This document shows, one piece after another, positions 1-64,000 of a stretch of 64,000 nucleotides of DNA; position 1 is the stretch's first letter, and each line of letters opens with the position of its first letter. The notes under the pieces are model-generated. The model worked only from the letters and a program-made list of their open reading frames with translations, was not told the DNA's origin and ran no database searches. A program made the position numbers and the translations under genes. Source of the DNA: Squalus acanthias (taxonomy: Eukaryota); the NCBI GenBank assembly GCA_030390025.1, contig CM059431.1, forward strand, positions 111,788,001 to 111,852,000. The letters are read 5' to 3'.

Positions 1-244
1 ACACTGACACAACAGTGCAACAATTTCAGTGCAGGTAGAGCTGCCCTGAAAAAAAAAACCAGCCAGTGACACTGCATTCACTGCACACCAACATTACACT
101 GGAGAACATTACCGAAAGAGTGCTCAGCAACGTAAATGCACGAAGACAAGTCTGGATCCACAACAGGGAAGCCAAAAATTAAACAATGAAAAGTCTAAAT
201 GAGCAATTGGCTTCAACAGTAACAGCAAGAAAGCCTTGCTACTT

Positions 245-346
245 ATATAAAAGCAGAAAATGCTGGAAAAACTCAGCAGGTCAGGCAGCATCTGTGCAGG
301 GAGAAACAGAGTTAACGTTTCAGGTCGATGACCTTTTGTCAGAACT
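245..346 (-). mobile_element. Penelope-like element (family B) terminal fragment with mutated hammerhead motif
   Basis: Matches termini at 5986-6085, 25050-25163 and 28955-29088; minus strand reads AGTT-CTGACAA-A-AGGTC-ATC-GACCT-GAAACGTT-AACT. Confidence 0.75.
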
Positions 347-395
347 AGTTTATTCTAGGTCTATCAGTATTTGCCCAGCTGGCTACTTTTTATTA

Positions 396-643
396 TGATG
401 CGGAGATGCCGGTGTTGGACTGGGGTGGACAAAATTGAGAGGTCGCACAACACCAGGTTATAGTCCAACAGTTTTATTTGAAATCACAAGCTTTCGGAGC
501 TATCGATTTGCTCCTTCCTCAGGTGAAGTAAATTAGATACAGAATCGCCAAAGCATATATAGATAGAAAACAAAGCATGTGTACTTTACATTTATGATTT
601 CAAATAAAACTGTTGGACTATAACCTGGTGTTGTGCGACCTCT
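396..643. mobile_element. Penelope-like element (family A), short inverted-repeat unit
   Basis: Arms 438-486 and 595-643 are reverse complements; 12-bp TSD tactttttatta at 384-395 and 644-655; hammerhead motif 484-526 on minus strand. Confidence 0.8.
484..526 (-). ncRNA. minimal type I hammerhead ribozyme motif (family A)
   Basis: UCAC-CUGAGGA-A-GGAGC-loop-GCUCC-GAAA-GC-UU/GUGA. Confidence 0.7.
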
Positions 644-699
644 TACTTTTTATTAAACATACTTATCATCTTTTTAGCTTTTAAAAAAAAATGTTCTCC

Positions 700-930
700 C
701 CAGTTTCTAATCGTCTTGTGAAGTCCCTCCTGTGGGACCTATTGCGCAGGCCACCTGCCCTCTCAGGTCTCACCCAAGTGACCATCTGCGAGTCCAGATA
801 GTAAGGGTAGGTAGACTAGTCCAGCACAGAGGTTATCCCAGACAAGCCCTGTGCTGCTCTTACCCACTCTACACATCCCTGCTTATCTCCAGCACGCGAC
901 ACTGGAAATCAAACAGAGCCAGATAAAGGG
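700..930 (-). mobile_element. old SINE-like repeat, diverged
   Basis: Loosely similar to 11230-12045, 32885-33065 and 49583-49880 in this window; boundaries approximate. Confidence 0.4.
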
Positions 931-1274
931 GCCAATTTAACCCTTCCTAGGCCAGCGCGGCCAAGGCCAATTATGGCATCCAAACTGAAGGAGAAACTTC
1001 AATGAGCTGAATGACCTTTTCTCATCCTTGACTTTTCTTATATTTTGATGTTCTAATCACTGTGCCAGATGAGCTCAGCGAAGGGCAGATCATTTTTTTT
1101 TAATGCTGTTTGATTTGCTTTCTTCAGAAGATTGTTACTGCGCATGTCAGAAAATAATTTGCTGCAAATTTAGATTGCAGATAAATTCTGTACAATGCAA
1201 GTGTTCTGTGGATTTCATATCTATCTCCTCTAATCTCATGCTTTGTTTGTACTTTGCTTTCAGTGTCAGGACAA

Positions 1275-1685
1275 AAATAAAAGAAAGACTTGAATTTCTA
1301 TAGCGCCTTGCACAGCATCAGGACGTCTCAAAGCACTTTACAGCCAATGAAGTACTTTTGGAGTGTAGTCACTGTTGTAATATAGGAAACGCCACAGCCA
1401 ATTTGCACACAGCAAGCTCCCACAAACAGCAATGTGATAATGACCAGATAATCTGTTTTAGTGATGTTGATTGAGGGATAAATACAGGCCAGGACACCGG
1501 GGATAACTCCCCTGCTCTTCTTCAAAATAGTGCCATGGGATCTTTTACGTCCACTTGAGAGGGCAGACAGGGCCTCGGTTTAACGTCTCATCCGAAAGAC
1601 GGCACCTCCGACAGTGCAGCACTCCCTCAGCACTGCTCTGGGAGTGTCAGCCTTGAACCCACAACCTTCTGACTCAGTAGAGGAG
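1275..1685 (-). mobile_element. Deu-domain tRNA-SINE (SacSINE1/AmnSINE1-like) with L2-type tail
   Basis: Reverse complement of ggtgccgtctttcggatgagacgttaaaccgaggccc core; aaggcgctatagaaat/ctttcttt tail; several close copies in window. Confidence 0.8.
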
Positions 1686-1699
1686 AAATCTGGCATCTA

Positions 1700-2095
1700 C
1701 ACAAATACAGCTTTTGAAATTTAGATTTTTGCTGAGCGTTTGTGTTCATCAAGGTACAGAATGTCAGCGCTGAGGAACAAACCCCTTTCCCATTTACTAG
1801 AGTCAGCATTCCCAGACAGAGCTCTGTCTACTCCTTCAACTTTAGAAGAGCGCCCTCTCCTGCACCAGTGAAATATTTCCATCTCCCACACCAGCCATGC
1901 TTATGGGCTTACTGAAGGAGATTTCCAGTTTATGACAATTGACATTGAGAGAAAGCTTTGTTTTAGTGTCCATTAGGAACAAAGTCCTAACTCTTCTCAC
2001 AGAGGAATCTTATAGTTGATAGAGAGACACGTTCATCCCACCAGTCTGGGTTGGATTCAAACCCAGATCTTACAGATAACAGGACAGTATTAATC
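1700..2095 (-). mobile_element. LF-SINE-like ancient SINE relic
   Basis: Minus strand has gggtttgaatccaacccagactgg (B-box-like), tgtgagaagagtt...gttcctaatggac and ctgtacctt, resembling the remembered LF-SINE consensus; related to 45148-45337. Confidence 0.5.
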
Positions 2096-2098
2096 TAA

Positions 2099-2171
2099 GG
2101 GGTAATTCTCTGACCTCACACTGTCAGCAGGCAGCCTTACCCACCAGTTGCATGAGACAGAAAATTACCCC
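2099..2171. mobile_element. tiny TIR element (Harbinger-type MITE remnant)
   Basis: Termini ggggtaattctctgac ... gacagaaaattacccc. Confidence 0.5.
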
Positions 2172-2427
2172 TCTATTCTGTTCCTGGTCTGGAAGTGGTT
2201 GATGCTGAAACTCAATGTAAAATCGACATGCAAAACCGTTAAAACAGTAAATATTTACTGTAACTAGTATCTAATACTACAGTAGGAAAAATCAAAGACA
2301 AAATGTTTGCCAGTAATCTTGCCATAGATATGTAAATATTTGGCTGTTTAGGGTACATTCTGAGTACATTCTATATATTTTGCATATATGTTATTGTGGT
2401 GGCTACCTAGGACAGAAATCCACATTA

Positions 2428-2899
2428 AAAGAAAAGAAAGATTTGCATTTCTATAGCGTCTTTCACAACCTCAGGATGTCCCAAAGCGCTTTACAGCCAA
2501 TGAAGTACTTTTGAAGTGTAGTCACTGTTGTAATGTAGGAAACACGGCAGCCAATTTGCGCACAGCAAGGTCCCACAAATAGCAATGTGATAATGACCAG
2601 ATAATCTGTTTTAGTGATGTTGGTTGAGGGATAAATATTGTCCAGGACACTGGGGAGAATGCCCCTACTCTTCTTTGAAATAGTGCCATGGGATCTTTTA
2701 CATCCACCTGAGAGAGCAGACAGGGCCGCGGTTTAACGTCTCATCTGAAAGACGGCACCTCCGACAGTGCAGCACCCCCTCAGCACTGCCCTGGAGTGTC
2801 AGCCTAGATTATGTGCTCAAATCTCTGGAATGGGATTACAAAGCAATGCCCTCCTGACTCAGAGGCAAGAGTGCTACCAACTGAACCACAACTGCCACC
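2428..2899 (-). mobile_element. Deu-domain SINE, near full length
   Basis: Near-identical to 1275-1685 and to the reverse complement of 34045-34512. Confidence 0.8.
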
Positions 2900-3299
2900 T
2901 AGGGACTATAAAGGGTTTTAAAAAATGTAATCATCCTTTGTATTGTTCAAAGTCATCGATAGCAGAATAGCATTCAATCACTGTTAAAAAGAAAGAATTC
3001 CTTGAAATGGCCAATGTTTAAAGAATGATCTAACACACTGGACCAACTAGTTTTTACTCCTGTTCAGATAGGGCATTTCACAGTAAGGGTAATTTGGTCG
3101 CAGCAATGGAAGACATTAATTCTGATGGGAAAGTTCAGAAACAGCAAAATAAATAGCATTTTTCTACGTAATAAAATGAAGACAGTTGATAATGGGTTTG
3201 AGGCTGTAACTTAGGCTTGGAGTTCAGATAGTTGTGGTTTTGCTTTTGTGATTTATGACATTATCCAAATCTATTGAATGTTTATAGTTTCGATATACC

Positions 3300-3640
3300 C
3301 CCCTAGACATCTGCTGTATGAGAAAATGGTAGTGGTGGTTATGATCTGAAATTGTTGAACTCAATTGTGAGGCCAGAAGGTTGTAAAGTGCCTAATTGAA
3401 AGATGAGGTGCTGTCTCGAGAGAACCACCACTCACATTTTCTCGGACAGCAGGTGCTGGTAATATGAAACAACAATTTTGTTTCAATTTTCCAGCATCCG
3501 CAGTATTTTGCTATCGTATAGGTGCTGGTAATAGTACTGCTGTTGCCATTTCCACCTCCTCTTGACCCATCTTTTGCTTCTTTATTGTCCCATTATCACC
3601 CCTTTTTGCCTTGCACCATCATCACTTTTGTCATTTAATT
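3300..3640. mobile_element. Penelope-like (family B) rearranged/inverted remnant
   Basis: Homologous to 5640-5880 in both orientations; continues at about 4040-4078 beyond a CR1 insertion. Confidence 0.6.
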
Positions 3641-4040
3641 TCTATAGTATGGAGACCTGAACTGTTCACAGTACTCCAAGTGTAATCTAACCAAGGTTCT
3701 ATACAAGCTTAACATAACTTCTGTGCTTTTCAATTCTATCCCTCTGGAAATGATCCCCAGTGCTTTGTTTGCTTTTTTTTATGGCAAAAGAACCAAAGGG
3801 GAGATGAGGAGATTTTTTTTTAACACAGTAAGTTGTTATGATCTGGAATGCACTGCCTGAAAGGGTGAAAGCAGATTCAATAGTAACTTTCAAAAGGGAA
3901 TTGGATAAATACTTGAAGGGGAAAAATTGCAGGGAAAGAGCAGTGGAGTAGGACTAATTGGATAGCTCTTTCAAAGAGCCGACACAGGCACAACGGGCCA
4001 AATGGCCTCCTTCCGTGCTGTATGATTCTATGATTCTATG
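3640..4040. mobile_element. CR1 3' fragment with inverted 5' part
   Basis: 3640-3785 is minus-strand CR1 ORF2; 3785-4040 is a plus-strand CR1 3' end with (attctatg)n tail. Confidence 0.65.
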
Positions 4041-4134
4041 TTCACTTCTGCCCTCCACCCTATTACAGACCTTTTCCTATGATGACGCATCATCAGTCAG
4101 TTTCCTTAAAGGGGCCATGTCCAAATATATTTAC

Positions 4135-5100
4135 ACTTGAGAAGGTGGTGGTGAGCCGCCTTCTTGAACCGCTGCAGTCCATGTGGTGAAGGTACTCCCA
4201 CAGTGCTGTTAGGGAGGGGGTTCCAGGATTTTAACCCAGCAACAATGAAGGATCGGCGATATACTTCCAAGTCAGGATGGTGTGTGAATTGGAGGGGAAC
4301 TTGGAGGTGGTGGTGTTTCCATGCGCCTGCGGCCCTTGTCCTTCTAGGTGGAAGAGGTCACGGGTTTGGGAGGTGCTGCCGAAGAAGCCTTGACAAGTTG
4401 CTGCAGTGCATCTTGTAGATGGTACACACTGCAGACACGGTGCGCCGGTGGTGGAGGGAGTGAATGTTTAAGGTGGTGGAGGGGGTGTGCATCAAGCGGG
4501 TTGCTTTGTCCTGGATGGTGTCGAGCTTCTTGAGTGTTGTTGCAGCTGCATTCATCCAGGCAAGTGGAGAGTATGCCATCACACTCCTGACTTGTGCCTT
4601 GTAGATGATGGAAAGGCTTTGGGGAGTCAGGAGGTGAGACACTCACCGCAGAATACCTAGCCTCTGACCTGCTCTTGTTGCCATAGTATTTATGTGCTGG
4701 TCAGTTAAGTTTCTGGTCAATGGTGACCCCCAGGATATTGATGGTGGGGGATTCGGCAATGATAATGCCATTGAATGTCAGGGGGCGGTAGTTAGATGCT
4801 CGCTTGTTGGAGATAGTCATTGCCTGGCACTTGTGTGGTGCGAGTGTTACCTGCCACTTATCAGCCCAAGCCTGAATGTTGTCCAGGTCTTGCTGTATGT
4901 GGGCATGGACTGCTTCATTATCTGAAGAGTTGTGAATGGCACTGAACACTGTGCAGTCATCAGCGAACATCCCCACTTCTGACCTTATGATGGAGGAAAG
5001 GTCATTGATGAAGCAGCTGAAGTTGGTTGGGCACGGGACACTGCCCTGAGGAACTCCTGCAGCGATGTCCTGGGGCTGTGATGATTGACCTTCAACCACC
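4135..5100 (-). mobile_element. non-LTR retrotransposon RT/3' fragment (CR1/Jockey group)
   Basis: GVPQGS and FADD motifs; same family as 41665-42832. Confidence 0.8.
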
Positions 5101-6085
5101 GCAAAGCGGTCACCCAATCTGCGTTTGGTCTCCCCAATGTAGAGGAGGTCACATCGTGAGCAGCGAATACAGTATACTAAATTGCAAGAAGTACAAGTAA
5201 ATCACTGTTTCACCTGGAAGGAGTGTTTGGGGCCCTGGACAGTGGGAAGGGAGGAGGTAATAGGACAGGTGTTGCATCTTCTGCGCTTGCACGGGAAGGT
5301 GCTGTGGGAAGGGGAAGGGGTGTTGGGGGTGATAGAGGAGTGGACCAGGGTGTCGCAGAGCGAGCAGTCCCTTCAGAATGCTGAAAGAGGAGGGGAGGGG
5401 AAGATGTGTTTGGCGGTGGGATCATGCTGGAGGTGGCGGAAATGGTGGAAGATGATCCGTTGAATGTGGAGGCTGGTAGGGTGAAAGGTGAGGACAAGGG
5501 GAACCCTATCGTGGTTCTGGGAGGGAGGGGAAGGGGTGAGAAATAGAACGGACATTCAACCGATCATCCTCCGCTCCACTCCCACTCTGACCTCTCTGTC
5601 CTCGGCCTCTTACACTGTTCCAATGAAGCTCAACGTAAGCTCAAGGAACAGCACCTCATTTTTCGATTAGGCACTTTACAGCCTTCTGGACTCAACATTG
5701 AGTTCAACAATTTCATCCCATAACCTCTGCCCCTATTTTTTTTTCTCTCACATGGCAGCTGTTGATGATTCTGCCATTGCCATTTACACCTCATCTAGAG
5801 TCATCTTTTGTTTCTTAACTTGTCCCATTACCATCTCCTTTTGCCTCGCACCATCATCCCTTTTGTCTCTTAATCTCTCCTGCCTTCCATCCTATCAATG
5901 TCCTTCCCTTTTGTTCTTTCCTCCCCTCCTCCCTTTCCCTGCCCCTGCACTTGCTTAAAAACCTGTTACATCTCTAACTTTTTCCAGTTCTGATGAAGGG
6001 TCATCGACCTGAAACGTTAACTCTGTTTCTCTCTCTGCAGATGCTGCCTGACCTGCTGAGTATTTCCAGCATTTTCTGTTTTTAT
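5100..6085. mobile_element. Penelope-like element (family B): inverted ORF part plus 3' terminus with hammerhead
   Basis: DRVPLVLTFHPTSLHIQRII peptide typical of PLE ORFs; orientation switch near 5545; hammerhead at 5986-6022. Confidence 0.75.
5986..6022 (+). ncRNA. minimal type I hammerhead ribozyme motif (family B)
   Basis: AGUU-CUGAUGA-A-GGGUC-AUC-GACCU-GAAA-CG-UU/AACU; intact core. Confidence 0.8.
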
Positions 6086-6174
6086 TACTTCTCTGCTTCA
6101 CAATTTGCCAGATCATTTAACTATAAAAAATAATATAAAACAAGAGTATTATCTAAAGTAAGGACAGAAAGTAT

Positions 6175-6418
6175 GGGCTAGATTTTCATTGACCCGTGGA
6201 GGCGGGTTTGGAGGCGTGTGGGGGGTTAAAATAGCGAAAACTGGCAGGTGGGCACAAGTCCGCCTCCATCCTGCCTCCACGCAATTTTCATGAAATCGTG
6301 TCTGCTGGTCCCGACTCCGTCCCGCCTGTAAGAGACGGGATAGGCTGTTAAGGCCCTTAACAAGCACTAAATTGGCTCTATAATGCCATTTTGAAAGGCC
6401 TTTGTGATTTTAACCCTT

Positions 6419-6456
<38 letters not shown>

Positions 6457-6723
6457 CTGCTGCTGCTCATTTTGCATCCAGGTCCTCTCACAGCAAAGGC
6501 CAGGCAGTCTTTGCAGACCTTCAATGCAGCAGCAATGATGACATCATCAGAGGCGACTTTCAGACTGAAAACACTAATTGGTTCATGGGTTCCTACATGC
6601 TGGAACTCAATTGCCCAATTAGGTAAAATTTGCATCAATCTCCCACATCCAATTGCAGTCGGGTGGATAACACGAAAAGTGGATAACATAACCCCAACCC
6701 GCCCCAGTATCAAAATCCAGCCC
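6175..6723. mobile_element. PIF/Harbinger-type non-autonomous element
   Basis: TIRs gggctagatttt / aaaatccagccc; 3-bp TSD tat; internal (TC)n at 6420-6453. Confidence 0.7.
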
Positions 6724-6829
6724 TATGACTTTAAAATGGGAACTGAATTACATCTGCGTTCCCTGGTCCTATTATCACAACACCCTAATGCCACTTCATC
6801 TGAAGACTACACTTGGTCTTGACAAACGA

Positions 6830-7025
6830 GAGTTGATGCTGGGTCAATTGTTGATTTCAAACCTGAGATTGATTGATTTATGTTAACCAAATGTATTAAG
6901 GGATATGGGGCAAAGGCGGAGTTAGGTCACAGATCAGCCATGATCTCACTGAATGGCAGAACAGGCTCGAGGGCCTAAATGGCCCACTCCTGTTCCTGTA
7001 TTCCTATGTTCTATGTTCCTATGCT
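6830..7025 (+). mobile_element. CR1 3' end
   Basis: gatcagccatgatct...(ttcctatg)n tail; same family as 11447-11862. Confidence 0.7.
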
Positions 7026-9361
7026 GACTCTCCCTGTGCAATGCCATGGAAACTAGTAACATATTAAAATGCAATGTTTGCGTACGCTTCCTATCAATTT
7101 TTTTTTCATTATAAATTCCTATTATACATTTATAATGGAAATTGCCCCACTGGCAGGAGAGTGTAATTATAAAGTATAAGTTTAGATAGGCAGTTTCCAT
7201 TATACATGTTAAAATTCTTCTCTTCCCTTAAATTTCATTTTTGCATCTTTCTCTTTCTTCTCTTCTTCTTTCTTTTTGGATGGAAGGTGGTGGATAAAAG
7301 GTGAGGCGGGGTCAGGAGCTGCCAACGGCTGCAGGCTGCATTAGGGGTGGGATTGTGAGGAAAATTGTGGCCCTCAGCAGCTTATATCCCATCCCTTCCC
7401 CAATCTCCAAGCTTCCCCCAACCCCCTTTCACCCATTGCATTCCATACCTATTCATCTTCCCATGATCTCTTCCCCTCCCTACTATCCCATTGCTTCCAT
7501 CACTACCCCTACCTCTTCCCTTTTGAACAACCCTCTGCACTCCTGCCCCCTTGCACCACTGTGATTCACCTCTTCCTTCACCTTCCATCCACCCCTTACC
7601 ATTCCCATTGATTCCCCCCAAGGGCAAATGATGAGGCCAGAGGTCCCTTCAACCTTAAATTGTTTCTCTCATTCCCTCCCCCTCCTGGCCTCTCTGCCTA
7701 ATCTTTTTCCCCTCAAAGAGGTTTGCTTGCTCTCAAAATTCAATTTGTCTTTTAAAAATCAAATTAGAGTAAGAAAGGATCTATATGTTTCTCTTCTCTT
7801 TCATGGTGTTAGAAATTAGAACCTTATCTCACATGGGTAAGTGACTAGCATTGATCTTTTCTAACTGTCAGCAAAGACAGATGAGATAATTTGTTAGCTT
7901 TTTTGAAAATTGAGCTAACATTAAATGAAAGATTGTTTCTCACCCTTCTCTCTCTGATCCCAGACTTTCTTCCTCCCCTCTCTCATCAACCCTCGCTTCT
8001 TCTTCTCCCACACTTTCTTTGATCCCAGTCTCTCTCTGAGCTTCTACTACCCTCAGTCTCTCTTGCTCTTTCCATCAGTTTAATGCACTTTCCAAAAACT
8101 ATGACAATTGTGTAATCAGAACACTGTAATTTTATTGAAGTCTTCGTCACTTATACAGACCCTGTTGAAAAAAAAACTACTTAATATAAATTTTAGCTCA
8201 ATAAAGCTTTTGAAATTTGTCTACTGGTTTTCCAAAATTATTTTAAGAAAAGCTACTGACCAGAAATACTAAAAGCTAAAGAAAAATATTCCATAACTGA
8301 TTGCATTATTACAGCCACTAGAACACAGAGTTATTGTCTAATTGAAGAAAAATAAATTAATACTGGTTAGCTTTGATAAGAAAAGTATCTTAAACAGGTT
8401 GAGAAAGTGAAAGGTCTGTTCTGTTGTCTATGCCTGTGCATAACTGAAAAAAACTGGCTATCATGTATTTGGTAATTCCTACAAAACCTTTTAGAAGTGA
8501 ACAATTACCAGTTATCACTATATAATACTCTATTACATGATTAGCTGATATTGCTTTTTTTTTAAATTTGCTTGATTCAGTCGGCAGTTGTTGGACGAGT
8601 GGGTGTAGTTGCCTTTTTTTTTAAAGAAAGTCTACAAGTTTGAACACAAACTGGCAATTAGTTAGTCTACCAGCTACAACATGAAAAAGATGTTGATGAT
8701 ATCAATGACATTTTTTCATTAATTCTGCTGTAAGTGCTCTCAGAGAAGCTCTAACTCACTCTGATTACATGCACTATTTAGCATGGAAATGTGGAGAGGT
8801 AGGGAACGATACAATGACGAGTAAGAGGATTATGAAAAATTAAAATTTGAGCCACAGAAATCATGAGCACCACGGTGCATGTGGATTCTACTGGCCAGTC
8901 TTGCAGTGCGGTTTATTTTTGCTGGTTTCAAGGGAACTGCAATGTGCTATATTTAAACAACGTATGTTGTGTAATCACCCTGAAAGCTCTGGATCTGACA
9001 GTGACAAATGCTGTCTGTAAACCACTATTGAATGTTTCATATGTGTTGTATAAATAAAGAATGTACCTTTTGTTTGTCTTCAAAGATTCATCAAACATCT
9101 GAAAAAAAAGGTCACTGCAATACTACTCTCAAAAATGTGCTTGAAAATTAACAGTTTCAATGAACAGCATATTTAAATTCATTTAAATAAACCAAACTGT
9201 ATTCAATTTAAGAGTGCAATGCACCAAAATTTCAAACAAACAAGTGTGCCTTGTTACAACTGATTTACATATTCCAACAATGAACCTCATTTAATATAAA
9301 CTGACATTCAGTTCAAGTGAAGCACACTGCTTCAGACCTCATCACAGCCTTAAACCAGACA

Positions 9362-9572
9362 TGATGCGGAGATGCCGGTGTTGGACTGGGGTGGACAAAA
9401 ATGAGAAGTCGCACAACACCAGGTTATAGTCCAACAGTTTTATTTGAAATCACAAGCTTTCGGAGCTTACACCCCTTCTCACTTCACCTGAGGAAGGGGT
9501 GTAAGCTCCGAAAGCTTGTGATTTCAAATAAAACTGTTGGACTATAACCTGGTGTTGTGCGACTTCTCATTT
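9362..9572. mobile_element. Penelope-like (family A) palindromic unit with hammerhead
   Basis: Inverted arms 9397-9478 and 9493-9574; TSD ttaaaccagacatga at 9350-9364 and 9573-9587; hammerhead at 9484-9521. Confidence 0.85.
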
Positions 9573-9589
9573 TTAAACCAGACATGAAC

Positions 9590-10475
9590 ACAACAGCTGA
9601 ATGCTGGAGAAGAGGTGAGAGTGGCTGCCCTTATCATCAAGGCAGTATCCAGCTGAGTGTGGCACTCAGAAGCCCTAGCAAAACTGAAGTCAGTTGGGGT
9701 CAAGGGGAAACCCTTCAGTGGTTGGAGTCATATCTGACACATAGGAAGATGGTTGTAGTTGTCAGAGACCAGTCATCACAGTCCCGGGACATTGATGCAA
9801 GAGTTTCTTGGAGAAGACTCTTTGACCAAACCATCTTCAATAGTTTCATGGCGACTTTCCCTTCACCACAATGTCAGGAGTGGGGCTGTTCACTGAGGAT
9901 TCCAATATTCAACACTATTCACAACCTCTCCATTTGGACTACAGCAGGATGTGGACAATATCTAGGCTTGGGCTAATAAGTAGCAAGTAACGGTTGTGCT
10001 ACATAAGTCCCAGGTAGTAACCATCTCCAACAAGAATTTGCTTGATTGGCACCCTACCACTGCAGTCAATATTCACCCCTTCCACCATTGGTGGACTGGG
10101 GCTGCAGTATGCACCATCTACAGCGTGCACTGTAGCACCTCACCCAGCATGCTTCAATAGCATCCTACCCCAGCACCCCCCTCACCCCCCCCCCGCCCCC
10201 CCACCCCACTACAACCTCAACCACCAAGAAGTTTAGAGCAGCAATATCATAGAAATACCATCACCTCCAATTTCCTCTCCAAGTTACAGACCATTCTGAC
10301 TTGGGCATACCCATGTCTCTGGGTCAATGTCCTGGAATTCCCTACTAAGACAACCATTAACACAAGGACGGCAGCAGATTGAGGAACAAGACAACCATCA
10401 CTTTCTGAAGGCTACCAGGGATGGCCAATAAATGGGGCATGGCCAGTGTCACCCACGTCCCGAGAATAAATTTTA
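9590..10475 (+). mobile_element. older degraded copy of the 41665-42832 LINE family
   Basis: LQWLESYLTHRKMVVVV peptide and shared 3' tail (gggatggccaataaatg...). Confidence 0.7.
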
Positions 10476-11446
10476 TAAACTTATAGATCTGCCATTTCAT
10501 TTCAAGGTCATTCATGAATACTTGAAGTTTCTCCAATTTGAGTTATCATTATTTTTATTTGGACATATATCCAAAGATATGTCTATCTGAGATAAGCACA
10601 GTCATGTATAAATCAAAAGTCACTCACTCCATTCATCTTCTCTACTATTCATACATTATATGTCAAAGTATTCATTGGACCACACTAACGTACGTGGCCT
10701 TGTTTTTGTAAATCGAGGCCACACAATTACGGCAAGTTCTAGTAATTATTATGTGTGCACATTAGGTTTGAGATAGTCATTCTAATGCTCACTTTCACAG
10801 ACACATCCATACCCAGTCTAGTACTACTGTAATGATGCTATACGTCAGATAAAATGTCACTGGCACTTGTTGGTAGCATTATTAACCCATCTAGATCAGT
10901 ACAATGGTGGGCAGGCTCATGCCATTGTTATCTCTTGGACCCAATTGTTATTATGGTCAGTTGCCAGGCAGGTCTGCCTAGAATGTTAAAAACTAGGGAA
11001 AATATGGGAGATTGGCAACTTAAATTTTTTTTTCCCCAGATCTCATTATTATATATATTTATAATACGACCTTGGATTAAGTTTTACGAGTGTGCAAATT
11101 TTTTAGACCCTTCTATCCATCTTTTCTGACAGCTGGATGCTGCAGAAATCCAAATTTTCATCCCTAATAATCCATATAGTATTTTGATTTATTACCGATA
11201 TAACATTGCACAAGGAATTCACCTCACAGTGTAGCACCCAGCCATACAGAGCAGAATGTTGCAGATTAGATTCTTAGCCCATGAGCTAATCTCAGCCAGG
11301 GTATCTCTTGGGTTCTGCAGTTGGCTTCAGTTTCCCAGGAGAGACAGGGAGATATTAGCCAGGGCTATTACTCCTAATTGTTGTCCATTTGATTTCTACT
11401 GGAAAATGTGCATCTGCCTGACAGGAGCGATTACACAAACTAGGAG

Positions 11447-11862
11447 GGTTGTGTTCGCTAGAATTTAGAAGGTTAAGGGGTGATCTGATCGAAGTTTTCA
11501 AGATATTAAGGGGAACAGATAGGGTAGATAGAGAGAAACTATTTCCGCTGGTTGGGGAGTCTAGGACTAGGGGGCATAGTCTAAAAATTAGAGCCAGACC
11601 TTTCAGGAGTGAAATTAGGAAACACTTCTACACACAAAGGGTGGTAGAAGTTTGAAACTCTGTTCTGCAAACAGCTATTGATGCTAGGTCAATTGTTAAT
11701 TTTAAATCTGAGATTGATAGACTTTTGTTAACCAAAGGTATTAAAGAATATGGGCCATAGGCGGGTATATGGAGTTAGGTTGCAGATCAGCCATGATCCC
11801 ATTGAATGGCGGAACAGACTCGAGGGACTCAATGGCCTACTCCTGTTCCTATGTTCTTATGT
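11447..11862 (+). mobile_element. CR1 3' fragment inserted in an older SINE (about 11230-12045)
   Basis: SLEFRRLRGDLIEVFKI peptide; (ttcctatg)-type tail. Confidence 0.8.
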
Positions 11863-12724
11863 TCCCAGTTGAGGTCAGGATTGAGTTTGGCTGCAATGCA
11901 GTTGAATAGTCTATTGATACTGACTGCCTAGCCTCCCAGATGAAGAATTGCCACTTGGAGAATGTATGCCAGGGCTGCCAGTACCTGTGGAACTGTACCC
12001 CAGCTAGTGTCAGTGCCTTAGGAAAAAGAAGGGGCAAATGTACAAGCAAAACAATATAGATAAGGTATGGCAACAGATCAGCTGAACGCCCAAGGAATTT
12101 CTATCTCAAAGTCTTTTGCAATAGTAACTAGTCTATGAGAAAGGGGAAACATATCAGACAAGAGAAATTAAAGGTAAACCCTTCCTTATGTTCAAAATGA
12201 CTGATTTGTAAACAATTTCTTTACAACATCGAGAACCGAATGAAGTAGATGTGAGGCGGTCATATTTTTATGTCAATAGAAATGTCTTAATTTGGAGATC
12301 AAGTAAAATATAAAACAAGTGCAGGAGAGTAGCCTCTACATTGCAAAATGTCAAATGTAACTAGTGAGTAACATAAACCTCCTTCTGCCCACAGCATTTT
12401 TTATTCTCAAAACACAGTCATAAATTACTTGCTGTTAGCTGCTTTGCAGAGGAGGCTTACAGTGATGATGTTATGTTGCTTGTGGTTGCCTGTTTTGAGC
12501 TCTCAATGAAGTTGCACGTTACCTGGAGTATCGGCGATGCTGGAGGCCACTACCACAAGACTGAAGCTAAATTATAGCAGGGAGAAGCTTTTGGCTTAAT
12601 TGAATGAACGTTACTAAATGTTGTTGGCAGTTTATATATTTGTAAGTACTTGTGCGAACTAGAAAATGATTCTTGCAGCCTTCGTCATCCAGCATCACCT
12701 TAATTTCACAGATCTTACTTGTGT

Positions 12725-13560
12725 GCAAGTGATATCAATGGACTGGTCAGGGGGGCAGAAAAGTGGCAAATGGAATTCAATCCGGAGACGTGCGAGGTAA
12801 TGAATTTGGGGAGGGCTAATAAGGTAAGGGAATACACAATAAATGGTAGGATACTGAGGAGTGTAGAGGAACAGAGGGACCTTGGAGTGCACGTCCACAG
12901 ATCCCTGAAGGTAGCAGGACAGGTAGATAAGGTGATTAAGAAGGCATACGGGATACTTTCCTTTATTAGCCGAGGCAGAGCATATAAGAGCAAGGAGGTT
13001 ATGCTTGAACAGTATAAAACACTAATTAGGCCACAGCTAGAGTACTGCGTACAGTTCTGGTCATCAGATTACAGGAAAGATGTGATTGCACTAGAGAGCG
13101 TACAGAGAAGATTTGCAAGGATGTTGCCGGGAGTAGAGAATTTTAGCTATGAGGAAAGATTGGATAGGCTGGGGTTCTTTTCTTTGGAACAGAGGAGGCT
13201 GAGGGGAGACTTGAATGAGGTGTATAAAATTATGAGGGGCCTAGATAGAGTGGATAGGAAGGACCTATTTCCCTTAGCAGAGAGGTCAATAACTAGGGGG
13301 CATAGATTTAAAGTAATGGGTAGAAGGATTAGAGGGGAGTTGAGGAGAACCTTTTTAACCCAGAGGGTGGTGGGGGGTCTGGAACTCACTGCCTGAAAGG
13401 GTGGTAGAGGCAGAAACGCTCATCACATTTAAAAAGTACTTGAATATGCACTTGAAGTGCCGTAACCTACAAGGCTATGGACCAAGAGCAGGAAAGAGCT
13501 GGATAGCCCTTTTTTGGCCGGCACAGACACAATGGTGCCGTAAAATTCTATGATTCTACG
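12725..13560 (+). mobile_element. 5'-truncated CR1
   Basis: ORF 12719-13396 with KWQMEFN, RPQLEYCVQFW, RRLRGDL; attctatgattcta tail. Confidence 0.85.
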
Positions 13561-13863
13561 TGAAAAACATATTTATGAGGCAGTGTTTTTGGGTGTTCTA
13601 TATGTATGGGCTTTTATTTTTGCCGGACAGCAATCGGTTTAAATTTTCCTACGGTTAAGTCCTTGTGAAGGTGTAGAACTGTAGCTGAACATAAGAACAT
13701 AAGAAATAGGAGCAGGAGTAGGACATTTGGCCCTTCGAGCCTGCTCCGCCATTCAATAAGATCATGGCTGATCTTCTACCTCATCTCCACTTTCCTGCAT
13801 TATCCCCATATCCCTTGATGCCCTTAATATCCAAAAATCTACCGATCTCTGTCATAGAGTCAT

Positions 13864-14898
13864 GGGGGAAACATTCAGTTGGTTGCCCCTCCCGTTAGCG
13901 CCTTAAGAGGGCGCTAATGGGGCGCAAAGCAACTAGCACCCGGGCGTGACGATGTTTAGCCCTAAAGGGGCTAGGACTAGTAATTATCCCTTCAGCCTCA
14001 GGCTACAGGATGATATAGGCGGGTTGGTCAGATGGGCAGAACAGTGGCAAATGGAATTTAACCCTGAAAAGTGTGAGGTGATGCATTTTGGGAGAACTAA
14101 CAAGGCAAGGCAATAGACAATGAATGGTAGGACCCTAGGGAGGACAGAGGATCAGAGGGACCTTGGTGTGCATGAAAGCAGCAGGACAGGTAGATAAGGT
14201 GGTTAAAAAGGCATATGGGATACTTGCCACGAAATTAACTAGACATTTTGCGGCGGCGCTAAACAATACCGCCCCGATCTCCTGCGCACGCAGATCTTGA
14301 CGTCATACGAGGGTGCAACGCCCTTGTGGTGCCCTGGAGCGGAAATTGAGTGGCGCCCCCATCATTTCCGCCTGGAGCAACCAACGACAGGAAGACTGGA
14401 ACGCTCCCCAGTCACTGTGGGGCTGGGGGGGCGCTATTTAAAGGGGGCCTCTTCCTGTCATTCTCTGTGGTAGACATTTTTGCACCACTCGTTCTGAGAG
14501 AGAGAGATTCGGAGAGAGAGAAAGACAGACTTCACCATAGTCCTTAGCTGGAAGATTTAGGCACAGGTCTCTCCAGGCCGAGATTCAAGGCTCCAATGAG
14601 CAGGGTGTGGCTGGAATGCAAGATCGACCCTCCCCTTTAAGAACTGTCTGGCGCCAGTGTGTCTGTGTTCCATCGCTAACTGACAGCACCTGCGCTGCGC
14701 CCGCGCTCTGAGTTAGCGCCTTGCTCCTCGGCCTTTGCACCTTAAGACAGATGTGTAGCGCCTGATTTAGCACTCCAATCACCTCCAGGGGCGATAAAAG
14801 TCAAGTTTGCAGTCTGAGGCGATAATTAACGCCAGGCGCTAATCTTTGCGCCCGGCCGATAATTGTGCCCCAAATGGGGCGATACTGAATTTATCCCC
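13864..14898. mobile_element. PIF/Harbinger-type MITE
   Basis: TIRs gggggaaacattcagt / actgaatttatcccc; 3-bp TSD cat; same family as 26231-27123. Confidence 0.75.
13957..14228 (+). repeat. inverted templated copy of 15515-15681 joined to 20080-20198
   Basis: Reverse-complement match including the CR1/solo-LTR junction; lacks the Gypsy element; 14-bp internal deletion. Confidence 0.9.
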
Positions 14899-15681
14899 CA
14901 TAGAGTTATACAGCACAGAAAGAGGCCCTTCGGCCCATCGTGTCCGCGCCAGCCATCAAGCCCTATCTTTTCTAATCCCATTTTCCAGCAATTGGTCTGT
15001 AGCCTTGTATGCTATGGCGTTTCAAGTGCTCATCTAAATGCTTCTTGAATGTTGTGAGGGTTCCTGCCTCTACCACCCTTTCAGGCAGTGAGTTCCAGAT
15101 TCCAACCACCTTCTGGGTGAAAAAGTTTTTCCTCAAATCCCCTCTAAACCTCCTGCCCCTTACCTTGAAACTATGCCCCATGGTTATTGACCCCTCTACT
15201 AAGGGGAAAAGTTCCTTTCTATCTACCCTATCTATGCCCCTCATAATTTTGTACACCTCAATCAGGTACCCCCTCAGCCTTCTCTGCTCTAAAGAAAACA
15301 ACCCCAGCCTGTCCAGTCTCTCTTCATAGCTGAAACGCTCCAGCCCAGGTAATATCCTGGTGAATCTCCTCTGCACCCTCTCCAATGCAATCACATCCTT
15401 CCTATAGTGTGGCGACCAGAACTGCACACAGTATTCCAGCTGTGGCCTAACTAGCGTTTTGTACAGCTTTATCATAACCTCCCTGCTCTTATATTCTTTG
15501 CCTCGGCTAATGAAGGCAAGTATCCCATATGCCTTTTTAACCACCTTATCTACCTGTCCTGCTGCTTTCAGGAATCTATGTACATGCACACCAAGGTCCC
15601 TCTGATCCTCTGTCCTTCCTAGGGTCCTACCATTCATTGTGTATTCCCTTGCCTCGTTAGTTCTCCCAAAATGCATCACCT

Positions 15682-15943
15682 TGTTGAGGCTGCCACGAAA
15701 CACGAATAGAGGCTGAATACATATGTGGAAAACAAGAAACTTTTATTCACTGCATGGCACACAAAATGGCTGAGAGAGCTGCTCCCAGAATTCTCTGGGA
15801 AAACTCCCAGAATTCTCTGGGTAAAACCTGAGGCCCCGCCCCCTTCTGCCTTAAAGGTAATGTGCCTTAAAGGGGAAGGTGCTGGAAATTTGTCCACAGA
15901 CGGAAGAGTGGATTATGCCTGTTTTAGGTGGCAATCCGCCACA
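15682..15943 (-). repeat. 3' LTR
   Basis: About 8 mismatches versus 19814-20075 (counted by eye). Confidence 0.95.
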
Positions 15944-15956
15944 CAGCTCCCCCCAG
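15944..15956 (-). promoter_or_regulatory. polypurine tract
   Basis: Minus strand ctggggggagctg directly before the 3' LTR. Confidence 0.8.
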
Positions 15957-16119
15957 AATCTGCTTAGGAGGTGTGGACGAGACGGTGCGGCGGTCTGATG
16001 GGCCGGCCGGAGCGGCTCTTGTAGGACGCCGGTGGACGTGGAACGGCCGGGCATGGAGCAGCCGGGTGAACCGGCTTGAGGGCAGGTCGGCCGCGTGGAG
16101 GTGGACGAGCTACAGAGAC

Positions 16120-19100
16120 CTACTCCCCGGGCTCCGAGTGTGCTGGCTTGAGTCGGTCCACCGACACTTTTTCGGTCCTGTCGCCCACTTGCAGGGTGAA
16201 AAATTTGTCCCCAGCCTGTAGCACCTTGTAGGGCCCGTCGTACGGGGGTTGAAGGGGTCCGCGGTGGGCGTCGTGCCGGACGAAAACAAACTGTGCCTGG
16301 TGCAGGCTTAGTAGGACGTGTGAGGTGGATTCGCCGTGTCGGGCAATGGGCACCGGGGCGAACTGCAGCGCCGGTGAGGCGAAGTCGTGGCGTTGCTGGT
16401 CGGCTGACCAGGGTGTCGTGGCGGTGGGCAGGAACTCGCCGGGTACGCGCAGCGGCTGACCGTACACGAGCTCTGCTGCCGATGCGTGGAGGCCTTCTTT
16501 AACCGCGGTGCGCAGGCCGAGGAGGACCCACGGAAGTCGGTCGGTCCAGGCACCGTCTTGGAGGCTGGCTCGAAGAGATGCCTTCAAGGATCTGTGGAAC
16601 CGCTCACACAGTCCGTTGGCTTGGGGGTGGTACGCTGTGGTGCGGTGGATGGTCACCCCGAGATTGCGTGCGACGGCGGTCCAGAGTTCAGAGGTAAATT
16701 GCGGACCTCTGTCCGACGTCATGTCGGAGGGGACGCCGAACCGTGCGACCCAGGTGCTGACGAAGGCTCTGGCGATGTCGGTGGTGGTGGTAGAGGTCAG
16801 TGGAATTGCCTCAGGCCAGCGTGTGGTGCGGTCAACGATGGTCAGCAAATGCGTGTGGCCTTGCGACGGCGGCAGGGGCCCGACGATGTCCACGTGGATG
16901 TGGTCGAATCTCCGCGAGGGGACGGTAAACTCCTCGAGGGGTGCTTTCGTGTGTTGCTGTACCTTGGCACGTTGGCAGGATAGGCAGGAGTTGGCCCAAG
17001 TACGCACATCCTTGCGAAGGCTGCGCCAGACAAAGCGGTTGGCTACCAATTTGATGGATGCGCGGGCGCCGGGGTGGGAGAGGTTGTGGAGAATGTCGAA
17101 TAGCTGGCGGCGCCAGGACGCTGGCACGATGGGCCGAGGTTGACATAGGGATATGTCGCACTTGACCGTGACTGCGGTCGGGCCACAGGCGACGTCGGCC
17201 AGGCATAGCACTGGTAGGTTGGTGGGTGCGGAGAGCAGATCTGGGTCGGTGATCTGGTCTGCTGCGAGTTGAGCGTAATCGACTGCTAGGTGTGCAGCGT
17301 GGATGGCGGGGCGGGAGAGGCAGTCGGCTACCACAATGTCTCGGCCGGAGACGTGTTGGATGTCCGTGGTGAACTCGGACACTGCCGCGAGCTGGCGCTG
17401 CTGCCTGGCGGACCAGGGGTCGGTTGTCTTTGCCATTGCGAATGTCAGGGGCTTGTGGTCGACAAACGCAGTGAAGGGGTGGCCCTCAAGCAAAAACCGG
17501 AAATGGCGGACCGCCAGGAGCAGCGCGAGGAGCTCGCGGTCGAAGGTGCTGTACTTGACCTCCGGGGGGCGTAGTTGGCGGCTGAAGAAGGCAAGTGGTT
17601 GCCAGGCGCCGTCGACCCACTGCTCATACACGGCGCCGACCACGTGGTCGGAGGCGTCCGTGGTGAGCGCTACCCTGGCATTGGGCCGTGGGTGCGCGAG
17701 CAGGGTGGCGTTGGCGAGTGTGGTCTTGGTGGAATCGAAGGCGGCGGATGCGTCTGCTGTCCATTCGACCGCCATCTTGCCGCTCCTGCCCCGGAGGGCT
17801 TCATACAGGGGCCTCATGAGGGACGCCGCTTTGGGGATGAAGCGGTTATAGAAATTCACCATCCCGAGGAACTCCTGGAGGCCTTTGATGGTGGTGGGGC
17901 GGGGAAATTGTTGGACGGCCTGCACCTTGGTGGGCAGGGGAATGGCCCCAGCATGGTTGATGTGGTGGCCGAGGAAGTCGATCTTGTCCAGGCCGAACTG
18001 GCATTTGGCTGGGCTGAGGATGAGCCCGTGGTCGCTGAGGCGCCCGAACAGGATGCGAAGGTGTTCGAGGTGTTCCTGCTTGGAGGAACTGGCTACCAGG
18101 ATGTCGTCCAGGTAGACGAACAGGAACTTCAGGTACCGAAGGACCGAGTCCATGAGCCGTTGGAATGCCTGGGCCGCGTTTTTGAGGCCGAAGGGCATCC
18201 GCAGGAACTCGAACAGGCCGAAGGGGGTGATTACGGCCGTCTTGGGGACTTCCGCGGGGTGGACGGGGACTTGGTGGTAGCCGCGCACCAGGTCGACCTT
18301 GGAAAAGACTGAGCGGCCGGCCAGTCTAGCCGAGAAGTCCTGAATGTGCGGCACGGGGTACCGATCAGGGGTGGTGGCGTCATTGAGGCGGCGGTAATCC
18401 CCGCAGGGGCGCCAACCTCCGCCTGGTTTGGGGGCGATGTGGAGTGGGGAGGCCCAGGGACTGTTGGAGCGGCGGATGATGCCGAGCTGTTCCATGGTGG
18501 CAAACTCGGTCCGCGCGATCTCCAGTTTGGCCGGGTCCAGCCTGCGGGCGTGGGCATACACTGGGGGGCCTGTGGTGGGGATGAAGTGTTCCACCCCGTG
18601 TTTGGCGGCCTCCGTGGAGAAGGTCGGATTGGTAAGGGCCGGGAATTCAGCCAGGAGTGCCGAGTAGTCATCCGTGGCCCGGGCATGACACTGTGACGCC
18701 GTGTCGACGGGTTGACGGGGGGCCATGGCGCCCAGGATGGGGGACATGGTGTTCATGTCCATGAGGCGGTGACGAGGGATGTCTACCAGTAGGCCATGGG
18801 CGCACAGGAAATCTGCGCCGATGAGGGGGGAGAGCACCTTGGCAGTGATGAACTCCCATCGGTAGCGGTGACCAGCGAGGTCGAGGGTGACTGGTGACTG
18901 TCCGGGTGCCATACGTCCGGATTTCCGAGCCGTTAGCAGCAGCCAGCGCTGGTCCTTTTGGATGTCGAGGGAGGAGGCCGGGATGATGCTGTGCTGAGCC
19001 CCAGTGTCGCACAGGAACCGGTGGCCGGTTTTGTCATCCGTGACGAACAGCAGGGAGCCCGCGTGGCCCACGGCCATCGCGGGGGCTGGAACGGGGGCGG

Positions 19101-19773
19101 ACTTGAAAGAGCAGGGAGGTGTGCACCGTTGTGCCCTGGCGCCGAACCGTGCGTGGTAGTAACAGTGGCCCGGGTTAGTGGGGCGTGAAGGCCCCGTGGG
19201 CCTGGTGACAGGCCCTTGTGGCCGCGTGCTGGATGGTGAGGGGCGCGCCCAGGCATTGGCTGCCAGGTCCGGAGTGACGTCGCGGCTGGAGTGAGCGGAC
19301 AGCAGCTTGTCGGCCTCATCGGCCAGGGCTTCCAGGTTCGTGAGGCCGGACGCCACGATCGCTGGGCGGATGCTGAGAGGGAGCTTGCGGATGAACAGCG
19401 TGCGGAAGAGGGATCCGGGTGGGCTCTCGTCGGTGAGGGAGAGCATGTGGGAGAGGAGGTCTGACGGTGAGGCATCACCGAGGCCTGGAAGGTCGAGGAG
19501 GTGGCAGTTTCGCTGATATGCCGAGGCCATAAATTTTTTAAGGAGCGCTGTTCTGAGATGTGCGTACTTGCCTTCCTCTGGTGGGTTCTGCAGCGTTGTC
19601 CAAACCTTGGAAACTGCGGGGCTACTGAGTGATGTGACGAGATAGTCGTACTTCGTCCCATCTGTGGTGATATTTCGCAGCCGGAAGCGAGATTCAGCTT
19701 GGAGAAACCAGGCTTCGGGCTGGTTTTCCCAAAACTCCGGCAGTTTCACGGAAACTGCGTTCGTGTCCGCCAT
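16120..19773 (-). CDS. gag-pol polyprotein, 1217 aa (Gag-PR-RT-RNase H-IN)
   Basis: KLPEFW gag N-terminus, CYYH-x9-C-x3-C, LCDTGA, YLDD, TDASD/DRELLA/DHKPL, HHCC, HVD/SDRG/CER, GPY motif. Confidence 0.92.
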   Translation of the reverse strand: MADTNAVSVKLPEFWENQPEAWFLQAESRFRLRNITTDGTKYDYLVTSLSSPAVSKVWTTLQNPPEEGKYAHLRTALLKKFMASAYQRNCHLLDLPGLGDASPSDLLSHMLSLTDESPPGSLFRTLFIRKLPLSIRPAIVASGLTNLEALADEADKLLSAHSSRDVTPDLAANAWARPSPSSTRPQGPVTRPTGPSRPTNPGHCYYHARFGARAQRCTPPCSFKSAPVPAPAMAVGHAGSLLFVTDDKTGHRFLCDTGAQHSIIPASSLDIQKDQRWLLLTARKSGRMAPGQSPVTLDLAGHRYRWEFITAKVLSPLIGADFLCAHGLLVDIPRHRLMDMNTMSPILGAMAPRQPVDTASQCHARATDDYSALLAEFPALTNPTFSTEAAKHGVEHFIPTTGPPVYAHARRLDPAKLEIARTEFATMEQLGIIRRSNSPWASPLHIAPKPGGGWRPCGDYRRLNDATTPDRYPVPHIQDFSARLAGRSVFSKVDLVRGYHQVPVHPAEVPKTAVITPFGLFEFLRMPFGLKNAAQAFQRLMDSVLRYLKFLFVYLDDILVASSSKQEHLEHLRILFGRLSDHGLILSPAKCQFGLDKIDFLGHHINHAGAIPLPTKVQAVQQFPRPTTIKGLQEFLGMVNFYNRFIPKAASLMRPLYEALRGRSGKMAVEWTADASAAFDSTKTTLANATLLAHPRPNARVALTTDASDHVVGAVYEQWVDGAWQPLAFFSRQLRPPEVKYSTFDRELLALLLAVRHFRFLLEGHPFTAFVDHKPLTFAMAKTTDPWSARQQRQLAAVSEFTTDIQHVSGRDIVVADCLSRPAIHAAHLAVDYAQLAADQITDPDLLSAPTNLPVLCLADVACGPTAVTVKCDISLCQPRPIVPASWRRQLFDILHNLSHPGARASIKLVANRFVWRSLRKDVRTWANSCLSCQRAKVQQHTKAPLEEFTVPSRRFDHIHVDIVGPLPPSQGHTHLLTIVDRTTRWPEAIPLTSTTTTDIARAFVSTWVARFGVPSDMTSDRGPQFTSELWTAVARNLGVTIHRTTAYHPQANGLCERFHRSLKASLRASLQDGAWTDRLPWVLLGLRTAVKEGLHASAAELVYGQPLRVPGEFLPTATTPWSADQQRHDFASPALQFAPVPIARHGESTSHVLLSLHQAQFVFVRHDAHRGPLQPPYDGPYKVLQAGDKFFTLQVGDRTEKVSVDRLKPAHSEPGE

Positions 19774-19798
19774 TGCAGTGCTCGGAATACGTTCTGAG

Positions 19799-19812
19799 CG
19801 TCGGGGTCACCA
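19799..19812 (-). promoter_or_regulatory. primer-binding site, tRNA-Trp
   Basis: TGGTGACCCCGACG, complementary to the tRNA-Trp 3' end (CGUCGGGGUCACCA), 1 nt after the 5' LTR. Confidence 0.85.
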
Positions 19813-19813
19813 A

Positions 19814-20075
19814 TGTTGAGGCTGCCGCGAAACACGAATGGAGGCTGAATCCATATGTGGAAAACAAGAAACTTTTATTCACTGCATGGCACACAAAATG
19901 GCTGAGAGAGCTGCTCCCAGAATTCTCTGGAAAAACTCCCAGAATTCTCTGGGTAAAACCTGAGGCCCCGCCCCCTTCTGCCTTAAAGGTAATGTGCCTT
20001 AAAGGGGAAGGTGCTGGAAATTTGTCCACAGACGGAAGAGTGGGTTATGCCCATTTTAGGTGGCGATCCGCCACA
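19814..20075 (-). repeat. 5' LTR
   Basis: Direct repeat of 15682-15943; AATAAA on minus strand. Confidence 0.95.
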
Positions 20076-20160
20076 ACCTCACACTTTTCAGGGTTAAATT
20101 CCATTTGCCACTGTTCTGCCCATCTGACCAACCCGTCTACATCATCCTGTAGCCTGAGGC

Positions 20161-21242
20161 TGACGGGATAATTACTAGTCCTAGCCCCTTTAGGGCTACC
20201 CCGGATCAGGCGTATTCCTCAGACGTTCACTTTCAACTAAAGTTTGAGGTAGCCGAATCCTAAAGACGCTTAATTGGGTCAAAAGGTCCGGACTATCTCT
20301 CCCGAAAGGAAAGGAACAACCTGAAGATGTTACCGTCCTCCAGATAGCACTTTCAATAAGTTTAGCTAGACTGTAACGTTCCGGATATTATGAGGGTCCG
20401 GAAATCTCCTCACCAAAGAGTGTACAGAAATTGAGTTCACAAGTTTAATAATTCTAAAAATATATAGATTTATTAAAGAACCAACATGTAATTTACAGTT
20501 GGTGAGTCAATCGCAACATTAACAGTTCCAAAAAGAGAAAGTTTACACTCTTATTATCAGAGAACCTTACTCTCAAATCTTAAATTCGCTACAGTTTTAC
20601 AGTTCTTGAAGTTCTATTCGGGATATCCGCCAAAATCAAATACCTTTGATCCCCGAGGTACAAAGAGTTGGAGACTTACAGAGCCACCTCTGAAGCCGAG
20701 AATCGCTTTGCCCCTTTAAAGCGAGTCTACTATCCCATTTGAGAGTTCAATATTTATACACTTTTCCAGTGGTATTTCCTTTAAGGTTTTCTGCTGAGGT
20801 AAGCTAATTATCTCTAGTCATTTTTCTGCTGACCCCTGCAATTCTTACAGTCGCCTCAGCTGGTAGCATTACAGAATTATGTCTCTTCTCTAGGGGTTCT
20901 AAGTTTACCATAAAAAAACGGTGTAACGGCAGTTGTGTTTTACTTGATGTCATTTTTACGAAAGCAGATGTTTCTTACTTTACAAAGTGTAAGTTAGAAC
21001 ACATTAACCAGGGTGAACCATTGTTTCATTCCGAAAGGTTCAGCCTTTAACCTTCTGTTTCAATAAGGTTATTGATTCAGTGTCAACAACTATCTTATCT
21101 CTATAGCCAGAATGCTTTCACAGCTTTTTCATAGTTAGGTTTCTAGATTTCCAAACCCAGTTTGTCATGTTTTAATAAGGCCAGAATTCTTTCATAGAAT
21201 GGTGTATTTTTCTGAATAGGTTATATGGCTTATTCCTTCACA
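20161..21242 (-). mobile_element. long solo LTR, retrovirus-like
   Basis: TG...CA ends; TSD aggc at 20157-20160 and 21243-21246 splitting the CR1 RT; minus-strand TATAAATA near 20751-20758 and AATAAA near 20469-20474. Confidence 0.7.
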
Positions 21243-21844
21243 AGGCTTCCCTCCTCGCTATTTACCACTCCACCAATTTTCGTGTCATCTGCGAACTTAC
21301 TGATCATACCTCCTACATTCATATCTAAATCATTAATGTACACTACAAACAGCAAGAGATCCAGCACCGATCCCTGCGGTACACCACTGGACACAGGCTT
21401 CCAGTCACAAAAACAACCTTCGACTATCACCTTCTGCCTCCTGCCACTAAACCAATTTTGGATCCAATGTGCCAAATTGCCCTGGATCCCATGGGCTCTT
21501 ACCTTCTTGACCAGTCTCCCATGTGGGACTTTGTCAAAAGCCTTACTGAAGTCCATGTAGACTACATCAACTGCACTACCCTCATCCACACACCTAGTCA
21601 GCCCCTCGAAAAATTCAATCAAATTGGTTAGACATGATCTCCCCCTGACAAAACCATGCTGACTATCCTTGATTAATCCTTGCCTCTCTAAGTGGAGACT
21701 AATTCTGTCCCTCAGAATTTTTTCCAATAATTTTCCTACCACTGATGTTAGGTTCACTGGCCTGTAATTCCCTGGTTTATCCCTACTACGCTTCTTGAAT
21801 AATGGTACTATGTTAGCTGTCCTCCAGTCCTCTGGCACCTCCCT

Positions 21845-21940
21845 ACTTCACCTGAGGAAGGGGCGATCGATAGCTCCGAAAGCTTGTGATTTCAAATAAA
21901 ACTGTTGGACTATAACCTGGTGTTGTGTGACCTCTCAATT
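21845..21940 (+). mobile_element. Penelope family A terminal fragment with hammerhead (21848-21889)
   Basis: CUGAGGA-A-GGGGC-loop-GCUCC-GAAAGCUU/GUGA; replaces a few codons of CR1 ORF2. Confidence 0.8.
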
Positions 21941-24127
21941 TTGAAAATTTGTGTCAGAGCCCCTGCAATCTCCTCCCTTGCCTCACACAGCAGCCTGGGA
22001 TACATCTTGTCTGGGCCTGGGGATTTATCCACTTTTAAGCCCGCTAAAACCGCTAGTACCTCCTCCCTCTCAATACTAATTTGTTCAAGTATATCACAAT
22101 CCCCCTGCCTGATTTCTATGTCTGCATCGTCCTTCTCCATAGTGAACACAGATGCAAAATATTTATTTAAAACCTCACCCACATCTTCCGGCTCTACACA
22201 CAGATTGCCACTTTGGTCCCTAATGGGCCCTACTCTTTCCCTGGTTATCCTCTTGCCCTTAATATACTTATAAAACACCTTGGGATTTTCCTTTATTTTG
22301 CCCGCCAGTGTTTTTTCATGCCCCCTCTTCACTCTCCTAATTTCTTTTTTTTAAGTACCCCCCTGCACTTTCTATACTCCTCTAGGGCTTCCACTGTTTT
22401 TAGACCTTTGTATCTGCCAAAAGCCTCCCTTTTTTTCCTAATCCATTCTTGTATATCCCTTGACATCCAGGGTTCCCTGGGCTTGTTGGTCCCACCCTTG
22501 ACCTTTACGGAAACATGTTGGCGTTGTACTCTCTCTATTTCCTTTCTGAAAGACTCCCACTGCTCTGATGTGGATTTTCCTACAAGTAGCTGATCCCAGT
22601 CCACTTTGGCCAGATCCTGCCTTATCATATTAAAATCGGCCTTCCCCCAATTTAGAACCTTTATTTCCGGTCCATCTTTGTCCTTTTCCATGACTACCTT
22701 AAATCTCACCGAATTATGGTCACTGTCACCAAAATGCTCTCCTACCGACACTTCTACCACTTGCCCGGCTACATTCCCTAGAATTAGGTCCAGTACCGCC
22801 CCCTCTCTTGTAGGACTTTCTACATGCTAGCTCAAAAAGCTCTCCTGAATGCACTTTAAGAATTCCGCACCCTCTAAGCCTTTCACACTCTGACTATCCC
22901 AGTTAATATTGGGGAAATTGAAATCCCCTACTATTATTACCCTATTATTTCTACACTTCTCTGAGATTTGCCGACATATCTGTTCCTCTATCTCCCCCTG
23001 ACTGTTTGGGGGCCTATAGTACACTCCCAGAAAAGTGCTTGCCCCCTTTTTGTTTTTAAGTTCTTCCCATATGGCCTCATTAGAGGAACCTGCTAAGATA
23101 TCATCCCTCCTTACAGCAGTAATTGACTCCTTGATTAATATTGCGACACCCCCTCCTCTTTTACACCCCCATCTGTCTCGCCTGAAGATTCTATACCCCG
23201 GAATATTGAGCTGCCAGTCCTGCCCCTCCCTCAACCATGTCTCTGTGATAGCAACAATATCATACTCCCATGTGTTCATCAACACCTTCAATTCATCTGC
23301 CTTACTCGCAAGACTCCTTGCATTAAAATAAATGCCATCCAGCCTTGCCATACTCCCTTGTGCCGTTACATATTTGCTCTGCCTTCCAGGCTGACTTGTT
23401 TTTTCCTCTATATTTGGCTGTGCATCACCCCCTACTATAGCTCCACTCTGTATCCCATTCCCCTGCCAAGTTAGTTTAAACCCCCCCCAACAGTACCAGA
23501 AAACCTCCTCGCAAGGATGTTGGTCCCGTTCCGGTTCAGGTGCAACCCGTCCGACTTGTACAGGTCCCACCTTCCCCAGAAGCAGACCCAGTGATCCAGG
23601 AAACTAAAGCGCTCCCTCCTGCACCAACTCTTTAGCCACGCATTCATCTGCTCTATCCTCCTATGCCTATAATTACTAGCACGTGGCACCGGGAGTAATC
23701 CAGAGATTACAACCTTTGAGGTCCTGCTTTTTAATCTGCTACCTAGCTCCCTAAATTCTTGTTGCAGGACCTCATCCCTCTTTCTGCCCATGTCGTTGGT
23801 ACCAATGTGAACCACGACCTCTGACTGTTCGCCCTCCTCCTTCAGAATGCCCTGCAGCTGTTCACTGACATCCTTGACCCTGGCACCAGGGAGGCAACAT
23901 ACCTCCCTGGAATTACTTCTGCGGCCACAGAAACGTCTACCTGTTCCCCTTACGATAGAATCCCCTATCACTATTGCTCTCCCACTCTTTTTCCTCCCCT
24001 CCTGTGCAGCTGAGCCACTCGTAGTGCCACAGACTTGGCTCTTGCTGCATTCCCCTGAGAAACCATCTCCCCCAGCAGTATCCAAAACGGAAAATCTGTT
24101 GGAGAGGGATATACTGTCTTGAATATG

Positions 24128-24270
24128 CCTATATGCATCTCTTCACTTCACCTGATGAAGGAGCAGCGCTCCGAAAGCTTGTGATTTCAAATAAAACTGT
24201 TGGACTATAACCTGGTGTTGTGCGACTTCTCACATTTGTCCACCCCAGTGCAACACCGGCATCTCCACAT
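24128..24270 (+). mobile_element. Penelope family A terminal unit
   Basis: Flanked by the tcttgaatat duplication; contains hammerhead motif. Confidence 0.8.
24148..24184 (+). ncRNA. minimal type I hammerhead ribozyme motif (family A)
   Basis: UCAC-CUGAUGA-A-GGAGC-AGC-GCUCC-GAAA-GC-UU/GUGA; perfect core. Confidence 0.85.
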
Positions 24271-25049
24271 CTTGAATATACTCAATGACGGCGCCTCCAC
24301 AGCCCTCTGGGGTAGAGAATTCCAAAGATTCACCACTCTCTGAGTGAAGAAATTTCTCCTCATCTCAGTCCTAAATGGCCGACCCCTTAATCTGAGACTG
24401 TGACCCCTGGTTCTACACGCCACAGCCAGGGGAAACATCCTCCCAGCATCTACCCTGTGAAGCCTTGTAAGAATTTTGTATGTTTCAATGAGATCACCTC
24501 TCATTCTTCTAAACTCTAGAGAATATATGTCTAGTCTACTCAATCTCTCCTCATAGGGCAATCCCCCCATCCCAGGAACCAGTCTGGTGAACCTTCGTTG
24601 CACTCCCTCTATGGCAAGTATATCCTTCCTTAGGTAAGGAGACCAAAACTGTACACAATACTCCAGGTGTGGTCTCACTAGGGTCCTATATAATTGCAGT
24701 AAGACGTCTTTACTCTTATACTCAAATTCTCTTGTAATAAAGGCCAACATACCATTTGCTTTCCTAATTGTTTGCTGTACCTGCATGTTAACTTTCAGTG
24801 ATTCGTGTACAAGGACACCCAGGTCCCTCTGAACAACATTTCCCAATCTCTCACCATTTAAAAAATACTCTGCTTTTCTATTTTTCCTACCAAAGTGGAT
24901 AACTTCACATTTCTCCACATTATATTCCATTTGCCATGTTCTTGCACACTCACTTAGCCTGTCTATATCCCCTTGAATTTCCTTGCATCCTCCTCACAAC
25001 TTACATTCCCACTCAGCTTTGTATCATCAGCAAACTTGGATATATTACA

Positions 25050-25671
25050 AAAAATGCTGGAAATACTCAGCAGGTCAGGCAGCATCTGTAGAGAGAGAAA
25101 CAGAGTTTTTTCTTTTTTCTTTTCTTTTTTAACGTTTCAGGTCGATGACCCTTCATCAGAACTGGAAAAAGTTGGAGATGTAACAGGTTTTTAAGCAAGT
25201 GTAGGGGCAGGGAGAAGGGGGAGGGGAGGAAAGAACAAAAAGGAAGGTCTGTGATAGGATGGAAGGCAGGAGAGTTTAAGAGAGTAAAAGGATGATGGTG
25301 CAAGGCAAAAGGAGATGGTAATGGGACAAGTTAAGAGATAAGTTCCATGGGGCAAGAACAGGCCGATCTGAGAGAATGGAGTGCTGCAAGTTCAGAGGGA
25401 GGTAGGTTGGAGTGGGTAAGGGGAGCAGAGAAATTGAGACGGCCGATGTCACGCCGGCAGTTTGCAATGAAAAGATCTAGAGAGGTTAAGAGGCCAGAGG
25501 GAGGGGTCCAGGTAGAACAAGAATTCTGAAAACGGGAGAAAGGGTCAGCTGTGCGGGGGAAGACTCCTGGCCAACTCAGTTTCTCTCTCTATAGACGCTG
25601 CCTGACCTGCTGAGTATTTCCAACGTTTTCTGTTTTTATTTCAGATTTCCAGCATCCGCAGTATTTTGCTT
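25050..25671. mobile_element. Penelope family B inverted unit
   Basis: Inverted termini; 14-bp TSD ttggatatattaca at 25036-25049 and 25672-25685; hammerhead 25129-25163 on minus strand. Confidence 0.8.
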
Positions 25672-26230
25672 TTGGATATATTACATTTGGTCCCCTCATC
25701 CAAATCATTGATGTAGATTGTGAATAGCTGAGGCCCAAGCACTGATCCTTGTGGTACCCCACTAGTTACAGCCTGCCAACCCGAAAATAACCCGTTTATT
25801 CCTACTCTCTGTTTTCTGTCCATTAACCAATCCTCAATCCATGCTAGTATGTTACCCCCAATCCCATGAGCTCTAATTTTGTTTAATAACCTCTTGTGTG
25901 GCATCTTATCGAATGCCTTCTGAAAATACAAATACACCACATCCACTGGTTCCCCCTTATCTATTCTGCTAGTTACAACCTCAAAAAACAGATTTGTCAA
26001 ACACGATTTCCCTTTCATAAATCCATAAATCCATGCTGACTCTGCCCAATCCTATTATTATTTTCTAAGTGCCCTGTTAACACGTCCTTAATAATAGATT
26101 CTAGCATTTTCCTACTACTGATGTCAGGCTAACTGCTCTGTGGTTCTCCGTTTTCTCTCTCCCTTCTTTCTTAAATAGTGGGGTTACATTTGCCACCTTC
26201 CAATCCGCGGGAACTGTTCTAGAATCTATG

Positions 26231-27123
26231 GGGGTAAAAATTCACTTGGTTGCGCCACCCGTTAGCGCCTTAAGAGGGCGCTAATGGGGCGCAAAGCCGC
26301 TAACGCCCGGGCGCAGCGATGTTTGCGCCGCTCGAGAACTTAACTTGAGATTGTGCGGCGGCGCTAAAACTTACCGCTGCGACCACCTGCGCGCGCAGAT
26401 TGTGACGTCATTCCATGGTGCAACGCCCTTGGGGCGCCCCGTAGCGGAAATTGAGTGGCGCCCCCTGCCTTACCGCCTGGCGCTTCCAACGACCAGAAGA
26501 CTGGAACGCTATCAATCGCTGTGGGGCTGGGGGGGGCGCTATTTAAAGGGGGCCTCTTCCTGTCTTTTATTGTTGGTGGCATTTTTGAACTACGCATTCT
26601 GAGAGAGAGAGGGAGAGACTTCTGGAGAGATTCAACGTTGTGTGAAGGAGTTTTGGGTACTGAGCAGCACTTTGCAGGTTCATTTTGATTTGCCATTCCT
26701 TGTATCGATTTAGCAGAGACCGTGGGAGCTGCACTCTGAGCTCTTTGCCTGGTGCTCTCCATTGTTCTTTCCAGCACATTTGATGTGCAAGTCTCTCCAG
26801 GCCGAGATTCAAGGCAGCAATGAACAGGATGTGGATGGAAAGCAAGATTAACCATCCCCTTTAAGAACTGGCCCGTGCCATTGTGTGTGTGTTCCATTGC
26901 TGACTGACATTACGTGAGCTTCGCCAGTGCTCCGAGTTAGCGCCTCACTGCTCGGCCTTTGCGCCTTAAGAGAGGTGTGCAGCGCCTGCTTTAGCGCTCC
27001 ACTCACCTCCCGGGGCGGTAAAAGTGAAGTTTCCCGTCAGTGCCGATAATTAGCGCCAGGCGCTAGTATTTGCGTCCGGACGATATTTGCGCCCCAAATG
27101 GGGCGCGACCTAATTTCTACCCC
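26231..27123. mobile_element. PIF/Harbinger-type MITE
   Basis: TIRs ggggtaaaaatt / aatttctacccc; TSD atg. Confidence 0.75.
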
Positions 27124-29954
27124 ATGGAATTTTGGAAAATGACAACCAATGCATTCACTATCTCTATCTCTATGCTTATCTCTTCTAAAAGTTAAGTAGC
27201 CTGGAATATTTAGTTCCCAACCCTGGCCACTTTGCAACCACGTCTCCATTATGGCTATTAGATCAAACCTGTTAATTTCTATCTGCGCTATTCATTCATC
27301 TATTTTTTTGCGAATGCTTCGCGCATTCAGATATAGCGCCTTTAGCTTTGACTTATTTCTATTTTTCGCTGATGTCACCTTAGTCACTGATGCCTTATTA
27401 CCTTTGTTACTCTCTCTGTCCCTTTCTGACCCACTCTGCTTATTTTTACCCAAAACTCTACTCTGCTCTAGAGCCTTGACATTTCTTTCGCTGCTTTTAA
27501 ATTTACTCTTTCCTGAATCCTCGCACCCTCCCTTCATTAGTTTAAAGCCCTGTCTACTGCCCCAGTTATTCGCTTTGCCAGGATACTGGTTCCAGCCCGG
27601 TTTAAGTGGAGCCCGTCCCAATGGAACAGCTCCCTCTTTCCCCAGTACCGGTGCCAGTGTCCCATGAACATGAAACCCCTTCCTCCCACACCACTCTTTG
27701 AGCCACGCACTTAAACCTCTAATCTGTTTGTCCCTATGCCAATTTGCGTGTGGCTCAGGTAACAATCCAGAGATGACTACCTTTGAGGTTTTGCTTTTTA
27801 ATTTGGATCCTAGCTCCTCAAACTCCCTCAGCAGAACCTCATTCCTAGTTCTACCTATGTCGTTGGTTCCTACGTGGAACACGACAGCTGGATCCTCCCA
27901 CTCCAAGTTCTTCTCCAGCCGCGAGGAGATGTCTTTAACCCTGGCACCGGGCAGGCAACACAACCTTCAGAACTCTCGGTCGCGGCTGCAGAGAACAGTA
28001 TCTATCCCCCTGACTATACTGTCCCCTACCACAACTACATTCCCTTTCACTCCTCCCGCTTGAATGGCCTCCTGCACCATGGTGCCATGGTCAGCTTGCT
28101 CATCCATCCTGCAGGCTTTTCCCTCATCCACACAGGCAGCAAGAACCTCATACCTGTTGGACAAGGGCAAAGGCTGAGGCTCCTCCAGCACGGCACCTGG
28201 GGTCCCCTTACCTGCCTGAGTTACAGTCACACCCTCCTGTCCCTGACCACTAACCAGACCTGTACCACTACCTAACCTAAGGGGTGTGACTGCCTCCTGG
28301 ATCAAAGTGTCCATGTAACTCTCCCCATCCCTGTGCCCCGCAATGTCTGCACCTCAGACTCCAGCTCAAAAACTCTGCGCTGAAGTTTCTCAAGAAGCAG
28401 GCACTTACTGCAAATGTGGTTGTCCGGGATCATAATGCTCTCCACAAACTCCCACATGCTGCAGTTGCGGCACACCACCTGCACTGCCATCCCTATATGA
28501 CCTTGTTTTATTGAATTAAATTTAATTACATTTGTAATTAGGTAACTTAGTTTACAGTGTAGTTTCTTGACTACTTACTTGATCTAGATTAAGTTAAGGG
28601 TACTGAAATTAAATATCTACCTGTAACACAAAGCTGCTTTTGTATGTGGAGACACATGACCACGGGTCAATTTGTAAGTGTGAGAGATTGAGTGCTTGCA
28701 CATGACAGCATAAATTACAAGTTATAAAGTTGTATGGATAGATACTGGGGTATAGTTGCCGTTGTATATTCTGCATTAAGTAAAATGTTTCTCCCCCACC
28801 ACCCCCCGCAGCTCCAGACCAAACTAACCAATTAAAACAATCCCTATAGTCACAGACAGAACCCATATTTTTTTCACTGTCTTGTGTAGAGGTTGTATCA
28901 ATCATGACATCATTGCATGTCACATTACTTTAATCCAAGCTAGGTCTGCCTCACAAAAGCAAAATACAGTGGCCGCAGGAAATCTGAAATATAAACAGAA
29001 AATGCTGGAAATACTCAGCAGGTCGGGCAGCATCTGTGGAGAGAGAAACAGAGTTAACATTTCAGGTGGATGACCTTTCGTCAGAACTGGAAAAATTTAG
29101 AGATGTAACAGCAGGTATAGAGGTAGGGAAAGGAGGGAGGGGAGGAAAGAATAAAAGGGAAGGTCTGTGATAGGGTGGAAGGCAGGCGAGATTAAATGAC
29201 AAAATGGATGATGGTGCAAGGCAAAAGGAAATGGTAATGGGACAGGTAAAGAAACAAAAGATGGGTCTAGAAAAGGTGTAAACGGGAACGGCAGAATCAT
29301 CAACAGCTGCCCTCCGAAAAAATGGGGGCAAAGGTTATGGTCTGAAATTGTTGAACCCAATGTTGAGCCCGGAAGGCTGTAAATTGCCTAATCGAAAGAT
29401 GAGGTGCTGTTCCTCAAGCTTACATTGAGCTTTATTGGAACAGTGTAGGAGCCCGAGGACAGAGAGATCAGAGTGGGAGTGGAGCGGAGAATTAACGTGA
29501 CAGGTGACCGGAAGCTCGAGGTCATGCTTGCAGGCTGAACAAGGTGTTCCACAAAGCGGTCACCCAATCTGCCTTTGCTCTCCCCAATGTAGAGGAGACC
29601 ACATCGTGAGCAGAAAGTATATCATACTAAATTGAAAGAAGTCCAAGTAAATCGCTGTTTCACCTGGAAGGAGTGTTTAGGGCCCTGGAAGGTGGAAAGG
29701 GAGAAGGTAAAAGGGCTGGTGTTGAATCTTCTGCGCTTGCACGGGAAGGTGCCGTGGGAAGGGAAGGGGGTGTTGGGGGTGATTGAGGAGTGGACCAGGG
29801 TGTTGCGGAGGGAGCGGTTCCTTCGGAATGCTGAAAGGGGAGGGAAGGAGAAGATGTTTTTGTTGGTGGGATCACGCTGGAGGTGGCAGAAATGGCAGAG
29901 GATGATCCGTTGAATGTGAAGGCTGATGGGGTGGAAGGTGAGAACAAGGGGAGG

Positions 29955-32630
29955 ACCAAGAAATTGAGATGGAAATAGATAAAAGAATATGAGAGTAAAT
30001 TAGCAAGAGACATAAAAACAGATTGTAAACATTTCTATAGGTATGTAAATAGGAAGAAATTAGTAAAAGTAAACATGGGCCCATTAGAGGCAGAGACAGG
30101 AGAAATTATAATGGGCAATAAGGAAATGGCAGAGACATTAAACAAATACTTCATATCTGTCTTCACGGTAGAAGACACAAGAAACATTCCGGAAATAATG
30201 GGGAACCAAGGGTCTAGAGAGAATGAGGAACTTAAAGAAATCAGTATAAGTAAAGACATAGTACTGGAGAAATTAATGGGACTAAGTGGCGACAAATCCC
30301 CTGGAGCTGACGACCTGCATCCTAGAGCTTTAAAAGAGGTAGCTGCAGAGATAGTGGATGCACTGGTATTAATCTTCCAGAATTCCCTAGATTCTACAAC
30401 AGTCCCAATGATTGGAAGGTAGCAAACATAACCCTGCTATTTAAGAAAGGAGGAAGAGAAAAAACGGGGAACTGTAGGCCAGTTAGCCTGACATCAGTAG
30501 TAGGCAAAATGCTAGAATCTATTATTAGGGACCTGGTTTCAGGGCACTTAGAAAATCGTATTATGATTAGGCAGAGTCAACATGGTTTTATGAAAGGGAA
30601 GTCATGTTTGACAAATCTGTTAGAGTTTTTTGAAGCTGTAACTAGTAGGATTGATAAGAGGGAACCAGTGGATGTAGTGTATTTGGATTTTCAAAAAGCA
30701 TTCGATAAGGTGCCACACAAGAGGTTATTACACAAAATTAGGACGCATGGGATTGGGGGTAATATATTAGCATGGATTGAGGATTGTTTAATGGACAGAA
30801 AACAGAGTGTAGGAATAAACGGGACTTTTCAGGTTGGCAGGCTGTAACTAGAGGGGTACCGCAAGGATCAGTGCTTGGGGCCTCAGCTATTTACAATCTA
30901 TATTAATGACTTGGATGAAGGGACTGAGTGTAATGTATCCAAGTTTGCTGATGATACAAAGTTAGGTGGGAAAGTAAGCTGTGAGGAGGACTCAGAGAGG
31001 CTGCAGAGAGATATAGACAGGTTGACTGAGTGGGCAAGAACATGGTAAATGGAATACAATGTGGGGAAGTGTGAAATTATCCACATTGGTAGGAAAAACA
31101 AAAAAGCAGAATATTTTTTGAATGGTGAGTGACTGGGAAATGTTTGCATTCAGAGGGACCTGGGTGTCCTTGTACATGAATCACAGAAAGTTAACATGTA
31201 GGTACAGTAAGCAATTAGGAAAGCAAATGGTATATTAGCTTTTGTTACAAAGGGATTAGAGTATAAGAGTAAAGAAGTCTTACTACAATTATACAGTGCA
31301 TTGGTGAGGCCACACCTGGAGTACTGTGTACAGTTCTGGTCTCCTTACCTAAGGAAAGACATACTTGCCTTAGAGGGAGTGCAACAAAGGTTCACCAGAC
31401 TGGTTCCTGGGATGAGGGGATTGCCCTATGAGAAGATAATGGCCCAAAAATTCGTGAGGAAGCCTTCGTGCGAGGGTAAGGCTTCCCCGCGATCTCTCAC
31501 TGCGCGTTGGCTTTTTCAGTTCCAGCTCGCACGAACTTGATGTTCTGGACAGCTGCTGTGCTGGGCTTGCGTATCCCACAGGCGTAGTTAATTCGTGCGA
31601 GCTGTGGGATCACGTGACTCAGTTAGAGCCAATGGCAGCACACCATCTTCCATTCATAACTTTCACATAAGTGCTGTGAAAGCTATGAATACTATAGCCC
31701 CCCAAAAGACCAGCTAAACCTCAATTAAATTTTAAAAAAAACCATCACATTAATAAAATAAGTATAGTTAAATAAATTAACCATTTTAAATAAAAAATTA
31801 AATTTTTGAAAAAATTTAAAATCTTTTAAAAAGTTATAAAAATAAACTTACCTGTCTTTAAAGTCTCTAAAAAAGATATACCTGTTAAAAAAAATTCAAA
31901 ATAATACTTAATTCACTACTTACCTTGTTAAAAGTGGGTCTTACTCCTCCTTTTTTTATGTGTAAAATCTTCCATACTTACCTGCGCGTTGAAACCACTA
32001 AGTGCACTGCATGCGCGCAGCCTGTAGCGCGCACGCGGTTCACCTAGGAACCGCCCCCTTTTCCATTCACCAAGTGCCGGTTTTCAGCGCATGCGCAGTG
32101 CATGCAGAAAACCGGCAATTGGAGACAGAATACGCGAGAGTACACAGTGCGTACTCTCGCGTATCAACACAAATTTTTGGGCCATTGAGTAGACTAGGCC
32201 TATATTCCCTAGAGTTTAGAAGAATGAGAGGTGATCTAATTGAAACATACAAAATTCTTAAGGTGCTTGACAGGGTTAATGCTGAGAAAATGTTTCCCCT
32301 GGCTGGGGAATCTAGAACACTGGGTCACAGTCTCAGAATAAGGGGTTGGCCATTTAGGATTGAGATGAAGAGAAATTTCTTCACTCAAAGGGTTGTGAAT
32401 CTTTGGAATTTTCTACTCCAGAGAACTGTGGATGTTCAGTCGTTGAGTATTTTCAAGACAAAGGTTGATATATTTTTGGGAACTAAGGGAATTACGGGAC
32501 ATGGGGATAGTGCGGGAAGGTGGAATTGAGGTAGAAGATCAGCCATGATCTTATTGAATGGTGGAGCAGGCTCGAAGGGCCAAATTGCCGACTCCTGCTC
32601 CTATTTCTTACGTTCTTACGTTCTTATGCT
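29955..32630 (+). mobile_element. 5'-truncated CR1 with stop codons
   Basis: [36 protein letters not shown]; (ttcttacg)n tail. Confidence 0.85.
31441..32183. mobile_element. Harbinger-type MITE with AT-rich core
   Basis: TIRs ggcccaaaaatt / aatttttgggcc; inverted relative of 46543-47307 and 56060-56530. Confidence 0.7.
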
Positions 32631-33074
32631 TTATCGTGGTTCTGAGAGGGAGGGGAAGGGGTGAGTGCAGAAGTGCGCAAAATGGAACGGACTCAGTCGA
32701 GGGCCCTGTCAACCACAGTGGAGGGGAATCCTCGGTTGATGTCAAAGGAAGACATATCGGAAGCACTGATATCGTTAGAACAGACGCGACAGAGACAGAA
32801 AAACTGGGAGAATGGAATAGAGTCCTTACAGGAAGCGGGGTGGGAGGAAATGTAATCAAGGTAACTGTGGGAGTCAGCGGTCTCCCTTAACTGTGTTCCA
32901 ATTTTTTATTCTAATTTGTTCTCTCCCCTTCCTCTCCTGAAGGTGTTGACCAATTGGCCATTCTTCACATGTGAACCGAGACAATGAATGTTGACAGACT
33001 ATTCAACTGCAGAGGGAAACACAGTCAAACCCAATCCTGTTCTCACCTGATATGCGCACACACGTACTAATTTT

Positions 33075-33345
33075 AATTCGTTCTCAGGACGTGGGCAATG
33101 CTGCCAAGGCTGCCTATATTTCTCATCCTTTGTTTTACACAAAAAGGTGGTATGCCTTCTCTTTGAACTGCTGCACTTGATGGTGGTTGGTTACAACTGA
33201 GTGGTTTGCTAGGCCACATCAGAGGTGATTAAGAGCTAGCCGCAGAGCACGGGACTAGAGTCATGTGTAAGGCAGAGTAGGGGTGGCAGGCTCCCTTCCC
33301 TGAAGGACACGAGCGAACCCAATTGGGCTTTTGTGACAATCTGGA
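33075..33345 (-). mobile_element. SINE fragment with LINE-derived tail
   Basis: Tail resembles the 3' end of the 41665-42832 LINE; related pieces flank the H2B pseudogene. Confidence 0.5.
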
Positions 33346-33349
33346 AAGG

Positions 33350-34020
33350 GAAACATGTTTTTTTTTCTGGTGGGACAATCACTGGCTCCGCCAAAGTGGA
33401 AATGAGTTCGTAGTTCCCTAAAAACCATGAGAGAAAAACTTACCACCTCGTTCCTGCTCCCAATCCGGCTAACACCATCCTAAAACTGGCCTACCACTGG
33501 GCGGCCGCAGTACCTGCTTGTTTCGGATGGCAGGCCCCTTTTAATATGCAGATCAGTGTCCTATGATGTGCAAAGGATCCTGATTGTCATTTTGGGAGAC
33601 AACTGGGCGGAGCATGGGCTGTGAAAGCTCCGCCCACTTTTACCCGGCAGCACAGCCAAAGAGGGCCAAAAATGCTAAGTTTAAAATTATTCGTGTGGAG
33701 CCAGGAGGAACAGGAGTGCTCCTCCGGCTCCATATGGATAATGTGGGCCACTTGCGCTGCCATCCTGGGTGCACCCCCACCCCACCACTCCTCATGAGAT
33801 TTACATTGCTGCTGGCCAGGTCAGCCTCTGAGCCACCCAATAGGGTGTCAGCTCAGAACCGGTAATCTGTGGCAGGCTGGGTAGTTGACGGCCGCAGCAC
33901 ATCGCTGGCATAGTAATGAGGCCTGGTCTCAAAATGGACTGTGCTTCCTACCAGCACTAGCGGGCGGTCAGGTGCCCGATAGTTGAAAGCTACCTTATGA
34001 CCTTTGCATTGCTGTTCCCG
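33350..34020. mobile_element. GC-rich non-autonomous DNA-transposon remnant (Harbinger-like)
   Basis: Composition and motifs similar to the other MITEs; termini unclear. Confidence 0.35.
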
Positions 34021-34044
34021 TACCATAACTAGATTACCATACCC

Positions 34045-34512
34045 TTGTGTGACAGCTGGTAGCACCCTTGCTTCTGAGTCAGAAGGTTGTGGGTTCAAAG
34101 TCCCACTCCAGACATTTGAGCACAAAAATCTAGGCTGACACGCCCAGTGCAGTACTGAGGGAGTACTGCACTGTCAGAGGTGCCGTCTTTTGGATGAGAT
34201 GTTAAATCGAGGCCCCGCCTGCTCTCTCAGGTGGATGTAAAAGATCCCACGGCGCTATTTCGAAGAAGAGCAGGGGAGTTCTCCCCGGTGTCCTGGCCAA
34301 TATTTATCCCTCAATCAACATAACAAAAACAGATTATCTGGTCATTATCACATTGCTGTTTGTGGGAGCTTGCTGTGCACAAATTGGCTGCTGTGTTTCC
34401 TACATTACAACAGTGACTGCACTTCAAAAAGTTCTTCATTGGCTGTAAAGCGCTTTGGGACGTCTCGTGGTCGTGAAAGGCGCTATAGAAATGTAAGTCT
34501 TTTCTTTTTTTT
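34045..34512 (+). mobile_element. Deu-domain SINE, full length
   Basis: tRNA-like head with gggttcaaag B-box, Deu core, ctttctttt tail. Confidence 0.8.
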
Positions 34513-35199
34513 GAGGCGCAATAAGGGTTGTTAGATAATGATGAATGGGAACACGGGCTGATTTCCACTCCTTAACCCTGCAGTGGTGAGGCTAATAGGA
34601 GCAGTCTAACCACATTCTGGTTGATAACAGTTAAGACAGAATAGATTGGGGGTCGAATCTGGGAATTTCTCGCTCTGTTTGACTTTGTTTGGAACTATTC
34701 TAAGCTCATTCACTCATTCCCTTTTGTTTGGAACTATTCTAAGCAGACCTGACACCATAATGTTCTTGTGCCTTAGTTGGTTATATGTTTTTCCGTTCAC
34801 TATGCCTGTTGGATAAATATCCTATTTAGCGATTACTGATATGTCTCCTGTATTTATGATCTACTTCATTTCAATCTTTATCTTATAGAAAACAAATTCC
34901 TGTCGTGCACATTGGTCGTTTGTCCTCATTACAAACTTTTTGTTCTCCTTTCCCCTGACCCCGTCGCTCCTGAAGGCCATGGCTCAGGCTGGAGTACAGT
35001 TCCATTTGTAAGTGTGTGTAGCTCCCTGGTATTTTTAGGATCCCTTGTACCGGTGGTATTTTATCCTCTTTCTCCACTGTGAAAACGGAGGCACAGTACT
35101 CATTTAACAATCTGCCAATCCCTTCTTGTCCATTATAGTTTTGCTGTCATCTGTCTTTAATGGGCCCACATTCCCCTTTACTACTCTTGTTCTCTTAAT

Positions 35200-35900
35200 G
35201 GGGCAGAATTTGCGGTGGGTATGACGGCGTACTCTCAGAGTACGCCATCATACCGCCTTTGAAATGGACAGCAAGTTCGGGATTTCTGCTTGCATGTGCG
35301 CTAAATCTCGAACTCGCGAACTGTCAAGTTCCGACTTGACAGATCATCCGCTCCGACTGTATCATCCTCATTGCTGGTACAGAGTTGGGCTAATTGCCCA
35401 CCAACAAGCCCAGCAATTACGCATGAACATTTTATGGCTGGTGCAAGCAGGCACAGGAGCCTGTTTGCTCAGCGTAAGGGAATACCCATCATGATAAAAA
35501 ATGTGTTTGCTCTTTATACTGAGCCAGCCTGAGGGATTAGCAAACCCCCATAAGTTCAGTTGAATATTATCCAAATGTACATCCTGCTTGAATAAAGTAG
35601 TTAAGCAGCCTGCAGTGTAGTGTGATTGCTTCTGGTCTATTGATAATTTTCCCCAAAATTCATTTCTAATTCTAAGAATGTAAATCAGACTGGGGTGAGT
35701 GAGAGACTGGGGGGGTGTGGTGAATGAGAGAACTTCTGTTTGCTGATTGGAGCACCGTCCCACATGATCCCAGGTATGCTTACGCACACGGTGCATCCTC
35801 AGGATCCGTGGGCCAGTACGCTGTGCTCATCTCCGCAGCGTCTGACAGCAACTTCTCGAAGGAGGGTTCCCAGCAGGTAAGTGCGAATTCCGTTCGGGGG
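35200..35900. mobile_element. Harbinger-type MITE fragment within a CR1 remnant (35030-35200, 36280-36530)
   Basis: Begins ggggcagaatttgcgg. Confidence 0.5.
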
Positions 35901-35949
35901 TCAGGTTTTGTTTCATATTCCATTCTGCACCTCTTATTATTTTATTTGT

Positions 35950-36280
35950 ATGTCTTTCGGATGAGACGTTAAACCGAGGCCCAGTCTGCGCTCTCAGGTG
36001 GACGTAAAAGATCCCACGGCACTATTTCGAAGAAGAGTAGGGGAGTTATCCCCGATGTCCTGGCCAATACTTATCCCTCAACCAACATAACAAAAACAAA
36101 TTTTCTGGTCATTATCACATTGCTGTTTGTGGGAGCTTGCTGTGCGCAAATTGGCTGCCCTGTTTCCCACATTACAACAGTGACTACACTCCAAAAGTAC
36201 TTCATTGGCTGTAAAGCGCTTTCAGATGTCCAGTGGTCCTGAAAGGTGCTGTATAAATGCAAGTCTTTCTTTTTTTCTTT
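35950..36280 (+). mobile_element. Deu-domain SINE 3' part
   Basis: Matches 34185-34512. Confidence 0.8.
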
Positions 36281-37394
36281 ATAGCTCTCCCAGTCCACCG
36301 GATTTCCATTTTTAATTGTATTTGTATAAACCTTTCCTTTTAGCTTGATAGTCATTACCTAATTTGTTGACCATGGTTGCTGAAGTACACAAGTGGAGCC
36401 TTTACCCTTTAGGGGTATGTACTGGTTCTGCATTGCAGCAATTACTTCTTTGAATGCTTCCCACTGTTTACTCATTAACAGTCAGCCCAGCTTACTGCGG
36501 TGAATTTATTTCTCATCTTGTCAAAGTTTGGAATTCCCTCCCTAAACCTCTCCGATCTTTTACGTCCGCCTGAGAGAGCAGATTAACATCTGTTTAACAT
36601 CTTATCCGAAAGACGACACCTCCGACAGTGCAGCACTCCCTCAGTACTGCACTGGAGGCTGACCTAGATAGTGAAAGTAAATCTTTTGTGTTGTAATTTG
36701 GTTAAACTTGATTTAGGAAAGGTGAGAAGACTGAAGTTAACTCACTGTTTCCACCTTTTGGTGAGAAATAAAAACTGCAGCTGCAGGTGTTTCTATTCAG
36801 CTGTAGTTTTTCACCGTTTTAGCCACCAGTACTCACTTGCAAAATAATTGGTACAGAACATACAGCGATGCGGTATCAGCTATATTTACTGTGGTCACAT
36901 GCTTTCCACAGTAGCTGGTATTAAAGATTTGAAACCGATTCTCAATTGACTTGAATTAACAGGTTTAAGTGAATAGGAAAGAGCTTGTCAGAATGAATAT
37001 TCATTGCTGTCTTCACAGTTCACCAACTGTTCTCACCCATTAAAGACAGATCACTGACAATCTTTCCAGGTCTATTTTTGTCACGTATAGCTTTTTTGTT
37101 ATTCGAATGTGCAGACTGAATGATTATAAGACTATAAGATTATAAGTAGTCAAACTAGCACAATACAAGTAGGGCTACAGGAGGTTGCTTTGTGTCTGAA
37201 GGGTACTACGTTATTGTGCTGACTTGGCTACTTTGGCCCAGAATTGGTTGGAGCGAGGCATCTCGTGGTGTGCCCGATTTGTTAGACTTGGGACATTTTA
37301 CTACGTTAAAGGCGCTATATAAATACACGTTGTTGTTGTTGCTTCCTGCACCCTTCAACTCACAAAACTTTTGCCCACTAAGTTGCTGAAAGTG

Positions 37395-37950
37395 TGAGCT
37401 GATAACAGCGCAGTGAGGGAAACAGGGCATCTGGGATCTTGGTGAACAACAAGACCCACTGTGTATCTCCGTAACCAAGGAGATTAACGGACTGAGAAAT
37501 AAACAGAGGAAGGACTGAGAAGGAGGGTGAATTAAAGGGGTGAATTCAATGTCAAGTCAAGGACAGAAAAATAAATAGAGAGAGAAAGAAAGACTGGATT
37601 AAGAGAGAGAGAAAAAAAAAGAGACAGAAAGGAAAAGTGAAAAAAAAGTTTTACATTTAAAATGTTTTATTATTTTTTAAATCTCCAACAACAATTCACT
37701 ACCTGAAGGACTGAGGCGCCACACTTTTAATTGTTCACTTTCTGGGCCAGAGAGGTTAATTGGCACTCATTAACAATTATCATGTCATTAAAAGGTATTT
37801 ACACTATTAATTACTAGACTTAACTTTCTGTGGTGAGTTTAATGGGCAATTAATGTGCAAATGCAGCAACTTCATAAAAATCACGGAGAGGTTAAGCGTT
37901 AGATTCTGTTTTCGCAAAGCTAACAACGGAGCAAAGTATTCAGCAGAACA
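37395..37950. mobile_element. probable non-autonomous DNA-transposon remnant with purine-rich core
   Basis: Architecture similar to the other MITEs; termini not resolved. Confidence 0.3.
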
Positions 37951-38546
37951 GTAACCAAATATAGCAGTTAATTCACTCAATGTTTTTTGAGCATGTTTAC
38001 AGAATCACATGATATTATAAGTAATGCTAGAAATGGAATTAGAATTGGTCTGTCACTTGCTAAAAATATTCAAGACAAATCAGAATAAAGATCAAACAGC
38101 TGTCACTATGACATGCGCCTCTCTAAAGGAAAGGAAACATTAAGGATTGGGTGAAATTTGGAGTTGTATCCATTTTGCCCAATAACTTAAGCTGGCTATA
38201 TACCAAGTATAGCTAATCTTTCATAAAATAATTAAATATTTATGCAGAAGAATTTTAGAATATTTGCAGTGTTTATTATTTCAACTTTTATATAAAAAAA
38301 TATTTATACAAAAGGGAAAGTTACAAGACAGCAGAATATCTAAGCAATTAATCCATCTTAACCCAGAACCTGACCAGTTTACTTTTCATAAATTTGTTCT
38401 TAGGCTGCTTGCAAGACTGCATTTAAATCTCATCCCTAAATGCCCTGAAGCAATTATTTTGTGTGTACAAATGAGCGTCTTGCTGGGTCACTTCAGAGGG
38501 CATTAAGAGTCGACCACATCTTTTGTGTTTGAAATTGAGTTTGAAA

Positions 38547-38896
38547 ATGCCTGAGGAGAGGAATGCAGCTCTCAAGAACTGTGAATCAAAGGACACCAAA
38601 GGGCGGCAAGAAGCGGAGAAGGTTGAGGAAGGAGAGTTACTCCATTTACATCTACAAGGCGATGAAGCAGGTTCACCCCGACACTGGCATCTCTTCCAAG
38701 GCCATGAGCATCATGGATTCCTCTGTGAACGATATTTTCGAGTGGATCGCGGGGCGAGGCTTCCCGCCTGGCCCATTACAACAAGCGGCGTGCCATCAGC
38801 TCCCGGGAGATCCAGACCGCCGTGCGCCTGCTACTGGCCAAGCAGGCTGTGTCGGGAAGGACAAAGGCAGTGACCAAGTAGAGCAGCTCCAAGTAA
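38547..38896 (+). pseudogene. H2B: histone H2B pseudogene
   Basis: MPE start, [60 protein letters not shown] stop; frameshifts, deletions and a premature stop. Confidence 0.92.
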
Positions 38897-39762
38897 AACT
38901 TCGCAATGTACTGAAAAAACACCCATAGCTTTCATGCTGACTTTTTTCTGGTGCTGGTTCAGAAACTACCAGAGTTATTGAATTGAGTTTCACAGCTTGT
39001 CCCAGTTGAGGAGTTGAGTTGAACCCATGACCTCTAGATTGCTAGTCCAGTACTGTATCATACAGCACCCTTCAGATCTCTGTGTTGGGTGGGGGGAATA
39101 ACATCTATTGTAAATATATCCAGAATTCAAATGTTAATTTATTCATTTAAATGTATTGTCAGTGATGCGCCATTAATAAATATGGTTGTACAATTGTTGA
39201 GTTTAATTGGATTGCCCTCACTGCATTACATTAAGCAACAGCTTCAGCTAGCAAGGTCATTGATTAGAATTTCTCCTTAACAGGCAAAACATACAGATCC
39301 ACTCTCTGTAAAATGTTGCATGATACAACACACTTCCAAACACCATTCCACAGCAGTTTTACATGACACTGCCAGTCATTAGCATAGCCCCTGAAGTACA
39401 TCATTTTAGTATTGTTAAATTATCAGAATGCATTAGCAATTTAAAAAGATTCTGGGGCTGAGCTAAATTGTTAACACGCAAATGCACGATATAAGGTTTG
39501 AACACAATGCTGTCTGATCTGGCCTAACGTGTATACACTGCATTTTGAAAATGATTAATATAAGCACTTTTCTTTTCTTTCATCATTTGTTACTTTCCTT
39601 TTCTTTTTCTCCTCCTGTATTCTCCTTGGGCTGAGACGACCTGCTCCGAAGCCTCACACAATCCTGTAAAAAATGTGTTAGTGTGCCCAGAGTGACTTAC
39701 CTCCTGATTACCCCTCTCCACATGGCAAAGTGCTCAGCCTCTACGCAGTCCCTCTGTATGGG

Positions 39763-40590
39763 CAAATGTGAGAAGTCGCACAACACCAGGTTATAGTCCA
39801 ACAGTTTTATTTGAAATCACAAGCTTTCGGAGCGCTGCTCCTTCGTCAGGTGAAGTGAAGAGATGCATATAGGCACAGCATATATAGTCAGAGAACACTG
39901 CCAGATGATTACAGTTAATCTTTCCAACTGCCCTTTATCACACCTCGGCAGAGAGATAATCACGGCAATCAAAGGTGTGGATGGTGTCCAAACAGGTCAG
40001 TCAGGAAAACATTACATCAAAGACAATGAGGTGGGGTCACAAGGGGTCAAATGTGGCAGATGCTGGTGTCTGTATGGAAAACAAAAAACTTTTTTTGCTG
40101 GAAATCACAGCAGGTCCGGCCGCATCTGTGTAGAGAGAACAAGCCAACGACGACTCGAGTCTGGGTGACTCTACGTCAGGTGGGGTTACATGTAGCGTGA
40201 CAAGAACCCAAGATCCCGGTTCAGGCTGTCCTCATGGGTGCGGAACTTGGCTATCAGTTTCTGCTCGCCGATTTTGCGTTGTCGTGTGTCTCGAAGGCCG
40301 CCTTGGAGAACGCTTACCCGAAGATCGGAGGCTGAATGTCCTTGACTGCTGAAGTGTTCCCCGACTGGGAGGGAACACTCCTGCCTGGCGGTTAGAAAGA
40401 TTAACTGTAATCATCTGGCAGTGTTCTCTGACTATATATGCTGTGCCTATATACATCTCTTCACTTCACCTGACGAAGGAGCAGCGCTCCGAAAGCTTGT
40501 GATTTCAAATAAAACTGTTGGACGATAACCTGGTGTTGTGCGACTTCTCACATTTGTCCACCCCAGTCCAACACCGGCATCTCCACATCA
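39763..40590. mobile_element. Penelope family A element with inverted termini and GIY-YIG C-terminal remnant
   Basis: Arms 39763-39930 and 40391-40557; minus-strand SLPVGEHFSSQGHSASDLRVSVLQGG...EQKLIAKFRTHEDSLNRD; hammerheads 39817-39853 (-) and 40466-40502 (+); TSD cctct(g/a)tatggg. Confidence 0.85.
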
Positions 40591-40689
40591 TGGCCTCTAT
40601 ATGGGAGCACAGTGTACTCCTCTTGGGAAATCATGGGCACATACCTGTGTCCTACCATTAGTTATCCACACATTAAAAGTTATTCTCCA

Positions 40690-41050
40690 TAGAGCAAAGA
40701 AGGTTAAGAGGAGATTTAATAGAGGTGTTCAAAATCATGAGGGATTTTGATAGGGATTGTTGGTAACCAGAGGACACAGATCGAAGATAATTGGCAAAAA
40801 AGCCAAGAGGGAGATGAGGAGAACTTCATTTACTCAGTGAGTTGTGATCTGGAACACGTTGGCTGAAAGGGTGGTGGAAGCAGATTCAACAGTAACTTTC
40901 CAAAGGGAATTGGATGTATACTTGAAGTGGAAAAACTTACAGGGCCATGGGGAAAGAGCAGGGGAGTGGGACGAATTGGATCGCTCTTTCAGAGCTGACG
41001 CAGGCACGATGGACTGAATGGCCTCCTTCGGTGCTGCATTATTCTGTGAG
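40690..41050 (+). mobile_element. CR1 3' fragment
   Basis: Similar to 3785-4040. Confidence 0.7.
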
Positions 41051-41477
41051 AATGAGCTTTTAAAATACATTTAAACAAATGAAAAACAAGGAGAGCACCA
41101 AGAACTGTCCCTGATTAGCTGATGTGCTAACTGAGTGAGGAAAAAAGTAGAGAATTATTCAGACAAAGGAGACCATGCTGCTGTGATAGCACAGTATGAG
41201 TCACCAACTGTCAGCACTTTAAAAGAGAGTTTCATTTAACACCACCAACATTTGACTGCAGTATTGTTAATGGTAATTGTTCGAAGAGGTGTAATAGGCC
41301 ACTAGCTTGTTTGTGATGTCCTTATTATAGGTTCCTTTGATAGGATATTGACAGTACAAGGCTCAGGAAAAGAATGGATTTCACTCAGAGTAGGATGATT
41401 TTCACTTTCAAGCTGTGATCCCATTGTTTTTAACAGTAGAAAGAAGTACTGTGGTGGCCATTGGTATATTGGTGTCA

Positions 41478-43060
41478 CCCGTGGCTCAGTGAGCCAGAAG
41501 GTTATGGGTTCAAGTCCCACTTGAACATATAATCCAGGCTGACACTCCAGTGCAGAACTGAGGAAGCGCTGCAGTGTTAGAGGTGTCGTCTTTCAGATGA
41601 GACGTTAAACCGAGGCCCTGTCCATCCTCTCAAGTGGACGTAAAAGATCCCATGGCACTATGTCCCTTGACATCAAGGCAGCATTTGACCTGAGTGTGGC
41701 ATCAAGGAGCCCTAGTAAAACTGAAGTCAATGGGAATCGGGGGAAAACGCTCCACTGGCTGGAGTCATAACTAGCACAAAGGAAGATGGTTGTGATGGTT
41801 GAAGGTCAATCATCACAGCCCCAGGACATCGCTGCAGGAGTTCTTCAGGGCAGTTTCCTCGGCCCAACCATCTTCAGCTGCTTCATCAATGACCTTCCCT
41901 CCAACATAATGTCAGAAATGGGGATGTTCGCTGATGACTGCACAGTGTTCAGTGCCATTCACAACTCCTCAGATAATGAAACAGTCCATGCCCGCATGCA
42001 ACAAGACATGGACGACATTCAGGCTTGGGCTGATAAGTGGCAGGTAACATTCGCGCCACACAAGTGCCAGGCAATGACTATCTCCAACAAGCAAGAGTCT
42101 AACCACCGCCCCTTGACATTCAACAGCAATACCATCGCCGAATCCCCCACCATCAACATCCTGGGGGTCACCATTGACCAGAAACTTAACTGGACCAGCC
42201 ACATAAATACTGTGGCAACAAGAGCAGGTCAGAGGCTCGGTATTCTGTGGCGAGTGTCTCACCTCCTGACTCCCCAAAGCCTTTCCACCATCTACAAGGC
42301 ACAAGTAAGGAGTGTGATGGAATACTCTCCACTTGCCTGGATGAGTGCAGCTCCAACAACACTCAAGAAGCTCGACACCATCCAGGACAAAGCAACCCAC
42401 TTGATGGGCACCCCATCCACCACCTTAAACATTCACTCCCTCCACCATCAGCGTACCATGGCTGCAGTGTGTACCATCTACAAGATGCACTGCAGCAACT
42501 CATCAAGGCTTCTTTGGCAGCACCTCCCAAAACCGCGACCTCTTCCACCTAGAAGGACAAGGGCAGCAGGCGCATGGGAACACCACCACCTCCAAGTTCC
42601 CCTCCAAGTCACACACCATCCTGACTTAGAAGTATATCGCCGATCCTTCATCGTCGCTGGGTCAAAATCCTGGAACTCCCTACCTAACAGCACTGTGGGA
42701 GTACCTTCACCACACGGACTGCAGTGGTTCAAGAAGGCGGCTCACCACCGCCTTCTCAAGGGCAATTAGGGATGGGCAATAAATGCTGACCTTGCCAGCG
42801 ACGCCCACATCCCATAAACAAATTTTTTTTAAATGTCGAAGAGGAGCAGGGGAGTTCTCCCTGGTGTCCTAGCCAATATTTATCATTCAACCAACATCAC
42901 CAAAACAGATTATCTGATCATCATCACATCGCTGTTTGTGGGAGCTTGCTATGCGCAAATTGGCTGCCGTGTTTCCTACATTACAACAGCGACTACACTT
43001 CAAAAGTACTTAATTGGCTGTGAAGAGCTTTGGGATGTCCTGAGGGTGTGAAAGGTGCTA
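41478..43060 (+). mobile_element. Deu-domain SINE split by a LINE insertion
   Basis: SINE halves 41478-41664 and 42833-43060; atgtc duplicated at both junctions. Confidence 0.75.
41665..42832 (+). mobile_element. 5'-truncated non-LTR retrotransposon (RT C-terminal half, ORF 41786-42769)
   Basis: QGS..GP, FADD, KWQVTF, MEYSPLAW motifs. Confidence 0.85.
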
Positions 43061-43789
43061 AACTAATCAAAATACAGTTTCCGCTGCCCTTCAGCTACTT
43101 AAAAATATATTTTACGAATGACTTAAGTGCTCTTAACATCCGACAAGATGGATTAGAAAATCACCGACAGAGATGTAGTTTAGGGACCTTGGGCCAATTT
43201 TGGAATGGCTCCAGTACAGTCAGTCCTTCAGAGCCACATCATGGTCAACAGTTGATTGATTTTGAGGGGGGCAGGGAGACGTGGGGGATGAGGGGGGGGG
43301 GCGGAGTCCAGTACCAATCCATCAGTTCAGCAAAGTTTATGCCCAACAACTTCTGATTTTCCACATTAGCTCCTGGTAAGAGCTTTTGAAGTAGCAAAAT
43401 ATTTTCAGCAGTTGGAACTATGAGATTGCAAGAATCATACTTGCAATACTTCAGGATGGAGCAAAGAGAATGCCTTCTTGACCAGCCCTTAAACTTGCAA
43501 CATTTCCCTTCTGACAGCTCCAAACTGCCATAAGGAAATGTCATAAGCCCTGATAAAGCTTGTGCTATGTTTTTTTTTCAATGAGAGAAGAGGATCTGCA
43601 TGGGGGTCCAAAATCCCAAGCTGACAGGCGAAAAGTTCTGTATTGAACTAATCACTTGCAACAGACCCAGGCTACTTTGCATTTGACGGGGACTTATAAC
43701 TGTGAACCTCCAGCCCGAACAGCCTCTGTCTAATTCACAAAATGCTCCTCCAATATCTGGTTCTAGCACTAAATATCACTAAATTTAGC

Positions 43790-44520
43790 TGCGATTTCAA
43801 AATTCTCATCCTTGTTTTCAAATCCCTCCATGGCCTCGCCACTTCCTATCTCTGTAATCTCCTTCAGCTCCACAACCCCCCTGAGATATCTGCGCTCCTC
43901 TAATTCTGCCCTCTTGAGCATCCCTGATTATAATCGCTCAACCTTTGGTGGCCGTGCCTTCTGTTGCCTAGGCCCTAAGCTCTGGAATTCCCTGCCTAAA
44001 CCTCTCCGTCTCGCTACCTCTCTTTCCTCCTTTAAGATGCTCCTTAAAACCTACCTCTTTGACCAAGCTTTTGGTCTCTTGCCCTAGTTTATCCTTACGT
44101 GGCTCGGTGTCAAATTTTTTGTCTTACAATACAGCTGTGCAGCGCCTTGGGACATTTTACTACGTTAAAGGCGCTATATAAATACACGTTGTTGTTGTTG
44201 TTGTAAATCATTGTAATTCAACCTCCTCCAGCTCTACAACACTCCCAAGATCGCTGCGCTCCTCCAATTCTGGCCACTTGGGCATCCCCGATTTTCATCG
44301 CTCCACCATTAAGCCACAACCTCTGGAATTCCCTCCCTAAACCTTTCCGCCTCTCTGCCTCTCTCTCCATCTTTAAGACACTCCTTAAAACCTACCTCCG
44401 CCTGTCCTAATATCTCCTCATCTGGCTCGGTGTCAATGTTTGTTAACGCTCATGTGAAGTGCCTTGGGAGATTTTACTACGTTAGAGGCGCTATATAAAT
44501 GCAAGTTGTTGTTTGCTGTT
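43790..44520 (+). mobile_element. two tandem L2 3' ends
   Basis: GGRAF...PKLWNSLP...FKMLLKTYLF; aaggcgctatataaat(gtt)n tails; further copies at 49330-49582 (+) and 50135-50385 (-). Confidence 0.8.
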
Positions 44521-44849
44521 GCACGGGGAAGTGGAAATGAAGAGGTGAAGGAGTACCTTTATGGAGGAAAATTGTCAAAAACAAGGTCATCAGTAGCATC
44601 AAATACTTTCCAGATCTCAAAGAAGTTGCCTACTACAAAAGTGACTCTATCGAAAAGGCTGTGGTTTTCCAATGCACACCCGCAGCATGTGGAGACCAGT
44701 GTTCCAGCACTGCAGCGGACTGAACATTACCTGATGTCCTACCCATGTACCTGGTGTGGTGTCACTCACAATCACAGGATACAATCTCCATCTTACCTGT
44801 TCCTGCTATCTTACATGTTGCTGGTTCTTTTACTCACTTTCCTCTTCTT

Positions 44850-45100
44850 GCATAGAATTACATTAGAATTTACAGCACAGAAACAGGCTATTTGGCCCAA
44901 CTAGTCCATGCCGTTGTTTATGCTCCACACGAGTCTCCTCCCACATTGCTTCATCTCGCCCTATCAGCATATCCTTCTATTCCTTTCTCCCTCATGTGTT
45001 TATCTAGCTTTCCCTTAAAAGCATCCATGCGATTCGTCTCAACTACTCCATGCGGTAGCATGGTCCACATTCTAACCACTCTCTGGGTAAAGAAGTTTCG
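44850..45100 (-). mobile_element. CR1 3' fragment
   Basis: RNFFTQRVVRMW...FKGKLDKHM peptide. Confidence 0.7.
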
Positions 45101-45147
45101 AGACGAAGTGCTAGAACCTACCATATTTTCATAAATGTATGTGATAA

Positions 45148-45337
45148 GGGGACTAGATGGCACTGTGAGTTAATATACTGTCCTTTTACCTCTGGATTCA
45201 GTCTAAACTGATGGGTGAAAGTATCCTCTCAATTCTGGCTGTAAGTACTCTAAGTTAGATGAGTTTGGGTAGTTTCACTCTAGTTCCTACTGACCATTCA
45301 GCACAAAACCATCTTTAATTTGGTAATATTTAGTACC
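45148..45337 (+). mobile_element. LF-SINE-like 5' relic
   Basis: ggggactagatggc...ccttttacctct...atgagttt...ctagttcctactgac...cacaaaacc. Confidence 0.55.
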
Positions 45338-45547
45338 AACCATTAGCTTGGCTCAGCTGGGAGAACTTGCATTTATGTCAGAAGGTTATGGGTTCAAGCC
45401 CCACTCCTGGACTTGGGCGTAGCCACATGTGGACCTGCTTGGGCCACCATCCACCAAATTAGTACCCAGGCCCACCAAAATATGAACCTGTATGAATGAC
45501 ACTCAGGCAAAATGTAGCAACAGCAGAGGAGTGGAATGTAAATTGCC

Positions 45548-46078
45548 TGGAGTTGCCAACTCTGGCTGGGTGTATTCCTGGAGGTTTCAACCTATGACCT
45601 CCCGCCTCGAACCACCTCATCTCCACACTCCCTTCATTGGTCCATCCTCCACGGCCAATTGGAAAGGGAACAGACTCTTTGTTGGCCAATTGGATTAACC
45701 TTGACTGTTAGTGAAACAGCCTTTTTTTCCCCCATCTCCAATATTTTTATAACTAATAAATGAAAATGTTCAAAAAAAACAGAATTTTGTTTAATGCCCC
45801 ACGATTGAATATATTTAAGGTGGAGATAGACAGATTTTTGAACAATAAGGGAGTGATGGGTTATGGGGAGCGGGCAGGGAAATGGAGCTGAGCCCAAGAT
45901 CAGATCAGCCATGATCTCATTAAATAGCGGAGCAGGCTCGAGGGGCCAAATGGCTGACTCCTGCTCCTATTTCTTATGTTCTTATGATGTTTCTCCTGGG
46001 TTGTTTGCAGCAGTGTCCTGGAGATTAGCCATCAAATCCTGGAGACTCCAGGACAATCCTGGAGGGTTGGAAACCCTA
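45548..46078. mobile_element. short TIR element (hAT-like) interrupted by a CR1 3' end (45805-45985)
   Basis: Imperfect termini ggagttgccaact ... gggttggaaaccct. Confidence 0.45.
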
Positions 46079-46542
46079 AAATTGCTCCAAGTTAGCAGCC
46101 TGACACGAGGAGAGCAGCAGAGTCCAGCCTTAAAACACACATTGCCAGGGAGATCGGCCACCAGAAAAGACAATCGGAATAATGGTAAGAGATGGACAAC
46201 ACAAGCGGATGTGGGATGAACCCCTAAATGTACCATCTTTAAAATATCTGTCCTGTAATAAATGTATCTGTCTTTAAAATATTTCAACATTGTGATTGGG
46301 AGGTAAAAGCAGTTAAAACACTGTGATAACTTGGAATTAGTTGTACAGTATGATATAAATGATTTGCTGTGATGTCAGACCTCTGGTCATTGCACGTCCA
46401 CTATAAGTTGGGGCCCACCCAAATTCCCATTCCTGGCTACGCCACTGCTCCAGGACTTGAGCATATAACCTAGCCTGGCACTTCAGTGTGGTACTGAGGG
46501 AGTGCTGCATTATCAGAGGTGCAGTCACCCAGATGAGATATT

Positions 46543-47307
46543 GGGGCAGAAATTCGGCTGTTGTCGGGTGAGTACGCACTGTGTACTCACCCGTGGACGG
46601 AACAAAAGTGCCGGTTTCTTGCATGCACTGCGCATGCGCGGGAAACCGGCACTTCCGTTCCCCTGAAGGAAGGGGTTCAGAGGTCGAACGCGCACGCCAG
46701 AGGGCCAGCGCGTTCGCCTCGCACTTCAGATTTTTTTACAGGTTCCTCCGTGAGGGTAAACACGGAGAAGATGCACATTGAAAAAGGATGCGCAAGGCCT
46801 TCTTTTAACAAGGTAAGTGTTGATTTTATTAAAATTTAAACATTTTTTTCACAGATTTATCTTTTTAATTACTTTAAAGAAAGGTAAGTTTAGTTTTAGC
46901 CCCGTTAAAAAATTTAATTAATTTTTTCAAAAATTTTAATTTTTGTTTAAAATAGTTAATTAATGTAATTTATAGTTATTTTAAAAATGTGATTTTTAAA
47001 AAAAATTTATTTGTAGTTTTAGGGATGTTTTGGGGCCGATCCATATTCATAGATTTGACAGGTCTTCCTGTCAAATCTATGAATGAAAGATGATCTGCTG
47101 CCATTGGCTCTCCATGGCCCACGTGATCCCAGGGGACGCATCACACTAACTACGCCCCTGGGATACGCAAGCACTGCGCGTCGGCAGCTGCAGGAGGCCC
47201 AGGAGCTGAAGTCCCCGTGGGCCCAGAGGTCAACGGCAGGCGCGGTAGGTAGGTGCGCGCGCGATCCTTGCACCCGTGGGAAGCCAGGGTCCCTGAATTT
47301 CTGGCCC
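46543..47307. mobile_element. Harbinger-type MITE inserted in a Deu-SINE (46450-47590)
   Basis: TIRs ggggcagaaatt / aatttctggccc; TSD att. Confidence 0.75.
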
Positions 47308-47814
47308 ATTAGAACTGAGACCCGTTTACCTCATCAAGATCCACAGCACTATTGCAAAAGAGCAGGGACTTCTCTCAATGCACTGGGCAATATTCATCTC
47401 ACAACCAATACAATCGACTCAAATTAACTGCTCACTCATCTATTTATAGGACTTTTCTGTGGGAAAATGGGCTGCTGCATTTGCCTAAATAACATCAATA
47501 ACTGCACTGCAAAAATAATTCATTGATTGTGAAGTGCTTTGCGATGTCCCAAGGATGCAATAATGCACTGTATAAATGCATCTAGTCTTATACAATTAAC
47601 AAGAGAGCTTGTCTAATGCAATAGGGATGCTTTTCCAATAGTGGAACAGTATTATGCAGTTGTACTTCATTTAAAAAAAGAATGTGATGGAGTTGTTTCA
47701 AATCACAGTGGTTTAAGCAGGCAGGTTTTCTGTACGTTAATGCATATGCACAGGCCAATTTCCCCTCCCCCTCACGGTTCCTTGTTTCATAAAACTGATC
47801 ACTATTGTGATAGG

Positions 47815-48040
47815 TTATTCAGGAGCAGAGGAACAGGAGGAGGCCATTCAGCCCCTTGAGCCTGTTCCGCCATTCAGTTAGATCATGGCTGTTCTGTATC
47901 TTAACTCCATCTACCCGCCTTGGTTCCGTAACACTTAACAAAATCCTATCAATCTTGGTTTTGAAATTTTCAATTGACCCTCAGCCTCAACAGCTTTGTG
48001 GGGGAAGAGAGTTCCAGGTTTGCACTACCCTTTGGGGTAA
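47815..48040 (-). mobile_element. CR1 3' end
   Basis: Reverse complement of the 11660-11860 type tail. Confidence 0.65.
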
Positions 48041-48208
48041 AACGTACCACTGGCATTTAACTATATTATGTGCAAATACCAAATTCAAAATGGATTTAAG
48101 AATGAAATAATCCCAGATTTGGTTGTTGAGGATCAGACCAATTCACGTCAGCTTTTCTTGTTAAGATAAGAAAATAGCAGATCTTGTCTGGGCACAAGTG
48201 GATACTCA

Positions 48209-49030
48209 GGCCGGAATTTTGTCGGCGCTCAGGGGCGGGTTTGGAGGCGGGACATCCGGCAAAATCATAAAGATTGACAGCGGGTAGGAAACCTGCTGTC
48301 AACCCACCTCCAATCAATCTTCCCAAGTGTCGGATCCCCGATTTGCTCATGGACCCGACACCTAGTGGCGGGAAAAGGATTATAGCCACTTAACTGCTTG
48401 TTAACAGGTTGTTAACAGGCAGTTAAGAGGCTTTTTGCAATTTTGACATTTCTACTGCAGGCTTCCCGACGTCCGGACACCATGCCAGGTAAATGTGGCG
48501 TGTTGTGAGTCTGCTGTAATGTTTCTGCATTGATGACAGCTGCAGAAGTGCTGTGAAGGATCCAATGGTGCACTGGTGAGTTTCAGAGGTAAGAAGTTTT
48601 GGATTGTATGTGTAGTCCCACCTCATTGGGAGAACCTCTCTCACCAGTGACAGATCGCTTCTGTAACCTCACCTGCAGCTGCCATCTCTTCTAGCCTAAG
48701 GAGGGAGTCACTGGAGAGCCTGTGTGCAAGAGCTCACCTTTGTACCGTGATTGTCAGTGTTTGCAGCACCTCAATGCTGTCACTGAGAAATCAGCGGTCA
48801 AAAAAGAATTGTGCGTGGCCCCTTTAAGAAAACTGGCAGATGACGCGTCATCAACTGACGTCATCTGACACCGGCTTCCTCTCAATTGGCCAGCAAGCCC
48901 GCAGGGCAGGCTTAACAAGGCCAATTGACGCAAAATCACGTCTGTGCGTCTGATGTCGTTGGGGACGGGACTGGAACCTGAAAGGCAGCTGTCCCGCTCC
49001 CAAGCCACCTTGAACCGGAAAATCGCGGCC
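48209..49030. mobile_element. Harbinger-type MITE
   Basis: TIRs ggccggaatttt / aaaatcgcggcc; flanks tca/tta. Confidence 0.6.
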
Positions 49031-50419
49031 TTAGTCTCTTTTGACATACATACTTTTAATGTCAAAAAGTGACCACGTAAACTGTAAACTTAGATTACCC
49101 ATCTAGGTAAATTGCCTCTATGACTGCATAGATCAGATATATGAGTTGTGTCTTGTCATTCCAATGCAGGAGTGGAGTTGACAATTTTTCTCATCCGGGC
49201 TATAATCACTCAGTTCCGAGACTCCTTTGATAGCTTATCCACTAAGCAGCTGCCAAATAGACCAAGAAAATCCCAGGTTTCAACCCCAGTCTGTGTGGAG
49301 AGAGCTGATCTCAGGAGGTACATTTGTAGAGGCCTTCTGTCGCCTAGGCCCCAAGCTCTGGAATTCCCTGCCTAAACCTCTCCGCCTCGCTACCTCTCTT
49401 TCCTCCTTTAAGACGCTCCTTAAAACCTACCTCTTTGACCAAGCTTTTGGTCATCTGCCCTAATTTATCCTTATGTGGCTCAGTGTCAAATTTTTTGTCT
49501 TAAAATACTCCTGTGCAGCGCCTTGGGACGTTTTACTATGTTAAAGGCGCTATATAAATACAAGTTGTTGTTGTTGTTGTTGAGGTAGTAGGGGTGCTAC
49601 AATTGGCTCCAGCACCCCGAGTGAGGGAGCAGACAAATAGCTGGGGCCCCCAGCTGGAAGAGTACTATATATGCAACACACACACACACACACACACACG
49701 CACAGTCAGTGAGGACAGCTTAGGGCTTTTAGGCTGTGATCATCGCTTCATCTCTCAGATGAAATGACCTATTGCCACTCACCACTAAGGCCCATATGTA
49801 AATACTAGCCACATAGGCAGGGCAGCAAAGCCCGTGAAACTGTACCCCAGCAAGATGCCTTCAGGAAGGAAGGGAAGAAAATTAAGACGCTCCAACCCTT
49901 ACACTAAGTTTAAAGACCTCTGAACACTTTCAAATGTCATCTTTCCTCACACTTGTGAGGGAAGTACTTCGCTGGCTGGAAAGCGCTTTGGGACGTCCCG
50001 AGGTCGTGAAAGGCGCTATATAAATGCAAGCTCTTTCTGAAACAATACAAATCAATTCAATGGATAATAAAGTACGGTATATTCCCAGACCAGTACATCT
50101 TCATCTGGAGTGAGTCACTGAAGGTGAAAGTGACAACAACAACAACAACTTGTATTTATATAGCGTAGCAAAACGTAGTAAAACGTCCCAAGGCACTGCA
50201 CAGGAGTATTTTAAGACAAAAAATTTGACACCGAGCCACATAAGGATAAATTAGGGCAGGTGACCAAAAGCTTGGACAAAGAGGTAGGTTTTAAGGAGCG
50301 TCTTAAAGGAGATAGAGAGGTAGAGAGGCGGAGAGGTTTAGGCAGGGAATTCCGGAGCTTGGGGCCTAGGCAACAGAAGGCACGGCACAACTGTCTTCTT
50401 CTTCTTTTTCTTCTTTCAT

Positions 50420-51260
50420 ATGCTAGTGGCAAAGCAAATCAAATATCAATATCTAAGTCAGATATCCAGGCCAAAGCTTACTGTGTAACAGCGTGGGTAT
50501 CTTGTAGACTGCCTGCGAATTTCCTCTGAGGGCAGTGCTCAATGATGTGCTCCAGGGTCTGATTAGGAGCTCCACAGTCGCATGATGGGGATGCTTTAAT
50601 CTTCCATCTATGGAGAAGGTGGCAGCATCTACCATGACCAGTTCTGAGGCGGGTGATGGTTGTCCACTGTTTGTGAGGAAGGTTTGATCCTTCAGGTTGT
50701 ACTCAGGGGTCCTCTATAAGGAATCCTTTCCATGTCACAGTTCTTCCAAGCATTTCACCATCGGTCATCAAGGCCGAGGGGAGATCGCTGAAGTGCTTCG
50801 GCGACGGTCCAAAATGGCCTTTTAGATTTGAGACGGTTTGGTGGTAGATTGTTCAAGTCGGCCTGGATCGGCATGTCTTTGCTAGTGTAGCAGTTGTATT
50901 CTCTGGAGACTGCATATTCGCGGCGTAGGTGTGGTGTTGCAATGTTTGCAAGCACAGGCAGCCAAGGTGTTGGCGTCGATAAAAGCGTACCGGTGATAAT
51001 TCTCATAGTAGAATTCAGCTGGACATCAACGGATTTGACATGCGGACTTGATAGCCATGCCAGAGAGCAGTACTCTGCTGCAGAGTACACCAGGGAGAGT
51101 GCTGCTGTATGGAGGGTTTGAACGTCTGCTCCCCATGTGGATCCGGCGAGTTTCTGGATCAAGCTAACCCTACTCTTTAGTTTCTTCTCAAGGTTCTGGA
51201 GATGCTGTCTATATGACAGGGTGCGCTAAAGGGCAACTCCTAAATAGGAGGGGTTTTCGG
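50420..51260 (-). mobile_element. Ingi/Vingi-type LINE 3' fragment
   Basis: IQKLAGSTWGA...ALSLVYSAAEYC...W...LNSTMRIITG peptide. Confidence 0.7.
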
Positions 51261-51683
51261 TGGCAGGGATAGGATGATTGTTCTTAATCTTTCGTAATTG
51301 CAAATCTATACTAAGGTTAAATAGGAGTTTTGCATTCTTAAATCAGTTTCCCAAATACCTAGGCAAGCAGTATCAGATATCGTCATCCTCGACAGCAGCT
51401 TGCTTTCACCTGCCCGTGGAATCATGTAGGGTGGGGGACAGTAGCTGTGACTCATCTGTAACAAATGCACTAGTCTTCAACTCGCTTACTAAAATTCCTG
51501 GGGGATGGGGCCAATTGTTGGATTGCACATATTCTTTTCATTAGTCCTATATAGGCTACTGAATTACAATACAGAAGAGTTAACACTGCAGTACTCGACC
51601 CATTGCTTCATTAGCAAGACAAATGTTTTAGCTCTATCCTGCGAGAATGATTACCACCTCTCAAATGCCCGCATACTAAATCT

Positions 51684-52160
51684 CCTTCTTCTTCTTAGGC
51701 AGTCCCTCGGAACCGAGGATGACTTGCTTCCACATTAAAAATGAGTTCTCAGGTGACTGATGAGTCCAATGCAGGACCTACAGTCTCTGTCACAGGTGGG
51801 GCAGACGGTGGTTGAAGGGGCGGGTGGGTGGGGTGCTTGGGTTGACGTGCGCTCCTTGCGCTGCCTGCGCTTGGCTTCCACTTGCTCCTGGCGAAGAGAC
51901 TCGAGGTGTTTGGCGCCTTCCCGGATGCTTCTCCTCCACTTTGTGCGGTCTTGGGCCAGGGATTCCCAGGTGTCGGTGGGGATGTTACACTTTTTCAAGG
52001 AGGCTTTGAGGGTGTCCTTGAAGCGTTTCCTCTGCCCACCTGGGACTCTCTTGCCGTGCCGGAGCTCCGAGTAGAGCGCTTGTTTTGGGAGTCTCGTATC
52101 GGGCATGCGGACAATGTGACCTGTCCATCGGAGCTGATCGAGCATGGCCAAAGCTTCGAA
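51684..52160 (-). mobile_element. RTE (BovB-like) 3' fragment
   Basis: QLRWTGHIVRMPDTRLPKQALYSEL...GGQRKRFKDTLK, CxxC..H..H, (gaa)n tail. Confidence 0.85.
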
Positions 52161-53104
52161 ATAGTAGATCCTGGACAGCCAAAGCTCACGTGAAAACACA
52201 GGAGGGGAGAGATATGCTTCCTGAATCCAAGGACGGCCGTTGACACTACTACAATTCTGCAGTTAATCAGACATTATTTTCCTGAATTCACCATTTATTC
52301 TGTGGTTTTGTATGCATTTTCTACTTTCCTACTATTCCTGGTCATACTTAACATAAATGTAGGACTTGCTCAGAATGACAGACCTCAATTTGGTTGCACT
52401 GGCACCTGTACCAATTTCAGATGGCGGTGTGTTGGCAATCACAAGTGATTCTTAGCTTGTGAGATCAACTTCAAACACTTGCACATCCTTTATCTTCTAC
52501 TGGTGGACAGCATAACTCAATGCACTGCTCAGATTTAATCTGTAGGTTATTACAGATTCACACAGCATTTGATTGTTTTGTGGCAATGCTCAATCATTCA
52601 AAATAAAGTCCATTCTGTTGGCCTCATGAGGAGATAAAACGGAGTTAAGAATCACTAAACTGATTAAGACGTATCCGGCAGGTATTCCCCAATATCTAAT
52701 GGTTGGCTGGCTGCAGTTGAAATGTGAGCTTCATTTTCACAAGGCAGTTTGTATCACTACACAAATACCTTTGTGGTCCACTCTGCATCTAGTTAAGTGA
52801 TGAGAGAAAACCATTTATTTCCTCCATTAAAATAGGGCACTGTATCTGGCAATGTCCATTTTTGGATGTAAGAGGCCACTATCCTATTCGTCACATCAAT
52901 GAAATCTCTACATTTACAGATTCAAATAGGTAAAAAATAAGCAGGGTTGCTATACCGAGGGATGATATAGAAGGTACTGCTCGTGACTTGGTTTACTTGT
53001 TCCATTTGTAAACCCAACTCTAACTAAGCAAACCAACAATTAATCCAGACAGTTTTTTTTTGCCCACTTCTACAAAACTACACCCACATTTTTCATTGGA
53101 GTTG

Positions 53105-53358
53105 CAGCACCACCTCCAAGTTCCCCTCCAAGTCACACACCATCCTGACTTGGGAATATATTGCCGTTCCTTCATCGTTGCTGGGTCAAAATCCTGGAAC
53201 TCCCTCCCTAACAGCACTGTTGGGAGTACCTTCACCACACGGACTGCAGCGCTTCAAGAAGGCGGCTCACCACCACCTTCTCAAGGGCAACTAGGGATGG
53301 GCAATAAATGCTGGCCTTGCCAGCGACGCCCACATCCCATGAACAAATAAAAAAAAAG
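53105..53358 (+). mobile_element. 3' end of the 41665-type LINE
   Basis: Near-identical to 42581-42820. Confidence 0.8.
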
Positions 53359-54930
53359 AACGACAACAAGTAATTAAACTGTTCCTCCACTCCGGCTCAA
53401 GTGATATCTCCTTTGTTATTGTAGCCAATAAACCCATTCACTTTTTATTTTCATTTCCTTGGTACCTTCTCAATTGGGAGTTAATAATGAGAAAGAAAAA
53501 AAAAGCAGCATATTTTTTCCTCCTAAATTATTGTGAATTAAAATAGGCAGCAAGTTAGTGGATATTCATACGGAGCACTAGTGTTATAAAGTGTGGATAG
53601 GCTCTGCAATTATAATGGCAAGCTCTAAATCACATCAGATAAGTGTGTGAGGGCAGAAAGGAAAAGAATCAAATCACCCCAAGCTGTTCTTTCGTGGTTC
53701 TCAGAGCAGTGCTGACATAGTGCTGACACAGACCTGGAAGAGGTACTTGCCATTGTGTTCGCCATCCTGTGTTCTGGGGCAGCAACTGCAAGTTAAAATG
53801 CAAATAACTTAAAACCATTTACTTTGGTAGTCATTTAAACCTAGCACAATAATAGATCCTAGCAGTAGTTTTTAAGGCTACTTGCATTTGAAAGGTTAAC
53901 CTTCAGTGGGACATTTTGTGCTTTTTCTTCATGGTTTAATCTGACAAAAGTGTGAAAAATAAAAGCAACAATTTGATCAATTTTGTTTCAAAATGAAGTG
54001 CACTGGAGCATTGGTACTTTTCTACTCACACAGGCCAATTAATGTTTTATCGTCATGTCTTAAAATTGACAACATGAACTATACTCCTTGGATTAAGTTT
54101 GCGCTGTATTATTAATAACTCAAATTGTTGCACTGTGAAATGCAAGTTTATTAACATTTCTGAAAATTGAAGTACTTAAATATATGTAGACCTAAGGTGG
54201 GGGGAATGATGACATTTGATGGTCTGCATATATACACAAGTGCTCACAATCATTGTATACAAGGCTTGTCCTCAGATTGCTCATCTGCTTTATAAGTGCT
54301 CCTCACAAGCAGCAACCCCAACTGTCCCATCTTACTCTCTCACCGACCTTCCCGCCCAGCGCGCCCGTCGGGGGCTAATCTTGCCAATCGCCTCCCCGTC
54401 CAACTCACCCCTGCCAGCGCTGACCCTGTGGACGCTGGCAGTGGATCAGCCATCCCCGACCCTCTCCGCATCTCCCTCCAGAATGTTTGTTCACTTGCGG
54501 ACAAGGCCCTTGCCATCCGTGAGCTTATCGTGGATGACTGCATCGACATCATGGCCCTGACAGAAACTTGGCTGAGGGGTGATGACACCTTACCCTTAAA
54601 TGAAGCCTCCCCGCCTGGCTATACCTTCCATCACTTGCCCCGTCCAGACCGCCGTGGTGGCGGTGTGGCTATCACCAAATCACACCTTGGTCTGTCCCCC
54701 TACTCCTCCGACACTTGCTCCTTCTTTGAGCATCTCACCTTCTTCCACCCCTCTCACCTCTCATTTAAAATTCTCGTTCTCTACCGCCCACCCAAGTAAC
54801 ATAAAAATTTTATTACCGAGATATCTTCACTGCTCTCCTCCCTCAGCCATTGCACCGAGCGACTTCTCATCCTCGGTGATTTCAACCTCCATCAGAATTC
54901 ATCGTGCTCTCTCTCCTCTGAGTTCACTAC

Positions 54931-57900
54931 TGTAATGTATTATCACATGGTTTGGTATGAGCATGCTCAGTTCGCTCTGGCCTAATAAAGCGAGCACATG
55001 GACTAGCAACTCATCGTGTCTCTGTCCTTCATTTGTTCTACCCAAGTATATTACATTTTGGCGACAAGAATGGGATCCCAAAGCCATTTTTAGGGATCAT
55101 GGAAGGACACAGTGTTCAACCTTCGAGTGGACAAGTTTAAGATGAATTTGTGACACCTAAACTGAATTTTTGCAATGTTTTACCGTTAATGCTCATGCAG
55201 AATCGTCTGTGCTTCGCCTTCACAGTGTATGTATACACAGCAACAGCGCCGTTAATTCTCACAGGTACACGGGTAGCGTGCTGAGTCACTGTTTGACGGG
55301 ATCGGGACAATCATGGCCGCGCCTACGGGATTCAATGGAAGCCTCGGCATGTAAGACCGAGCTCGCGAACTATTCAGTTCTTACATTGAGCGGATGGAGA
55401 TTTTTTTTTCGGGCCAATAACATTATTGAGACCGAAGGTGCAGATGAGAATGTTCAAGCTCAAAATAAAGTAGTTCATGAACGGAAGAAAGCAATTTTTC
55501 TAGCGGAGATCGGGCCAGATGTCTACGGAACGCCAGGGAAAGCGAAGGATGCGTAGTTTGAAGACATTGTCGAGAAACTCGAGGACCATTTCGAGCCAAA
55601 GCCATTAGAAATAGCAGAGAGCTAGAAGTTTGGTACCAGAAACCAAAAACAAAGTGAAACCATCAGTGAGTACATTGTAGCTCTTAAGAACCTGTCTTTG
55701 CATTGTAACTTCGGCACATTTTTGGATCGTGCGTTGCGAGGTAAGTTTGTGTGTGGACTGGTGGATGAGAGCACACAGTCCACGTTACTGAACACTTCAA
55801 ACCTAACGTTTGACATAGCATACAAAATTGCTCTATCTATGGAGATGGTGTCGAAGAATGCTAGGGAGCTCAACTCAAGTGACTAGTGCAGCTGAGGTCT
55901 ACAGTCACAAAGCCACCGCCAAACCTAAAGCTGTGAGACTGGGTCAAAAGCATGTCGGTGAGAGCAGTTCAGTGAATTGTTATTGCTGCAATGGAAATCA
56001 CTCACCACGGTCCTGCCAATACAGAAATGTGAAGTGTTTTCATTGCCAGAAGCAAGGCTATAACTTTTTTTCTTCCTTTCAGATGTCAAGGATTGCAAAA
56101 TTCAACAACTCTTTATTTTTAGCACTGTTAAAAAGTTTTTTAATTTTTTCAAAAATTTAAATTTTTGTTTAAAGTAGTTAATTTATTTAACTTATAGTTA
56201 TTTTATAAATGTGATGGTTTTAAAAAAAAATTATTTGAAGTTTAGCTGTTCTTTTGGGGCCGATTTCAATTCATAGATTTGACAGGTCTTCCTGTCAAAT
56301 CTATGAATGAAAGATGGTCTGCTGCCATTGGCTCTCCATGGCCCACGTGATCCCAGGGGACGCATCGCACTAACTACGCCCCTGGGACATGCAAGCACTG
56401 CGCATCGGCACTTGGAGCAGGCCCAGGAGCTGAAGTTCCCGTGGGCCCAGAGGTCAACGGCAGGCGCGGTAGGTAAGTGCGCGCACGATCCTTACCCCCG
56501 CGGCAAGCCGGAGAGGCGAATTTCAGGGCCATTACATTAGCTATCCGCCAGTCCTCTGGCACTACACCTTTTCTAATGAATTATTAAATATGTGTAGTAA
56601 TGTCTCGGCTATCTCTTCCCTAGATTCTTTTAAAATACACGGATGTAGTCCAGGGTTTTTTTCCTCTTTGAGTTTGATTAGTTTATTTAATATATCTCCT
56701 CTTTTTATTTTAAATGCAGTTATTTCATTACTAATCTCATGATCCAATGTCACCTGTTCTAGCTCCCTGGTAAATACGGAGGCAAAGTAATTTTTTTTCA
56801 TATTTCTGCCATCTCCCTATCACTGCCTGTGGTATTATCCTGTCCATCCCTTAGTGGCCCTATTCCCATCCCAACCTTCCTTTTTTTATTGATGTGCCTG
56901 TAAAATATTTTCCTATTTTGTTTTATGTTCCTTGATAATTTAATTTCATAGTTCCTCTTTGCCTTCCTAATTGTTTTTTTGACTTCTTTCCTAATCTCTC
57001 CGTTTTCTCCCTTATCATTCTCTCCCCTGCTGTCCATGTACTTAATGTATGCCTCTTTCCTTACCCTCAATTTTTCCCTTATGGCTTTATTCATTAGTGT
57101 CTCATTAGTGTATAGCTTGTTCTTGTTTTTTAGCGGAATATATTTTTCCTGGACTCTGTTGAACACTGTTTTAAATGTTTCCCATTGCTGTTCTACATCG
57201 TTGTTTGCCAATATTGTTGCCCATTTTATTTTCCCATGTTCTATTCTCAGCCCCTCAAAATCAGCTTTTCTCCAATCTATTACCCTGGTTTTCATCATAC
57301 TTCTGTCCAGTCTCAAAACTAGACTAGAAAAACATCTTCAGTGTAGATGCTTCAAAGATGTGACTGGACACAATGCTGAACAAGTACGAAAGCATGTTCT
57401 CAGACAATTATGAGGGCATGACTGGGTATGACAGGCTTATCCGCATCAAGTCCAACGCGAAGCCTGTCTATTGTAAGACAAGGCCGGTCCACTATGCATT
57501 GAAAAGTCAGGTGGAGGTAGAGCTAGTGAAGCTCAGAGGGAACGGAGTGCTAGTAAAAACTGACAAAAGTGAATAGGTTATCCCGATTGTGGTAGTGCCC
57601 AAAGCAGACAAAACTGTACGCTTGAGCGATGACTACAAAGTTACTATCAACCAAGCAGTTGACGATGAGCAGTACCCGTTACCTACATCGCAAGATTTGT
57701 ATGCAGCACTCTCTGGGTCAAAGGTTTTCTCCAAGCTTGACCTGTCACACGCTTACGCTCAGCTGAATGTTGACAAAGAGAGTCAACAGTATCTCACCAT
57801 CAACACACACAAGGGACTGTACTCATACACCAAGTATGGTTTAAAGTCCTCCCCCAAAATCTTCCAGGCTACAATGGATAAGATTTTGCAAGGAGTTCCA

Positions 57901-60369
57901 AATTGCTTATGCAGTCAAGACGATGTGCTGATCACAACAAGCAGTGAGGAAGAAAATCTAGAAGTGTTAGATATAATGCTGCAAAGGTTGAATGCCCACA
58001 ATGTCAAATTGAATAGAAGCAAATGTGCTTTTGTGCAGCCCAAGGTTGTGTACCTTGGTCTGAAAGTTGATGCAAATGGCTTGCAACCAGTTAAGGAAAA
58101 GGTTGATGCTGTCATCAATGCTCCAAAGCCACAGAACGTGTCTGAGTTAAGATCTTTCCTTGGAATGGTCCAGTACTACGCATGTTTCTTACCTGAGTTA
58201 GTGACCATGTTAGCTCCATTACACGAGCTCCTTAAGAAGGACGTCCAGTGTAAGTGGATGAAAGCACAACAGGAAGCTTACGATGCTTGTCAGAGAAGTC
58301 TCTCGAGTGATGCTCTACTTGTGCATTATGACACAGAGCTTGAGCTTAAGTTAGCATGTGATGCTTCCAGCTATGGCATGGGAGCTGTCATAAGCCACGT
58401 AATGGATGACAGCCAAGAGAAACCAATCACGTTTGCATCACAAACCCTCACAAAGAGCAAAAGAAACTACATGCAAATTGAAAAGGAAGCACTCGATACA
58501 GTGTTTGGAATCAAGAAATTCCAACAGTTCCTGATTGGCAGAAAGTTTACCCTAATAACCGATTACAAACCGCTCCTAGCAATATTGGGGCCCAAATCTG
58601 CCATCCCTGCAATGGCCGCATCAAGACTGCAACATTGGGCAATGTTGTTGTCACAATATGACTACACGATTGAATATCGCACTTCAAAGCAAAATGCAAT
58701 CGCAGATGCCTTGTCCAGGTTGCCACATGAGGACTCGTGTGTTGGGAGTGAAGGTGCTATTTTCACACTAGGTGCAGTTGACAAAGACTTTTCCGTGAAT
58801 GCAACTGAGATTGCAGATGAGACTCAAAAGAGTGTATGAAAACACCTTGAATGGATGGACTGATCAGTGTCTGGACACAGAATTGAAACCATTCCATAAC
58901 CATTGTACTGAACTGTCTTGTGAGCAAGGTTGTATCAAGTGGGGAAACAGAGTGGTGGTACCTTCTTCTTTGAGAGATAGAATTCTGGCTGAACTTCATA
59001 CTGAACATCCAGGGATCATCAGTAAGAAATCAATTGCAAGATGCTTTGTTTACTGGCCTGGATTGGACAGTGATCTTGAATTACTTGCCAGCAAATGCAG
59101 CGTTTGCCAAAATTGCAGAAACAAACCACCCAAAACTCCACTACAAACCTGGTCATGGCCAAGTAGACCTTTTCAGAGAGTACATGTAAACTTCTGTGAG
59201 AAAGCAAATGATTATTTCCTGGTACTTGTAGATAGTCACTCAAAGTGGATTGAAGTGAAACACATGGGTTCAAATACTACAATTGAACGTACCATAGATG
59301 AGTTGAGGTCTATCTTCGCATGTCATGGCTTACCCGAAGAGCTTGTTTCTGACAATGGGCCTCAGTTTCGTTTTGCTCTATTCCAAGAATTTATGAAATG
59401 GAACCTCAAACACATTCTCCTTCCACCATATCATCCAGCTTCAAACGAAGCAGCCGAAAGGTCAGTCAGAATAGTAAAAGAAGCTCTCAAAAAATCAAGT
59501 GTTGCAGGGTTGTTCGGGACTCAGCATGAAGCAATGTTTGGTAAATTTCTTGCTGAAGTACAGAACTACTCCGCACACTACAACTGGACATACCCCAGCA
59601 GAACTCTTGAAGAGGAGATTGAGAACACGATTGAGTCTTGATCAACCGAATTTGGCCTGAAGAGTTGAACAGAAACAGTTGAGTCAGAAATATTATTGTG
59701 ACACCAATCAGAAAGAATGCAGTTTCAAATGAAACAAGTGTGTTCGTGTTCTCAGTCCCCCTGGCAAGTCAAGTTCACACAAGTGGGATGTAGGGACCAT
59801 AGTAGAGGTTGGTAGAACCAAGAGATACTTGGTTGAAATTGGTGACAAAATCCAAAGTGTTTATGTAGATCAAATGATCTCTGCTAGAGATGAACCAAGA
59901 CATGATCGTGAACCACTTGATCATGAACACATACATGAGTTTGACTCAGTTCAGACTTCAATAACTGAAGTACCAGGTTCAAACAAGTCTGAGATAGAAA
60001 CAGGACCATCTTTGAGTTCGGAACCAAAACACAACAGCCCGAAAATTGGTTCAACACCAAAACCTTCTGTAAGGAGATCAGGAAGGCTCCTCAAACCTGC
60101 TATTAAACTGGATTTGTAGTTTATTTAAAAGAGAAAAATCAGGAATTTTTGTTATGTGGTACATGTAATGCTGGGAGAGGTGAGACCATAGTATTGTTGT
60201 ATTTGAGAGGGGAATACAGACATTTTTTTTAAGGGGGAAAGCATTGTAATATATTATCACATGGTCTGGTATGAGCATGCTCAGTTCGCTCTGGCCTAAT
60301 AAAGTGAGCACATGGACTAGCAACTCATCGTGGCTCTGTCCTTCATTTGTTCTACCCAAGTATATTACA
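54931..60369 (+). mobile_element. decayed Ty3/Gypsy (Mag-like) element
   Basis: 125-bp LTRs 54931-55055 and 60245-60369 (4 mismatches); 5-bp TSD actac; PBS tggcgacaagaatgggat (tRNA-Ser-like); PPT aagggggaaag; two Cys knuckles; RT/RNase H 57589-58839, IN 58799-59641; many stops. Confidence 0.9.
56060..57320 (-). mobile_element. Harbinger MITE half (56060-56530) plus CR1 fragment (56531-57320) in place of the Gypsy protease region
   Basis: Homology to 46790-47307; PEDWRIANV, KIFYRHINKK CR1 peptides. Confidence 0.75.
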
Positions 60370-62579
60370 ACTACCTTCCTAACCTCCCTTAATCTCTCTC
60401 TCCATGTAAATCCCCAACCCATATTCAGGGCCACCCCCTCGACCTTGCCATCTCTCATGGCCTCGCTACTCCCATCGTGTCAATCGCAGATAAGGCCATC
60501 TCTGACCACCTCCTTGTATCGCTCTCCACCCACATCCCCCTTCCCACCCCCCAACCCTACTTCCTTCTGTGTCCGCCCCTGGAAAAAAACTCTCTCCCAA
60601 TCTCTTACAACTGCACTTACGAAATCTCAACTGTCCAGTCTTTGACCCTCCATTCACCACGACATTTCTGCAGCTACCGATCTGGTCAACCACACACTCA
60701 TCACTACCTTTGATGCCTAGGCCCTATTGAACAATTACTCTCTCTCACCCTGGCACGGCCCTCATCTTCACTTCCTTAAGTCCAAGGGACGCAGACTTGA
60801 ATGGATAGGGCGGACAACTGGTTTAGCCATTCACCGCCAGATCTGGCTGGACCACATAAAGCATTATCGGGTCCTGCTCTTGACTGCCATAACTGCTCAC
60901 TATTCCAGGATCATTCCTGAATGCAAAGATAAACCCCGGCTTCTATTCTCTACTGCTAACCGTCTTCTTAAACCCCTCTCCTGTCTCCTCCACCCTCACC
61001 TCCGACAACAATTCTGAGGAGCTCATGGACTTCTTTGTCTCTAAGATTGATTCCATCCATTTAGCTGCCTCTGCCACTTCCCTTCCTTCCCCTAGCCCAC
61101 CGGACCAAACTTCTTCTAAGGATCCCCCCTGCTCTAGCCCTGAACTCGCATCTTTCTCCAGTTTCTCTCTGATCTCCCCTCATGACCTCTCTGTGCTAAT
61201 CTTATCCATAGGATCCCACTTCCTGCTCCCTTGACCCTATTCCCACCAAACTGCTGACCACTTCCTTTTTTGGCTCCCATGTTAGCTGACATTGTTAACA
61301 GTTCCCTCTCCTTAGGTACTGACCCCTCTCAAAAAAAACAACCCTTGACCCCTTCATCCTTGCAGACTACCGCCCCATCTCCAACCTCCCTTTCCTCTCC
61401 AAAGTCCTTGAACGTGTTGTCGCCGCCCAAATCCGTACCCATTTTTCCAGCAACTCCATGTTTGAATCCCTCCAATCAGGTTTCCACCCCTCCACAGTAT
61501 CGAAACGGCTCTCATCAAAGTCACCCTTTGTGACTGTGACAAATGTAAACTATCCCTCCTCATTCTTCTTGACTTGTCTGCAGCCCTTTACACAGTTGAA
61601 CACACCATCCTCCTCCAACGCCTCTCCACAGCCATCCATCTCAGTGGAACTGCCCTCGCCTGGTTCCATTCTTATCTATCTAATTGTAGCCAGAGAATTA
61701 CCTGCAATGGCTTCTCTTCCCGCTCCTGCATCATTACCTCTGGTGTCCCCCAAGGATCTATCCTTGGCCCCCTCCTATTTCTCATCTACATGCTGCCCCT
61801 TGCCGACATCAACCAAAAACACAGCATCAGTTTCCACCTGTACGCTGATGACACCCAGCTCTACCTCACCACGACTACTCTCGACCCCTCTACGGTTTCT
61901 AAATTGTCAGACTGCTTGTCCGACATCCAGTTCTGGATGAGCAGAAATTTTCTCCAATTAAATATTGGGAAGTTTTTTTTTTTGAACAGGTTAGGTCTGA
62001 AAAAACCACAGATTCACTTTTCCGCAAATATCCAATTCGATTATCTACTGCACCCAGATTTCACAATTTACCATTGCTAGGACAGTACCATAACCACTAG
62101 GCTAGCATACCCGGTTCACTGATCACTGACAACTGGTGAACCACAATTTAAGCTGGGAGATTCAATTGAGTCGTGTAATCCTGGGACTCAGGTGACTGCC
62201 GGATAGCATGACTCAAGTCACTGCTCAGTTTGAATTTGTAGGTGAGACATGGATGTGGCGTAGAGGTGCGAGAAAACTAGTGCTGAATTTTGCACTGTCG
62301 TTGCCTCCACTGTGCAGGCAGAGACTGATCTGTATGAATACTAAAGTACATGGCTGTAAGTGTGAAATTAAGTCGGCAAAAGACTGAAAATAAAAAACAC
62401 ATAGCACATAATGTAACAGATAGTTATAAACAGAAGTTTTCTGAAACTAGAACACAAAACAATGCAATATTCTCTTCAAACAAAAACAAGAATCCTCCAA
62501 AGTAATTGTAACGTAGGATTTAAATCAAAACGTTGCAAAAGTGCAATGGATGATACAGGTACAACAAAAAGGATTATAC

Positions 62580-62743
62580 AAAAGCAAAATGCTGCGGATG
62601 CTGGAATCGGAAACAAAAACAGAAAATGCTGGAAACACTCAGCAGGTCAGGCAGCATCCGTGGAGAGAGAAACAGAGTCAACGTTTCAGGTCTGTGATGA
62701 AGCTGCTGCCTGGCCTGCTGAGTGTTTCCAGCATTTGCTGTTG
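62580..62743. mobile_element. Penelope family B palindromic remnant
   Basis: Inverted arms; 14-bp TSD aaaaaggattatac. Confidence 0.75.
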
Positions 62744-64000
62744 AAAAAGGATTATACCACTGTCGAAGACAGGCATCGTGATTGAAACGAACCTTGTGTG
62801 CCAGATGGACACCTAGCTCAGGAGACGTGGCAATTTTAGCAGTTGCCAAGTACATAGAAGGGAGTAGTAATACTGGCAGTAGCGCCTCATTTGACATCAC
62901 AGCTAAGGGAAGACAAAGTCCTGGGTGCCCCACATAACCAAACATTTCAGAACATAAAGGAGAACCAGAATAGCAGAATAGCTTGTAACTTTTAAGTTTA
63001 ATAGTCAGCAATGGATAGAAAGAAGCACAGGCCAGGGGACGGAGATTATAATTGGGCAATCTGAATACAGCAGATCTGATCTTTCCACTGCTTCAAAAGC
63101 ATATACACGTTTGAGAAACTGGTGACTTTGCAACAACCCTATTAAGAGGCAGGATTATATGGGCCGCTGAAATGCCGTAACAATAACCAAGGCAGTCCAA
63201 AAGGGGGAGGTGGCGTACAACTCAAGCTCAAAGCTAAGCAGACAGGTTTATTTTCAACTATATTTTATAACAGAAGACTAAATCCCTCGGATTTCATCAT
63301 CACAGGTACAACACCAACATTTACTTTGTCTGCAGCAGTTTCAAAAAATATGATTTTTCCGCCCAGTGCAAGGCAGAGGCCACCTTCCGGAATTAAACAG
63401 GACCATGTGACATCCCCAGCAAGCACAACCTTTTTATGCTCAGCATTTTGGAGTCACTTGCTTCAACCTCCTGTGAACATCAATGAGCACTGAGGTGCAG
63501 CATTGACAGATTCCTGCACTAGTGGCGGGTATTTCCCCACCGCAGACAACTTTCAGCAGCAAACCCAGTGAAATACGGCCATAGAGATTGAATATCTGAA
63601 TGTGGCAACAGTATCCTGAAATCTGAAACCGCATTCAATTTGCATGAAACTGGCCCGCTTTGGTTATCACAGCAACAACTATTTGTCACTTTTTCTTTTT
63701 CCAAGGTTGAAGCGTCACTCAAAGATCAAAAAATTCCCCCCCCCCCCGATTTTATAGGTGCAAACTGTGTTATAATAAACCCAACACAAATGTATATGAG
63801 CCATCAATTAAATCCTTGCATCACCTGCCACCTGTTCATTTTGTCCTCAAGTAAGAGATACGAGGAATTGGAGCTTTGCATTACCAACTCAATCCAACCT
63901 CAACCAGTATGACTTATGAAACATGGGCCGATGAACTGCAGAGAAAAGCTCCTCCTTATGTCAACTTACTTACTTTCAACTTAAGAGCACGTGCATGATA

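Follow-up and report, generated by a model that had tools for sequence, protein, structure and literature searches.

Minimal hammerhead ribozymes (min-HHRs) of metazoan Penelope-like elements (PLEs) were described in 2014 by Cervera and De la Pena (PMC4209133), in whose reported tests single motifs gave no cleavage in vitro and dimers gave low cleavage. PAc, a PLE of the Poseidon clade from Anolis carolinensis, carries its ribozyme in the terminal pseudo-LTR (pLTR), with the ORF starting inside the ribozyme and an optional tail just downstream of it, corresponding to the stretch between two internal start sites of the reverse transcriptase (RT). In the experiments described for Anolis, cleavage by the ribozyme required addition of the element's protein, no RNA-seq read ended at the ribozyme site, and ribozyme mutants left insertion in vitro unimpaired (PMC11167929). 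Neptune PLEs, as characterised in PMC8557442, have a C-terminal GIY-YIG domain, a CX2-5CxxC linker, 5' truncation, an inverted truncated copy at the 5' end and a tail of 30–40 bp at one end only; the same account describes Naiad PLEs as thriving without hammerheads. The Penelope pLTRs of the rotifer Adineta vaga are reported to be inverted, with target duplications of 8–10 bp, an optional tail, and a TATATATA box about 20 bp before an initiator-like (Inr-like) TCACT (PMC3846280), and the Drosophila promoter is given as TATA-less and internal (PMC2377424).

The window analysed here, a stretch of 64,000 nucleotides (64 kb) of DNA from the shark Squalus acanthias, carries two families of such motifs, A and B. 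Family A fits the min-HHR consensus as given in PMC4209133 (U-rich, NNN CUGANGAH G..C GAAAN N U H NNN, AU-rich); in the supplement of that paper, the lamprey motif has the same stem I strands and the turtle motif the same GCUU, and no shark or skate terms occur in the supplement as searched. Stem II, with 5 bp, is at the short end of the range described there. Its closing pair (10.1-11.1) is G-C in all family A copies, as in the min-HHR; family B differs in having G·U or A-U, and G·U closing is found also in the published coelacanth, Xenopus and cichlid motifs. The domain order, linker, 5' truncation, inverted copies and one-ended tail of Neptune elements recur in the window, which differs in holding no complete element or partial tandem. 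As in PAc, the ribozyme lies in the pLTR with an optional tail just downstream, and the tail matches the stretch between the two RT start sites. Unlike the ribozyme-embedded start of PAc, an ATG in the core of the copy at 24148 meets a stop after nine codons, and the other family A copies do not have that ATG. The inverted pLTRs, target duplications and optional tail of Adineta are similar here, as is its box followed by an initiator, although in PMC3846280, as far as consulted, that initiator is not related to the ribozyme or to the starts of short copies.

We conclude with high confidence that these are minimal type I hammerheads in the terminal repeats of two PLE families, likely of the Neptune clade, that in pairs, and assisted by protein, they likely cleave the RNA of the element itself, and that the solo copies are likely inert by-products.

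Results

Intact and damaged hammerhead motifs

An earlier note on this DNA had listed eleven motifs in the two families, and all of its sequences are present at the positions and on the strands that it gave; seven stand as intact copies and four (at 25129, 310, 29052 and 40140) are damaged. Eight places in the window matched a strict descriptor for the type I hammerhead (CUGANGA, stem II, GAAA, palindromic stem III, UH, stem I). Seven of these are the intact motifs, six belonging to family A (484-526 on the minus strand, 9484, 21848, 24148, 39817 on the minus strand, and 40466) and one to family B (5986). The eighth, at 59657, is a poor match and probably of chance origin. Over 100 dinucleotide shuffles the mean was 0.01 matches and the maximum 1. 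A looser scan for the core and stem II found nine places, every one a cited copy, adding 25129 and 29052; in 100 shuffles the mean was 0.11 and the maximum 2.

The catalytic core (CUGANGA ... GAAA ... UH) is kept in the seven intact copies and in 25129 and 29052, and is lost in 310 and 40140. Stem I has 4 bp, the extra A before position 10.1 is present in all nine aligned copies, and there is no loop III, the palindromic positions 15.2-16.2 reading AGCU in family A, ACGU in family B and, with a wobble, AUGU in 29052. When these nine copies (eight of them distinct) were aligned over the 11 named pairs, 98.9% of cells were paired, compared with 22–42% in slid-partner controls. Two-sided change was seen in 8 of the 11 pairs; almost all of it lies between families A and B and therefore amounts to about one event. 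Within families, changes are one-sided only, and loop II measures 3, 4, 8 or 9 nt. The cleavage triplets proposed earlier, CUU for family A and GUU for family B, are consistent with standard hammerhead numbering and are likewise predicted here. Rfam gave no match at gathering score in the window, and none at E ≤ 10 for 24050-24300; it does not model these motifs.

Contigs of other copies supplied variants of the family A motif. Among the 40 of 47 variant rows listed, those inside the motif are U to C at H17, one stem I base and insertions in loop II, and none falls in CUGANGA or GAAA. At H17 (40498 in the window) C makes up 28–29% of the depth in two DNA runs, but its share is 5% in X16, which has the same organism code, and 2% in X21, from a different organism, the last two being contigs whose RNA nature is only guessed. 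The lower share there could reflect different mixes of subfamilies or the loss of better-cut CUC copies.

Attachment to Penelope-like elements

The motifs had been assigned to the minimal, dimer-type hammerheads of PLEs, and this is supported for both families, each of which is tied to PLE coding remnants. Motifs of A and B lie downstream of, and on the same strand as, the ends of PLE ORFs (40386-39759 and 29960-28953, both minus strand), and both families are the 3' ends, or pseudo-LTRs, of PLEs. On the family A side, 40186-40386 (minus) encodes the last 66 codons of the ORF, corresponding to the end of the GIY-YIG domain. The ORF end at 40386-40189 (minus) shares 92% identity with P0002, an RT protein of 643 aa from a shark that has RVT_1 together with DKG, YIDD, CX4CxxC and GIY..YIG-like motifs, and the Pfam GIY-YIG domain (PF01541) was found in 2 of the 32 matches to the family A ORF. 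The family B remnant gave 17 matches, mostly from sharks and rays, at 59–78% identity; among these P0044 has RVT_1 and PF01541, and the window's own fragment matches PF01541 weakly (E=0.04). A single ORF with a PLE-type RT and, at its C-terminus, a GIY-YIG domain is thereby seen through the fragments and the close relatives P0002, P0018, P0043 and P0044. P0002 is 32–35% identical to three B-side relatives, and A and B are therefore distinct families. The linker is of the CX4CxxC form on both sides, reading CKRRRCNTC in the family B remnant of the window and CHSNLCKTC in P0002, to which family A is related; judged from this motif alone, which also occurs in Nematis, both families likely belong to the Neptune clade.

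Contigs of other copies agree with this attachment: they extend the ORF past 40390 (37 in X1, 29 in X5), and others end at 40591 with unrelated flanks beyond (63 loose ends in X5, agreement 0.37). The window contains truncated copies only, with neither a full-length PLE nor an intact ORF set between direct pLTRs in a partial tandem. DNA patterns of family A had no match in the metagenome and viral contigs searched. The closest named proteins to the PLE remnants come from sharks and rays. Pieces of the PLE ORF also occur in several host proteins annotated in sharks and rays (XRCC5, septin 5a, FAM210B, isoforms of follistatin-related protein 5 and others), where they are probably mis-predicted or exonised repeat segments.

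Family A insertions

Most family A copies are 60–210 nt long and have no coding sequence. The motif at 24148-24184 (plus strand; predicted cut after 24180, CUU^G) is part of a solo, 5'-truncated PLE end at 24126-24274 (plus) that consists of the ribozyme, about 60 nt and a tail; it lies inside a CR1 LINE remnant and has a 10-bp target duplication (24117-24126 / 24270-24279). The other solo copy, of 99 nt (21845-21943), carries the hammerhead at 21848-21889 (plus; loop II of 8 nt) and begins at an initiator-like A; a search for a target duplication around it found none. The CR1-type LINE at 21230-24142 (minus) comprises a GDSL esterase ORF1 with endonuclease and RT pieces, and the family A ends at 21845 and 24126 are in or beside it.

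The remaining family A motifs are in fold-backs. That at 484-526 (minus), of a subfamily with a long loop II (9 nt), belongs to an insertion at 395-650 with a tailed copy on the minus strand and a short untailed copy on the plus strand (592-650), the latter starting within 2 nt of the scissile bond; a 12-bp duplication is present at 384-395 / 644-655. The motif at 9484-9521 (plus) sits in a near-perfect, head-to-head fold-back (9360-9574) with a one-sided tail and a 15-bp duplication at 9350-9364 / 9573-9587, in which stem II is predicted to be unformed (P=0.0); its plus copy begins at an initiator-like A (9481, with microhomology of ∼2 nt). The largest fold-back, 39759-40592, combines a hammerhead at 39817-39853 (minus), downstream of the PLE ORF end and 3' UTR, with one at 40466-40502 (plus) in an inverted, tailed partner copy (40387-40592), and is flanked by a 12-bp duplication with one mismatch (39751-39762 / 40594-40605).

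In the window as a whole there are five fold-back insertions (395-650, 9360-9574, 25047-25676, 39759-40592 and 62578-62742), all with the tail on one arm only. Target duplications of 10–15 bp surround 6 of 11 insertion units whose boundaries were set by eye (scores 9–15, the best of 200 random controls scoring 8).

Family B insertions

The only intact family B motif, at 5986-6022 (plus; predicted cut after 6018, GUU^A), lies in a 3' end (5566-6086, plus) that is inverted relative to its own ORF remnant at 5097-5540 (minus), which includes both GIY-YIG and the CX4CxxC linker. At 5972-5987 (plus) there is a CTAAC resembling a branch point, with a stretch of pyrimidines that ends in CAG, the AG being bases 1-2 of stem I. 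In Drosophila virilis an intron end is also reported to map to the 5' end of helix I (PMC4209133); given the short spacing, the sequence here may be due to chance.

A 5'-truncated PLE at 28953-29960 (minus) has, on one strand, an ORF remnant (29951-29347), 3' UTR, hammerhead and tail. This hammerhead, at 29052-29088 (minus), had been described as a mutated B copy; the core is kept, and the damage consists of a C·C mismatch in stem II and a UG in stem III. The copy at 25129-25163 (minus), by contrast with its earlier listing as intact, is broken by a 23-nt A-rich insert (25108-25130) lying between the cleavage triplet and the 3' strand of stem I. It forms the minus copy of a fold-back at 25047-25676, which has a 14-bp duplication, a minus-strand piece from the N-terminal part of the ORF (25558-25349) and a plus copy (25573-25674) whose first base is the one directly after the scissile bond. 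The motif at 310-346 is, as had been noted, a mutated B copy; it is on the minus strand, with G8 changed to A (CUGACAA), in a short copy (245-346) whose start coincides exactly with base 1 of stem I, an initiator-like A. One further fold-back, 62578-62742, absent from the earlier note, retains only the 3' half of the hammerhead and has a 14-bp duplication. Other family B remnants are devoid of a ribozyme: an internal RT-thumb piece at 32627-32887 (minus), and a small inverted piece with a tail at 3327-3643.

A B-like end nested in family A

The motif at 40140-40180, previously taken for another mutated B copy, is instead a third, B-related sequence built into family A. It is on the minus strand, with A9, GAAA and stem I lost. 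The dead PLE end of which it is part (40042-40178, minus; broken core, hairpin and tail) is placed just behind the family A stop codon, begins at the core, aligns with the B 3' end, tail included, and is flanked by a 13-bp direct repeat with one mismatch (40178-40190 / 40029-40041). Contigs bridge 39998-40164, 40112-40217 and 40166-40294 with 9–13 differences from the window, and because of these differences the nested end must be present in other family A copies as well. A decayed, independent B insertion is ruled out, since contigs of other copies bridge both borders. The simplest reading is that of an old B-like insertion into a family A ancestor, which would then have been amplified as a passenger. 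The nested end folds as a plain hairpin and, as it has no GAAA or stem I, cannot act as a partner for cleavage.

Promoter-like motifs and the start points of copies

In family A, a TATA-like box (40433-40439) stands 30 nt before an initiator-like TCACTTC, giving a predicted pLTR promoter at 40433-40467 (plus) whose initiator-like A (40463) is 3 nt before stem I; this 3-nt spacing holds in two subfamilies with different spacers. In family B (5986), TTAAAAA is found 31 nt before an initiator-like A that is itself the first base of stem I. Both families thus have a TATA-like box 30–32 nt before an initiator-like base that precedes stem I by 3 nt (A) or 0 nt (B). The pairing of box and initiator, in a pattern widened after family B was seen, occurs at 14 of 127,900 window positions, five of them at these ribozymes. 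The same motifs have been described in Adineta pLTRs (PMC3846280).

The 15 starts of A and B copies in the window include three at the initiator base (346, 9481 and 21845) and two at the scissile bond (25573 exactly, 592-594 within 2 nt). Contig joints were also collected, at least 25 distinct ones (15 of 62 rows and 12 of 40 rows, two shared). Among the joints listed, once restarts at the junction of the stretch itself (40386-40396) are set aside, 20 restarts fall in 40397-40592: three at 40463, one at 40499, five at 40554-40559, where the tail starts, and 11 elsewhere. The chance of 3 of 20 restarts at any one base is P ∼0.03. Two joints are near the scissile bond, 40542 to 40499 and 40498 to 40466, the latter leaving at 40498.

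It is conceivable, if somewhat doubtful, that truncated copies record RNA ends, the ribozyme lying at the very 5' end of the transcript, in which case starts at the initiator would derive from uncut RNA and starts at the scissile bond from cut RNA. The pattern could be such a trace of cleavage, on small numbers and with the initiator idea formed post hoc. The subfamilies diverge just upstream of 40463, where alignments can break without truncation, and hairpins that stall RT can also be a source of copy starts.

Folding and the proposed cleavage mechanism

The motif anatomy, the same-strand site behind the end of the RT/GIY-YIG gene and the structure of fold-backs, tails and duplications were read directly from the window, and from them we infer the following mechanism. 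Transcripts of a tandem master copy would begin at the TATA/initiator pair just ahead of the ribozyme in the upstream repeat, pass through the gene and continue into the downstream repeat. As loop III is missing, the core cannot be closed within one monomer; a double hammerhead would form from two same-family motifs joined by stems I and III (4+4+4 bp), and it would cut after CUU (A) or GUU (B) to leave 2',3'-cyclic phosphate and 5'-OH ends. The RT of the element would then have two start sites a short way downstream of the ribozyme, producing tailed and untailed 3' ends, and would usually stop early, leaving scattered ends of 60–1000 nt that carry the motif passively. With neither a full-length nor a tandem element in the window, the dimer partner is a putative one.

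Heterodimers of A and B are ruled out, as the cross-family strands form only 1 of 8 pairs in stem I and 2 of 4 in stem III. For the family A motif at 24148, the computed energy of the double hammerhead is −19.1 kcal/mol, compared with −10.0 for each of two monomers and a cofold minimum of −28.9; for the family B motif at 5986 it is −8.5 kcal/mol, compared with twice −5.9. By these nearest-neighbour energies, which leave core contacts unscored, the double hammerhead is predicted not to be favoured unaided. The most likely role would be the protein-aided processing of the element's own tandem transcript.

Genomic setting

The window is repeat-rich vertebrate DNA. Pfam, run on 53 of the 64 stop-to-stop frames of at least 120 aa, a length at which short exons would escape, found only retroelement domains (LINE and gypsy-type), a histone fragment and one weak, sub-threshold zinc finger. 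The gypsy-type sequences include an open 1228-aa pol frame at 16120-19806 (minus; RT, RNase H, integrase and DUF7041) in a GC-rich block, with 262-bp LTR-like repeats (15682-15943 / 19814-20075) that are 97% identical, apparently a young insertion, and a second, broken element at 57577-59641 (plus) with RT, RNase H and integrase in two frames. The histone fragment, at 38545-38928 (plus), is frameshifted, H2B-like and probably a pseudogene (Pfam Histone, E=1.4e-7).

Discussion

Several other readings of these motifs can be weighed against a role in the PLE life cycle. It might be argued that they are chance matches in repetitive DNA, given that Rfam offers no match and that copies of one repeat are not independent; with 0.01 matches per shuffle, and with two unrelated stem sequences fitting the same 11-pair structure at the known site of PLE ribozymes, we consider this extremely improbable. 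Another view would have family A be a non-autonomous retrozyme or SINE in its own right, propagated through circular RNA, and not a PLE end. The short, non-coding nature of most A copies would suit it, as would the non-LTR retrozymes reported from the sole chondrichthyan genome sampled (bioRxiv 10.64898/2026.07.22.740005). It is nevertheless very unlikely: the window has no tandem array of non-coding hammerhead units, the 5' ends differ among copies, and one A copy runs from the PLE ORF end through the UTR to the ribozyme, with contigs extending the ORF. ARAGORN found no tRNA, and thus no tRNA-derived SINE head. The earlier note had further proposed that many host transcripts could carry self-cleavage sites, so that dispersed copies would shape host RNA. 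A density of seven intact motifs in 64 kb speaks for this, as does the pair at 21848 and 24148, of the same family and strand and 2.3 kb apart, both of which one read-through RNA could hold. We nonetheless regard the proposal as unsupported and improbable. Just 7 of the 11 motifs listed earlier are intact, and the domain survey of 53 of the 64 long frames, which would miss short exons, found no host exon. Stem II has a predicted probability of 0.0 in 9484, 39817 and 40466 when the whole fold-back is folded, so that three of the six A copies are predicted to be locked in long hairpins, and of 0.03–0.05 in 21848 in its local context; solo copies have no dimer partner. That pair is the only one of the same family and strand within 3 kb, the other same-strand A spacings being 12.4, 16.3 and 39.3 kb, and single motifs gave no cleavage in the published tests (PMC4209133). 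An effect of cleavage on host RNA at some loci is possible.

The remaining alternative accepts the motifs as parts of PLEs and supposes that their cleavage is negligible or dispensable in vivo, the motif being a folded protein-binding or promoter-proximal element, or a hitch-hiker. Low activity in vitro even for dimers (in the assays of PMC4209133), and insertion in vitro without cleavage together with the lack of RNA-seq ends in Anolis (as described in PMC11167929), are what would be expected in that case; Craig et al. suggest that hammerheads may simply parasitize PLEs (PMC8557442), and copy starts upstream of or inside the motif outnumber those at the scissile bond, consistent with uncut templates. 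However, two families whose relatives share ∼34% protein identity keep the full core and all three stems while differing in their sequence, at H17 the common variant has C in place of U and never G among the variant rows listed, and the Anolis motif cleaves with protein and is rescued by the double change C3G/G8C in the mutants described (PMC11167929). Dispensable cleavage is thus a real possibility, but on balance an unlikely one, and we favour the protein-assisted cutting of the element's own RNA by paired motifs.

In the literature searched we found no prior example from a shark and no report of truncation at the cleavage site, though supplements or repeat databases may hold one. The present analysis adds two shark families to a class of ribozymes documented since 2014 in coelacanth, Xenopus, fishes and reptiles. 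The role of the PLE ribozyme could be tested cheaply in a genome rich in young PLE copies: copy starts peaking sharply at the scissile bond would demonstrate cleavage in vivo, and if intact copies within introns favoured one strand, this would reveal a cost for host transcripts. If the relation between copy starts and RNA ends proves true genome-wide, it would provide germ-line evidence of PLE min-HHR cleavage in vivo, readable from the DNA of any PLE-rich genome.
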